From the NCBI GenBank assembly GCA_964234715.1, contig OZ174276.1: DNA of 64,000 nt, one strand, 5' to 3'. Positions 1 through 64,000 of this stretch are shown here, piece after piece (within the stretch, counting starts at the first letter, position 1; every line of letters starts with the position of its first letter). Both the position numbers and the translations under genes were made by a program. The stretch is from Podarcis melisellensis. Taxonomy: Eukaryota. Under the pieces are notes generated by a model. The model made no database searches and had not been told where the DNA came from. It was given only the letters and a program-made list of their open reading frames with translations.

Positions 1-2893
1 GGATGATTTCCCTAAGCAGGCACCTGGTTACTTCAAGTGCCTTTTCAGTCTTGGTGGGCCATGCTTCGACCCACCCGGTGTAGGTGCACACTGCCACCAG
101 CAGGTAACGGTACAGTCCACAACGGGGTAATTCAGTAAAGTCCATGACAAGATCTTCCATAGGTGCAGTTCCACTGTGCTGAATCCCTGGGAGAGCCAGT
201 GGTCCGGCTCTGGGATTATTCTTTTGGCATAGCAGGCATTTCCTGGAGATCTGGGCTGCCAGTTGGTAGAGGTGGGATATATAGAAACACTTCCCCAGCT
301 GCTTGGTTGTAGCATCTGGTCCTATGTGGGTTGAATCATGGTACCTCTGAATTATCTGCCGAGAAAGAGACTCTGGAATCCATATCCTGTCATCAGGGGT
401 AAGGTACCATCCTTCCTTGGACAAGGTCAGTTCCTGGGCGTCTGCAGTATCCTTTTCCTGCTTTGCGTAAGCTGGTTTATCAGTGGTGCTTAAAATCTCT
501 TCTGGGACCAGTGCTCCGATAACCAAGGTGGGGGCCAGTTCCCGGGCTGTTTCCTTGGCCACTCTGTCTGCCAATCGATTTCCTCTGGCCACTTCCCCTG
601 GTCCAGTCTTGTGGCCATAGCAATGGATAACTGCCACTGCCTCGGGCTCCCATACAGCATCCAGAAGGTTCAATAGAGCTTGTGGGTAGGCCACCTGGTT
701 TCCTCTGGAGGTAAGCAAACCTCTTTCTTTCCATAAGGCTCCATGGGCATGTAAAGTCAGGAATGCATACTTAGAATCTGTGTAAATGTTTATTTTCTGT
801 CCCTTTGCCAGGCTCAGGGCTCTGGTCAGCGCAGTTAATTCTGCCAGCTGGGCCGATGTTCCAGGCGGGAGTGACTTTGCTTCGATCACCTGGTCCTCCA
901 GGGCCACCACTGCATAGCCCGCCTTCCGTTGCCCAGCCTCAACAAAACTACTTCCATCTACAAACCATGAAGGCCAATGGGGGTTTGCCTCATCTTTGAG
1001 ATCAGGTCTGCTGGAATATACCTCGTCCATTACTTCGATGCAATCGTGCGTCTGCTCCTCACCTTCTCCTACCGGCAACAGGGTAGCTGGGTTGAGGGCA
1101 GTGGTAACCTGGAACTTCAAACGCGGGTGCAACAACAGCATCTGACACTTTCTCATCCTTGCTTGGGAGAAGAAATAGGTACCCTTCATGTCGAGTAGAG
1201 CTGGGACTGCATGCGGGGTCACACAAACAGTGTCTTGGCCAAAAGTAAATTTGTCTGCCTTGTTCAGTAGGGTAGCTACTGCCACAACTGCTCTCATGCA
1301 TGGCGGTAAACCTTGTTCTGTAGGTGTCAGGCGCTCAGATAGGTATGCCACAGGCTGTTGCCAGCTTCCCAGTTTCTGGCATAACACTCCCTTTGCTGTT
1401 CCCTGGTCTTCATCCACAAACAGGGAGAAAGGCTTTTCTGGATTTGGGATACCCAGCGCTGGTGCTTGCTGCAATGCCTTTTTCAAATCCTGGAAGGCAT
1501 GTTGTTGCTCTTCTCCCCACACAAAGGGGTCCTTTTCCGTCCCTCTGGTTGATTCATGCAGAGGCTTGGCAATTGTGCTGTAATCTGGTATCCATATTCT
1601 GCAGAATCCTGCCGATCCCAGAAAGCCGCGAAGTTCTCTGCGATTCTTTGGTTCTGGAATCTGGATAATGGCTTGCTTCCTTTCTTCCCTTAGGGTCCGT
1701 CGCTGATAGGATATATCAAATCCAAGATATTTCACAGTGGGTTGGCATATTTGGGCTTTTTTCTTAGATACTCGGTATCCAGCTCTACCCAGATGGTTCA
1801 GCAAATCCTTGGTGGCTTCCATACACGTGTCTTTGTCTGAACAAGCCAAGAGAAGATCATCCACGTACTGCAACAAGACTTTGCGTGGGCTGGTGGGGAA
1901 GCTAGACAGGTCCGATGCCAATGCTACCCCAAAAAGGGTTGGAGAATTCTTGAACCCTTGTGGAAGCCTCGTCCACGTATATTGCACCTTGGTGCCTGTT
2001 CCTGGATCTGTCCATTGAAATGCGAACAGGGGCTGGCTTTCCTCTGCCAGGCGGCAGCAGAAGAATGCATCCTTCAAGTCCAATACTGTGAAACAACATG
2101 CAGTAGGAGGTATTAGACTAAGCAGCGTGTAAGGGTTGGGCACATTGGGGTGGAGGGTTTCCACGGCCTGGTTGACCAATCGAAGGTCTTGGACCGGACG
2201 GTACGTGCCATCTTCCTTCTTTACCGGCAAGAGTGGGGTATTCCACTGAGATTGACACTGTCTCAGGATGCCATGGCGAAGTAACCGTTCCAAATGTACC
2301 CATACTCCCTCTGCAGCTCTTCGGGGGATAGGATATTGGTTTACAGCCACAGGGTTGGCGAATGGTTTGGGCTTGACTATTATAGGTGGGATGTTCTTTG
2401 CCATTCCGGGCGGGTTGCCTTCTGCCCACACATCAGGGTTAACTTCTTGCAAGAGGTCCTCTGAAATAATCCCCTCCTCTTCTTTTACCATCATTAAGCG
2501 CCAGTGTTCCCTTAAAGGTACCTCTAAGGAGAATTCCCCTGCTGGCCCTGTGGTCATTGTTACTTCTCCTGTTGGTTGGAAAGAAATCTGGGCTTGCAAT
2601 TTTGATAGCAGGTCTCGGCCCAATAATGGGATGGGGCACTCCGGTATATACAAAAACTTGTGTTGGACCACTTGGCCGCCCAAGCGACAGGCAACAGATT
2701 GCAGGAATGGGGCTCTTTGTGATTTGCCTGTAGCTCCTACTATATTAATTGTTTGCTTGGTGGGCTTGGATACTGGTACTGGCAAAACAGAGTGTGTGGC
2801 TCCGGTGTCCACCATGAAGGGGATGGTTCGGTTCCCTGTTTGTATTTTGACCATGGGCTCACGGGAACCTAAATCAGCTGGGCCCGGTCTGTC
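1..2893 (-). CDS. pol: Retroviral Pro-Pol (protease, RT, RNase H, integrase N-terminus/core), expressed by read-through of the gag UAG; runs off the window edge
   Basis: Manual translation in the gag frame: FMVDTGATHSVL (PR), LLQYVDDLL (YVDD at 1856-1867), WFVDGSSF (RNase H, ~956), HDSTH...CLLC (IN HHCC), MDFTEL and GWVEAWPTKTEKA. All are in one frame. The ORF track reports no stop-terminated ORF in this frame, consistent with it being open to base 1. Confidence 0.92.
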
Positions 2894-2896
2894 CTA
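2830..2896 (-). promoter_or_regulatory. gag-pol stop-codon read-through signal: UAG, 8-nt spacer, H-type pseudoknot
   Basis: Minus strand reads UAG GACAGACC GGGCCCA GCUGAUUUA GGUUCCC G UGAGCCC AUGGUCAAAAUACAAACA GGGAACC; stem 1 has 6/7 pairs, stem 2 has 7/7 pairs, loop 2 is 18 nt. Confidence 0.8.
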
Positions 2897-4738
2897 ATAT
2901 TCTTCCTCTTCCTCTCTCAGGCTCATTGCGCCGGACTGCCTTTGGGCTGGGGGGTGCCAGGGGGGTCCCTGTCCACATCCTCTACCCCTGCCGACATTCG
3001 CCGATGTCCAGGGTCTCAGTTCCTGTCCAGGTCCCACGGGGGTTGGCCCTGGGATTCGTTCTCCTCGTCCTCTTCCACCTGAATGAGCCTGTGGGCATTC
3101 TCTTTTCCAGTGCCCTTCCTGCCGGCAGATGGCGCACTGGTTCCTCCCCAAACGGCCTCTCCCTCCTCCCCGGGCGCTTCCTTTTTCATGAGGGGTGGGT
3201 GTGGTAACCTGTAACGCCATCAACTTTTTTGCTTGATATTTTTCCTTCTTCTTTTGTGCCTCTTCCTCCCTCTGATTATAAGTGGTTTGAGCCAATTCTA
3301 ACATCCACTCAAGGGTGTGGCCCATGAAAGCCTCGTGCTTCTGGATTTTTCGGCGGACATCGGGTGCTGCCTGAGCTACAAAGGCAGTTTTTATGATCGG
3401 GGCATTGGCAACCTCATCTGGGTCTACAGGGGTATACTGGCGGTAAGCTTCCTTTAGTCTTTCCAGATAGGCGCCTGGGGGCTCCTCACTCCCTTGCATT
3501 ATCTCTCTGATCTTGGCAAAATTAGTAGGCTTCCTGGCTGCCCTTCTCATGCCATTTAAGACATTCTGGCGATAGGTAATGAGGGAGTTCTGACCATTGG
3601 TAGTTTGGTAATCCCAATCTGGGGTTTCTGCTGGGTATAAAATGGCAATGTTGGGCTCCTGTACTTGTTGCTGTCTCAGATGAGTTCTAGCCTCAGTATG
3701 AATTCGCCTAACCTCCTCTGTAGTTAGCAGGGCATCCATCAAATACTGTACATCATCATAGGTGGGATTGTAGGTTTTGAAAATTCCCTCAAACAGCTTA
3801 ATTATTTTTGCTGGGTTTTCCTCAAATGAAGGGTTTTGGTTCCTCCAATTACAAACATCTGCACTAGAGAAGGGGACATGTTGAACTGTATAAGTTCTAT
3901 TGGGCACCACTCCGTTAGGTCCCGCGGGGGCCGGAGGATCATATACTCTACGTAAAGGCATCATTCCAGCCCCACCCTTTTTCTGCACCTCATGGGACTT
4001 ATGGAGGGCCGCCCTGGTTGCTGCTTCTATCCATTCCTTCTGCCATTTCTTCCCTTGTGTTGGGAGGCATTCTGCTGCGGCCAACAAGTGAGGACCAACA
4101 TCTACTTTTTCTGCATAAGGTTGTACATACCGTTGCAATCTTATCGACTGATACTGAGTCCACCCTTTTCCTTTCTTTGCTAGTTCAAGTAATCCCTTTA
4201 AAAATTCCTCATCATCTTCTTCATCTGATTCATCAGCCTCGGAGGGTTCAGGCTGGGGGCTAGCTCCTCCCAGTGCCTGGGGACCTGGGTCCGGTGGATT
4301 TGCCTGAGGGGCAGTTGGTGGAGCATAGGGTGGAGGTGGTCTAATAATTCCTCCCTCCTCTTCTTCTTGGTCTGGTATCACTGGGGGCCTTTCTGACTTC
4401 CCTGCCGGTCGAACTGTACAAACTGCACTCTGTGGGGCGTTGCCTCGGCAGGCTTTCAACCATGGTGGGTTCTTCTCTACATTGGTTTTCCAAGTAGAAA
4501 TATAAGGGATCTGGTCTGGGTGGACATTCAAGATGTTCTGATATAATGGACTGATTAGCTGCAAATCAAAGCTTCCTTCTGAAGGCCAAGTAACTCCTTG
4601 TAAGGGCCAATCAACTTCACACAATGTCTTCATTCTCTGTCTTCTTAATTTAATTCCCCAGTCATCATTTTTTGTGGCGGCTTTCCAATTGTTTAAAAAG
4701 CATTCCAGGGGACTACATTGGCTTGCCCCAGACCCCAT
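2894..4738 (-). CDS. gag: Retroviral Gag polyprotein (MA-p12-like-CA-NC), 614 aa
   Basis: Myristoylation start MGSGAS, gamma-type MA (WP..GSFD, HPDQIPYI.TW..PPW), PPPY/PTAP late motifs, CA start PLR, MHR IMQGSEEPPGAYLERLKEAY, NC knuckle CAICRQEGHWKREC. Confidence 0.96.
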   Translation of the reverse strand: MGSGASQCSPLECFLNNWKAATKNDDWGIKLRRQRMKTLCEVDWPLQGVTWPSEGSFDLQLISPLYQNILNVHPDQIPYISTWKTNVEKNPPWLKACRGNAPQSAVCTVRPAGKSERPPVIPDQEEEEGGIIRPPPPYAPPTAPQANPPDPGPQALGGASPQPEPSEADESDEEDDEEFLKGLLELAKKGKGWTQYQSIRLQRYVQPYAEKVDVGPHLLAAAECLPTQGKKWQKEWIEAATRAALHKSHEVQKKGGAGMMPLRRVYDPPAPAGPNGVVPNRTYTVQHVPFSSADVCNWRNQNPSFEENPAKIIKLFEGIFKTYNPTYDDVQYLMDALLTTEEVRRIHTEARTHLRQQQVQEPNIAILYPAETPDWDYQTTNGQNSLITYRQNVLNGMRRAARKPTNFAKIREIMQGSEEPPGAYLERLKEAYRQYTPVDPDEVANAPIIKTAFVAQAAPDVRRKIQKHEAFMGHTLEWMLELAQTTYNQREEEAQKKKEKYQAKKLMALQVTTPTPHEKGSARGGGRGRLGRNQCAICRQEGHWKRECPQAHSGGRGRGERIPGPTPVGPGQELRPWTSANVGRGRGCGQGPPWHPPAQRQSGAMSLREEEEEY

Positions 4739-5132
4739 TTTTTTTTTTTCCCTTCAGATACTCCTCTCCTAACTGGGTTATAAATTCTTTCACACACCAA
4801 ATAATACAGATTGTGGCCTGCACGAGGTCGCCCTGGCAGAAAACGCACAACCCTGCAATCGCTCGACCAAGGGGCACTAATACCCCGGCCCACACTCGAC
4901 AATTCAATCACCGGAGTATCTGACATGCAACACACACAACATACAAATCACATCAATATAATTTCCCCTCCTTCCTCTGTTCCAAATTTATGCTGGTGGC
5001 ATTCTCCTGCACAACCAGTCCCCTTATTCCTGGTGGCTGGCACTGTACTGCACAACCAATCCCCTTGTTCCTGGCTGGCACTGTACTGCCACAGCCAGGT
5101 GAGGCTGATCAGGCCTCGCCCTTTCCCTTGGG

Positions 5133-5139
5133 CTTACCT
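5133..5139 (-). promoter_or_regulatory. Probable major splice donor of the ERV (AG|GTAAG)
   Basis: Consensus donor AAG|GTAAGC on the - strand, between PBS and gag, where the env splice donor normally lies. Confidence 0.6.
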
Positions 5140-5327
5140 TTTTTCGCTGCAGACCCCTTCTGGCCAGTTCTCTTTTCTCCCTCGACCTGTGTCTCCACTC
5201 CGGAGCGGTGTGGCTGGTTCCCCCCACGAATTGGCAGGGTGCGCGCTTGGAGCCTGCAAAACGCCGATCCGAGCTGTTCACCGAGGTCGAGCCTGGCCCT
5301 CCCCGGCCCTCTGGGGTGGGGCAAAGA

Positions 5328-5345
5328 TTCCCGGCCAATGCACCA
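5328..5345 (-). promoter_or_regulatory. ERV primer binding site complementary to tRNA-Gly
   Basis: TGGTGCATTGGCCGGGAA on the - strand, 3 nt after the LTR CA; complement of the vertebrate tRNA-Gly 3' end ...TTCCCGGCCAATGCACCA. Confidence 0.92.
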
Positions 5346-5348
5346 AAC

Positions 5349-6390
5349 TGAAGGCTGAACCTTGTCCTTGCCAGGGAATCGTTTGCCCGCGTCCCCAGTG
5401 CCGAAGAGAGAGAGAGCAAAAAGCACCAGGAAAGTTTCTTCTTTGGAGAAAAGAGTTTATTGCAAACTGCGCACAGTGACAACCAGCAGGATCGCTCCTG
5501 CAAACTGGCTGTGTAGAAATACATTTCAGCAAGCCTTCTTATACCTTTTGAGCATTTCCCCCCCTCCCATTCCTTCCTCAAATTTTCCCCAATCAGCTGG
5601 CAAATGTTCAACTTATTCCCTTATATGGCACATCTATCTGCTGGCTAAGCACTTCCTCATACGTGTCTTTCTGCTAGCTAAGCACTTCCTTATTATGTGT
5701 CTTCCTGCTTATACACGTCTTTCTTATCTTTGCATTCCTTAAGGCAGGAAGCGTATGGCAGGAAACATGGTGATGATTCACCGTGCTAAGGAAGAAACCA
5801 AAAAGTTTTAAAAATTAGTTTCTTCCATTAGATTCACAAAATGTTTAGGGGTATGCATCCCCCTAGAAACCACCTTTTTTGCCAAGGTGCCCAAACATGG
5901 TTTGTAGTTTTGAAATATGAAAACAAATGCATGTTATAAAAGACAGAGTGAGACCTCTTTAGTAGGTTGGTTAGAATTGCAAACAGCTGCAATTCTGGCT
6001 AGCTGGTAAGGCAGGAAGCTGGACTCTTGACCTGCCTGAGTTTAGCAAACACCCATTGTTTGCAACTGCAAAAACAGGATTAATACAGGAATTTACTGCA
6101 GGAAATATTTGAGAGCAACCCCTACAAGATACAATGGTACAGAGAAGGCAGAAAGAAATCCTTCCCATGCCCTGCATGTATGTCTTGCATTTCTAAAAAT
6201 ATTTCTAAAACAGGAAACACAAAACAGGAAACAGCTCCCAGTCTGCAGAGCTGAAAACAGGAAACAGCTCCCAGTCTGCAGAGCTGAAAACAGGAAGCAA
6301 CTTCTGGCCTACAGAGCTGACGCATTTGCGGTTTCTGCCTAACCACAGCTTTTAGCTTCTTTACCTTATTAACCCTTCCTTCTCCCTTCA
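5349..6390 (-). repeat. ERV 5' LTR (~1042 bp)
   Basis: Inverted termini TGAAGG...CCTTCA, AATAAA at 5456-5461(-), TATAAG at ~5538-5543(-), tandem U3 repeats with ETS cores; abuts the PBS. The distal boundary is inferred from the terminal inverted repeat only, as the 3' LTR is not in the window. Confidence 0.75.
6221..6319. repeat. 3 x 33-bp tandem repeat in LTR U3
   Basis: aaaacaggaaacagctcccagtctgcagagctg twice, plus a diverged third copy. Confidence 0.9.
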
Positions 6391-9300
6391 AGATATCTTC
6401 AAGAGAGAATACTACGAATATAGAGAACAGTACCAAGAATCTGGTTGGCGCTAATTTTATATTCTGAATTGTTGGTATTTATTTTCCTGTGCCTGTTCTG
6501 TTGCAGCATATTTAACTTTGTAAACTGTGTTAAATGCTTTTTTAAAAAGTGGGATAAAAGTAAACTAAACACTTGTGCCTTTAAATTTGGTCCTGAAGAC
6601 TTGGCAGTAAGCATTACTCTTATTTGGGTATGGGGTGGAGAACAGGTTCATCAATCCTCACCATGGTTTTCTGATCTAACAAGAATAGAAACTGGTTAAA
6701 AATATTGTTCTAGAAGGAGATGGAAGCTGCTCTGATCTTGAAGTAGTTGAATTTAACAAGCTTCATTCATTGTCACTAGCTGCATAGGCAAAAAAATTCC
6801 TTGCAAAAAAGCTCTCATAAACCGAAGTCCTGTGAATTATTATTGTTAATGTGAATGTGCAGCTTGCTGGTAAATACATCACAAAATCCATTGCCATCTC
6901 AGGAGCAGCAAACCTTGGCATGTTGTGTCATCTAAACTCCAGGTAGTTTTCTCTAAAAAAAACTTTGGCTACCACTCATGGTTTGTTTGCAAGGAAGCAA
7001 AACTTTCTGGTTTGTTCCTTGTGGCCCAGGTAAGGCCAAAGCAGACACTTTTGAGCAATGTACTACTCCTTCACACTAAACCATAGTCAAATGTTAACTA
7101 TGGTTTACTGCAGGGGTTACCAGCATGGTACCTGCATGTGTGTACAGAGAGGCCTTCCATTGTGCCCACAGAGCCACTTCCCCACCACACCCCTCCCACC
7201 CATGAAATTAGGCTTGAAAGAAGCAGTCTGTTTTAGCCAATAGACCAGGTTTCAGTATGCGATTAGTTGCAGGGTGGCGGGGGTGCCGATGACAGTTTAT
7301 CCAGTTGCAGATGTGCCTATGAGCCAAAAGGGGCTGTGACCCCTGGTTTAACATGATGTGCTAACACAGCCAGTGTGTATTGAGGGGCAGTTAGTAGCAG
7401 CAATGTGGAGGGTTGATAATAAATGCAGCGGTCAAATTATCATGAAAGATCACTCAGGCAAGTTCAAAGTCTCTCTTAAAAAGAAGATAAGGTAGCCTGC
7501 TATCATGAGGCCATCAAAGGACAAGTAAAGTAAGTTTCCCTATGGAGAGAGTTGCACAGTTTTGATGCCACTGCCCCAAATTACCACTTACCATCCTTTA
7601 GAAGATGGAGACACAGAAACCCAGAACTCCAAGTGTGGGTGTTGATGGAGGCAGGTATGTTCATATGCGATGGGGGGAGTCACCACTATTAAAGTTAAAA
7701 TGTAATTAGTCTGTGGTGTAGCTTTTTTGCCTTCCCTCTGGGTAAAAAACAAACATGGTGTTGTTCTTCCTATATCTATAAGGAAGAAAGCATCCTTGCT
7801 TGCAGTACTGTAACAAAAAAAAAGGAACTCCAGCTTTGTTTTTCTCTGTCAGAGGCTGGGAATATTTTTAGTGGGATTCGTGACACAGCTGAAGACTGTT
7901 CATGTGACACACAGAGCAGTTTGCTTGTTAGGAGTCGCCCTCTCTTTCTGGAACATCCACTCAGAGCTCTGCCAACATGCCTAGGGTGCCCCTGCTTCAT
8001 ATTCTATTCATACTGCATTGGCAGGACAGAATTCAGTCTAACAAGGCTAGAGCAACATTCTGCTTAACCTTACTCTCTAGGACAGCATGTTCAAGCTAGG
8101 GAGAAGCCTTCGGCTTTACTGCACGTTCTTTTGCTTGTTTCAGAGCCAGCATGGAAACCTCAACATCCTCTTCTGATACAGTATGTTTTGTTACCCTCCC
8201 TTCTTTAGTGGTGCTTTTGCTAACGTTCTAGTGAGAGAAAGCTCAACATGCAGATAGGAATTGAATACATGCAATGAAGCATTCCTTCAAAAGATGCTCC
8301 ATTCATTTCTGAAATAGCTGCTGTCTGCTATTTTTGTTCATTCTGTCGTAGACTTACAAGTCCTGGTTATCCAGGCTGATCGAGAGCATGAAATATGTCA
8401 GAAATATATAGCAGGCATAAACCATATTCATCATGTAGAAGGATTCAAAAGTGGGAGGCTTGGATGAATGACTTTAGCCATACCTTTTCTGTTGTGCATG
8501 CCTGCTTGGTCTGTTTTGGAACTGTAATGAGATGGACTTGAAATGGTTTATGGTGGTGGTTTTTGTTCCATTTGTGTCATATAAATAGTGCCAGTAATAA
8601 ATGGTGTATTTGTGCACATTTTTTTGCTTGCTTTTATGATGGAAGAATAATTGGGCATCATAAAGCTGCCCTTTTCTATGAAATAAATCATAATACAAAA
8701 GGTTCTTGTCCCTTTTCATCCTCATTAGAGCTGTTTGTAGTTATGCAAAGTGATTTCCCCCCCTTAGGGATTTGAGGTCAGTCTTTGCTTTAGCAACAAA
8801 CTGAAATTCAATCTGCATGAACATGTTAGAATTTCAGAAGGGTGAAACATAGGTTTGTCATTGAGTAGCATTTATATTTTAGTTAAAACAGAGTTTGCCT
8901 CTCTTCTGTCTATCTAGATTGTGCATTTATTGGTAGTATTAACAGGCAAATATGGAATGAGGTACTTTGATTATGAAATTGGAATGTTTGGTCCTCACTG
9001 CTCTTAAGTTGGTTTCCTAATCAGCTTACGTTAGATCTGTTAATATTCCTTAACACAGCCATTTGAATGTCTTCCCACCTCCGTGACTCCAGAGAGAATT
9101 TATTTCCTTTGTCCTATGGTTACTCTTTCCTTGTTGTTTGAGTTTGCAGAAAGTTTTGGTTTATTTGATTGTTTTTTTGTCAGCATGGCTGAATCACAGT
9201 TTGTTTGCTCAGGGGTTATAAAAGTTCAGTGACTTGTGGCATTGTGCAGCTTTAAAGACAGCTACCAGTTGTATCAGGAGATGCAAAAAAATGGGGGGGG

Positions 9301-12300
9301 GGAGTAGTTTCAAATAAGAAATCCATAGGAATGAAAATAAGAGAATGACATACTGTATTTGTTCTCTGTGCTCTTGTTCCCAGAACAGAGCTGCTTTGTT
9401 GGGGCTTAAACAGTGAAAATAGAGAGCATTTAAAGTTCCTTTCATTTGCTGTGGAATGAGTGCTAGGTAGTTAAAATACAATGCATAATCGTTGCAAATT
9501 AAAGATGGGTAGTAAGAGATTAAATTGGGAGAAGGTAACTGTAATACAACAAACATCTCCAAAGCAGATTAGTCTGATTATTAGTGACTTGCTCAAGACC
9601 AGTGAATTTTGTGGTCCTGTGGGATTTTAACCCAAGTCTCCCTTGTCAAAGCCCAACACTCTTATTTATTCATAAGACCCCACTGATTTGCTGACATTTG
9701 CTTTCTAGCATGATCATAAAGTGATGCCAGTCACCACCTCTCAGTCACAAGGGTTCTTATGGGGATTGATAGGGGGCGGGGATCAAGTATACCACTTTGA
9801 GCTTCTTGGAGGAAAAAGTGGGATATAAATGCAGTAAATAAAGAATAATAAATAATAAATAAAACTTGGCAGACAGGAATACATTTGATTCTTAGTGGCT
9901 CCCACTAGGTTCTGTGGAATAAAGTGAGCAGGTTACAGTTGGCAAGTCTGTTGGAAGTGGCACAACCTGTTCTTTTGTCCTGTTCTGCCAAGAAGCAGTT
10001 CAGCTGGTTCAGTGATGTTCTTGAGTATATTGGTTGCATTGCCACCCATATAAGTGGCTATAACTTCCTCTCCTAAGTATTGTGCTTAGGTGCATTGTTG
10101 TGGTTTCTAGAGGCACCTGGTTGGCCACTAGGTTAACCAGAATGGTGGGCCTTTGTCTGATCCAGTGGGACTCCAATGTTGTGGGAGCAAGGCCTGTTCT
10201 TAATGCTTACAGCCTCCATTGTGAGGAATCTTAAGGGCCAGGTAGTGTTGATGCAATATTGGTTGTGTAGAAACAAAGTACTGTACTGCACTTGTCTAAA
10301 TTTCTGGACCTGTGAAGAAAGCACCCAATACACAGGCATGTTGCGCCTCTTTTCCCCTAGTGGTCCCTACAATATACTGGCCACACACCCTGCCTTTTTA
10401 ACAAGTTGATTTTGCCATCAACCCAATTTATGTAGGGCACATACTTCATCTCTTATATTCATATCTGTCAAATTGTTTTGCTGCTTGTTGCGAATGCCCT
10501 GCTTCATGTATAAAAACCACCCAAACCGGCAGTTGGATCTCACATACAGCATCCATCACTGCACTTGAGGACAGGCGGCTAGCTTAGGGGCTCAAGGCAG
10601 GCCACAGCTCCATCCTCCAGCACCTCACTGTTGCTTCCTGCCCTCCAGCATACACAGCCTGAGGTAGCTGCCTCATCCCACGTAATGTTAGGGCTGACCC
10701 TGAAATCAGTAGTATAGTTGCTTATCCTAACAACACCGAATTCATTCATTTCTACAGCTGCAAGTATCTACAATTCTCTCCAGATGAGGTGGTTAGCAAC
10801 AAGCAGTAGGATTTGTTTAGGGCCTGGCTTTATAATTATAATTATTTATTATTTACTCTGTTTGTATACTGCACTTCACCCAAAAATCACAGTGCAACAT
10901 GAAGATTGAGCTAAGCCCCTGGGTGAACTGGAATCTGAATAGACATATTTCTCTTGCTGAATTATAGCTTTAGCTCGTAAATGCTACACATGTAAAGATT
11001 TAGGTTACATTTGGTGTTAGTGGAGAGGGATTTATATATTTGCTGTTAGTAGAGTGGGTCATACAGTGTTCTGAAATGACATGCATCCCCCCCCCCATTG
11101 TATATTGCATATAAAGAATGGCAGTGTTTTTAAGTGCTACTTTTTGTATTTTATAGATTTTTTTTATTTGATGTTTCATAAGCATCTGAGTGCTTGCATT
11201 TTTGAAGTGGAGAAATGTGGTGTACATCCTTCAAATAAATAACAAGTGCTGTGTACACTACGGTCTTTCTTTAAATGGATTTTTGCTTTTTCTAGCATCA
11301 TGTCACTTCCCTCCCCCCTTTTTATTCCAGAGCAAAAACTGTTTTCACAACTAGAAACATAATTTTCGTTAATACTGCAAGTATGAACATCTTTAAGTAT
11401 GAACATATGTTTAAAATTACCTATAAATTAATTCATGTAAAATCTATTTGATCCACACATTTCTAATCATGTAAATATTCATAATATAACTAAGTATGCA
11501 TTAACATTTATGTTTGTGGCAATCTAAGATAAGAGATTGAGCTAAAAATTCACAATCCATCTATGAATACAGATTTCACAAATGCAATGTTTTACCTTCA
11601 TCTAGAGTGCCCTCTGCAGGCTAAACTATAGCCAAACAGGATATGTAGAGCAAGCTTGATTTATTCAGTGTATTGATTGGTAAAGTGTGTTTTGTATCCT
11701 TAAAGGGGAAAAGAAGTTTGGGTGGGGGCTATTTTGAGCATTAAAATATCTGATGAGGACAAAAGGATCCATCTCTTTCCCATGCTATTGTTCCAGTTGC
11801 AACTTCTCAAGGCTGCTTTTCACTAAATATCTAGTTTGGCCAACTTTATATGCATTGTAATTTGAGCTAATGCATATTTGAACTTCTTAAATGCATATTT
11901 TGGATACTATACAAGGGGGAGGTGGAATGCTAGGAGTGCATTCCCCAAATGTGGGGACAATTATAAGCCATTTTAAATGGAGCAAAGAAAGTAGATAGAA
12001 TTGGGGGGCAAGAACTCCCAGTCCTACAATCCATCACACTAAAATATCTCCTTTGTTTCAGTTCTCTAGCAGGAACAGTACTAATGCGTATATCCATTGG
12101 ACAAAGTCTAGTGTCTGCAATAAACCCTGATATGCATGCAGACTGGGCTAGGAATGTTAGGTTACCAAACTGGAATAAATTAAATATGGATTAAAGTATA
12201 TGTGTTAGCCAGTGTGTTCTCTAGCTTTTGCTAGTATACGTGCTGAAACAGACTTTGTTTGAGTGGTTCTGTGGTCAAACAGAGATCCTTCTGATTAGTA

Positions 12301-13873
12301 GACATCTCTACTGCTATGAGGGTGGCAAACCACACACCACAATTAAACAGCACTGAACCAATGTTTGGTATCATTAAAGACTTCAGGTGCTGGGGAGCAG
12401 TTGGAATTAAAAAAAATATCTCTCAGTTATTAGCTTATTTAAATAAGTTCATGTGAAGCTCATCAGAGGTCCTGCCATTAACCTTGCCTCCATTGCTATG
12501 GGTTTACATGATCTGTAGTATAGTGGGGTAGACTATTCTGTTGTAGCAAGAGTCCTGTTTTCTTAAGTTCCCTTTCAACCTAAGTGATACCAGGGTTTAA
12601 GCATCGAGACTCTAGGTGTAAGAGGTCTAGCCTGGGTTGCAAGCCGATTAGCAAATGTAGACGGTAAGTAAGCATTTCACATTCTGAATAAATCAATATA
12701 ACTGTGTACTTGAGAATGAGGCAAGCTTCCTGTTTGTAGGTAAACTGGTGAGGACTTGAGTGAAGAAAACCAGCTGAACCATTGACAGGGTTCCCTGAAC
12801 CAGAAATGAAATTCTCCTATGTTAGAAGTCTTTTCTTTCTCTAATGTAGTTTCATAGCTGTCAACTCTAGCTGTATAGCTAGAAATAGTAAATCTGCCAA
12901 TGTTTTACTTGAAAGTTATTCATCCTAATTACTACCTTTTTATATTGTAAGCTAATTTTTGTTTGTAAAAGATAAGCAAAAATTAATCCACAAGCGATCA
13001 TAATGAATGTGTAATTGTGCAAAACAGGCATGTTTTGTAAATTGACATAGATGTATTTGCCATTCAGAGGTGAACTTGGCGCTCTATAAATCCCACTTTA
13101 TCTTGTGGGAAATTAAGGTTCAGTTTAAATATTGCTTTTGTCGTGTGTGTGTGTGTGTGTGTGTGTGTGCAACATGCTGTAGAAACTACTGACATATCTT
13201 ATTGGCTAAGGAAATATACAAACTGTTGCTTTTGTTTCCAGAACATGTGACAGAAGCAGAAGTACTTAACCAAGTGTATATTTTTTTATTATGCTAGATG
13301 TCTTAACTTGTATTCAGAGTTCATATGATGAACTATGACTAATAAATGAAAAAAAATGTTGTTAGCAGGCTTGCTGTGAAGCAGATCTCTATTATCTACA
13401 CTTTTGAACCCCTGAAGGCAATAAGTGTTTAAAGCAGATTAATTACATTAAGGTTATAAAAAATACTTGATTTTCGATAACATGGTATCTCAGCTGAAGA
13501 GCCTTGCCTCCCACAGATATCCTTGTTTCTTTTCTCATGTAAACCATGTCACCTAGTCCACACATTCAATGGTCCTGTATCCAAATTTTCGGTTGGGCCC
13601 CAGCTTGACAGTAAAAGCAGTTCAACTGTAGAATGGACTCCCTTGGAAGGTGGTGGACTCTCCTTCATTGGAGGTTTTTAAGCAGAGGTTGGATGGCCAT
13701 CTGTCATGGATGAACAATAAGACCATGCAAACATATGGTATAATATTAAGAAATATGCCCACAAATGTGTGTTTGGCCTAAAGAGAGGTCCCAGGTAAGA
13801 AAAGCCTGAAGACTTCAAGGTGTATTTCCTGGAACTTTTCACAATAAAAGATTCCAAAGGTATATACATGCTA

Positions 13874-14189
13874 AAGGTAAAGGGACCCCTGACCATTAGG
13901 TCCAGTTGTGGCCGACTCTGGGGTTGCGGTGTTCATCTCGCTTTATTGGCTGAACCAGAGCAGTGCACGGAAACGCGAACCAGAGCAGTGCACGGAAACG
14001 CCGTTTACCTTCCTGCCGGAGCGGAACCTATTTATCTACTTGCACTTTTATGTGCTTTCGAACTACTAGGTTGGCAGGAGCAGGGACCGAACAACGGGAG
14101 CTCACCCCGTTGCGGGGATTTGAACTGCTGACCTTCTGATCGGCAAGCCCTAGGCTCCGTGGTTTAACCCACAGCACCACCCGTGTCCC
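13874..14189 (-). mobile_element. Sauria SINE (internally deleted, with a small internal duplication)
   Basis: AAAGGTAAAGG tail and gggac(a/g)cgggtgg head in reverse; TSD TATATA(C/T)ATGCTA at 13861-13873 and 14191-14203. Confidence 0.9.
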
Positions 14190-14636
14190 TTATATATATG
14201 CTACTCTATGGTAAAAAGAAAAAAGAAGAAAAAAACACCAGTGACATTGTAAAGATACCAGACTTAGATAAAAGCTTTCATTGCAATAAATCTGCTGTTC
14301 TTTCGGGTGTCTCAAGATTCTGGTATTCTCCCTGGAACTGTAAGTAACCAATTTGGTTAATAAGCAACTTGTATCATGCAGGTTGAGTTCATCTCCTGCT
14401 CATAGAGAGTGGCAAGCAAAGCAGATAATGTAATTGTGATGGTGATGAAATTTCAAGAAGAGATGTGACTACTTTTGTCTTAGAAATTACTAGGGTAGGT
14501 TCTAAGTTTCCTGATATCATGATATCTGCTCCTTGTTTGGGGTGTATGGGGTGTTAGGGAAGGAGTACTAACTTTGGTGGGGGACATGTTGTGCTTCTTT
14601 GGGGTAGTTTGTCCACCTTTGGTTCCCATGCTGCAC

Positions 14637-15536
14637 TCAGCTGTCACTTGTGGTGATAAAATTTAGTATTTTGTTTAGAGTTATAGAATAGGTATCATTG
14701 GTTCTTGCAACCACCGATAAAAACTTTGCCACTGCTAATTTTCTAGCATTTGTCTGGTCTTCCAATAGGAGCCTCACATAATGAGCCTCTGATTTTCCAG
14801 GGGAAAGTACCAACAAGGGCAATATCAGTTCAACCCTGGCTTGCTCGTATTTTGCACAGTGCAGCAAAATATGTTTTATAGAATCGATGTCTTGGGCACA
14901 CAAGCAAAGTCTGTCCTGGTAGGGAACTCCTCTCAACCTGCCATCCAACACTGCAGATGGGAAAATGTTTAGTCTGGCTTTGGTGAATAACCTTCGATAA
15001 TTTGGTACTGTAAAGTTTCTAGTGTAAGGTGTTAACTTAAAAGACATGCCTATATTGTACTCCTACAGCCAATGGACTACAGAGTGCCTGCGATCGAGAT
15101 TGCAAGTCACTATGTGTATTATCCCATAATCATTGCTTTGGTGTCTTTAGGGCGCCTTCATAACTCAGGTAAAAAAGATGGGGGGGGTTGACAGACCATT
15201 AGAGGTGGCTTTTCTAGCCATGGTTTTCTGCCATTTGCTGACAAACTCCTCATTGGTCAGATGTTGGTACAAACTCTTCCCTAGATCAAACACTGAAATC
15301 CTGAGCCAATGTTTTAGGGCAGCCCACCATGCTTTAATTGAGATTGGGCATTCACCAGATTCTAACAGAAGTATGGAGTTGGGGACACAGTTAGGGACCT
15401 GTAGTAGAGATCGTAAAAAATTTGCCTGAAAGCCATCTAGCTTAGGCAGGTCCCCATTGTGCCAGACATTTGCAGCGTAAAGGAGTTGGGAAACGGATTT
15501 TGCTTTGAAAACCCTCAAGGCTGCTGGGACATACAA
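14637..15536 (-). mobile_element. 5'-truncated, frameshifted non-LTR retrotransposon ORF2 C-terminus (RTE-X-like)
   Basis: Post-RT segment (..LLYAANVW..LDGFQANFLRSLL..) and C-terminal CCHC-type motif RLCLC..DSIKHILLHC..Y, split over two ORFs; clade assignment tentative. Confidence 0.75.
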
Positions 15537-17526
15537 TTGCTCTTAAATAAAAAGGCAACTCAAATAATTAAGGAGATGGAGCAACTTCTCTATGAGAAAA
15601 AAAAATCCAGCATTTGGGACCTCTTAGTTTAGAGAAAAGTTGCAATGTTTAATATAGACTGTGACAGTGTATGTAAGCTAAATTTTCCTCAATGATTAGT
15701 GTTTTTGCAAAAAAAAAAGACTATAAAAACATTTCTTATTATTTTATTTTTAAAAATCAAATTATGTTCCATGCTTTTTAGGTGCCTTATATGGTTTTCA
15801 TGTGTTGTCTTTTTTATTTTTATTATGGCTAGGGGCCTCAAAAACTGGAAGTTGCATGGGCCTCCTCTCTGGACCTCTGAGAGGGCCTGGTCCAGTGGCA
15901 AATGGTGATGGGTGAACCCCCATCTGCACATGCATTGGAAGGCATTTGGGAGACAGGTGTGTTTTATCTGCCAGTAGAGTAAAATATGGTTACCCTCTAT
16001 AGGGATATTCTTCTGTCTGATTCTGAGTATTACATATAATCTCATCCTTCAGTTATATCCCCTTGATCTTAACTTGTCTTTATTATAGACAAATCAGAGG
16101 TAGCCAGTGTGGTTCCCTCCGAATACTATTACGCTACAGTATGTACCATACCTGGCCTTCAGCCATACTAGCTTGAAAATTGTAATCCAACACCATCTGG
16201 AGGGCTACCCCTGGAATCGATGTTTTGCATAAAATGAATTTACAAAATTATTTTAGCTGACTTTTCTCTGCATGTTGTTCACATTTTGAAATTTAGTATC
16301 CCCTTTTTCTCTCCTCTTCTGGGTGTTTGTTCCTTGCAACAGTATATAAAGAAATAGTCATGCATATCATTCCCCCTACCCGTACTGCTGTTTTCTTCCA
16401 TTCATAGTGCTTTCCCCCAGTTACATAGCAAGCTTCCTTTTGAAGGGCCATGCATTCCACAAATAGTTATACACTTTTATGTATGCACACAAGTGCGCTG
16501 CATGAAAACTGGCTTATACAGAGAAATCCTTTCATTTGGAGAAACATTCTCAAATATATTGGAAACAAAACTACAATAACTGAACTATTTAAGGATAATA
16601 ACTAAGAGGGATTTTTTATTTTATTTTTTACAAATACTCTTTTAGTGACCTGAAGGCTGTATTGTTGGCCATAGGTATGCATGCTATTCCCCCCTCCCCC
16701 AATACAGCTATGGTTTCAATTGAAATAGGTTTTATAAGAGGGGTTCTTGTTTGTTGGCAGCAGGGGCTGTGTTGAAAACAGGCGAAACCAATTTAGCCCA
16801 GAACTTACGTTGAGATTAATATACAGTCTTCAATATATAGAAATATGATCAGTTTTTAGACTGCCAGTGTACTTTCATGTACCACTGAAATATTTTTATT
16901 CTTTGTTATAGATAAATGTGGTTTATAAGTACATGGATAATCATATATATGAATTTGCTGGATAAAGGTTTTGAGTTCCAATATAACAATTTCCACACTC
17001 TTCCCCCCCCCCACCACCACCACCTTGCACCAAATTGAGAGGAATAAGCAACGGAATCTGTCCCCATCAAGCTTGAGGAAGCTCTAGATGTGACATTAAC
17101 AGGCACTAAGTTGACTTACTGTCCTGTACGTGAGAAGGAATCCTCAGCTCACCAAATTCATTGACGAATCTATTCTTCCATCTCTGAATTATTCCGCCAG
17201 TGCTTTGGAATGCAGTATTTTCTTTAGCTGGCCTACACACACACACACAATGTTATACTTGTACCATGTTCAACCAATCCCAGTGCATCCCTGGAGAGAA
17301 ATCCATAGAAATGTTCACCATGTCTGCTCTGAGAGCGTCTATCAACTTTAAATCTTAGAGTACTTATTCTGCTAGCATTGTTTTGGCAAGGACATTATGC
17401 TGCTCCTTCCTCATTTGTCTAAACTTCTTGGTTCCAAACAGACTTGGAAAGGAGCCTTGGTTAACTGCAGGTGTTATGAGCATCCAACAAGTTTTGAGCT
17501 TACAGGTTTCCAGCTTATCTAAGAGA

Positions 17527-17760
17527 AGGAGACTGGAAGCTTTTGCTCTAGTTTTTTTTTTAATTATTATTATTAACTGCAGCTTGTTGTTTCATCCAAA
17601 CCTGATAAACTGGTTGCCCTTAATTATTGTAGTGTAGTCTGTGGGTTATGGAGCTGGTTTGTTTCAACAAAACATGGCTAAGAGTAACCAGTTTGTCAGG
17701 TTTGGATGAAACAACAAGCCACAGTTAATCAAAACTGGAAGCCAAAGCTTCCAGTCTCCT
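17527..17760. repeat. Fold-back / long inverted repeat, probably a MITE remnant
   Basis: 17-bp perfect outer arms (17527-17543 / 17744-17760) and 34-bp inner arms with 1 mismatch (17582-17615 / 17686-17719). Confidence 0.8.
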
Positions 17761-19517
17761 CTTTATAGCTTTGCAGGAGTGTGTATGTGAGGGAGCACAT
17801 GCAAGCCTTAGATTCCTTATGGCTCCCTCCCATAATGATAAACCATGCTTTATTGTGATGTCTCAAGTGTCCCAGTGTGCAGTGTAGACAGTTACAGTAT
17901 CTCTTTGAGAGTCTTCGTGGGTCACTGTGTATCAGACAATGAATCTCATTAGAACAGGAATGAACTTCTTCCAAGTTGCCGTTGCCTACTATATGAGTTA
18001 TCCTATAAAATGAGCATGTTGAGTTCCTTTCCAATGTTTTGAGATAAGTCTCTGCCAGGTTAAAGATAACAGGTGCAAGGTTGGATCTCCTGCTGGAAGG
18101 GGCAGAGGGGAGATGTTTTTTGCCTGTTCTTCTGAAAATCTGCTTCAGAAGGAGGAAAAACTGTCCAGGACAATGTAGAAAGTGGTACTGGGGTCTGTAG
18201 GGGGGGAGAGAGAACAACAGGAAATCTCCTTTCCACCTCTAGATTGGTAAATCTAGATCCAGCTCATGTCCAAACTGTTTTACAGCAGCAGTGTTCACAA
18301 TGGACAATGGTTTTTCTACTGTGGCAATGACAGATGTTCTGGAAAGTTGGAGTCTCTACCCAAGTTACCTTAGTTAGCTTTTTATTTTTTAAAATAATTC
18401 ATATTCTGTCCTTCCTCAAGGATATCAGGGTGGCTAACAATAAATTCCATGAAAAAAATAACACAAAATCATAAAACTACAATCTACTGATTTCACAACC
18501 GAACATCATGCATAGTATTGGGACAGTGTCTTAATCTGGCATCTCTATTGGGAAACCTCAATCACATGTCACAATATGATGAGATGTTTCCAATGAAGGA
18601 ACAATGAGAAAGTTGTAAAACTCTTGAGTTGCATTTCTGCATTCAAAACTTCTCTGCCACTTGTACCAACAACAGTGTCCTCTATTTTGCATTCCACTCT
18701 TGCCCTTAGTCAGGTGCAGAGATCCAGTTTACCACTGTAGGGGAACAGGGCTACATTAAATTAGTTGACTGGGTTATGTGGATGAATTTCTCCTGAGATC
18801 TCATTGATTAGTTGGGAACAAACATCTTTGATGCCCCTTGAAAGATCTGCATTGATGTGTTGAAAAATATACCCATGTAGTTCCTCACTCTAATTAATGC
18901 CAGCCTTGATAAACTTTGTTATGCTGTGGGTGACTTAAAGTTGTCTGAACCTTTGGTTTTTCTGGTGTTTCTGTTTTGCTTTTCCTACGGCAAAGTTGTT
19001 ATCTGGCTCAAAACCACTTGAAAGTTTTCCCCTCTAACTGTCCTTGTATCCAGGTCCTATACACCTATTCACCCTTGCTCCAAGGCATTGCAGAGCTTGT
19101 AAACTTGGGGTGGGAGGAGGAGCCAAAGGCCTGGGTAGCTAGCATAAGTTATTTCCAACACCCAGGGGCAGAGAAGCATATAGAAGGAAAGTGAATTGTA
19201 ATTGACCTGGAGCTGTAATGGGCATAACAGTTGTGTGCTCTGTAGCTTTAAATTTAAGTGACGGTGAGCTTGCATTTTTTAAAATGTTCTCTGCTGAAGG
19301 AAAAGCATATACCATGCGTGAGCTCAGTGTAACTATTCATTTGCATCAGTGATAGTGGAGCACACAGGGCTGCTTGTTTTGGCAAATGGTCTGTTTATAC
19401 AGCAAGTGCCCAGAGCTCTTTCAGTCTCACAGATGTAGGGAGCAGAGTAGTTGGTCTGGGCGACAGTCCTAGCAGTACCTAGCACTGAGCAGGGCGTTGC
19501 AGACGGGCCATGCGGCA

Positions 19518-19580
19518 ATGTTTATGTGGTGTTGCTGTACCTGTGTGTGCTGTGAAAATCATTTCAGTGAACCTGGCAAG
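19518..19580 (+). CDS. TMCC1: Candidate alternative first coding exon of TMCC1 (MFMWCCCTCVCCENHFSEPGK)
   Basis: ATG with purine at -3 (gcaATG), 21 codons, strong donor AAG|GTGAG, phase 0 matching the phase-0 acceptor at 33912. Confidence 0.65.
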
Positions 19581-21174
19581 GTGAGATCCTGCAGAAAAGC
19601 ATTGCTGCGTCTGATTTGGCTGCTCTGTTTACAACTCCAGTGGCTCATTAATAAGCAATATTCTTAGATATGCTCCTCCCCCTCCCTTGCTGGCTTGGCT
19701 TTTTATAATCCTTGAGTCATTTTTAACATCTGCAGTTAAGAAGCTTGGAAGTGTAAGAGCTCCCGTCTGAGTGAGTGTTAATCTTGAATATAAATGGCAC
19801 ATTCTTTATGAGGAGTAATATTAGTAAAATTGATGTGTCACATGGCTGCCTAGGTCAGCCACATATTTTGATGCAAATGCTTGCTTTGCTTTTCAGTTGT
19901 ACAATGTGCATTTCATGGGAAGCCTGAACATATTGCAGAATCATCCTTGGTGTTGGAAAAAGCAGCCTGTATGGGCACATGCCCTTATCATTAAACCAGT
20001 GACCTTCAGAAATAAACTTGCCATCTTTTTAGGTTTTTATAAGCTGCCACATCAAGCATCATATTCCAACATGAATAGAAACAAATGTGGAAAACCCCAG
20101 GTTTTCTATGCATCTGCGTTTCAGTAAATGGTGGAAGTATGAGAGGCACATGCTTATTAAGTTATTAATACCTGTTATCCCTCAAGTTTGGTATGCAGAG
20201 GAGAGTAGATAAAATGTTTGCATTACACTTTGATAACTTCATGTTAAAAGATAGTTGACCCAAGAAATTCCCTCTTCATTCTTATCCATATGTGGAACGG
20301 GCACTCTAGTAATATGAGCCAGAGCATTTGGTTACAATAAATACATGGTAGAAATGGCTGCAGTATATTCAAGCAGGAAAAACCACCATTCCATTGGCTC
20401 AGTTTGTTTATATTTTGGGTAGAGAGTGTCTTCTATTAAACAAGATCAATTGTCCTTTCTGTGAACTAGAAACAGGGGAGATGAGGATCTTTACTCTTGA
20501 GGATCTACCAGGAACTTTATTGCTCTCTGTAATTCTGGAAAAGAGGTTGGTCTGCCCTGTGCAGAGCCCCTGCTTTTATTGGGACCCCTTGTCACCACAA
20601 AGTGAATGTGGAGCAGTTGGAGTGAGGGGCCAGTGTTTGTGCTCTGTGGTTAAGGCCTTGTGGCAGCAGAAGTAACATTCCTCACTCCACCTGCAGGGGA
20701 AACAATCTCTTAACACCTCCCTGATGTTTACAGACATATACTCCTGTTTCTTCCATATTTACTGATTAAGTGAAGCGATAAAGCGCTAGAGAATTAGGTG
20801 GCTATCACTGTAGGAATTTCTTTTTAAATATTTGTTGTTTGTGGAGATGTCAGTTAGAATCTATTAAATCTGCAGGAAGTTTGTGCCACACATGTGAGTA
20901 TGTGTGTCTGGTGTCATAAACTTTGTCATCCTATTAATATTTATTTAGTCACTGTTCGTTTGCAAATTTCATAACATGTTTGAGCTGGCCTACAATAATA
21001 ACAGGAAATAATCTTAACATTAAAGGTGAGGTAGCATCTACTCATTGTCTACTGAAGTGAAAGGATGGGAGCAGGAGGAATGAATCAAATAATTTATTGC
21101 TGTATTGTATCAGCTGCATTTTTAAATACTTGCATATTTTTACCAGTCTCTGCCTATAGAAATAAACATTTAGC

Positions 21175-21806
21175 TGCTGGTATCTTAATATTAATAACCT
21201 TGCTAACCCTTGACCAGGTCTTTTGGTGTGAGGCTTAATGCCTGGGTTTAATCAGTGTTAGACTTTAGAACTGGTATGTAAAACAGGATGACAGATCCTT
21301 CTGTCTTCAGATAAGTCTGTATGAACATGTAAGACCCACTTCAAAGCCCCTGCAATTAGAATGTGAAGAGTTAATGAACCTGGGAAAATTTCCCAAATTG
21401 TGTTTCTGGCACCCCCTTTAATCCTAGGCAATCAACCCTTGTAAAAGCTTGTTTGAGGTAATAGCCTGGGAGTAGTGAGCCTTAGCAGAACAAATCATCA
21501 AAGAACTAAGTGTGAGAATGCAGATAGTGGGGCCTCTCTCTGTGTTACAAAAGACCTGGTCTTGGGTTAGAATATGTGGGATACGACCATTCTCTGAAAA
21601 AGGCAAGGATGCTACTGTGTCTATGAGAGAGACAGAAACTTCCGGGGAAGGAAGGCTGGGGGCCCTTCCATTGTAGGCTTCAGATTATATATGTGTGTAA
21701 ATAAACCATACATCATAAAGACACCAGAGTCTGTGTCCCCCTGGGTTAAAGTGTGCCTGGTACCTCTAGAATCTCACACCGCTCAAAGATAGGGTGGCAT
21801 ATAACA
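21175..21806 (+). mobile_element. Probable degenerate solo LTR
   Basis: AATAAA followed by a U5-like tract ending ...ATAACA; no TSD found; left boundary uncertain. Confidence 0.35.
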
Positions 21807-22847
21807 ATATTTTCAGCATTAAGCTGCCCAGATCCACTTCATTAAGAGATGACAGAAGCGGTGCTAATAGTCTCTAAGCAGCAGATTTAGTAATTCAAAA
21901 CTGGAGTTCTTTATACAAGCCACACAATCCATGTGCACCATGTTTTGACTCTGGATTCCCAGTAGGTTAGGCCCTTGCAGTTGGACTGTGTGATGAGTCA
22001 TGATGAGTCACTGTTCCTTTAATTAGAGCATTAACAGGATTATTACACAGCTAGTTACCCATCTCCCTTGATTTATCTGTGTCTTTTGTAGAATTTTTGA
22101 ACTACATGTTTCTACCAGGGCATGAATCCTCTTGCACACCAGTTGCATCTGAAAATGCTTCTTGCGTTTAACAGCAAGCTAGTAAGAGAATTGCTTAAAC
22201 AAAACATTAAGCTTTGCTAGTGTTTCTCATTTTGTGTCATATGACCTAGGCTTATAAAATCAGTTATGTTTGGATCACAGACAGCTTTTAGTCTAGCCAC
22301 CTGTGAAAATTGCTGGAATGAAGAAACTTTGGTATTACTACTATTGCTGCTATTATTATTTCTTCCATCTATATCCCTCTAAAGGTGCCTAGGGCAGTCA
22401 ACAGCATATCATTAAAGCATTCTAAAATAAGTGACATTCTCAGCCAATGATTTCAGAGTTACCAGTGACAGAATCAAGCATCAGATGCCTGGGGTAAACA
22501 ATAATGTTTTGATATTCCTCCTGCAAGCCAATGAAAGATGTATCTCACCAGGGAGGACTTTCCACAAAGGGAGAACCACCACTAAGAAGGCCCTGTCATG
22601 AGTCAACACTAATGCGTCTGTCACCAGTAGTGGAACAACCAACAAGGCCTCAACATGCAGGTTTCAAGGTGCATGGACAACTGAGGCCAGACTATCCCAG
22701 CTGAGGAAAAGAGGCTTAGCCCTGTGCAAAAGGCTGGTCCAGTCACAAGGGTTATAAGGTTATAGTTAGTGGTGCAGCTAAGTAATCTGGTGATCCCATT
22801 CACGTTAATGAGATACGACTGTCCTGAGAGAAAGGAACGCCCTAGAA

Positions 22848-23150
22848 CAGAGGTTTTCAACCTTTTTGAGTCCACAGGTCCCTTGACCAACTGCATTCTT
22901 TCTGTGGCACCCCTGTGGGGCTCAGGAGCCCAGTTATGTCACCCCTTGCCTGCAGAGCTGGCAGCCTCTCACCTTTTCTTGAACCACCCTCCTTTGTGGA
23001 GTGTTCCCTCAGCCTCCTCTCTTCTCCCATCTGCTTGGGAGTCCTCTGGGCAGCCGCTGCTGCCACTCCTGGTCTCTGAGCTGCACCCCCCTGCCCCAAA
23101 GAGAGGTGCCTTCTCACACCATCCCACAGGGCCCTGGGACTTGTCTGTCC
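22848..23150 (-). mobile_element. Truncated hAT-type MITE, same family as 30005-30515 in opposite orientation
   Basis: Begins CAGAGGTTTTCAACC; the interior is the reverse complement of the 30005-30515 element (shared pseudo-ORF text HPPLWSVPSASSLLPS). Confidence 0.7.
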
Positions 23151-23289
23151 ATTCCCAGTGTAAACCACATTGAGGTTTTCCCCCCTTTAAAATATAAAGT
23201 GGTATAGAAATGTAATGAATAATAATGCTAATAGTAATAACAATGGTGATTAGACATTCCATTGTGGCAACTGTAACCTAGGTTTAGGG

Positions 23290-26063
23290 CAGTGTTTCCC
23301 AACCGGTGTTCCGCGGCACACTACTGTGCCGCGAGACTTTGCCTGGTGTGCCGCGGGAAAAATTGGCGGGGGGGGGGGGGAATAAAGGGGAAAAAAATTA
23401 TTCCCCCACCGCCAGGCGTGGGGCTGGGGCGGGGGAAGCCCGAGCTTCCCCCTCCCCCAGAACGGGACCCAGAGCCATGCCGAAGCTGCGCGCAGCTTTG
23501 GCATCGCTCTGGGAGCTTGCGGGGCTGGGGGAGGAGGAAGCCCTCCGCCAGCCTCCAAACCATGTCGGGAGACAGCGGGATGGCGCGCTGCGCCTCTCCC
23601 GCTGTCCCCCAAGTTTGCAGGGCTGGCGATGGGGAGGAGCAGGCTTCTCCCCCCGCCAGCCTTCCAGCCAAGTCGGGGGACAGCGGGATGGCGCGCTGCG
23701 CCTCTCCCGCTGTCCCCCGAGTTTGCGTGGCTGGCGATGGGGAGGAGCAGGCTTCTCCCCCCGCCAGCCTCCAAACCATGTCGGGAGACAGCGGGATGGC
23801 GCGCTGCGCCTCTCCCGCTGTCCCCCAAGTTTGCAGGGCTGGCGATGGGGAGGAGCAGGCTTCTCCCCCCGCCAGCCTTCCAGCCAAGTCGGGGGACAGC
23901 GGGATGGCGCGCTGCGCCTCTCCCGCTGTCCCCCGAGTTTGCGGGGCTGGCGATGGGGAGGAGCAGGCTTCTCCCCCCGCCAGCCTTCCAGCCAAGTCGG
24001 GGGACAGCGGGATGGCGCGCTGCGCCTCTCCCGCTGTCCCCCGAGTTTGTGGGGCTGGCGATGGGGAGGAGCAGGCTTCTCCCCCCGCCAGCCTTCCAGC
24101 CAAGTCGGGGGACAGCGGGATGGCGCGCTGCGCCTCTCCCGCTGTCCCCCGAGTTTGCGGGGCTGGCGACGGGAAGGAGCAGGCTTCTCCCCCCGCCAGC
24201 CTTCCAGCCAAGTCGGGGGACAGCGGGATGGCGCGCTGCGCCTCTCCCACTGTCCCCCGAGTTTGCGGGGCTGGCGACGGAAAGGAGCAGGCTTCTCCCC
24301 CCTGTGCCGCGAGACTTTGCCTGGTGTGCCGCGGGAAAAATTGGCGGGGGGGGGGGAATAAAGGGGAAAAAATTTATTCCCCCACCGCCAGGCGTGGGGC
24401 TGGGGCGGGGGAAGCCCGAGCTTCCCCCTCCCCCAGAACGGGACCCAGAGCCATGCCGAAGCTGCGCGCAGCTTTGGCATCGCTCTGGGAGCTTGCGGGG
24501 CTGGGGGAGGAGGAAGCCCTCCGCCAGCCTCCAAACCATGTCGGGAGACAGCGGGATGGCGCGCTGCGCCTCTCCCGCTGTCCCCCAAGTTTGCAGGGCT
24601 GGCGATGGGGAGGAGCAGGCTTCTCCCCCCGCCAGCCTTCCAGCCAAGTCGGGGGACAGCGGGATGGCGCGCTGCGCCTCTCCCGCTGTCCCCCGAGTTT
24701 GCGTGGCTGGCGATGGGGAGGAGCAGGCTTCTCCCCCCGCCAGCCTCCAAACCATGTCGGGAGACAGCGGGATGGCGCGCTGCGCCTCTCCCGCTGTCCC
24801 CCAAGTTTGCAGGGCTGGCGATGGGGAGGAGCAGGCTTCTCCCCCCGCCAGCCTTCCAGCCAAGTCGGGGGACAGCGGGATGGCGCGCTGCGCCTCTCCC
24901 GCTGTCCCCCGAGTTTGCGGGGCTGGCGATGGGGAGGAGCAGGCTTCTCCCCCCGCCAGCCTTCCAGCCAAGTCGGGGGACAGCGGGATGGCGCGCTGCG
25001 CCTCTCCCGCTGTCCCCCGAGTTTGCGGGGCTGGCGACGGGAAGGAGCAGGCTTCTCCCCCCGCCAGCCTTCCAGCCAAGTCGGGGGACAGCGGGATGGC
25101 GCGCTGCGCCTCTCCCGCTGTCCCCCGAGTTTGCGGGGCTGGCGACGGGAAGGAGCAGGCTTCTCCCCCCGCCAGCCTTCCAGCCAAGTCGGGGGACAGC
25201 GGGATGGCGCGCTGCGCCTCTCCCACTGTCCCCCGAGTTTGCGGGGCTGGCGACGGAAAGGAGCAGGCTTCTCCCCCCGCCAGCCTTCCAGCCAAGTCGG
25301 GGGGCAGCGGCAAGGATGCGCTGCGTTTCTCCGCTGTCCCGGACGGCTTTCAAAAGCCTGCCTTCAAAAGCCGTCCAGGACAGCGGAGAAACGCGCTGCC
25401 TTTCTCCGCTCTCCCGGGAAGGCAGGCAGGGGGGAGCAAAGGCTTTCGCCCCCGCCCGCCTTCAGAAGAGGTCCAGGACCTCTTCTGAAGGCGGGCGGGG
25501 GGCGAAAATCTTTGTCCCCCCTGCCTGCCTTCCCAGGGGCTTTTAAATCGCCCCGGACAGCGGAGAAGTCCTCCGCTGTCCCGGGCGATTTTAAAATGCC
25601 GCCCGCCAGCATTTTAAGATTGCCCCAGACAGCGGAGAAGTCCTCCGCTGTCCCGGGGTTTTTTAAAATGCTGGGGGTCGGAAGAAAAGCCCTTGTCCCC
25701 CCCCCCCAGCCTTCAGAAGAGGTCGGGGGACAGACTGCGGGGAGAAATCAGGGTGGGAGTCACGACCGTGAGGCAGGGCTGCCAAGTGTGGCAGAAGAGG
25801 ACACGGCCGTCGCACCTGTCCTTAGGTAGGAGCTTCTTCCGTGTCGACCTGCTGCCCTAAAGTCTTGGCTTTTTTCTTGGCTTTTTGGCGGTTGGCACAG
25901 AAGGAAGGCAAGGGGGAGGGGAAAAAATTGAAACTTACACTTTCGTGCGTCCCTCCCGGCGTTACGCTGCGCGCTGACGTCACGGGGCTGTAATGGTGGT
26001 GTGCCTCGATATTTTTTTCATGAAACAAGTGTGCCTTTGCCCAAAAAAGGTTGGGAAACACTG
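23290..26063. mobile_element. Non-autonomous hAT (Charlie/Buster-like) DNA transposon with internal GC-rich tandem array
   Basis: Perfect 15-bp TIR CAGTGTTTCCCAACC / GGTTGGGAAACACTG; perfect 8-bp TSD GTTTAGGG (23282-23289, 26064-26071); no transposase. Confidence 0.93.
23545..25310. repeat. 108-bp GC-rich minisatellite, two blocks of 7 units plus a partial unit
   Basis: Unit ccgccagccttccagccaagtcgggggacagcgggatggcgcgctgcgcctctcccgctgtcccccgagtttgcggggctggcgatggggaggagcaggcttctcccc; 36-aa periodicity in all translated frames. Confidence 0.95.
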
Positions 26064-26385
26064 GTTTAGGGTGCCATATGGCGATTAGCTTATATATTTT
26101 GAGTTTCTAACACTGATGAGTGTGTAGAAACTAGCCTACTGTACAGAGTTAGAATTAACATTCATTGTTGCCCCACTCTTGCCTGTGGCCCTTGAAAGGT
26201 TAGCCAGAAGGGAATGTGGCCCTCAGGCTGACAGAGGCTCCTCACCCCTGATGTAAAGCATATGAACTGCCACTGATCTGTTGCTTCCTGCCATTATCCT
26301 CTCAGGTCATTATTAACCTATTTTCCTCCCAGCTGAGCTCAAAATACTGAAAATAAGCCACCAACAGGGAGAGTTAGGGGCATTT

Positions 26386-26417
<32 letters not shown>

Positions 26418-27049
26418 TGCTTGGTTCCCCACATAGAGCCTTCCTTGCATTCAAGCAATGTTGATCGATACTTGTAGTTCGATCTAAGAGTTCAGTCATT
26501 TAAGTTGTGGTTACTGTATTGTGCTTCTATGAACCTTAGCATTAATGTGCAGGTGCTGTTTTAAAAATAACTTTAACAGCAGTTTTAAATGTTCAGATAA
26601 GACTTTTGCTAATAGAAACGCCAGCTTGCTATCTAGAGTAATCAATACCAAAACAGTGATATGAACTTGCCAGCATGCTGAGTAAACAGTGTTATGTTAA
26701 GGATGATGTCAGATGAGAGGAGTTGTCAGCGGAATTATATCTATGCATCGTAGCAGGGCACCAATAATTTCCGGTGGAGATACTAATCCACATGGTGCAG
26801 AATAGCTGTTGGCTAGCTCATTCAGGTGTCTTTTAAGGACCTGATGCAGTCAGTCATAGTTTTTAGTGATTTCTCTCGGCTGCATGTCAAGTTAGGACAT
26901 TTGCTTTACTGACATGCAGATTTGCAAAGTGCACTCAACTCTGTGTACTCATCATGAATCATGTAAGTTCTTATACAGGGCTTCGATTTTGGGTCTCTCT
27001 AAACACTGGATGGACAACATGTAGTTAAATTACAATTGTGAAAGTGCAG

Positions 27050-27160
27050 AATTCATAGAATCATAGAACTGGAAGGGATCCAAAGGGTCATGTGGTTCAA
27101 CCTCCTGCGATGTAGGAATCACAACTAAATAGCCCATGACAGAAAGCCATCCAATTTCTG
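27050..27160 (-). mobile_element. CR1 LINE (or CR1-tailed SINE) 3' end fragment
   Basis: (ATTCTATG)n-type tail and GGTCCCTTCCA-like motif in reverse: tcatagaatcatagaactggaaggg. Confidence 0.6.
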
Positions 27161-27643
27161 TTTCATTTCCAGACATACTAATGGATAATAACTGCAGAGC
27201 TTTCTTCTAACAAGCAGACTATAAACATGATCACTCAAGGTGGAATGTGCCTCAAAACAGCACTGGGTTATAAGCTATCTGGTGCAGAAAAAATATCCCA
27301 GTTTGTTTTATTATTTACTTATTTATCAGAAATATGTTTAGGGTGCTTTTCTGGGCAAATAATCATCCTTGCAATCAACATAAAGCAACAAAATTTTAAA
27401 CTACAACTCAGCAACACTACATATTTTTTGTTTTAACAGAGCCAGAAGAAATGTAAATTACCCATAATTAGGGAAATGGATTTTTTCCTTTAAAGCATCA
27501 GTAAAATCTGTCATGCAAGTTTTGGTAATTAAGATTGCTTATCAAGTTTTCCATAGTCTAACCTCACCAGAATATAAGCATTTTGGGAATTAGAGCTCTT
27601 TTCCCATCACAACTGAAATAATGTTCAGAAACCGGTCTGCAGA

Positions 27644-27645
<2 letters not shown>

Positions 27646-27692
<47 letters not shown>

Positions 27693-27905
27693 TGATGTAT
27701 ATGTCTCCCATCTCACTGAGTTCCTCCAGCCACTCTTGGTGGCTTCATACAAATTTAAACACAATATGACATCAAACATTAAAAACTTCTCTGAACAGGG
27801 CTGCCTTCAGATGTCTTCTAAAAGTCAGATAGTTGTTTATTTCCTTTTCATCTGACTGGAGGGTGTTCCACAAAGCGGGGGCGAGCACCAAGAAGGCCCT
27901 TTGCC
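27646..27905 (-). mobile_element. L2-type LINE 3' fragment with (AAT)n tail
   Basis: Homologous to 42351-42610 and 62290-62605 (agggctgccttcagatgtc...gttccacaa...gaaggccct). Confidence 0.7.
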
Positions 27906-30004
27906 TTTTATTCTACAAAAGGATTCCATAGAACTGTCCCTCTTTTAAAGTGACCACTACATCCTATGAGAAACATTCTTTTATAATTTATGTGTTTAAA
28001 AACCAGCTGTACAACAAATATACCCATTATATATGGATCAGAGAACATCTAGGTCATCTTCAGGACTTGTATTTACATGGGATTTCAAAGGGAATCTTCA
28101 GGCCTTGGTGAAGGTTGGTTACTCTTGCTGCTGTATGAAGGCATCACCTTACTCCTGCTCTGTCTGGGTACAGGGCAAGCTCATCACTGCTCTTCTCTGG
28201 GCCCAAATACATATGCTTCTTATTCTTCCAACACAACGGCACCAAGTATATGGGGCAGAGGGGGCTTCAGCCAACTTCAGTATTTTGGGGCACAGGACTC
28301 AGCCCCCCCAATATTGAGGATGTTGCCACACCCCACTGTCAGTCCCCATTCCCCCGTCCTGCTGGGCAAGCGCTCAGCAGCCGGGCAGGACTCGCGAGGA
28401 TGAACATCACCCTCTGTGCGCCCCATCCCTCTCACACTCTGGGTGCAGCTAGTAGCTAAACCCATCAAGAAACGCACAGCCAATAATGTTAACAGCTTTC
28501 TCTTATCTGCTAGGATTTAAGAAACCTGCTTTGAATAAATGGTGCCTGCAGTCTGCAGTTACTATAATAATAAACATTTTTTTTAAGTGTGCTGCTCAGT
28601 TAATCAGGGATGCCTTTTAGTCTGTATTGTTTCTGGTCGGTAATCCAGATTATTATTTTCCCCAAGCCCTGTGAACCATGTTTGGCAGGTTGGTGGAGCC
28701 TGATGTCACAATGATGTGAGGTGACCCTATTTTGCCCACGTGAAATCAAACTATGCAGGCAAAGTATCAGTGATCAGCGCTAATCAGATGATCATTGGGG
28801 CTTTGTAGGTGTGCCTGCAAACTCCCTATTGGCTTGAGCCAGGTCTTTACCTACCTATTTCTGATGTCAGGTGTAGGGCAGGTGTAGGTGGCTTGGCCAA
28901 AATGCCTTGTGAGGCAAAATGGTAAGGCCTTATGGGCCTAACTAGGCATGTGGGCCAGAGAGTCCTTAAACCTGGTTTGCCACTGTTCCATGGTAAGACA
29001 TGTTCAAAGCTGTGCTCCTCAAGGACTGCCCTAGAAAATGGTCCAGAAAATTCAAGTGATGCAGAATGTAACTGATAAGGCTATGTGTGTACGCCCATCT
29101 ACAACCTACATTACAGTGTAGGTCATTACACTGACTGTCAGTTTGTGTCCAAGCCCAAATCAAGGTGCTTATTGACTACTAAAGCCCTACATACCTGCAT
29201 GGTTCAAAGACTCCTCCTCCCTCCTTGTGTGATGCGGCTGCCTATTAAGATCTTCAAGCAGGGCTGTCCTCAAAATTCCAAAGAGAAAATCACAGTGACT
29301 GGAAGAAGTAGGGCCTCCCCTTTAACGATCAGTAAACTCATTCAACTAGATTTGGAATGTGCATGTCTTTTTTCGGAGCCCTGCTTTAAAAGTCAAAGCT
29401 TATCACATGCCAGATAACACCTTTTTGGAGTTCAACAGAGTTAGAATACCTCCATCACCTTCCCAAACTTGTCTCTGAAACCTGCCCTATAGTTGAAATA
29501 AGGGTTATTTGAATGAACTTACAATTATCAAAGCTGTAAAATGAAATACAGCTGGTAAGTTCAATGTAAATAGTTATTAGCTAATGGTTAAGAGCCAAGT
29601 TTGGCAATGCCGCTTACTATATAGCCATACACTATGACATCAATCCAAGGCAGTTACTCCCTGGATAAAGACACAGCACTGCTCTTGACACAGTTTTCTG
29701 ATATCTGAAAGCACTTGCTATTTGTATAGATGGGTCAACAGGTGCACATGCACAGAGAAACTTCATTTTCTTGTTCGCCACTCTGTGCACTGTTTCTGAA
29801 AAAAACCTGAAACTGTAAGGAGTAGCACATTGTCAGACTAATTATAGTGTCGATTGCTATTTCTCATGAGAAATTTCAAACACACCTTCTGAAATAAGTG
29901 ATTCAGACAATAAGCCACTTAAGATCATAAACCCTGCTGGATTACACCAAAGGGCCACCTAGTCCTATATTCTGTAGCCACAGTGGCCAACAGGATGCTT
30001 ATGG

Positions 30005-30515
30005 CAGTGGTTTTCAACCAGTGTGCCGTGGCATTCTGGGGTACCTTGAATCATGGTCAGGGGTGCTGTGGCCAACACTGATCTCTGTCCCTCTTTTTTT
30101 CCCTACCTCCCTCTGATGCCCTATTGCGTCTCTGCCTCCCAAAGGCTTGCACAGATGTTTGTGGCAGCAGCTCTGGTTACAAGCTCCCCAGGCAAATGGT
30201 GCCTCTGGGACTGGCCAGGGGGTGCTTCCCAGGCCCCTGTGGGGCTGTGTGAGGAGGTACCTCTCTTTGGGGTAGGGGGGCAACTCAGAGACCAGTGGTG
30301 GCAGCTGTGGCTGCCCAGAGGACTCCCAAGGAGAGGGTAGAAGAGAGGAGGCTGAGGGAACACTCCACAAGGGAGGGTGGTCAAAAAGGGGTGAGAGGCT
30401 GCCAGCTCTGCAGGCAAGGGATGACATAACTAGGCTCCTGAGCCTCACAGGGGTGCCGAAGAAAGAATATAGTTGGTCAACGGAGCCGTGAACCTAAAAA
30501 GGTTGAAAACCTTTG
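30005..30515. mobile_element. hAT-type MITE (~510 bp)
   Basis: TIR CAGTGGTTTTCAACC / GGTTGAAAACCTTTG; 8-bp TSD GCTTATGG / GCCTATGG. Confidence 0.85.
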
Positions 30516-31381
30516 GCCTATGGAACCAGATGCATGCAGGAACATGAACACAACAGAACATTCCCCACGTGCTCCCTGGCAACTGAAATTGAGTGGGGTA
30601 CCACCTCTGATACATGGCCATGGTAGCATGACAATAGTTATCGAGGACAAGACTATCAATGGCTATCTAAAACCCTTTTAAAACCAGCTTTATTCTTTGC
30701 ATGTACATCAATTTCTGACTTTTGTCTTCTGGGTTTCTGGGGGTTTTCCTGTTGTTATTCTGTCTCTCACAGCTACAGTAAACCTACCATTAAAATTATG
30801 GACTGGTCATTTCTTCTTCAGAGGGCAAACGGGCAAATTTAGCAGGGGATCAAATACTTTCCCCCCCTCTCTGTATGTGTAACTCTTGTAAGTGTGCGTA
30901 GTGTCTAGTGTGCCATGCGCTCAGTGGAGGAACTGAGATCATTTATTGCTTGTCCTGAGCAATAAAACTGTTTACACTTGGAAATCTCCCCTTTCAGGAA
31001 GCAATTCAGTTTTGTCAAAAAGTAGGATTAATATTTACCCACTAGCTGAGAGTTTCAGTTAAAGGGCTAACTAAGGTTCCTTGTATCACCTGGTCTAAAG
31101 TTTTTTAAAAATTGATTTCAGCTTCACAGCCAAAGATTTAACAGAAGAGGGCATTAAAAAGAGTAAAGTCTGATAGCACACACAGAAGCTATATGTAAAA
31201 TGAAATTTACTAGCTATGTCGAGTTTGCAAACTGCAAAGAAAACTCAAGGTCCAGGAGCAAGTACTCGTTGTAGTAGATTTGTGTGTGTGTGTGTGTGTG
31301 TGTGTGTTTGTAGATGAGCCTTGCCCAAGAGAGTGCCTTATTTTGGTACATCTTAATTTAAGCCTTATCTACAGCACTTGG

Positions 31382-31733
31382 GGGACGCGGGTGGCGCAGT
31401 GGGTTATACCACAGAGCCTAGGACTTGCCAATCAGAAGGTTGGCGGTTTGAATCCCCACGACGGGGTGAGCTCCCGTTGCTCGGTCCCTGCTCCTGCCAA
31501 CCTCGCAGTTCGAAAGCATGTCAAAGTGCAAGTAGATAAATAGGTACCTCTCTGGCGGAAAGGTAAATGGCATTTCCATGCACTGCTCTGATTCGCCAGA
31601 AGTGGCTTTAGTCATGCTGGCCACATGACCCGGAAGCTGTACGCCAACTCCCTCAGCCAATAAAGCGAGATGAGTGCCGCAGCCCCAGAGTCGGTCATGA
31701 CTGGACCTAATGGTCAGGGGTCCCTTTACCTTT
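31382..31733 (+). mobile_element. Sauria SINE, full length
   Basis: gggacgcgggtggcgc head with A/B boxes, tail ccctttaccttt, TSD ~TA(C/T)AGCACTTGG. Confidence 0.92.
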
Positions 31734-31770
31734 TATAGCACTTGGACAGCCTTTATCTATAGTAGGCATA

Positions 31771-32133
31771 AAGGTAAAGGTAAAGGTACCCCTGCCCGTA
31801 CGGGCCAGTCTTGACAGACTCTAGGGTTGTGCGCCCATCTCACTTAAGAGGCCAGGGGCCAGCGCTGTCCGGAGACACTTCCGGGTCACGTGGCCAGCGT
31901 GACATCGCTGCTCTGGTGAGCCAGAGTTGCACACGGAAACGCTGTTTACCTTCCCGCTAGTAAGCGGTCCCTATTTATCTACTTGCACCCGGGGGTGCTT
32001 TCGAACTGCTAGGTTGGCAGGCGCTGGGACCGAGCAACGGGAGCGCACCCCGCCGCGGGGATTCGAACCGCCAACCTTTCGATCGGCAAGTCCTAGGCGC
32101 TGAGGCTTTTATCCACAGCGCCACCCGCGTCCC
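31771..32133 (-). mobile_element. Sauria SINE, full length, different subfamily
   Basis: (AAAGGT)n tail, head gggacgcgggtggcgc in reverse, perfect 12-bp TSD ATAGTAGGCATA (31759-31770, 32134-32145). Confidence 0.93.
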
Positions 32134-32622
32134 ATAGTAGGCATAGTGCAGTTTATTTTTCCTACCTACATCACCCCCTGGTGATTGCTGCTAATGGGAC
32201 ATGCGGTCAGTAGTTAAGGGTTGTGACCCCTCAGAGTTGTGGAACATAAATGTGTACATATTTAACTTCCTTCCATTTTTAAAGGAGGGGATTACTAATA
32301 CTCCCCCCCCCCGAAAATACTATAGTGCTTTCAATGTCTACACCACTTGAATTTAATACTGGGTCAAGTCACTCTTAAACCATTCTATTCTTCATTTTGT
32401 TTAAATAGCTTAACTTGCTCCATTGGCAGAGCACACTGTGAAGGTTGGTGTGGTTTAAAGATTGCCCCTTCCTCCTTGGGTGCCTTCCACCTCAGATGAC
32501 ACCTTTTGGCTTCAACTCACCCTTTGCATGGGTTCTCAACTATGTGTGATAGGTAGGGCGGAATCATGTTTCATCTGCTGGCAAGTCTTTACAGCTTCGT
32601 TTGTTTTCTCTGGACTGCTTTT

Positions 32623-32625
<3 letters not shown>

Positions 32626-32672
<47 letters not shown>

Positions 32673-32695
32673 AGGGAGGGAGGGAGAGAGAGAGG
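32626..32695. repeat. (GA)n/(GGGA)n polypurine microsatellite
   Basis: Directly visible; about 220 bp upstream of the candidate exon at 32917. Confidence 0.9.
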
Positions 32696-32916
32696 GCCTG
32701 TGTGTTAAGAGTCCACAGCTCACATGATGTCATGCTGTTATTTTTCATGAACTAATGCCTTCCCTGTTTGGGGAGGAGCTGCTGAGTAATTAAATGATTC
32801 ATTGGTTTCTGTATTAAGCCACCTTCCTTAAGACTTCATTTTACTGCATGTAGCGAGTGAGTGTAGAATAGCTTTCAGCAGAGCTATTGTAGGCATGTTG
32901 CTCCTTTGTTCAAGTC

Positions 32917-32955
32917 ATGCACTGGGAACAGCTATTGCGGCTCAGAAAAGCCAAG
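32917..32955 (+). CDS. TMCC1: Candidate alternative first coding exon of TMCC1 (MHWEQLLRLRKAK)
   Basis: gtcATG, 13 codons, donor AAG|GTAGG, phase 0 compatible with the 33912 acceptor. Confidence 0.6.
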
Positions 32956-33911
32956 GTAGGTTAGAGAAAGGGGATCCTTTCTTTCCCGTTAAAAAGAAAA
33001 AAAAATTGTAGTTAAGTTTTTATTAAGGGTTGACTTATTCAAAGTAGTCATATGTTGAGAAAATTAAATGTTAATTTCATTTTCATGTGACATTTTTAAG
33101 GCTTGGCTACATACCAGTATATTTTGTTTGGGAGAGTTTCAGCATCTCTGGCTGCTATGGAATTTTTGTGCTCAGTAAATTGATGTAGATTTCAGACTCG
33201 GGTGGGTACATGAGAACAAAGGTGGATCATCCTGGAAGTTTAGATACAGTCATGATATTGATACCTCATAGTGTTGAATGAATCTTACTTCGGATGCTCA
33301 CCTATTCAGCCATTTGCACAAGCATACTCCTGTTCTCGGGGATGTGGCCCCCACGTTCCAACTGTATTTTTTATTTTTTAAAAAAATTATAGGCTGCTTT
33401 TCAAACAAAGTTTCACAAAGTGGTTTACAACAAATTTGGATCCGTGCTGGCCCAGGAGCGTATGTGGAAAGGAAGCATGAACACACAGACACACAATAAG
33501 AGTCTGAATTTACTTAATAGGTTTATTTGCTATACATACTATTACTGTGCTTGCTATGTGTGCTGGAAATATAGAGCTTTTGGAAGTATCACATTACTCT
33601 CTCTGTTGTACAGGATAATACATCAGCACAGTTAACTCCTTTGCTCTTCACTTTATTGAAGCTAGCGTCTGGATGAAATTTCTTGACCCTCATCCTTTTA
33701 AGTTCTCCAAAAACTGGAGAGGCTTGCTGGTATTCTTCTCACTGATTTAGAGGTTTCACTTGAACATTGAAGAACAATACCTAAAGAAACAAGAGAATAA
33801 TAAGAATAAGAAGTATATTTTTGCTTCATAAATGAAGCAAAGTGCATTTTGAGTGGAGGCTGCATGGTATTAAAGCAGTTTGTAATGTTCACTTTCTTAT
33901 TCTTTCCCCAG

Positions 33912-34843
33912 ATTGAGCGATTAGATGTAAGCAGTCTAGCACAAACATCCAGTGCAGTGGCCTCAAGCACAGAGTGCAGCATCAACGCAGATTCCATTGA
34001 TGGAACGCCAGATCCTCAGCGCACAAAAGTGGCCATCACCCACCTGCAACAAAAAATACTGAAGTTGACTGAGCAGATCAAAATAGAGCAAACAGCTCGG
34101 GATGACAATGTGGCTGAATACCTAAAACTGGCCAATAATGCGGACAAGCAACAGAGTGCCCGCATCAAGCAGGTATTTGAGAAGAAGAACCAGAAGTCAG
34201 CCCAGACAATCCTCCAATTGCAGAAGAAGCTAGAGCACTACCATCGGAAGCTGCGAGAGATCGAACAGAATGGTATCCCTCGACAGCCCAAAGATGTATT
34301 GAGGGATATGCACCAGGGGCTGAAAGATGTGGGAGCAAAGGTCACTGGCTTCAGCGAAGGAGTGGTAGACAGTGTTAAGGGTGGACTTTCCAGTTTCTCC
34401 CAAGCAACCCATTCGGCAGCAGGAGCTGTCGTCTCCAAACCCCGGGAGATTGCCTCACTCATTAGGAACAGGTTTGGGAGTGCAGACAATATTGCTAATC
34501 TGAAGGACTCCTTGGAAGAAGGTCAAGAAGATGGGACTGGGGGGAAAACTCTAGGTGTTCATAATTTTCAGTCAAGCCCCAAATATGGCAGCGAGGATGA
34601 TTGCTCCAGTGCCACATCAGGCTCTGTGGGGGCCAACAGCACCACAGGGATCCCTATGGGAGCACCAAGCTCCAAAACGAACACTCTGGATATGCAGAGC
34701 TCAGGGTTTGATGCAATACTGCATGAGATTCAAGAGATCAGAGAGATGCAAGGACGGCTGGAGGAATCTTTTGAGAACCTTAAGGTTCACTATCAGAGGG
34801 ATTATTCCTTGATAATGCAGGCTCTGCAGGAAGAAAGATACCG
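33912..34843 (+). CDS. TMCC1: TMCC1 (transmembrane and coiled-coil domain family 1) large coding exon
   Basis: [20 protein letters not shown]...[21 protein letters not shown]...[12 protein letters not shown]...LQEERYR closely matches recalled mammalian TMCC1; acceptor tttccccag, donor CG|GTGAG. Confidence 0.96.
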
Positions 34844-36470
34844 GTGAGAATTTCAGACTAACTTTTCACTGATACTACTGATGTTAAAGCACACCTAGGT
34901 GCATGCATTCATTCAGCGCTAACAGTCTCACAGGTATCAGGCAGAACCCGTAATATATATACACATGCACAATTGTCCCCTTCTACATGTTCAGGTTTCT
35001 TCTTCCAGACTTTCACCTCTTTCAGCTTGCTACTTTCACAGCCCATGCATTCTGAGTGTCTATCCCAGTTTTGGAAACCAAAGTAGCCGTGTGCTACAGT
35101 TCCCTGCCCATCTCAAAATCCTCATCCTAATGGATGAGGGATTTTTGAGCACAACCTTTTCCGATGATCTACATAGAGGGAGAGGGTGGAAGGCAGAGGG
35201 CTCTAGGAGCAAGAAAGTTCTATGGCTGCAAAAAAAAAATAAAAAAAAATAAATTAAAGGCCAAAGCTAGGACTTTCCTCTGGAAGCTGTGAGCCAGTGC
35301 AGTAGTTGTAATACTGGTCTTGTAGTCACCCAACACTTAACAAACTGCACTTTGCAGGCTTCAGTGCTATGCTTCTCTAAAGGTTTGTGATACCTTCAGG
35401 GCCACCAAATCTTGGAGAATACTTCACCCTGTCTGTTATTATGATATTGGTAGTTGCTGTTCTTTGGTTGCCTCCAAAAAATTGTACCTTGAGTTACATA
35501 TTGAAAAAAACAATGTCAGATATTTGGACTTGTTGGTCCATGACTCCATATTGAAACTGGGAGGGCTCTAATCATACAATATTATGCTGATAGTATTTGT
35601 TCAGGCTTAGAGCAAGCATGAGCAGGCCGTGTTTTATTATTGAATAAAATAACTTACTGTATCATTTGGCATATGGGTCTTAGGATACGATATAACTTTA
35701 GGCAGCACTAATTGCTTTTGACTGCTTTTTTGCCATTTGCAGACATTGAAGCACAGAGTGTATTTTTTTTATTCCCTTTGTTGTATTTGTAACTTCTGCT
35801 ATATCTGCTTCATTGGGTTTAAGGGTAGTGTTAAAAAACCATTATCCTTAAGCAATCAAGATAGAGATATTTAACTGATTTCAAAATGACAGCATTGTCC
35901 CAAGAGTTCTTCCTCATCACCCTTCTGTATCACATGAAACTAGCTTTTAGACATCTTGGTATACACTCATTAGGCCATTGTTACCTGTTCCCAGAAGTGG
36001 CTCATAGGATCTCAAGTCTTTCCTAATCCTGCTACTTAAGGTGATTTTAACTAGTAATGCTACTAATTAAAGCCACAGTTTCCTGCATGCAATCTGTGTT
36101 CTCTTCCACTAGCTGTGGCCCTTTCCCAGATCAGTTTTTTTCAGATGTTCCTATGACTAGACTCTTTTTTCCCCTAGGGTGAGGGAATGTATTCATGATT
36201 TTTAAACACTCACATTGCATTTGGTTGTTGTAACGTACATCTACACCAAATTTATTAAACTGGTTTAAGCACCATAGCCCCCAACCTTGAGAATTGTAAT
36301 TTTCTAATGCTGTAAGATCTCCAACCACTCTCTGCTATTCTTTATGTTTTTATGTGTTAAACTAGTTCAGTTTATAGTTTATATCTGTAGCATTAAGCTG
36401 CAAGGAGGGGGAAAAGTACACTTGTTGTCAAATATATCTTATCTCCTATGCACCATAAAATGGTAAGAAG

Positions 36471-36629
36471 GGCCTAGGCTTAGTGGTGGAGCACCTCTTT
36501 TACATGCAGAAGGTCCCAGTTTCAGCCCCCAGCACCTCAGGATATGACTGGGAGAGACCCTAGTCTGACCCACTGCCAATCAATACTGAGCTAGATAGTC
36601 CGAATCCGTATAAGGCAACTTCCTATGTC
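36471..36629 (+). mobile_element. Old tRNA-derived squamate SINE (Squam3-like)
   Basis: A-box-like GGCTTAGTGG, degenerate B box, tail tataaggcaacttcctatg. Confidence 0.5.
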
Positions 36630-38313
36630 AGTCACACGTCTGAGTTGTATGTGTGTGCAGAGCCCCTCTGTCAGGAAGATTCTGTAGCTAGACACAGAGT
36701 TTTGGCAGATACCTGGCCGCCACCCTCTACTTTGTTTATAAGGAAAAGTTGCTTATATAAATAGTTATGTTTCCTAACAGAAAGGAGGTTAATTACATTC
36801 CTTTACTATAAAGCTAAAATCATGCTGTCTTCCCTCTCCCTCCTTCCCCTCAGTAGTGTGGAAGTTCCCTTTCTGGCAGCTTTTCTAGCTGTTACTGCCA
36901 TTATAGCACTGAAGATAAAACAAAGAGCATTGCGTCAAAAGATTTATTCGTTAACTCTCATTGCCCTTTTTACTGTGTAAGATTCCTTGCTGAGGGATTA
37001 GTAAAATCCACTTTAAGACACCCAAAAGATGGGGCTCTCCCTTGGCCTTGGTGAAGTGGTAACTGATGCCAAGAAAGCATATGGTAGTTTGCTGAAGGCC
37101 ATAGGTAGAACCGGTATGGGAGTTCAAGGCAGGCATTTCTCCGTTCTTGTGTTTAAAAATGACCCCAGTATGAAAGTCAGGGGGTTACACCAAAGGGTTC
37201 CGTTTCCTGTACAAAATTTTATTTCTCTAATGCAGTGGTAGCCAGTGTGGTAACCTTCATAGATGGTTGGACCTCAGTTTCCTGGCCGTTGATCATGCTA
37301 GCTGGGACTGATGGGAATTAGAGTCCTGTGATCATTAGGGGACACCGTGTTAGCGATCCCTGCTCTAATTAGAGTAGTTGGTGTTGCATGTAGTTTGTTT
37401 ATCATTCCCTGTTTGTCTGCAGCCTGCCTTCTTGCTGATGGTAGTGTAGTTAGTTGCCTTTGTTCGCTGAGACTTGGTGCTGCTAGAGCTGTGTCATCTT
37501 CTGATTCCCCCCTCCCATTCCACCCGGCCAGCATTTTTTGATGACAATATGATTTCCGCAAGTCACTTCTGCCCTGTGCTGTAGTGTCAGAAGTTATTAG
37601 AAGCCTTGGCAGAAGCTGTGCCTCCTGTCCATTGGGCAGTTGATGTGGCCTCATAGTCCAGACTGATTAGCCACTCCTTTTGCTTCCCTCTTTGGTAATC
37701 CAGCTCTATCTGCATGTCTGTTCTTTTTGCAATTGATCCTTTATCAGTGAGACCAAACTCCAAAATAGCCTGTTGCTTAATAGCTTTGAGAATATAGCTG
37801 ATGTTTACTTGATAAAACAGGACTTTATGTGCTGTCATCAGTTTCTACTGAGTCTCTTTTTACAATTTATGCCCGAAGCTTTCTTTACAGAGCAAAAAAT
37901 GACTTTAGATAGCTTAGATGCACTCCGTTCACTCACAGACTGCCAGTCTTCATGGGATCATCTTAGAAGCTCAATTAGTGTGTTGTGCTGCATTTGTATT
38001 TCAGTTTTTACAAGTTTAATCCCTTTGATCTACATTCTGTTGCTGTTTAATTCTAGTCTACCAAGATAGCCTTGAGACCAGTCATTTAGTGCTTTGCTGG
38101 CTTGTGATATGCAGAACTTTGTTTTGGAGACTTCTCTTATAGTCTCAATTTGAAATCATGATGTAAAAAGTGATGCATATTATGTGGAGCTTTAGAACAG
38201 TGGGTACTTATGCTAACCACAAAATATACAGGCACATCCTGTACCACACACACAATTTTTTTTATTTTTTTTTTGTATACAAGGGTGTGCATTTGCTACT
38301 TCAAAACAGATGT

Positions 38314-38455
38314 CTAGCACAGTCAGTAAGAGCATGAGACTCTTAATCTCAGGGTCATGGGTTCAAGCCCCAAGTTGGGCAAAGTGATTCCTGTTTTACA
38401 GGGGGTTGGACTAGATGACCCTCATGGTCCCTTCCAACTCCACATTCTACGATTC
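38314..38455 (+). mobile_element. tRNA-Lys(CUU)-derived SINE with CR1 3' tail
   Basis: Head matches tRNA-Lys (GAGCATGAGACTCTTAATCTCAGGGTC.TGGGTTC.AGCCCCA.GTTGGGC); tail gggttggactagatgacc..ggtcccttccaactc..ttcta.gattc. Confidence 0.85.
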
Positions 38456-40243
38456 AAGTGAAATGCTGGGTTTGATACCTCTTACTGCAAGATCAAAACA
38501 ACCAGCTTTAAAAAATCGTTATGGCATGTTCCACTCAATTTACGCCTTGGGTGTCCTATAGATGTTAAAGCGGTGGTGCAGGAGTTTCCCATAGCAGTGC
38601 TGTGACATCTAAAGGGAGCATTGGATGTTTCATCGTTAAAGAGAAAATTGGGCACCCCTTCAGAGGCAGCAAGTCTTCTTTGCACTGCAGCAAATTAAAA
38701 TCGCCCCCAACTATTAGATCACGAGCAAATATCTATGTATGCTGCGGAACCCAGGCAGTAAGCACCCAGAGTACTGCAAAAATGTCAGTTAAAATTCAGA
38801 ATGTTAAGGGAGTTGCAGCACATGCATTATCTACTCAGCAGTAAGCCCCATTGAGCTCAAAAGAACTTAAATGTGTGGGGGATTGCAGCTCTGAATAACA
38901 TTACAGTGCTCAGCCCAGTTCAACCTTCAGTTCATTTAATGAATTGATATTGCCCTTCAATGGGTATATCCAAGGCAGAAAAAACAAATACGTTATAAAA
39001 CAATCAATACAAGAGAAGGATTAAAGTATCTCATCAAATTCAAAGCATGGGAAAATAGAATGGGCTGTACCTGGCACCAAAAAGACATTAATGCAGCCCC
39101 CAGGCAAGCCTCTTGGGAAGAAAATTCCCTGAGTGAGGCACCACAAATAAAGGAATGTTTTGATAGCATGGTAACATGTTACATATTTGGTATCATTCTT
39201 TGCCCTCTGATACAAGGCCTTGGAGAGAGCCAAAAATTGCAGGAATATTTTTTTAAAATGTTATATTGGCATTTATAACTGATCCCCTTGGTACTCGGAC
39301 TGCAGTGTTTCCGAAAACACAATAATCTCACAATATAGGACACAATAAACCCAAAATATCACTCTATATTACTAAGCTTCAGTGCCTGCATGCTCTGAGG
39401 GTGCTGTAGGGTCATTGAAGGTTTCTACTCAAGGTAGAGGCTTGCTGCCGTTACAGAAAAATACTGACAGGTTGGACTAATAACCCCTGCCTTTTCTGCA
39501 AATTCCTCCCCAAACCTCCCTAATGTGTCCATTCCTCTGTTGCTGAAGAATATCACTGGTAGGAGAAGATAACAACGTGGTTTAATTGGCAAAAGGCAGG
39601 CAAGCATGGCTAGTTTCTGAACAGAAGTCATTTATGGGCAGGAAAAGGGTAAGGAGGCTCTGCCACACCCAGAGATTACAAGGTGCCAGCCTCCTTAAGG
39701 TTCTCTTACACGCTATGGTGAGAAGATGGACTCGGTGCCAAATTTTGTTTTTTAGTGTCAGTTTGTCTGAGCCAGATTTTCCTTCTATCCTTTATACTCA
39801 CTTGCTCTGTGAAAGCACCTGTGATGCACAGATGTTGAGCAAAGTCATCCTTCCTTTGTTGTGAAGCTATCACCCATAGGTGGGAGGAAATACTTGGCTT
39901 GGAAAGAGTGTTTTCTTTGGTATACTTTACCCAAGCCAAATTCTGCCCCTGGACCCTCTGAATGTTTCAAGGATGTTGAGCAGAATCAACCTTTCTCCAC
40001 TGCCAAGGCAATGTGGCAAAGTGTTCCCTTGTGAGCCAGTGGTTTGCATATGTTCTCCAGTGAAAACTGCATATAAACCTACTCAACCTTTTGGGATCCA
40101 CCTGTCAACTAATGCTACCTTTTAAGTACTATTCCCTCCCCCAACCCCCATTATAATTGCAAATATAATAATATCACACCAGTTGCTAATTCAGGACATG
40201 TATTTTTTCCTCCATTTTAGTATACATACCTAGGCAGCTTATA

Positions 40244-40477
40244 CAGTGGTACCTCGGGTTACATATGCTTAAGGTTACATACGCTTCAGGTTACAGACTC
40301 CGCTAACCCAGAAATACTACCTCGGGTTAAGAACTTTGCTTCAGGATGAGAACAGAAATTGTGTAGCGGCAGCAGGAGGAGGCCCCATTAGCTAAAGTGG
40401 TGCTTCAGGTTCAGAACAGTTTCAGGTTAAGTATGGACCTCCGGAACGAATTAAGTACTTAACCCGAGGTACCACTG
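40244..40477. mobile_element. Tc1/mariner (pogo/Tigger-like) MITE
   Basis: TIR CAGTGGTACCTCGGGTT / AACCCGAGGTACCACTG flanked by TA; further copies at 53880 and 54582. Confidence 0.9.
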
Positions 40478-41465
40478 TATTTGCATAGAGGGGAGGCAGC
40501 AAGTGAGGCTGTCTCTTAAAGGGGCTGCATAACAGTAACAGTGTGCTGTCGTGAAGAGGAAACCAGCCCTAGAAATAAGAAAAGGCCCTTGTCATGCGAA
40601 CATGTTTGGACACCTCTGTGGCACTTCCTACAATTTGAGATGCCCTTATTTGAGTTCATTATACTGGGTGCCTTTAAATTTATGCTTAGAAGGCTATAGA
40701 AAGCCCACTGATATGTGCTGTAACGTTGGTGTGAAGTGATTCCTGGCCCAGAAGCCATCCATAATGTTTTGTACCAGCTGCACAAAGGGCTGACTTCTCT
40801 AGAATCTGATTAAGAATGTTAAATAGCCCTGTCAGAGCAAGAATACAGTTGATGAGGCAACCCAGGGTTCCTTTTGAACATATATTATTATAGTTGTGCA
40901 AGGTTACCTAGCTATGTTTTTCCCACATGTCATTATGCCCACGTGCGGCATGTGAACAGCAGGAAATTTAAAGCCTGATGTGAAACTACACAAAGAAAAT
41001 CGAAACCCTTGAATTCCAGGATACACTTTCCTATATTTAATTTGTTTTGAAATTTAAACCCTGCCTTTCTTTGTAAGTTTAAAGCTGCATTTTTAAAAGT
41101 CCATAAAACATGCAGAATCTACAGGACTTTCAAATGAGGTAGATTTAGCTGCTTACCAGTGAAAATCTCAGTTTTACTGTCTTAGAGCACTTTAAGACCT
41201 ACACGTGGGAATATGTATTAAGTTTCCTGCCATCACATTGAATCCACCAGTCTTTGGTAATATGGCACCCTGAGTGAGGCCAAAATTTCGCATCCCCTCA
41301 GCTCAGTGCCCTGTTTGGGGGAACTGTCCACACCACCCTAAATCCAGCACTGCTACCAACTCTGGTTTTCAAAATGGTTGGTCATCTCTTTGAGCCTGAG
41401 TTTGCAAAGAAATGCAAAGTAGATACTTTTAAAATATGTTTGACGGCCATATTTCTCTGTTCTAG

Positions 41466-41601
41466 ATGTGAACGGCTAGAAGAGCAGCTGAATGACCTGA
41501 CTGAGCTCCACCAGAATGAGATCCTTAATTTAAAGCAGGAATTGGCCAGCATGGAGGAAAAAATAGCTTATCAGTCTTATGAACGTGCCAGAGACATCCA
41601 G
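41466..41601 (+). CDS. TMCC1: TMCC1 penultimate coding exon (coiled coil)
   Basis: (R)[45 protein letters not shown]; tag|A acceptor completes the phase-2 codon; donor CAG|GTTGG. Confidence 0.96.
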
Positions 41602-42350
41602 GTTGGTGAAAGTGACAAGCAAATTGAAAATGGTCAACTGATTATATTTTTCTTAACTATTGAGCTGGTTCAGTTTCCGCTTTAATTCCCATTAATAGTG
41701 GAATCAGATTTTGTGCCCTGTATTCTGAATTACATTTATCTCATTGTTTTTACTGCAGGAGTCTTTGTTAACAGGAGCCAGATAACCATCTACAGTACTC
41801 TCAAAAGTTCAAATGAGAGTTTGCCTCCGTATTTGAGGGAAGCTATAATAAAGCTTTTCCATGTGTGTTTGGGCCAAAATGCTGCCCTGTGAAGCATAAG
41901 AGTTTTTTAATAGTATTTTCCCTAGTTAGCTGATGGCAGGATGTGTCTGTCACTAATTTGAATCCTATCTGTACAAATGTTGAATTAAAAACAGTAGCTA
42001 GCTTTGTATATCCTCTCAGGCCTTTCAGGAAGCAACCTATTCCATTTTTCTTTCCCAAATAAGGATGTGTTTTGAGGGGGAAGTTTTTGGTCTGGGTATG
42101 TCAAGTATTTGAAATTCAGAAGTCTGAAAAGTTGAACTTGGAGAGTTGCAGCTGCAAAATAAACACCAAGAACAAGTAACCAAGCCCTTGCCTGACCGCA
42201 GTGAAATACTTTCTTACTTGTTTCACATTCACCCAAGTTATAAAGCCAAAGTAATCCCTTACAGGGTTGTTGTTATTATTCCAGCTGGGGGAAACAGTGT
42301 TCAAAATTCTGCCACATAAACTGTCCAGGCGTGTAGTAGTAGTAATAGTA

Positions 42351-42404
<54 letters not shown>

Positions 42405-42610
42405 ACCCCACCCATCTGGCTTGGTTTCCCCAGCCACTCTGGGTGGCTTCCAACAGAATATTAAAATAATCTATTAAACATTAAAAGCTTCCCTAAACAG
42501 GGCTGCCTTCAGATGTCTGCTAAAAGTCTGGTAGTTGTTTTTCTCTTCGACATCTGGTGGTAGGGCGTTCCACAGGGCAGGTGCCACTACCGAGAAGGCC
42601 CTCTGTCTGT
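42351..42610 (-). mobile_element. L2-type LINE 3' fragment with (ATT)n tail
   Basis: Reverse complement closely matches 62340-62605. Confidence 0.75.
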
Positions 42611-43482
42611 GTAGGTTTAGGGTGTTGGTTTTAAATTAGAGAGGTGCATTCAACCCCTTCTGGTTCAATGGTAATTATAATAGTAATAGAAATGGTAATA
42701 ATAATCATCAGAATAAACAATTTTCACCAGCTGTACTGTTGCTACTTCAGCATAAATTAAACATCAGTGTCTGGAGCACTTATATTATAAACTGCCACCA
42801 TTGTTGGTGAGGGGTATGAGACACAAGTATTCATGCTGGGATGTGTGGGGTGGTGTTCAGGCAGGTAGCTGAAATTGAGCTACCTTTCCTGAAGACCTAT
42901 GTCTCTTCATTCAATCCCAGAGTTGTACTGTTTATAACAGTGGCCTGTGATATGAAAGCATGAAATGGAAAACAGGTAGGATCCACCGTCCTCTACTATT
43001 GCTGAGGCTGAATCTATCATGCCACCAAGTCTTGTGAAAGTACTGTTGTAAATGCAATAAGCAACTTGCATTGTGGTTGGATCTGCTTGTTTGCATTGCG
43101 AATTGCCTGTATGCACTATGCAGCACGAAGGGAATTTTTGCTACAGGACATGAATCCAGCAAGTGTTACTCATATCCTGTGCAGTGTGAGTAAGGCTGCA
43201 GGAATGCCTGAGGTATTGAACTCCCAAACTTTATTTAGACTCAGGATATGCAAAACCAGTTCTTCATCCGTGTCCTTGGCACCTGATCTCACTGTCAGCA
43301 GACTGGCGTGATTCCAACCAAATGTGTCCAGGAACCCACTGCAATTTTTGACCCATTTGAGTAGGAAGCAATACAGAACAAGGCCAGCCTCTCTCCCTTC
43401 CCCATTTTTGGATGAAACCAACATGCATATGCATGAGATAAGGTGTTGTGCAGTTACTGATTCATTCTCTTACTCTCAACAG

Positions 43483-43797
43483 GAGGCACTGGAGGCATGT
43501 CAAACCAGAATCTCAAAGATGGAACTGCAGCAGCAACAGCAGCAAGTTGTCCAGTTGGAAGGTCTTGAAAATGCCACTGCCAGAAACCTCCTGGGCAAAC
43601 TAATTAACATCCTCTTGGCTGTCATGGCCGTTCTGTTGGTCTTTGTCTCTACCGTGGCCAACTGTGTTGTCCCCCTCATGAAAACTCGCAGCAGGACGTT
43701 CAGCACTTTATTTATAGTGGTCTTCGTTGCCTTTTTGTGGAAGCACTGGGACGCCATCACTGGCTACTTGGAACGGTTCTTTTCTCCCCCTAGATGA
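43483..43797 (+). CDS. TMCC1: TMCC1 last coding exon (two transmembrane helices)
   Basis: EALEACQTRISKMELQQQQQQVVQLEGLENATARNLLGKLINILLAVMAVLLVFVSTVANC...FFSPPR*; acceptor caacag|GAG. Confidence 0.97.
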   Translation, partial: EALEACQTRISKMELQQQQQQVVQLEGLENATARNLLGKLINILLAVMAVLLVFVSTVANCVVPLMKTRSRTFSTLFIVVFVAFLWKHWDAITGYLERFFSPPR

Positions 43798-46700
43798 TGT
43801 CGAGAAGAGCTGGCTGTTGCCCTACCCACTCCGGTTTGCTCTGGCAAGTGAGCATGGCAAAGCTTAATCAGCCACTCCTTCCTCTGCTGAAGTTTTAAAG
43901 TGTCAGAGTGTGAATTTGTTTACAGTTAAAATAACATTTTCTCTCTATGAGACACATTGGCAATAGTATTTTTTAGATTTTATTCAAGAGCTCTTTTTGG
44001 CAAAAAAAAAAAATCCTGGATACTTTTTATGTAGCATGGTTCTCTTTGGATGCAAATCTTTAAGTTTCCTTAAATGTACAAAAATAAAACACCAATTTGG
44101 AGCACACCAATGGGCAATTTAAATTATGGCAAACTACTGTACTAAACCTGTTGGGGGAGTGGAGAAGACAGTTACATAAAGCGTAATAAAGATTAATCTA
44201 GTGCACAGTGACACCGTGACGATCCCATAATGCTACTGTGAAACCTGACCACATTCCATGTCCGAATGTATAGCTTCAGGGTGGCTTTCTCTAATGGAAG
44301 ACCAGTGCAATGCATGGAAGTCCCTGGATCCGTTGCTGGGTTGGCCTCTTCTGCTAACCACCCTCTTTCTGCAAGGCCTATTAAACTTTTTGGCTAGCTA
44401 TATGAAGTGGACAAGTTATGCCAGACATAGTTACTGCACAGTTGTACTACAGTATTTTGAAGTAGCCCTTTAAATACTTTAAGCAAATGCCCTTGGTCGC
44501 ACTTTTACGGTTTTTTAATATATGTATAGTCACAGATTTAAAAATCCGAATGGCATACTTGAAGAGTGTAATACTCAAACTCTCAGTGCTTCCTTATTGT
44601 TTCTAATAGGATTTTTTATTATTCTTATTGGGGGTTGTTTTTGAACTTAGTGGTGGGCAGGGTCATCATCTCTCTCTCTCTTTTCGTTTTCCTTTAAAAT
44701 AAAGAAGTGATGTTCTGAAATGAAGAAATGTGTGAATAAGTGTGAGCTGTCTTATCCTGAAACAGTTTTGGAGAAGGCAGGAAACAGCTTCAAGTGCATC
44801 TTGAGTGCAGACCTATTCAGGTGTGATTTGTATTCTCCCTAACTTGCCGATGCAGCATCACAAAGAGAGCTCTCTCTCTCTCCTCCTTTTAGTCTTCGCA
44901 TAGTGTCTTTTTCTTTTAAAAGGTGTGGCGGGCAGGTCTGTTACATATAGAGAACTGAATACTTTCCAGAGAGTAAAGAAATCCTTGTCTGACGTAAGGA
45001 GAGATGAAAACTAACTTTTGAAACTGCCAAGTGAGTGAGCTGAAGTTCTGCTCCGAAAATAAAATTGGTACTTGGAAGTCGTAATCTCACGGATAGTCCA
45101 TAGGTTTTATATTTTCAGTTTAGATTCTTGCATACCAAAGCTAGGCTTGTGGCTGAATAGCCTACATCCAGTCAACTTCAAGTCTGTTTCTGAAAGTTGC
45201 CCTGTATCTTTAAGGGAAGGGTAAAACACTTAAGGAAACATCAGATCAAAAGGCCAATCCCTTAGATATTCCCAGATTTAATTTACTGTTCAAATAAACC
45301 CCTGATAATGGAAACCAAAGTTATCCTGTTAGCAAGCTGGCAGTGTTCACTGTTGGTGAGGTTTTTTGTGTTTAGAGCCCTTCTGTGCATCTTGTTCTCA
45401 TATAGTATGTGATGGAGAGAGTCTCCTTCCCTCTATAAGTAATAATATATTGTACAGCTTTACTGACTGATGGTTGTACATTACCAAGAAATGGGGGGGA
45501 AGTGTAACTGCCAATGGCTTGTGCTGGTTCATTCTCCACCCACAGTCATATTGACTGTCAAGATGATGTCCCAGAGGGGGAGAGAGAGAGAATGTTGTCC
45601 TGGGCAAGACATGCAGTTAGGGGAGAAGTGTCATAAGAAATGACCGCTTGTTCCTCTGCTTTCCTTTTTGGAACTGGTCCTGGGACTGGAACAAGACTGT
45701 GACATGTTTCTTTCAGGAGCCTTTTTCTTTTTTACACTGGCCAATAGGGTTTATATCTCTGGAATTCAGATTCATTCTTAATTCTGGCTCACTGTACTCA
45801 TTGTGAAACAAGTTTGTTGTTTTTTAAAAGTCTGTTTTACATCGTTGGAATTCAATAATTTATTGTAACGTACCCTTGGTCAGTATTGCATCTTAAGAAA
45901 TTAACAATGCCCAAGTGACCTGAAATAATGTGGAATATGAAGTCCAGGAACTCTTGCTGTTAGGGCTTTATCCTCTAGAACTGCGTAACCATTTCCCTTG
46001 CTTTCCTGAATGGGACTTGATTTCTGATTGCTATCTTCCAGCAGGGAGAAACCTTCCCTCTGCCCTAGTCATGGTTCAAGAGATTCAGCGTATCACTTTT
46101 CAGATTCACGGCTCTTTATATACTCAGGTTCCTCAATCTAATAACATTACACCTCATTGTCACTGAGCAAATATCTGCTTGTCCTTCTAAGGAATTGCCA
46201 GTTTCAACAGACTCAAGCCAAAAAATAAACAAACAAACATTCCTGTTTCCCTAGACTTGCAGATACAGAATGAATTTGTTAGTATTCCCATTCCCATTTA
46301 TACTGATCTGCCATGACAAGAATCTCTCTTAAGTTTATGCCCACTTTACTTGATATAGCATCCGACTCTCCACCCTTTCTCAATTTTCACGGTATTTCAT
46401 TAAAAAAAATACTAAAGGAAGCAACAAGGGCAGGCTTTGGTCTGCATTCTGAAGTGCTTGAAATGAGCCTCTTCCAGGAACTCGTATCCTGGCATCTCCG
46501 TCAGGTTTTTGATGGTACTCTGAATTCACTGTAGATTTGTTTAGCCCAGGATACAAACCAATACAAAGTGGATGATAAATGAGCACTTTGTTACTCATTA
46601 CTCATTAAAGTCTAAAAGGAGGGGGTGGCGCTTAATTCCATCCCCTGTAAAAATGCATTTATGGTTTCTGAATTCTGAGTGTACCATAAACAAACTGTCC

Positions 46701-48135
46701 TGTTTACCAGAAGGAAAATGATTGATAGAACCCCTGATCTCCAGGACTGTTCTGTGAAGGTCTTTTGGCTTACAGTTATAAGTGATTCTCAATACCATCA
46801 TATTTCTGAAAGATTGCCAAAAGTGCTTTGTGTTGTTGAATCCTATCTGTCAACTCTCCTAACCTGACTCCTGTCTTGTCATTTTGCCATTTGTATTTTT
46901 ACTTTATTTTATTTTGGTTAGCAGATCATACATTTTCTCCCTACCGTTGATCTGAAGGGCTGTGGCTGCATCAAATTGTTTAAGAGATGTTAATAATTTC
47001 AGAAATGTGAACTAGCTTTAAAACTCCCATCCCATTTGCAAGTGCTGTGTTCTTTTTCTTGAAGGTGAAGCATTCCTGGATGACTTGTTTAAAGGCAGTG
47101 TCTGCCAGTGAATGAGTGTGTGTGTGTGTGTGTGTGTGTGTGTAACATTACTCTTACTATTGCTCTTTTTACTGCTGTGGACCTCCTTGAGTTACAGAAT
47201 TATTTTTCCATATAATTTCTTATTTGGAGAGGGTGAAGTGTTTAATATATTAATCACATATCAGCTGATCACAAAAAGGAATAAATGTAGCAGACTGCCT
47301 TGAAGGAAAGATGTGATATTTTAACATGCTTACCATGCTTCATGAAACATTTTCAGTCCTACTCAAGAGTAGATCCACTGAAATTCATGGGCATAAATTA
47401 ACCATGCCTGTAAATTTCTGTGGCTCTGCTCTGATTACAACATGGTTGGAAAGAACCCTATTTGCCTTTTTTTTTTTACTAAAGTGAAAAGTTAACCATG
47501 TTTTGATTTTCTTTCATACCTCCCACCATTGCATATGATGCCTCATATGTTCTGAGCGTATCCTCAAGTGATAACATTGTGTTCACAGTGATTACTTAAT
47601 TAGTTTATTCCAACTTTGTGGACACCTAAAAACCTGATGTCGTTGAGGAGGTCTGTAGGTTTATGCATTGGCCAGCTGGGTCATGATCTTTCTTCTACAT
47701 GGGGTGGGGGTAGGACTTGTAAGAAATGAAAGCTGCAAGCAGTAGAAACCAAGAAGCCAGCTCCTGGCGGAGGGAGGGAGGGAGGCAGGTGTTTTGCCCT
47801 TGCTGGATTGCTTGCCAGTTTCTAAGAGAATTCTGAATGTGGCTAAAAGAGGTCTGTGTGTCTGTATTGTGTATGCCAGGTGGTACCGTGCATCAGTAGG
47901 CAACTGACATAGCTGTAAGTGTGGTTTTTTAAGAAGTATAAAACTAAAAACTCACTTGCACAGGAGGAAGAGTTACAGAAATGACACTTGTGAACGTAAC
48001 ACTGTAGTTTATAGGTATTTTAAGCTGCTAATTGTTGAGAGGGATTGACATTTGTCTTGTCTGATCGTCACAGGCTTGTCTGTGGCTTACACTGTATATA
48101 AAATTAAATAAAGACCTCAGATATTAAGTGCTGTG
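43798..48135 (+). other. TMCC1 long 3'UTR with probable distal polyadenylation signal
   Basis: AT-rich with few recognisable TEs; overlapping ATTAAA/AATAAA at 48103-48112, TGTATATA just upstream, GT-rich tract downstream; end is inferred. Confidence 0.55.
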
Positions 48136-51100
48136 TGACTTCAGTGTTGTCTAGGGAGGGGTCGGGCAGGGAACCAACGCAATGGTGTGACGATATTCGA
48201 GCTATCAACCGCTGTTTTGGTCCTGTGAGGGAAAGGAATATCCAACCCGGAAATGGGGGAGGGAGCCAAAGTAGCATGGCGAAAAGTTGATTTTTGTCAA
48301 AGTTTGTGTGGCCTTTTCCTTTGGCCATGTGCTTACATTATCAAGTCCTTTGACCGCATACAAGGCTGCTGTATAGCGAGTCAAATTGGTCCATCTAGTT
48401 CAGTACTGTCTGCTCTGACTGACAGAGGCTCTCCAAAGTCTTAAGCAGTGGTCTTTTTCCCAGCCCAGCTGCCTAAAAACCTGTCAATGGAGATGCCGGA
48501 AATTCAAGCTGAGACCTACTGTATACAAAGCAATGTGTTCTGTGCTGCCCCAGCAGCGGGTTTCAAACTTTCCACCTTCCAGGAACCCTAACCACACCCA
48601 TCTGTCTTCCAATAAACTTCTTCACATCATTTGCCAAGTGATTTTTTTTAAGTTGCACGCTCCAGTCACATGAAGCCCTGTTGACGGCCATCTGCTGTGC
48701 TATGTGCATACCCCAAATTCCTGTGGCCACACAAATGCTCCAGAGCACAGTTGAGAAACACATACACACACACACCTGGACTGATAAAGGATAAGTGGTA
48801 CAAAGTTTTCCGGTGTGGTTGTCTTCACACAGCCCTTTCCAACACTGACTCTTTGCAATAGACCTTGGAGGGCTGGGTAGGCAATGAAGCAATCACATGA
48901 TCGCGACTTGAAGGGAAGGAACTCAAAGCTGCATTTGTTCAGCTTAGACTTGGTGCCTTAAGATGGTTGGGGGAATCCTAAGATGGTGGTGATCGTCTGC
49001 ATCTCGGGTTCAGCAACAAGTCTCCTTGCCCACAGAGGAAGTTCAAGAGGACCGTGGGTTAACTCAGGCAAACCGATGTCAGCCTACACTATCTCTCAGG
49101 GTAATTTTAAGGCTGAAATCTACTTGGAGATCCGTGGAAGAAGGAAAGGATGTACATGTCACAGGGGGGTTTTATCTAGGGAAGACTTGCCAATACAGTG
49201 GCTGCCACCTTCTGTGTTTATCACACAAGATCTGGGCAACACTGGCTGATCTGACAGCCTTTTCCATCCTAGATTTGGCATACTTCAGGACCTGCCACAT
49301 TTGTCGTCTTTCCTCTGGCAAGGTAGATAGACTGTTTACCTTTCTCTCCATCCTGGCTGTAGCTAAGAGAAAAGAGGCACGTGAGATGGAACCTCGCAGT
49401 TAAGAGCTGCTCTCAAGTGACAAGAAGTGCTAATTTAGGATTCAAAATCAAATTATGATTGGTTATAATAGGAATTTCAGAGAAAGCATGTTTTGGCAAA
49501 ATGATTGCATCAGGACACAGCCTCCCTGCGTATGGATCAGGTATCCCAGAACATTGCACCCTCTCCAGCAACTTGGGAAAAGCTTATGATTCGTATGGGG
49601 AAACTGCAACGGGGTCTACTGCCACTTAAACATATTTTTCAAAGTATTTTCTTGCTCTTGTATCCTCTTGGATTACCAGGTGATGGTGGGAACAGTGGCA
49701 GGGCAGGGTGCCACTTCTCACTTTGCCTCAAGCTGTGAAATGGGACACACCACCCCTGGTCAGTCATATAGGACCCAGTTTCACAGGCTATCTCATTTCA
49801 TTTATTTCATAAAATGTATATACCACTTAAGTTATAAAAAAACCTGGAAGACATTTACAAAATGTGCCTGGCTGGATGTTTGAGCCCTGTGGGGTGGGTG
49901 TAAAATCAGTTTTTATTTTTAAAAACAAAACATAATGCCCATTATATTCTGAAAAACAGGTCTTAACCTATGTGAAATAAAAATCTACATTTTGAAATTT
50001 TAAAATTGTGACAAACTATAAAGGTGTTTGAGGAATTGTGTTGCCCTTCTCTAGGTTTGGCCCATGATGTGTATGTGTGCACGCACACATATACACATAT
50101 AAGCATTATATGCATCGTAAAACACTGGGAAGTTATAGCTCCTAAAGAGCATCTTCCCAGACAAGCCTTCTGGGTAGGCGCTCTTATTTTTATTCATCTT
50201 ACTTTTCTGTACTCTTAACTGTGGGTCTGGCACACCACCTAGTGGCGGACTGATCTATTTTGCTGTGATCTTATTTCAGCAGTTCCTTCTGTTCAGAAAT
50301 GAACTTAGTAGCAAATATTTACACAGAGGTTTGAGACTCTGGCGTGGGACCAAAATGGCCTTTGTTGCCCTGAATGATAGATAACCTTCTCTGGGAGACA
50401 GACAGAAGTGTGTGGTCCATTGGTTCTCCTGGATCCCTCATTGGCTTTTGATGCCATCAAGTTATGAAGCTGCTGGGTGAGCTCAGCGAAGTTTGGACCC
50501 ACTGAGTTGAAAATCACGGGAAGTCATGCCCAAGTCAAATTTCAGTCCACCAACTTGATTCAAAATGGCAGCCAGCATTTGAACATTAACAAAAACTGCC
50601 ACGCTTCTCTTCAGGAACCCTTGTGCTAAGTTTGACAATGCTATATTGAGAGTCGTCTGAACATAAGAGAGGACAAATGGACAAAACATTTTCCAAAATA
50701 CACGGGGGGTGGGGGGGGATACTTGTTGAGAGTTAAGATCCCTCAGGTGCTGCCTATGTCCCTGCTGCAAACGCTTCCTCCTCCATTCCTCAAAAATGGT
50801 GGGTGGTGCCCATTGGGACTTAAGGCAGGAGGCTAACAGTAGGTGGAGCCATAGATTACAGACAAGAGTAAGCTAATTCTAGTTTGTCCCCATCATCTTC
50901 CCTGTTGAACTCTATAAGGGCAACACTGAGACAAAGGAAGAGGAAGCTGACAGAGGATGCCATCCCTGGATCGGTTGTCAGGAAGGCATTCAGGGGCTGG
51001 CTGGGAGCAAGTAGAATGGTGGGGCAATGCTCCATTCATCCTAATAGACCACCCTCCACTGTTAATAATTAAAGATTTGTTTACCGTTGTCTGAGTTAGA

Positions 51101-51259
51101 TAACTTAATTCGTTTTTGTTCAGATATAAAAACAGTAGAACCTCAGAGTGTGATGCACTGAGTGAAAAGAGACAGAGAAGTAGATGCATGAGAGTAACTG
51201 AAGTACATCAACAAAATTATCTTGACGAATGGCAGTAGTAAAAAGGTATGTTTTTAAGG

Positions 51260-51463
51260 TAGAGCTTTCCAAACTTTTCAAGTTGGTGACACAATTTTGG
51301 ACATGCATCATTTTGTGACCCTGTAATTCAGTTTTAGTAGCAAACCAAAGGTTAAACTAACCCCTTCCAGCCCCAGGAGGAGCGTGGGGCACGTTCGCAC
51401 GACACACTTGCACACTGCAGCCGACACACTAATGTGTCACGACACACAGTTTGGAAAGCTCTG
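51260..51463. mobile_element. hAT-type MITE (~200 bp)
   Basis: TIR TAGAGCTTTCCAAAC / GTTTGGAAAGCTCTG; TSD TTTTAAGG / GTTTAAGG. Confidence 0.85.
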
Positions 51464-53171
51464 GTTTAAGGGCACCTTATATGCCAGAGCAGAAGGGTCA
51501 AATGCATGTAAACTGGAAGAGAGTCAAGTGTGAATCACCACCAAGAAGGCCTTGCCTTGAGTAGTCACCCAATCATTGACAGGCACACATGCCTCAGATG
51601 CCAATCTTAAGAGTATGGTCAGGGCCATTCAATGTAGGTGAGCCTTATGGTAATCTGGTAGTATAACATTTAGAGTTTTAAAATTTAATACTGGCACTTT
51701 GAATTGGACCTGGAAATACACTGGTAGTCAATGCAATTGGTGGGCGGGTGGGGGGAGTAGAGTCACATGTTCAAACTTTCTGGCCCCCATTAGTTGCATT
51801 TTGCACCAGCTCAAATTTCCGAGCCAGCTTCAGAGGCAGCTCCTTTAAAAGCCCCTAGGCTATGCCCTCTCCTGGAGAGCAGAGCTGTGTGTATTTCACA
51901 GTATGTACTGCCTCCTGATCCAGCCTTCTACCTCAGGTGTAGCACAAGGAATGCTATCCCATCACCAGCATTGTATTAAGCTTCAAACACCGGTGCTTCT
52001 GTATGTGGATCAAGGAGAGATGCCTTCTTCTCTTCCACCTCAGGCAGCAAAAGATCTTGGGCCTGCTCTGAGATCACATATCCAGCAAGTTTCCTAGGAA
52101 AAACATTTTTTTATTGTGAGAGAATGGTGGCCATTTTGGTTGCTGTGATCTTGCACAATTTTGCAGTGAGATGCACCCCCCAGTGCTTTTTTTGGCGGAC
52201 GACGCAAATTCAGGGCAACTAAAATGGCCACCATGCTGTCATGATTAAAACAAAACAAAATGGGAAGATGGCACCTGGGAAGGTGGCATCCTGGATTTGG
52301 GCTTCAAAGCATTGGAGAGTATGAGATCAAGGCCCTCTAGTTGAAGCAGAATCTCTATAAGATGTTCGCTGCATTGTAATGTTATTGTTCTTGATAAACT
52401 TGTGTTCCAGGGGAGGGTGAAGCATTTGTGGCAGCCACAGGTTCAAGCCTGAGGCTCTGGGTGCTGCTATGAGCATGTGCCACAACATCTGTTGGTGGCA
52501 GGAAAGTTCCCAGCGCCCCTGGGTGCTGTAATCCATGCCTTGGTCTTAAGGCTAATGGCTGCTCAGTGCTATCTGCGCTGACCCCATTCTGGTAAATTTG
52601 GGAAGGGTTGGACTTCACTGTGAGCCTAACCCCAAGATTCAAAGTGAGGATGGGGTGTTGTTCATATCTGTAAAATTTGGTGTCCTTCTGACCCAACTTC
52701 TCGGCAAGCTGATGCTGAGTCCAAGCTGCAAGGATCCACACCGTCTTTTTGCTCTTACTTGAGTCACTTCCTATTTCCTCCTCCAGCTTTGATAGGCTGG
52801 TTAAGGAAGATGAGTGGCATCTTCTCTCTTTGTCCATCAGAAATGATGAAAACCACCTGGCCCAGGAGGCCTCCCAGTAGCTTTTAGGACTAGGTGGACT
52901 TTGCAAAGTGATTATTATTGCTTTTAACTATGATCTCATTCTAGTTTGGCCTGTGTTTTAGTTATTGTATCTGCAAACCTTTATCAAGCTTTAACTTTGC
53001 AATCAATCCCAGTTTGCCTATCAAGAAAATCCCGTTTTAGTGCTCTGTGCTTGTCTGTTGCTGTTCAAACGTGGGCTTTGGCTGACACCTAGTGGTCATG
53101 AAAACTCATTGTCCCAGTATCTCAGATTTAGCAGCAAATGTCTTTTCCTATTACACCAGTGTGATAAGAGA

Positions 53172-53413
53172 GGCTCAGTTGGTAGAGTAAGGGTACCAGA
53201 CGTCCCCATTTCCTGGGGATGGTCCTCGGATTTACAAATCAGTCCCCATACAAAATCCATTGAAGTTGAAAAGTGTCCCCAGATTCATTGAAAAAATCTG
53301 GTGACCTTATGGTCGAGGCCATGGGACTCTTAATGTCAGGGTCGTGGTTTGAGACCCACATTTCAGGGGGCTAGATCCTTGTGGTCCCTTCCAACTCTAC
53401 CAGTCTATGATTC
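53172..53413 (+). mobile_element. tRNA-Lys/CR1-tail SINE interrupted by a MITE
   Basis: GGCTCAGTTGGTAGAG...[insert]...CATGGGACTCTTAATGTCAGGGTCGTGG...GGTCCCTTCCAACTC. Confidence 0.75.
53188..53309. mobile_element. Small hAT-type MITE nested in the SINE
   Basis: TIR TAAGGGTACCAGA / TCTGGTGACCTTA; TSD TGGTAGAG / TGGTCGAG. Confidence 0.75.
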
Positions 53414-53879
53414 CATAAGGAGTTCATAACTTGGACACATTTCCCCTTTCTCCTGAAACTACATGCCACCTCTGCAACATGCCACTCCCCACAGCTGCTG
53501 ATGAGGCAGGAAAACCTTTTGCAGAGTATCTCCCCAAGAAATGGATCAGTAGTGAGGAGTGAATCAGCAGGTTTCAGTTTTGCTCAAGTTCTCATTCTTT
53601 CCATCCGAAATTCAGTTCTCCAAAATGTTGAGGGAATTGGCACACACACACACACGAGAGAGAGAGAGAAAAGAGAGAAACCCACATGGAAATTCATCAA
53701 ATTTTCATTTGCTGCCCCCTGATAATCATACACTGTCAGCCCAATCTACTTCACAGGGCTGCAAGGTTAACTGGGGCAGGGGGAGAACTGTGTATGCCAT
53801 CTTGAATTCCTTGGAACAAAGGTGGAATAAAATGTAAACAAAATAAACAAGCTCAATGAGCAATGACCCAAAAGAAGTG

Positions 53880-54094
53880 CAGTGGTACCTCGGGTTGCAT
53901 ACGCTTCAGGTTACAGACTCCGCTAACCCAGAAATAGTACCTCGGGTTAAGAACTTTGCTTCAGGATGAGAACAGAAATCTTGCGGCAGCGGCGGGAGGC
54001 CCTATTGGCTAAAGTGGTGCTTCAGGTTAAGAACAGTTTCAGGTTAAGAACGGACCTCCGGAACGAATTAAGTACTTAACCCGAGGTACCACTG
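53880..54094. mobile_element. Tc1/mariner (pogo/Tigger-like) MITE, copy 2
   Basis: Same TIRs and interior as 40244-40477. Confidence 0.9.
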
Positions 54095-54581
54095 TATACT
54101 TAATGCTATGGTTGCCCTGGGAATGCAAAGCAGAAGGAGAGCATCCTCTGGCCTCTTCCCTTGGCTAGAGCAAGTGTTGGGAACCTTTAGCTCCAGCAGC
54201 AAGGCCAATGTCCCAAGGTGATGGGGGCTGTGATTTAGTAACATCTGGAGAGGCAGTTTCCCAACACCTGGGCTGAAGGTCTCAGGTTTGCTGAGTGTTT
54301 GCACTCCCTGCCTCTCACCAAGATGATACAAGCAAGGGAAACTCCCTTGTCTCAACCAGAGGAGGATATGTGAGGAGCTGCTTCTTCCTCTTCTGGACTC
54401 AGAGCAGTGGCTCTATTCTGCTCCAACGTCCTTGGACTCCAGAACTGGAAGGTAGTGCATTTGAACATCTCCCACTGTCATCCAGAGGACCAAGGCCTGT
54501 TGTACAGGGTGGGGATTGTTGCTTCATTGCATTATTGAAATCTGTTGTAAGCAGCTTTGAGGATCAAAAAAATGGGATATA

Positions 54582-54807
54582 CAGCGGTACCTCGTGTTAC
54601 ATACGCTTCAGGTTACAGACTGTGCTAACCCAGAAATAGTACCTCGGGTTAAGAACTTTGCTTCAGAATGAGAACAGAAATCGTGCTCCGGCGGCACGGC
54701 GGCAGCGGGAGGCCCCATTAGCTAAAGTGGTGCTGCAGGTTAAGAACAGTTTCAGGTTAAGAATGGACCTCCGGAGCGAATTAAGTACTTAACCCGAGGT
54801 ACCACTG
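54582..54807. mobile_element. Tc1/mariner (pogo/Tigger-like) MITE, copy 3
   Basis: Same family, TA-flanked. Confidence 0.9.
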
Positions 54808-55378
54808 TAGATCTTCTTTTTTAAAAGCATACTAAACAGCAATGCAAAATATGTTGCTAATTCAAAAGGCATACATGGACTTCTCTTAGGCAAGAGCTCC
54901 ACCGCCCACCTTAGTCAGCAGTTAAAACCAAACCCACAAGCAATCATTTACATGTTTTTAATAATCCTTTTCATAGTTTAGAACTCATCTGAAGACAATG
55001 GGCAGATCCTCCTTCCACTGTGTGTGTGTGTGTATTCAGTCAAGTCAGTTTCCACCACTTCCTTCCCACTGAGTCATAGTTATTCTTGTCCCAAGGACCA
55101 GCTTTTCATCTCTTCTTTCATGGGCCGAAGGTGTTTGTGCAGAGTGAGGTGCTTCCTGCCCTGGCCCCTGGGAAAGCCAGCGGTCTCGGTACATGTAATC
55201 TATGTTGCTTGAAAACAGAGGCCAGAGTTCTTAACATCCTGTACAGACTAACATATTTTCAACATGGGGTTGTTTAGAAGGGAATCATGTAGGAAGTACA
55301 AAAACAGAAGGAGGGTGGTCTAGTTAGAGTTGTAGTCAGGCTCCTGCAGAGCTTGTCTGAGGCCCAGGGTGGGAGTCT

Positions 55379-55753
55379 TGTTAGAATAAAGGTTTAAGCT
55401 CAAAAAGCAAACAGCCAGTTCAGTTACATAAGAAGGCAAGAGAGTTCAGATAAACTAGTTTATTGCAACATCTCCAGCACAGTATATTTTACATAGCTGT
55501 TCATACATTAGAAGATCAAAAGTTAGTTATCACTAAGCAATCCTACCAGACTACCCACCTACTGTGCAACCTTTAGTCACAGAGGAGCTCATTTTGTCGA
55601 TAAAAGATTGACTAGCTCAGGATTAGAAACAGAAGCACATAGGGAATGTCTGGGATGGATACAATATGCATGTTAACGTACATGAATTCAGTATTCAGTG
55701 GACATTTCCCTGGGTTCACCGTGGCATAATATATTAACATAAATACCAACTCA
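55379..55753 (-). mobile_element. Probable solo LTR
   Basis: TG...CA ends, 4-bp direct repeat GTCT on both sides, AATAAA on the - strand at ~55459. Confidence 0.45.
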
Positions 55754-55866
55754 GTCTGAAATTTCTTTTTTTCTAGCTTTCTATTCAGCAAAAAAACTCT
55801 ATAATGGAACTGTGGTCAACAAGATTCAGGATGGAAGTTTGATGCTGAGAACAAGAAGATCATTAA

Positions 55867-56131
55867 TATTAAGTTGTGGGTTGACATAGCAGCCGGCACA
55901 GCGATTTCTTCAAGTAGCTCTTTATTTTGTAAGCTGGAATAGAACTGACTGCAAACAGCTCAGCCGGCCTGCTTTTATAGGCAGCCGGCTGTCAACATTG
56001 TAACAACCACAGCCCAGAGTTCCCGCCTAAAATAACTGCCGCGGACCTGAGTGAAAACTATCTACAGACCTGAGTGAAAACTATATACAGTATCCCCCTG
56101 TTGGCCCAGGGTGAAACTACACTACATAACA
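55867..56131 (-). repeat. Gypsy 3' LTR
   Basis: Direct repeat of 60553-60817; preceded on the - strand by the PPT at 56132-56143. Confidence 0.95.
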
Positions 56132-56244
56132 CCCCTCCCCACCAAGATAAGGCGTTAGTTACAATCGTAATGGTTTCCTTATATACAGCACTACGCGTAA
56201 TGGTTCAATTAGGCACAAAAGCATATCGGTTACATTTCCCATAC

Positions 56245-59200
56245 TTAGACCAACAGTGATACATGTCCAACAACATAGTCCTTTAAATAAGTTGGGCGCT
56301 TGGAAACTCTGCCAGACCGCCGGGGACTGGTAGCCAAGTCCGGAGGGCCACACAGTTCTCGCTGAGGCTGTGGTGCGACCCTAGGTGGCGTTGGAACCAA
56401 CTCCCCTGGATCCGCTGCTGTGGGTGGAGCCTCCGCAAGTGGAGTGGTCTGAGTCTGTTCTGAAGCGGCTTGGTTCGGCTCCATGCTGGCAGTTTGCGAG
56501 CGAGGTGTAGGTGGGGCCTCGCCATCTGTACGTGTCTCTTCTGGAGCTGCAAGCGCAGTTGGGGGCACCTCGGTAGTGTCCAAGTTCCCAACCCTGCGCC
56601 TAAGCTGGTCTATGTGCCGTCGCCACAAGCGTCCATCTTCGAGTGCCACCTGGTACGAGCGAGGTCCAGTGACTCCCACTACTGTGGCTGGCACCCAAGG
56701 AATGTCCCCCACATAGTTCCGGGCAAAGACCTGGTTTCCTGGGACAAATGACCGTGGCGCGTTGGCACAGCCTGGGGGTTCAGCCACGGCAAAGTCCGGG
56801 TGTAGCCGGTCGAGCGGTGACCTGAGGCGGCGGCCCATAAGCAGTTCAGCAGGACTCCTCCCTGTGGCCGCATGAGGGGTGATGTGTTGCACGAACAAGT
56901 ATTCGGCGACCCGCTCATGCCAGTCTCCCCGGTCCAGGCGCGCCAGTGCCTCTTTTGCCGAGCGCACCATTCTTTCCGCTTGCCCGTTGCTGGATGGATG
57001 AAAGGGTGCCGTTAGGGCATGGCGGATGCCCAGTCCCAAAAGATACCGCTCAAAGGTGCCTGACGTGAACTGCGGTCCGTTGTCAGAGACAAGGACATCA
57101 GGACACCCATGCGTTGCAAACAGGCCTCGCAGCACCCGGATGACAGCTTCGGTAGTGGTGGAGGGCATCAGGGCGACCTCCAGCCATTTGGAATAGGCGT
57201 CCACCACTACCATAAAGGTCCGGCCGTGAAAGGGGCCAGCCAGATCTATGTGCACCCTCGACCAGGGTGTCTTTGGCGTCTCCCAGGTGTGTCCCTTAGC
57301 TGCCGGTGGTGCAGGCCTCGACTCTTGGCACGCTTGACAGGCGGACACCCAGGCAGTGATGGCATCGTCCATATTAGGCCACCAGACGTAACACCGAGCC
57401 AATGCCTTCATTTTGACAATTCCCGGGTGGCCAACGTGCAGAGCCTCCAGGGCGCGCTGACAGAGTCCCTGGGGAATCACGACGCGGTCTCCCCACAGCA
57501 GACAGCCGCGATGAGCTGAGAGTTCATGTTGTCTGGTTGCGAAGGGCTGGAACTCCGATGCAAAAGGCCCTTGTGGCCACCCCCTCCACACCCAGTTGAG
57601 CACCCGGCTGATGGTGCGATCCTGGGCAGACGCGGAGGCCACAGTGGTAGCTGATACAGGCGCTGCCGGAAGATCCTCAATCAGAAGGAGCGATGAAGCT
57701 GGAGCCGGGTCTTCCACAAATGCTGGAAGAGGGCAACGGCTGAGGGCGTCGGCATGGCCCATCGATTTCCCCGGGCGATGGATGAGCCGGTAGTGGTAGG
57801 CAGCCAGGAAAACAGTCCATCGCAGCATGCGTGGCGAGAGGACCGGTGGAGTTGGACGATCACCGGCGAGGAGGCCCAGGAGTGGCTTGTGGTCAGTGAT
57901 GAGGTCAAAAGTCCTGCCATAGAGGTATTCATGGAACCTCTTCACTCCAGCCACAAGTGCCAATGCCTCCTTGTCGAGCTGGCTGTAATTCCGTTCCGTT
58001 GGAGATAGTGTCCTGGAAAAGTAGGCGAGCGGTGCTTCTCTTCCATCTGGAAAACGGTGACTAAGGACAGCACCGATGCCAAAAGGTGAGGCGTCGCAGG
58101 CAAGGACCAGCGGCCTGGATTCACTGTACTGTACCAGCACACTGTCTGAAGAAAGGAGAGCCTTGACCGCGTTGAAGGCCGCCGTCTCCCGATGACCCCA
58201 GGCCCAAGGCGTCTTAGTGCTAAGGAGTCGGTGAAGAGGCTCAGCCACTGTGGCTTTGTGGGGCAGGAACCTGTTATAAAAGTTCAGCAGCCCCAGGAAT
58301 GCCTGCAACTCCGTTTTGTTCTTTGGGGTGGGGGCCTGCTGGATAGCGCGGATCTTGGATGTGGTTGGGTGAAGGCCGGAGGCATCGATAAGATAGCCCA
58401 GGAACTCTACCTGTGGAACGGCGATCTGGCACTTCTCCCTCTTTACCTTGAGCCCGGCCTCTTGGAACCTGGTCAGCACGGCACGGAGGCGCTCGAACAG
58501 CTGCTGGTGTGAGTCTGCAGACACCAAGACGTCATCAAAATATGGTACCACGCCCGGAAGCCCTTGCAGGAGACGCTCCATAAGGCTTTGGAAGATTCCA
58601 GGAGCCACACTCACCCCGAACTGCAACCGGCGGCAACGGAATGCCCCCCGGTGGGTGACGATCGTCTGGGCTTCAGCAGTGGCATCATCAACTGGCAGTT
58701 GTTGATATGCTTGGGCAAAGTCCAGCTTAGCGAAGACCTTACCCTCACCCAGGGAATGCAGCAGGTGTTGGACAACAGGAACCGGATAAGCGTGCTGCTG
58801 AAGTGCCTTGTTGATCGTGCACTTGTAGTCAGCGCAGATTCTCACCGACCCGTCTGGCTTGACAGGCGTGACGATGGGGGTTTCCCACTTGGCGTGGTCA
58901 ACCGGCTCCAAAACTCCTTGGGCAATCAGTTTGTCCAGTTGTTCGTCCACCTTAGCCTTGAGAGCAAAGGGAACCCAGCGTGGCTTTAGCTTGATGGGGG
59001 CGACTTGTGGATCAAGGCTAAAGGAGATGGGCGTACCTGTATATTGCCCCAAGGTGCCGTCAAAAACCTCGGCAAAGTCTTTGACCAGACCCTCAGTCTC
59101 TGCGTTAGAGATGCAGTTGATGCCGGTGACTTCCAGGCCGAGGGCATCAAACCAGTCTAGCCCTAGGAGGCTTGGCCGCTGACCTTCGACCACCACCAAC

Positions 59201-60357
59201 CGGAGCCGGCCCGAAAAATCCTTGAAGGCGATCCGGAACCGGCCAACGCCTACCACGGGAATGTCGTTTCCCTGGTAGTCTCTCAGGTGTACGGGGTGAG
59301 AGTTGAGTTGCCTCTTGGACACTCTGGGTACCAGTCTTTTGATGGTGCTCCATGACACGATGGACAGGGCAGACCCGGTGTCGATCTCCATGTCACATGG
59401 AGCTCCTTCAATGAGCACCGTGACGTTCAGCTTGCGTCGCGTAGGCGAGTCGGTTTGGCCAATCGTGGTTCCAGACGGGCAGCGGCAGTTGGTGAGAGCG
59501 AAACAACTTTCCTTGGCAGACTGGAGTGAAGACTTGGACTTGCGAGTCGATGAAGGGGGGGTGTCAGACGGAGCCGATCGGCAGACCTTAGCGATGTGGC
59601 CCCTTCTGGAACACTTCCTACAGATGGCGTCTCTGAATCGACACTTGGCACGGGAATGGTTGCCTCCGCAGCCGGCACATTCCGGTTGGCCCTTGGACTT
59701 CTGTTGGAACTTCCTGCGCTCCCGCTTTGTCTGGTGCACGTCATCGTCTTCACTGGAGGATGCCTCATCACTGCTGGCCTCTTCATGATGCACCGAAACT
59801 GGCTCCCTAGCAAGACGCGGGCTGCTGGACTTGCGGATCTCCTGGGCGGAGCGTTCAGCAGCTTCTGAGGCCACAGCCTCCTCAATGGCTTTCTGTAGCG
59901 TGAGGTCTGGCTTGGCTAGGAGACGCCGTTGCAGATGGATGTCCCGGACCCCGCAGACGATTCGATCCATCAGGGCATCGTCTAAGTCTTGGAACTCACA
60001 GTGCATTGCAGCCTGTCGCAGGGCGGTGGTGTAGTTGTTGATTGACTCCCCCTCTGCCTGGTTCCGGTGGTAGAACGCATGGCGGGCAGCAATCTTGGAC
60101 GGCTTTGGTGCATAGTGGTTGCGGAGCTTCTCTTGGATCGTGTCCCATGGTGTTGCCTGGACTGCTTCAGGCGCAACCAATGCTCGGGCCGTCTCAAACA
60201 CCTCAGGCCCACAGAGGCTGAGGAATAGGCCCCGCTTCCGATCCTTTGATACTGCTGTCAGCTCGTTGGCTTGGAGGTAGCAGTTGAACCGAGCGAGGTA
60301 GGAGTCCCATGATTCAGAGGCTGGTGCAAACGGCAGTTGAGGCACAAGTGAAGCCAT
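56245..60357 (-). CDS. Gypsy Gag-Pol polyprotein, 1370 aa (gag, two Zn knuckles, PR, RT, RNase H, IN)
   Basis: CAGCGGNH..C..ICRKCSRRGHIAKVC; MEIDTGS; PYFDD; ACDASPFG; HVGH..C..C; HIDLAG / SDNGPQF / QAERMV; GPRSY; PR-RT-RH-IN order. Confidence 0.96.
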   Translation of the reverse strand: MASLVPQLPFAPASESWDSYLARFNCYLQANELTAVSKDRKRGLFLSLCGPEVFETARALVAPEAVQATPWDTIQEKLRNHYAPKPSKIAARHAFYHRNQAEGESINNYTTALRQAAMHCEFQDLDDALMDRIVCGVRDIHLQRRLLAKPDLTLQKAIEEAVASEAAERSAQEIRKSSSPRLAREPVSVHHEEASSDEASSSEDDDVHQTKRERRKFQQKSKGQPECAGCGGNHSRAKCRFRDAICRKCSRRGHIAKVCRSAPSDTPPSSTRKSKSSLQSAKESCFALTNCRCPSGTTIGQTDSPTRRKLNVTVLIEGAPCDMEIDTGSALSIVSWSTIKRLVPRVSKRQLNSHPVHLRDYQGNDIPVVGVGRFRIAFKDFSGRLRLVVVEGQRPSLLGLDWFDALGLEVTGINCISNAETEGLVKDFAEVFDGTLGQYTGTPISFSLDPQVAPIKLKPRWVPFALKAKVDEQLDKLIAQGVLEPVDHAKWETPIVTPVKPDGSVRICADYKCTINKALQQHAYPVPVVQHLLHSLGEGKVFAKLDFAQAYQQLPVDDATAEAQTIVTHRGAFRCRRLQFGVSVAPGIFQSLMERLLQGLPGVVPYFDDVLVSADSHQQLFERLRAVLTRFQEAGLKVKREKCQIAVPQVEFLGYLIDASGLHPTTSKIRAIQQAPTPKNKTELQAFLGLLNFYNRFLPHKATVAEPLHRLLSTKTPWAWGHRETAAFNAVKALLSSDSVLVQYSESRPLVLACDASPFGIGAVLSHRFPDGREAPLAYFSRTLSPTERNYSQLDKEALALVAGVKRFHEYLYGRTFDLITDHKPLLGLLAGDRPTPPVLSPRMLRWTVFLAAYHYRLIHRPGKSMGHADALSRCPLPAFVEDPAPASSLLLIEDLPAAPVSATTVASASAQDRTISRVLNWVWRGWPQGPFASEFQPFATRQHELSAHRGCLLWGDRVVIPQGLCQRALEALHVGHPGIVKMKALARCYVWWPNMDDAITAWVSACQACQESRPAPPAAKGHTWETPKTPWSRVHIDLAGPFHGRTFMVVVDAYSKWLEVALMPSTTTEAVIRVLRGLFATHGCPDVLVSDNGPQFTSGTFERYLLGLGIRHALTAPFHPSSNGQAERMVRSAKEALARLDRGDWHERVAEYLFVQHITPHAATGRSPAELLMGRRLRSPLDRLHPDFAVAEPPGCANAPRSFVPGNQVFARNYVGDIPWVPATVVGVTGPRSYQVALEDGRLWRRHIDQLRRRVGNLDTTEVPPTALAAPEETRTDGEAPPTPRSQTASMEPNQAASEQTQTTPLAEAPPTAADPGELVPTPPRVAPQPQRELCGPPDLATSPRRSGRVSKRPTYLKDYVVGHVSLLV

Positions 60358-60436
60358 GATTCCGATGCCGGCGTGAAGGGCGATGGATGGAACACAGTGC
60401 TCTAGCCAGAACAGTCAGCTCTGAATTGGTTCTGCC

Positions 60437-60495
60437 CAGTGATTTCGCTCAGTGATTTCGCTCTGTGATTCAGCTCAGTGATTCAGCTCAGTTCA
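60437..60495. repeat. 13-bp tandem repeats in the Gypsy 5' leader
   Basis: cagtgatttcgct x2, ctgtgattcagct, cagtgattcagct. Confidence 0.8.
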
Positions 60496-60533
60496 GAGGC
60501 TGGCCGCATCTGGCTGTGCTCTGATGTCCATCC

Positions 60534-60551
60534 ATCCCACCTTCGTCGCCA
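60534..60551 (-). promoter_or_regulatory. Gypsy PBS complementary to tRNA-Ser(GCU)
   Basis: TGGCGACGAAGGTGGGAT, 1 nt after the LTR; complement of ...ATCCCACCTTCGTCGCCA. Confidence 0.88.
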
Positions 60552-60552
60552 G

Positions 60553-60817
60553 TATTAAGTTGTGGGTTGACATAGCAGCCGGCACAGCGATTTCTTCAAG
60601 TAGTTCTTTATTTTGTAAGCTGGAATAGAACTGACTGCAAACAGCTCAGCCGGCCTGCTTTTATAGGCAGCCGGCTGTCAACATTGTAACAACCACAGCC
60701 CAGAGTTCCCGCCTAAAATAACTGCCGCGGACCTGAGTGTAAACTATCTACAGACCTGAGTGAAAACTATATACAGTATCCCCCTGTTGGCCCAGGGTGA
60801 AACTACACTACATAACA
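60553..60817 (-). repeat. Gypsy 5' LTR
   Basis: TGTTATG...TTAATA on the - strand, with TATAAAA and AATAAA. Confidence 0.95.
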
Positions 60818-61213
60818 ATTAAAGTGCTCATAACCCATGGCTGACGGAAGTGAGCTCTAGACGAGAGCCAACTTGCTGAAACTTCGTTCACACGATGCGA
60901 CGCTTGCTGGAATAGATAGAAAGATCCAAAGGCCCACACATAACTGTGACATGATGGCTTCCAGGGTTTTTTTTTGGGGGGGATGTCCCATTTTAGTGCC
61001 CCAACCCAGAAAAAAACTCCAAAGTTCAAAAACTATTGACGTTCTATTCTATGCCGATCTATTCAGTCATTGTGCAATTCTCGACTTTGCTTGCAAAACT
61101 AATGCTACACACCTCATTCTTACCCAAGCCCTGCTGATGCACGGTAACTCTGGCAGCATACACATGGCACCCTCAGACTCGCAGTCCATGAGATGCACCA
61201 CCTGAGGCAACAT

Positions 61214-61800
61214 TATGGGATGTGAAACACATAGCAGTCAAGTACAACATTCCTAGAATGGCCATGCTAGGAGATGCTTTGTATCAGCCAGGAGAAAACT
61301 TCCTGTTTCCTCCTGAGCTGGGACAAACTTCCTCTGCATGTGACTAGAGTGTGTGTGTGGCCTAATATGAGAAAGAGGAGCACACCTTCTTCTTTTGCTC
61401 CTCTCTTCTCCATTTTGTTTTTCTCTGTGTGTGAGCAGAAGTGACTGCCTGTCTGTAGTCACTTGGGACTAACTCCCTTATGGGATAGTTCCACATGTAT
61501 ATATACTTTTGTAACCTAAGTCTGACTTCAGGGATCTAACTGTGAACTGAATGAATGTGACTAAACTACTTTTATATTCACTTTAATAAGATTGTCGTGT
61601 ATATTCTTTTTAAGAGGGACAAGAAGGGATCTTACCAGGAATCTTATAGAGAGAGGTTCAGATGAACCTGCAGCAAGCAAACCATTGTGCATTTAAAGGG
61701 GAATGTTTAAACTCTGCTAAGACATAGAACTTGCTAACGCAAGTTAGGAAGGACATCATTAAACAATATATCCTCTCCTGCCTCCCTGAACATTCCCACA
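61214..61800. mobile_element. Solo LTR (~587 bp)
   Basis: Inverted termini TATGGGATGT / ACATTCCCACA and perfect 5-bp TSD AACAT (61209-61213, 61801-61805). Confidence 0.65.
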
Positions 61801-62289
61801 AACATGGCTAGTACACTGTGTACCATTGAAGGCTTGCAGTGCATACGGAGAGGCACGGTCATTTTTCCCATTAATTCCCCCGTCAGCTGAGAGGCACAGG
61901 GAGTTCTTGCCATGACAGTTGTAAGTCCGGCATGCCACTGGTGGGCAACTGAGCCCTCCGAGGCCTGGGGCAAGTGTACCCAGCTGCCACTGCCCCACCT
62001 CCCTACATGGGCCTGGTTGCAGTCATATCATTTTCCTTTACTTCCATTGACTGATGGTACAACCCAACCCGTACCTAAGAACTAAATTCTGAATTCAGTA
62101 CATTTTGCTGCAAATGGCATCGCCCACCAACCACCACTTCTCAAAGGGTGGGGTCGAAATGTCCCAGTCAAACCTGAAGCCAGCTAAGTTACTTAAGCGC
62201 CAAAGGCAGAAAATCCCATAAGGGCCTCTCCCACACCCTGGTAGTAGAAATACAAATGTGACTCACCTATTTATTGACAGGCTTGGCCA

Positions 62290-62557
62290 GGCTCTGCTTC
62301 GCCAAGTTACAGGGAAGTTACAGCCAAGTTGCAGGGAACCAGGCAGAGGGCCTTCTCGGTAGTGGCACCCGCCCTGTGGAACGCCCTCCCACCAGATGTC
62401 AAAGAGAAGAACAACTACCAGACCTTTTAGAAGACATCTGAAGGCAGCCCTCTTTAGGGAAGCTTTTAATGTTTAATAGATTATTGTATTTTAATATTCT
62501 GTTGGAAGCTGCCCAGAGTGGCTGGGGAAACCCACTCAGATGGGTGGGGTATAAATA

Positions 62558-62605
<48 letters not shown>
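62290..62605 (+). mobile_element. L2-type LINE 3' fragment with (ATT)n tail
   Basis: agggccttctcggtagtggcaccc..ctgtggaacgccctccc...gaagctgcccagagtggctgggg..(att)n. Confidence 0.75.
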
Positions 62606-64000
62606 TACCGTATTTTCTGCTCTGAGTGGTGGTCATACTCCTAGGATGTAAGCGAGAGGGTCTTTCTCAGCTTTTCTCCAGGAGCTGCTTTTCACTATAG
62701 ATGCTGAGGAATGAACCCAAGACCTTCTGCAAACAGCTTTTAGCAGTTAAAATCTCTGTGTTGATGGAGCTCCCTTCTCGTGCGTTACACCAATGGTTCA
62801 GGTAAACGGCTCCCGTGAGAGGAAACAGGAGCCGGTCATTCATTACTACACCTTGCCACTGAGTGGTATGAAAACTTTTCAGAAGGAAAGCCAAAGTCAT
62901 ACTGAAGAGACACAGATCTTTAGACGTTATATCTTCCTAACAGACCAACTAAGTGAACTCTGTTTTGGGATTTGGGACTGCACTGCAATCTAACTACAAC
63001 CTACAGCACAGTTGCGGAAAATAATGTTGAAGTTAGAACTGTGGTGTTCACATCTTGAAGCATTTATATATTAATGAATAATATAGAGTATATGTAAAAA
63101 TAAAATAAAAATGCATGGGGACCCTCATGAGCAATGCAGTGTGAACAAGCGTTCATCTGACCTTTCCCTAGACACTAGACCACCCACACTTGGTACTCGT
63201 AAACCGGCCGGCTGCTAATTTGGTGGGTGTGTTTTTATTTTGTGTTTTCCAAGTTCTGTCTGGGTATGTGAATCCCAACGCTGTTAAATGCAGGTGGCCT
63301 GCTTATTGCTACCAAATGTCTTACATTGTGTCTTTTCATTATCACACAACCTGTTTTCTTTGTATTATCCCACTGGGGCCGCTTGTGCAGGTGGAAATGT
63401 GGCTCCCTCCAATTCTGGAGAAAAGAAGCCAGAGAAAAGTTAACCGAGTTGCTAAAGGCCTGCTTTCTTTCTTGATTTTGGTGAGACTTTTAGTGGCTTT
63501 GCATTAATTTCCATCTGCTGAGCAGGCCCACACCCCTGAATTTCTGCAGCATGAGGATTTGGGCTTGACATTGTAACATCGTCAAGAATTAAATTCACAT
63601 ACGTATGAAATTATTTTGATTTCTTTACCTGGATTTTCATAGCCTTAATCCAAAGCAGTGTGCTAAAAACCAAATACGCTCTGATATATCCCAAACCAAC
63701 AATAAATCAGCATATCCCTATTTCAAAGCAACAGTTGATAGCATTCAAGCCAATGCATAATAAAATAGAAACAGAGGCATCAATCATTGGCTGTGATGAT
63801 TAGCATATGCTAATGAAACACAGCTTTTCTCTATCCTCTGGGAAGAGGTAATAATCTAGCCTTTGGCTCCAAAAACTGAGCTTCCTACCACCAGGCTCTG
63901 CTCTGTGCTTCTCCTCCTTTAAACCGAGAGATGGAAAGCTCTGCGCTATCTTGAATAATTTTGGCGGACCAGCTTAGCCCAGACACTTCCCCGTGGACTG

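Follow-up and report, generated by a model that had tools for sequence, protein, structure and literature searches.

In textbooks, gamma-like retroviruses are the standard example of simple retroviruses, and some PERV elements are primed by tRNA-Gly. In lentiviruses, small genes such as vif, vpr and vpu lie between pol and env. According to the accessible parts of the respective papers, VL30 is primed by tRNA-Gly (PMC9450689), and the capture of extra ORFs by endogenous retroviruses (ERVs) is uncommon (PMC4299795). Wang and Han (2023) reported 412 invading ERVs (ERVi) in 123 species, including Acar.ERVi.1 of Anolis (PMC10435555, accessible parts).

We analyzed a window of 64,000 nucleotides from the lizard Podarcis melisellensis (contig OZ174276.1), together with its left-neighbour sequence. 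The provirus at its left end shares with ERVi intact gag-pro-pol-env genes and near-identical LTRs, and insertional polymorphism is likely here as well. The RT of the Anolis ERVi resembles that of the lizard element by eye. ERVi are defined by identical LTRs, whereas the copy in the window has one LTR mismatch. The preliminary description of this locus had treated Gly priming as a notable trait and intact squamate ERVs as poorly catalogued. Neither point can be upheld, since Gly priming is already known and is common to these lizard families, and PMC10435555 already lists invading ERVs of squamates. In that source, no ERVi identifiers of Podarcis, Lacerta or Zootoca occur in 14 supplement files; none with the codes Pmur, Lagi or Zviv occur in 21 of its 36 squamate places, where the host codes are Hcur, Ctig, Scro, Acar and Cada; and the word 'accessory' is absent from its main text. 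The accessible parts of PMC9723728 and PMC3265301 contain nothing specific to the element, and in the mostly open-access literature we found no description of this ERV family or of the gene, here called ORF X, that lies between its pol and env. Both Gly priming and the invasion of lizards by ERVs have been described before; accessory genes in the lacertid clade seem not to have been. A young, intact and probably polymorphic ERV is a known kind of element, and what is new is that an orphan gene under selection lies between pol and env.

Structure of the provirus

The provirus lies on the minus strand and is complete at 10,083 bp when the window is joined to its left neighbour. The 5' LTR (5349..6390, 1,042 bp) has TG..CA ends, a TATA-like box at 5543, AATAAA at 5461 and tandem repeats in U3. 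Its segment 5806-5906 matches a very high-copy genomic repeat, as a depth spike in all four runs indicates. The PBS (5328..5345, minus strand), 3 nt past the LTR, is complementary to host tRNA-Gly(GCC): read from 5345 to 5328, it matches at 18 of 18 positions the 3' end of all four genomic genes that ARAGORN called Gly(GCC), drawn from 17 pattern hits. A candidate major splice donor (5130..5140, minus strand, GT at 5137) was recognized by its AAG/GTAAG-like consensus.

The gag gene (2894..4738, minus strand) runs from an ATG at 4738 to an in-frame TAG at 2896-2894 and encodes 614 aa with MA, p30 CA and one CCHC knuckle. The A-run before its ATG (4739-4750) varies among copies and in some of them places an upstream ATG in frame with gag (676-683 aa), for which homopolymer error is a possible cause. 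An extended Gag starting at this upstream ATG was dropped as a candidate because it is in frame in only two of the six family copies. The pro-pol frame (1..2893, minus strand) continues to G000:C2:86923276; it is open for 964 codons from 2893 to the window edge and for 1,205 codons across both sequences. It carries PR, RT with YVDD, RNase H and IN, and Pfam assigned MA, p30, the CCHC knuckle, PR, RT, RNase H, IN-H2C2 and rve to gag and pro-pol. The two genes share one frame and are separated by the TAG, so Gag-Pol would be made by read-through. The read-through signal proposed earlier stands in part: the TAG is in frame and a G/C-rich stretch comes after it, as suits read-through, but a plain fold did not demonstrate an MLV-type pseudoknot.

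Beyond the left window edge, also on the minus strand, are ORF X (117 aa; G000:C2:86922917-86923267, which is L001 3618-3968), env (506 aa; L001 2079-3599), and the 3' LTR with a polypurine tract before it (G000:C2:86920308-86921349). ORF X starts 8 nt past the pol stop and ends directly before env. What the preliminary description had read from the window alone, namely intact gag, a single pro-pol frame with its signatures, the tRNA-Gly PBS and preserved LTR termini, was confirmed, and a splice donor is present as a candidate. Its predictions for the left neighbour were also borne out: the IN C-terminus, env and 3' LTR are there, and the target-site duplication AGAT (4 bp; 6391..6394, plus strand) has its partner left of the 3' LTR. 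It had named in-frame stops in 1-2893 and a highly diverged 3' LTR as findings that would speak against an intact recent provirus; the frame is open, and the two LTRs differ at one base in 1,042.

Family copies, age and insertion site

A genome LTR search found at least 13 near-identical LTRs, representing six proviruses and one solo LTR; the best 40 of 1,123 candidates were scored, so this family size is a lower bound. Internal identity among the six copies is 99.8-99.9%. The gag, pol, X and env genes are all open in five of the six, and the remaining copy carries frameshifts in gag, pro and env. Target-site duplications are 4 bp long and different in each copy, and perfect in five. Three of the six copies have LTR pairs with neither mismatch nor gap, and all six together show 2 substitutions in 6,243 columns. 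At 1.98e-9 substitutions per site per year, the rate given for P. muralis in the accessible part of PMC8760935, the six copies together date to about 81,000 years ago, with an upper bound of 292,000, whereas the window copy alone gives 0.24 million years (upper bound 1.35 million). The LTR calls for the copies on C19 and C3:6.12 were imprecise and did not enter the dating. These values agree with the recent origin proposed earlier, and from the sequence it is plausible that the provirus is still active. In two of the six copies (L002, L004) the PBS has a one-base variant, which perhaps corresponds to another Gly isodecoder.

TMCC-family coding exons lie on the plus strand at 34026..43749, to the right of the provirus, and the upstream (N-terminal) coding exon starts at G000:C2:86873382. 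Since plus-strand exons flank the provirus on both sides, it lies antisense within an intron, which is about 84 kb long. This is the position that had been proposed; the gene is presumably TMCC1. Downstream of the TMCC exons, 56245-60414 (minus strand) holds an open gag-pol-like frame of 1,389 codons, of Ty3/Gypsy type by eye, and at L070 (G000:C2:86771274) an open frame of 1,464 codons likewise looks Gypsy-like by eye. A GC-rich tandem array occupies 23250-25830, and both of its strands contain long open frames.

Contigs in three of the four runs (X4, X7 and X8) align from exactly 6391 rightwards and carry 206-222 further letters beyond that point, which fit nowhere on the LTR; run X1 was uninformative. 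X4 carries the label of the best-matching species, and X7 and X8 come from two other species. A repeat in the left flank is located where empty-site contigs would end. The pattern is likely that of an empty site, the extension being judged by its misfit to the LTR. Because contigs from three other lizards pass the site without an LTR, the insertion is likely polymorphic, which raises what had been offered as a possibility. A fixed orthologous insertion in distant species would have spoken against this, and X7 and X8 instead show the empty-site-like pattern.

Relationship to other retroviruses

The closest relatives of the RT are in Podarcis raffonei (97%), P. muralis (94%) and Zootoca (79%), and in the PDB it matches best an RT of MLV type (E 6e-103). 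A quick tree of 77 rows placed it within a lacertid clade (support 97), among ERVs of reptiles and amphibians and separate from a mammalian clade with PERV-B (support 97); 44 of 121 proteins were left out of this tree (without a name or with fewer than 240 aa aligned), and MLV itself is absent from it. The phylogeny called for in the preliminary description thus gave the gamma-like placement, with the lacertid clade outside the mammalian Gammaretrovirus. The characters of class I are present: RT, Gag and IN are of MLV type, and Env is of gamma type, with CXXC in SU and an ISD and CX6CC in TM. For the genus Gammaretrovirus, in contrast, the RT is not nested with the PERV-B clade, and ORF X stands between pol and env. 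By these sequence characters, the element is gamma-like (class I) and not a member of the genus Gammaretrovirus. It shares with MLV and PERV the p30/MA Gag, one zinc knuckle, the in-frame TAG, the MLV-type IN C-terminus and the 4-bp target-site duplication, whereas the selected ORF X, the short SU with an N-terminal CXXC and the double-hydrophobic Env leader occur only in the lizard element. At L051 138-160, the PBS of an env-deleted relative (pol 95% aa) is of another type; we take it to resemble tRNA-Glu, which would mean primer switching inside the clade.

Env has two hydrophobic segments at its N-terminus, the first Trp-rich and ahead of the signal, followed by CWLC at 108, RNRR, the ISD, CX6CC and TM. 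Its best PDB match is Syncytin-2 (E 3e-16), and its 18 homologs come from lacertids, snakes and tuatara, among other sources. Compared with the Syncytin-2-type gamma Env (N-terminal CXXC, no RBD), as presented in the accessible parts of PMC9967133 and bioRxiv 10.1101/2024.03.17.585361, the lizard Env shares CWLC near the SU N-terminus, the ISD and CX6CC but adds the Trp-rich membrane segment before the signal; gamma-type signal peptides are short and canonical in PMC9967133. The Podarcis Env of EnvR supergroup group 1 in the same preprint has CX9CC, in contrast to CX6CC here, and the supplements of that preprint may list related Podarcis Envs. The Trp-rich leader was not found in the named snake and tuatara Env homologs, and it recurs at at least 106 places in the genome (the best 150 of 161 candidates were scored). 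The protein P0139, an Env of another type, has the same leader, which indicates that the leader is modular. Deleted, non-autonomous elements that bear X and retain the Env leader were observed at L069 (G000:C2:86785000-86790000) and L046-L049; one such element sits 135 kb left of the window.

ORF X and the sister families

ORF X is identical in all six family copies and has at least 151 matches in the genome (the best 150 of 163 candidates were scored). In fetched loci, it lies just upstream of env or an env remnant, usually right after pol or after a second small gene, ORF Y, and this position is retained down to about 35% identity. Among the matches listed, 24 are near-full-length and at least 72% identical, and 22 of these are free of stops. 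In 16 rows of 34-96% identity, the motif YSCGC..H..H is kept, with C51, C53, H73 and H78 invariant. A codon model gave an omega of 0.30 over 15 loci (LRT p 1e-23), which were chosen from the 151 matches in a way that favours open copies, and 0.44 over nine close loci (p 6e-5). Divergent classes often carry stops, in 26 of 44 copies of the 110-codon class and in 9 of 11 of the 116-codon class among the matches listed, and their fetched members are deleted, non-autonomous elements.

The X protein is acidic (pI about 5), with at most four basic residues in any ten, and a sequence scan found neither a 19-residue hydrophobic stretch above 1.62 nor an arginine-rich motif. Apart from one 85% near-copy, searches of Pfam, PDB and 1.8 billion representatives gave no credible homolog, a blank that exaggerates the isolation of X since small ERV ORFs are seldom annotated. 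A PDB profile search returned one match (E 0.5), driven by a His-tag; none of 32 pattern hits in IMG/VR was confirmed; and Foldseek gave nothing at E < 0.001. The AF2 models were unusable (pLDDT 47 for X and 39 for Y). Several candidate relationships were rejected. A match to an FBPase fragment had an Atlas cosine of 0.93, but its recognition was 2214 (below 2300) with 161 shared features, and a divergent homolog did not reproduce it. P0122 and P0123 (E 9e-7 and 2e-4) are CHRD and InlB-repeat proteins that were matched in several stretches. Paralogy of X and Y had a probability of 1%, and derivation of X or Y from Env one of 0.1%. Judged by its sequence, X is a selected extra gene unlike any catalogued protein.

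Between this family and its sisters, dN/dS is 0.08 for pol and 0.14-0.20 for both gag and env; pol and env, like X, are thus under purifying selection. ORF Y (128-135 aa), which is unrelated to X, occurs in sister families alone or with X; its omega is 0.66 (p 0.03), so the evidence for selection is weaker than for X. In a Y-only family, pol is shared (about 95% aa) whereas env differs (about 51%), a combination that points to cassette exchange. Some sister families have spread with Y plus only a C-terminal remnant of X, and X is therefore not essential to the clade. A second young family (L017 3889-4296, L019, L027 and L055) has ORF Y, YADD in RT, a 465-aa env, near-identical LTRs of about 705 bp and a Gly-type PBS; its env frame of 474 codons is common to 15 loci.

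Discussion

We consider it fairly probable, taken as a whole, that a coding-intact gamma-like retrovirus carried the selected gene X, a predicted zinc-binding accessory protein directed against host defences, into the lacertid germ line; the entry likely occurred within the last few hundred thousand years. By established retrovirology, its reverse transcription would be primed by tRNA-Gly. Copies would spread by reinfection, as the constraint on env suggests, and X would be produced from a spliced mRNA, which is likely because pol ends with a candidate acceptor and the next ATG downstream of it is that of X. X may then act as a small soluble zinc-binding protein that helps the virus against host defences; the zinc binding is predicted from the motif. 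The anti-defence role is the weakest step and is put forward tentatively. It is suggested by the size and position of X, by the invariant CxC..H..H and by the lack of Tat/Rev-like basic segments or membrane segments. In position, size and Cys/His motif, X recalls lentiviral vif, vpr and vpu, to which it has no sequence or profile similarity, and the membrane peptide ahead of env recalls vpu; both likenesses are analogies only.

The element could instead be an ordinary simple gamma-like ERV, in which splice signals or RNA structure maintain the spacer between pol and env, and X has stayed open by chance or through hitchhiking. The extreme end of X, immediately ahead of the env ATG, does contain a pyrimidine-AG acceptor candidate, and this end survives as the remnant in Y-bearing families. 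However, omega is still 0.37 (p 7e-5) when both termini of X are removed, the X frame is open in all 15 loci while the other five frames contain stops in each, and the Cys and His residues are invariant though synonymous sites are near saturation. We therefore regard a mere spacer as improbable. X may also be a real gene that regulates viral expression, as a Tat/Rev/Bel-like transactivator or an RNA-export factor. Small Cys/His-rich ORFs between pol and env act in this way in complex retroviruses, and the LTR is long and repeat-rich, but the acidic X has no arginine-rich motif and has been lost or swapped for the unrelated Y in thriving sister families. Such a regulator appears unlikely, and we favour, still as a tentative choice, the zinc-binding anti-defence adaptor.

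The copies may also have arisen by intracellular retrotransposition or trans complementation from a virus that is already non-infectious despite its open frames. Many deleted relatives have been amplified in the same genome, and open frames are no proof of function; against this, env is intact in five of the six copies and is under purifying selection between families. We regard a non-infectious origin of the copies as rather unlikely, and spread by reinfection is retained in the reading preferred here.

It is conceivable, though doubtful, that wall lizards are now being invaded by complex gamma-like retroviruses with an exchangeable accessory kit (the zinc-binding X, the unrelated Y and the Vpu-like leader) that targets novel reptile antiviral factors. 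If true, a young polymorphic lizard clade that keeps selected orphan genes between pol and env would represent another independent origin of retroviral complexity, and X-type proteins would be pointers to little-known reptile antiviral defences. Polymorphic copies in the well-sampled wall lizards would make germ-line invasion testable in the wild.
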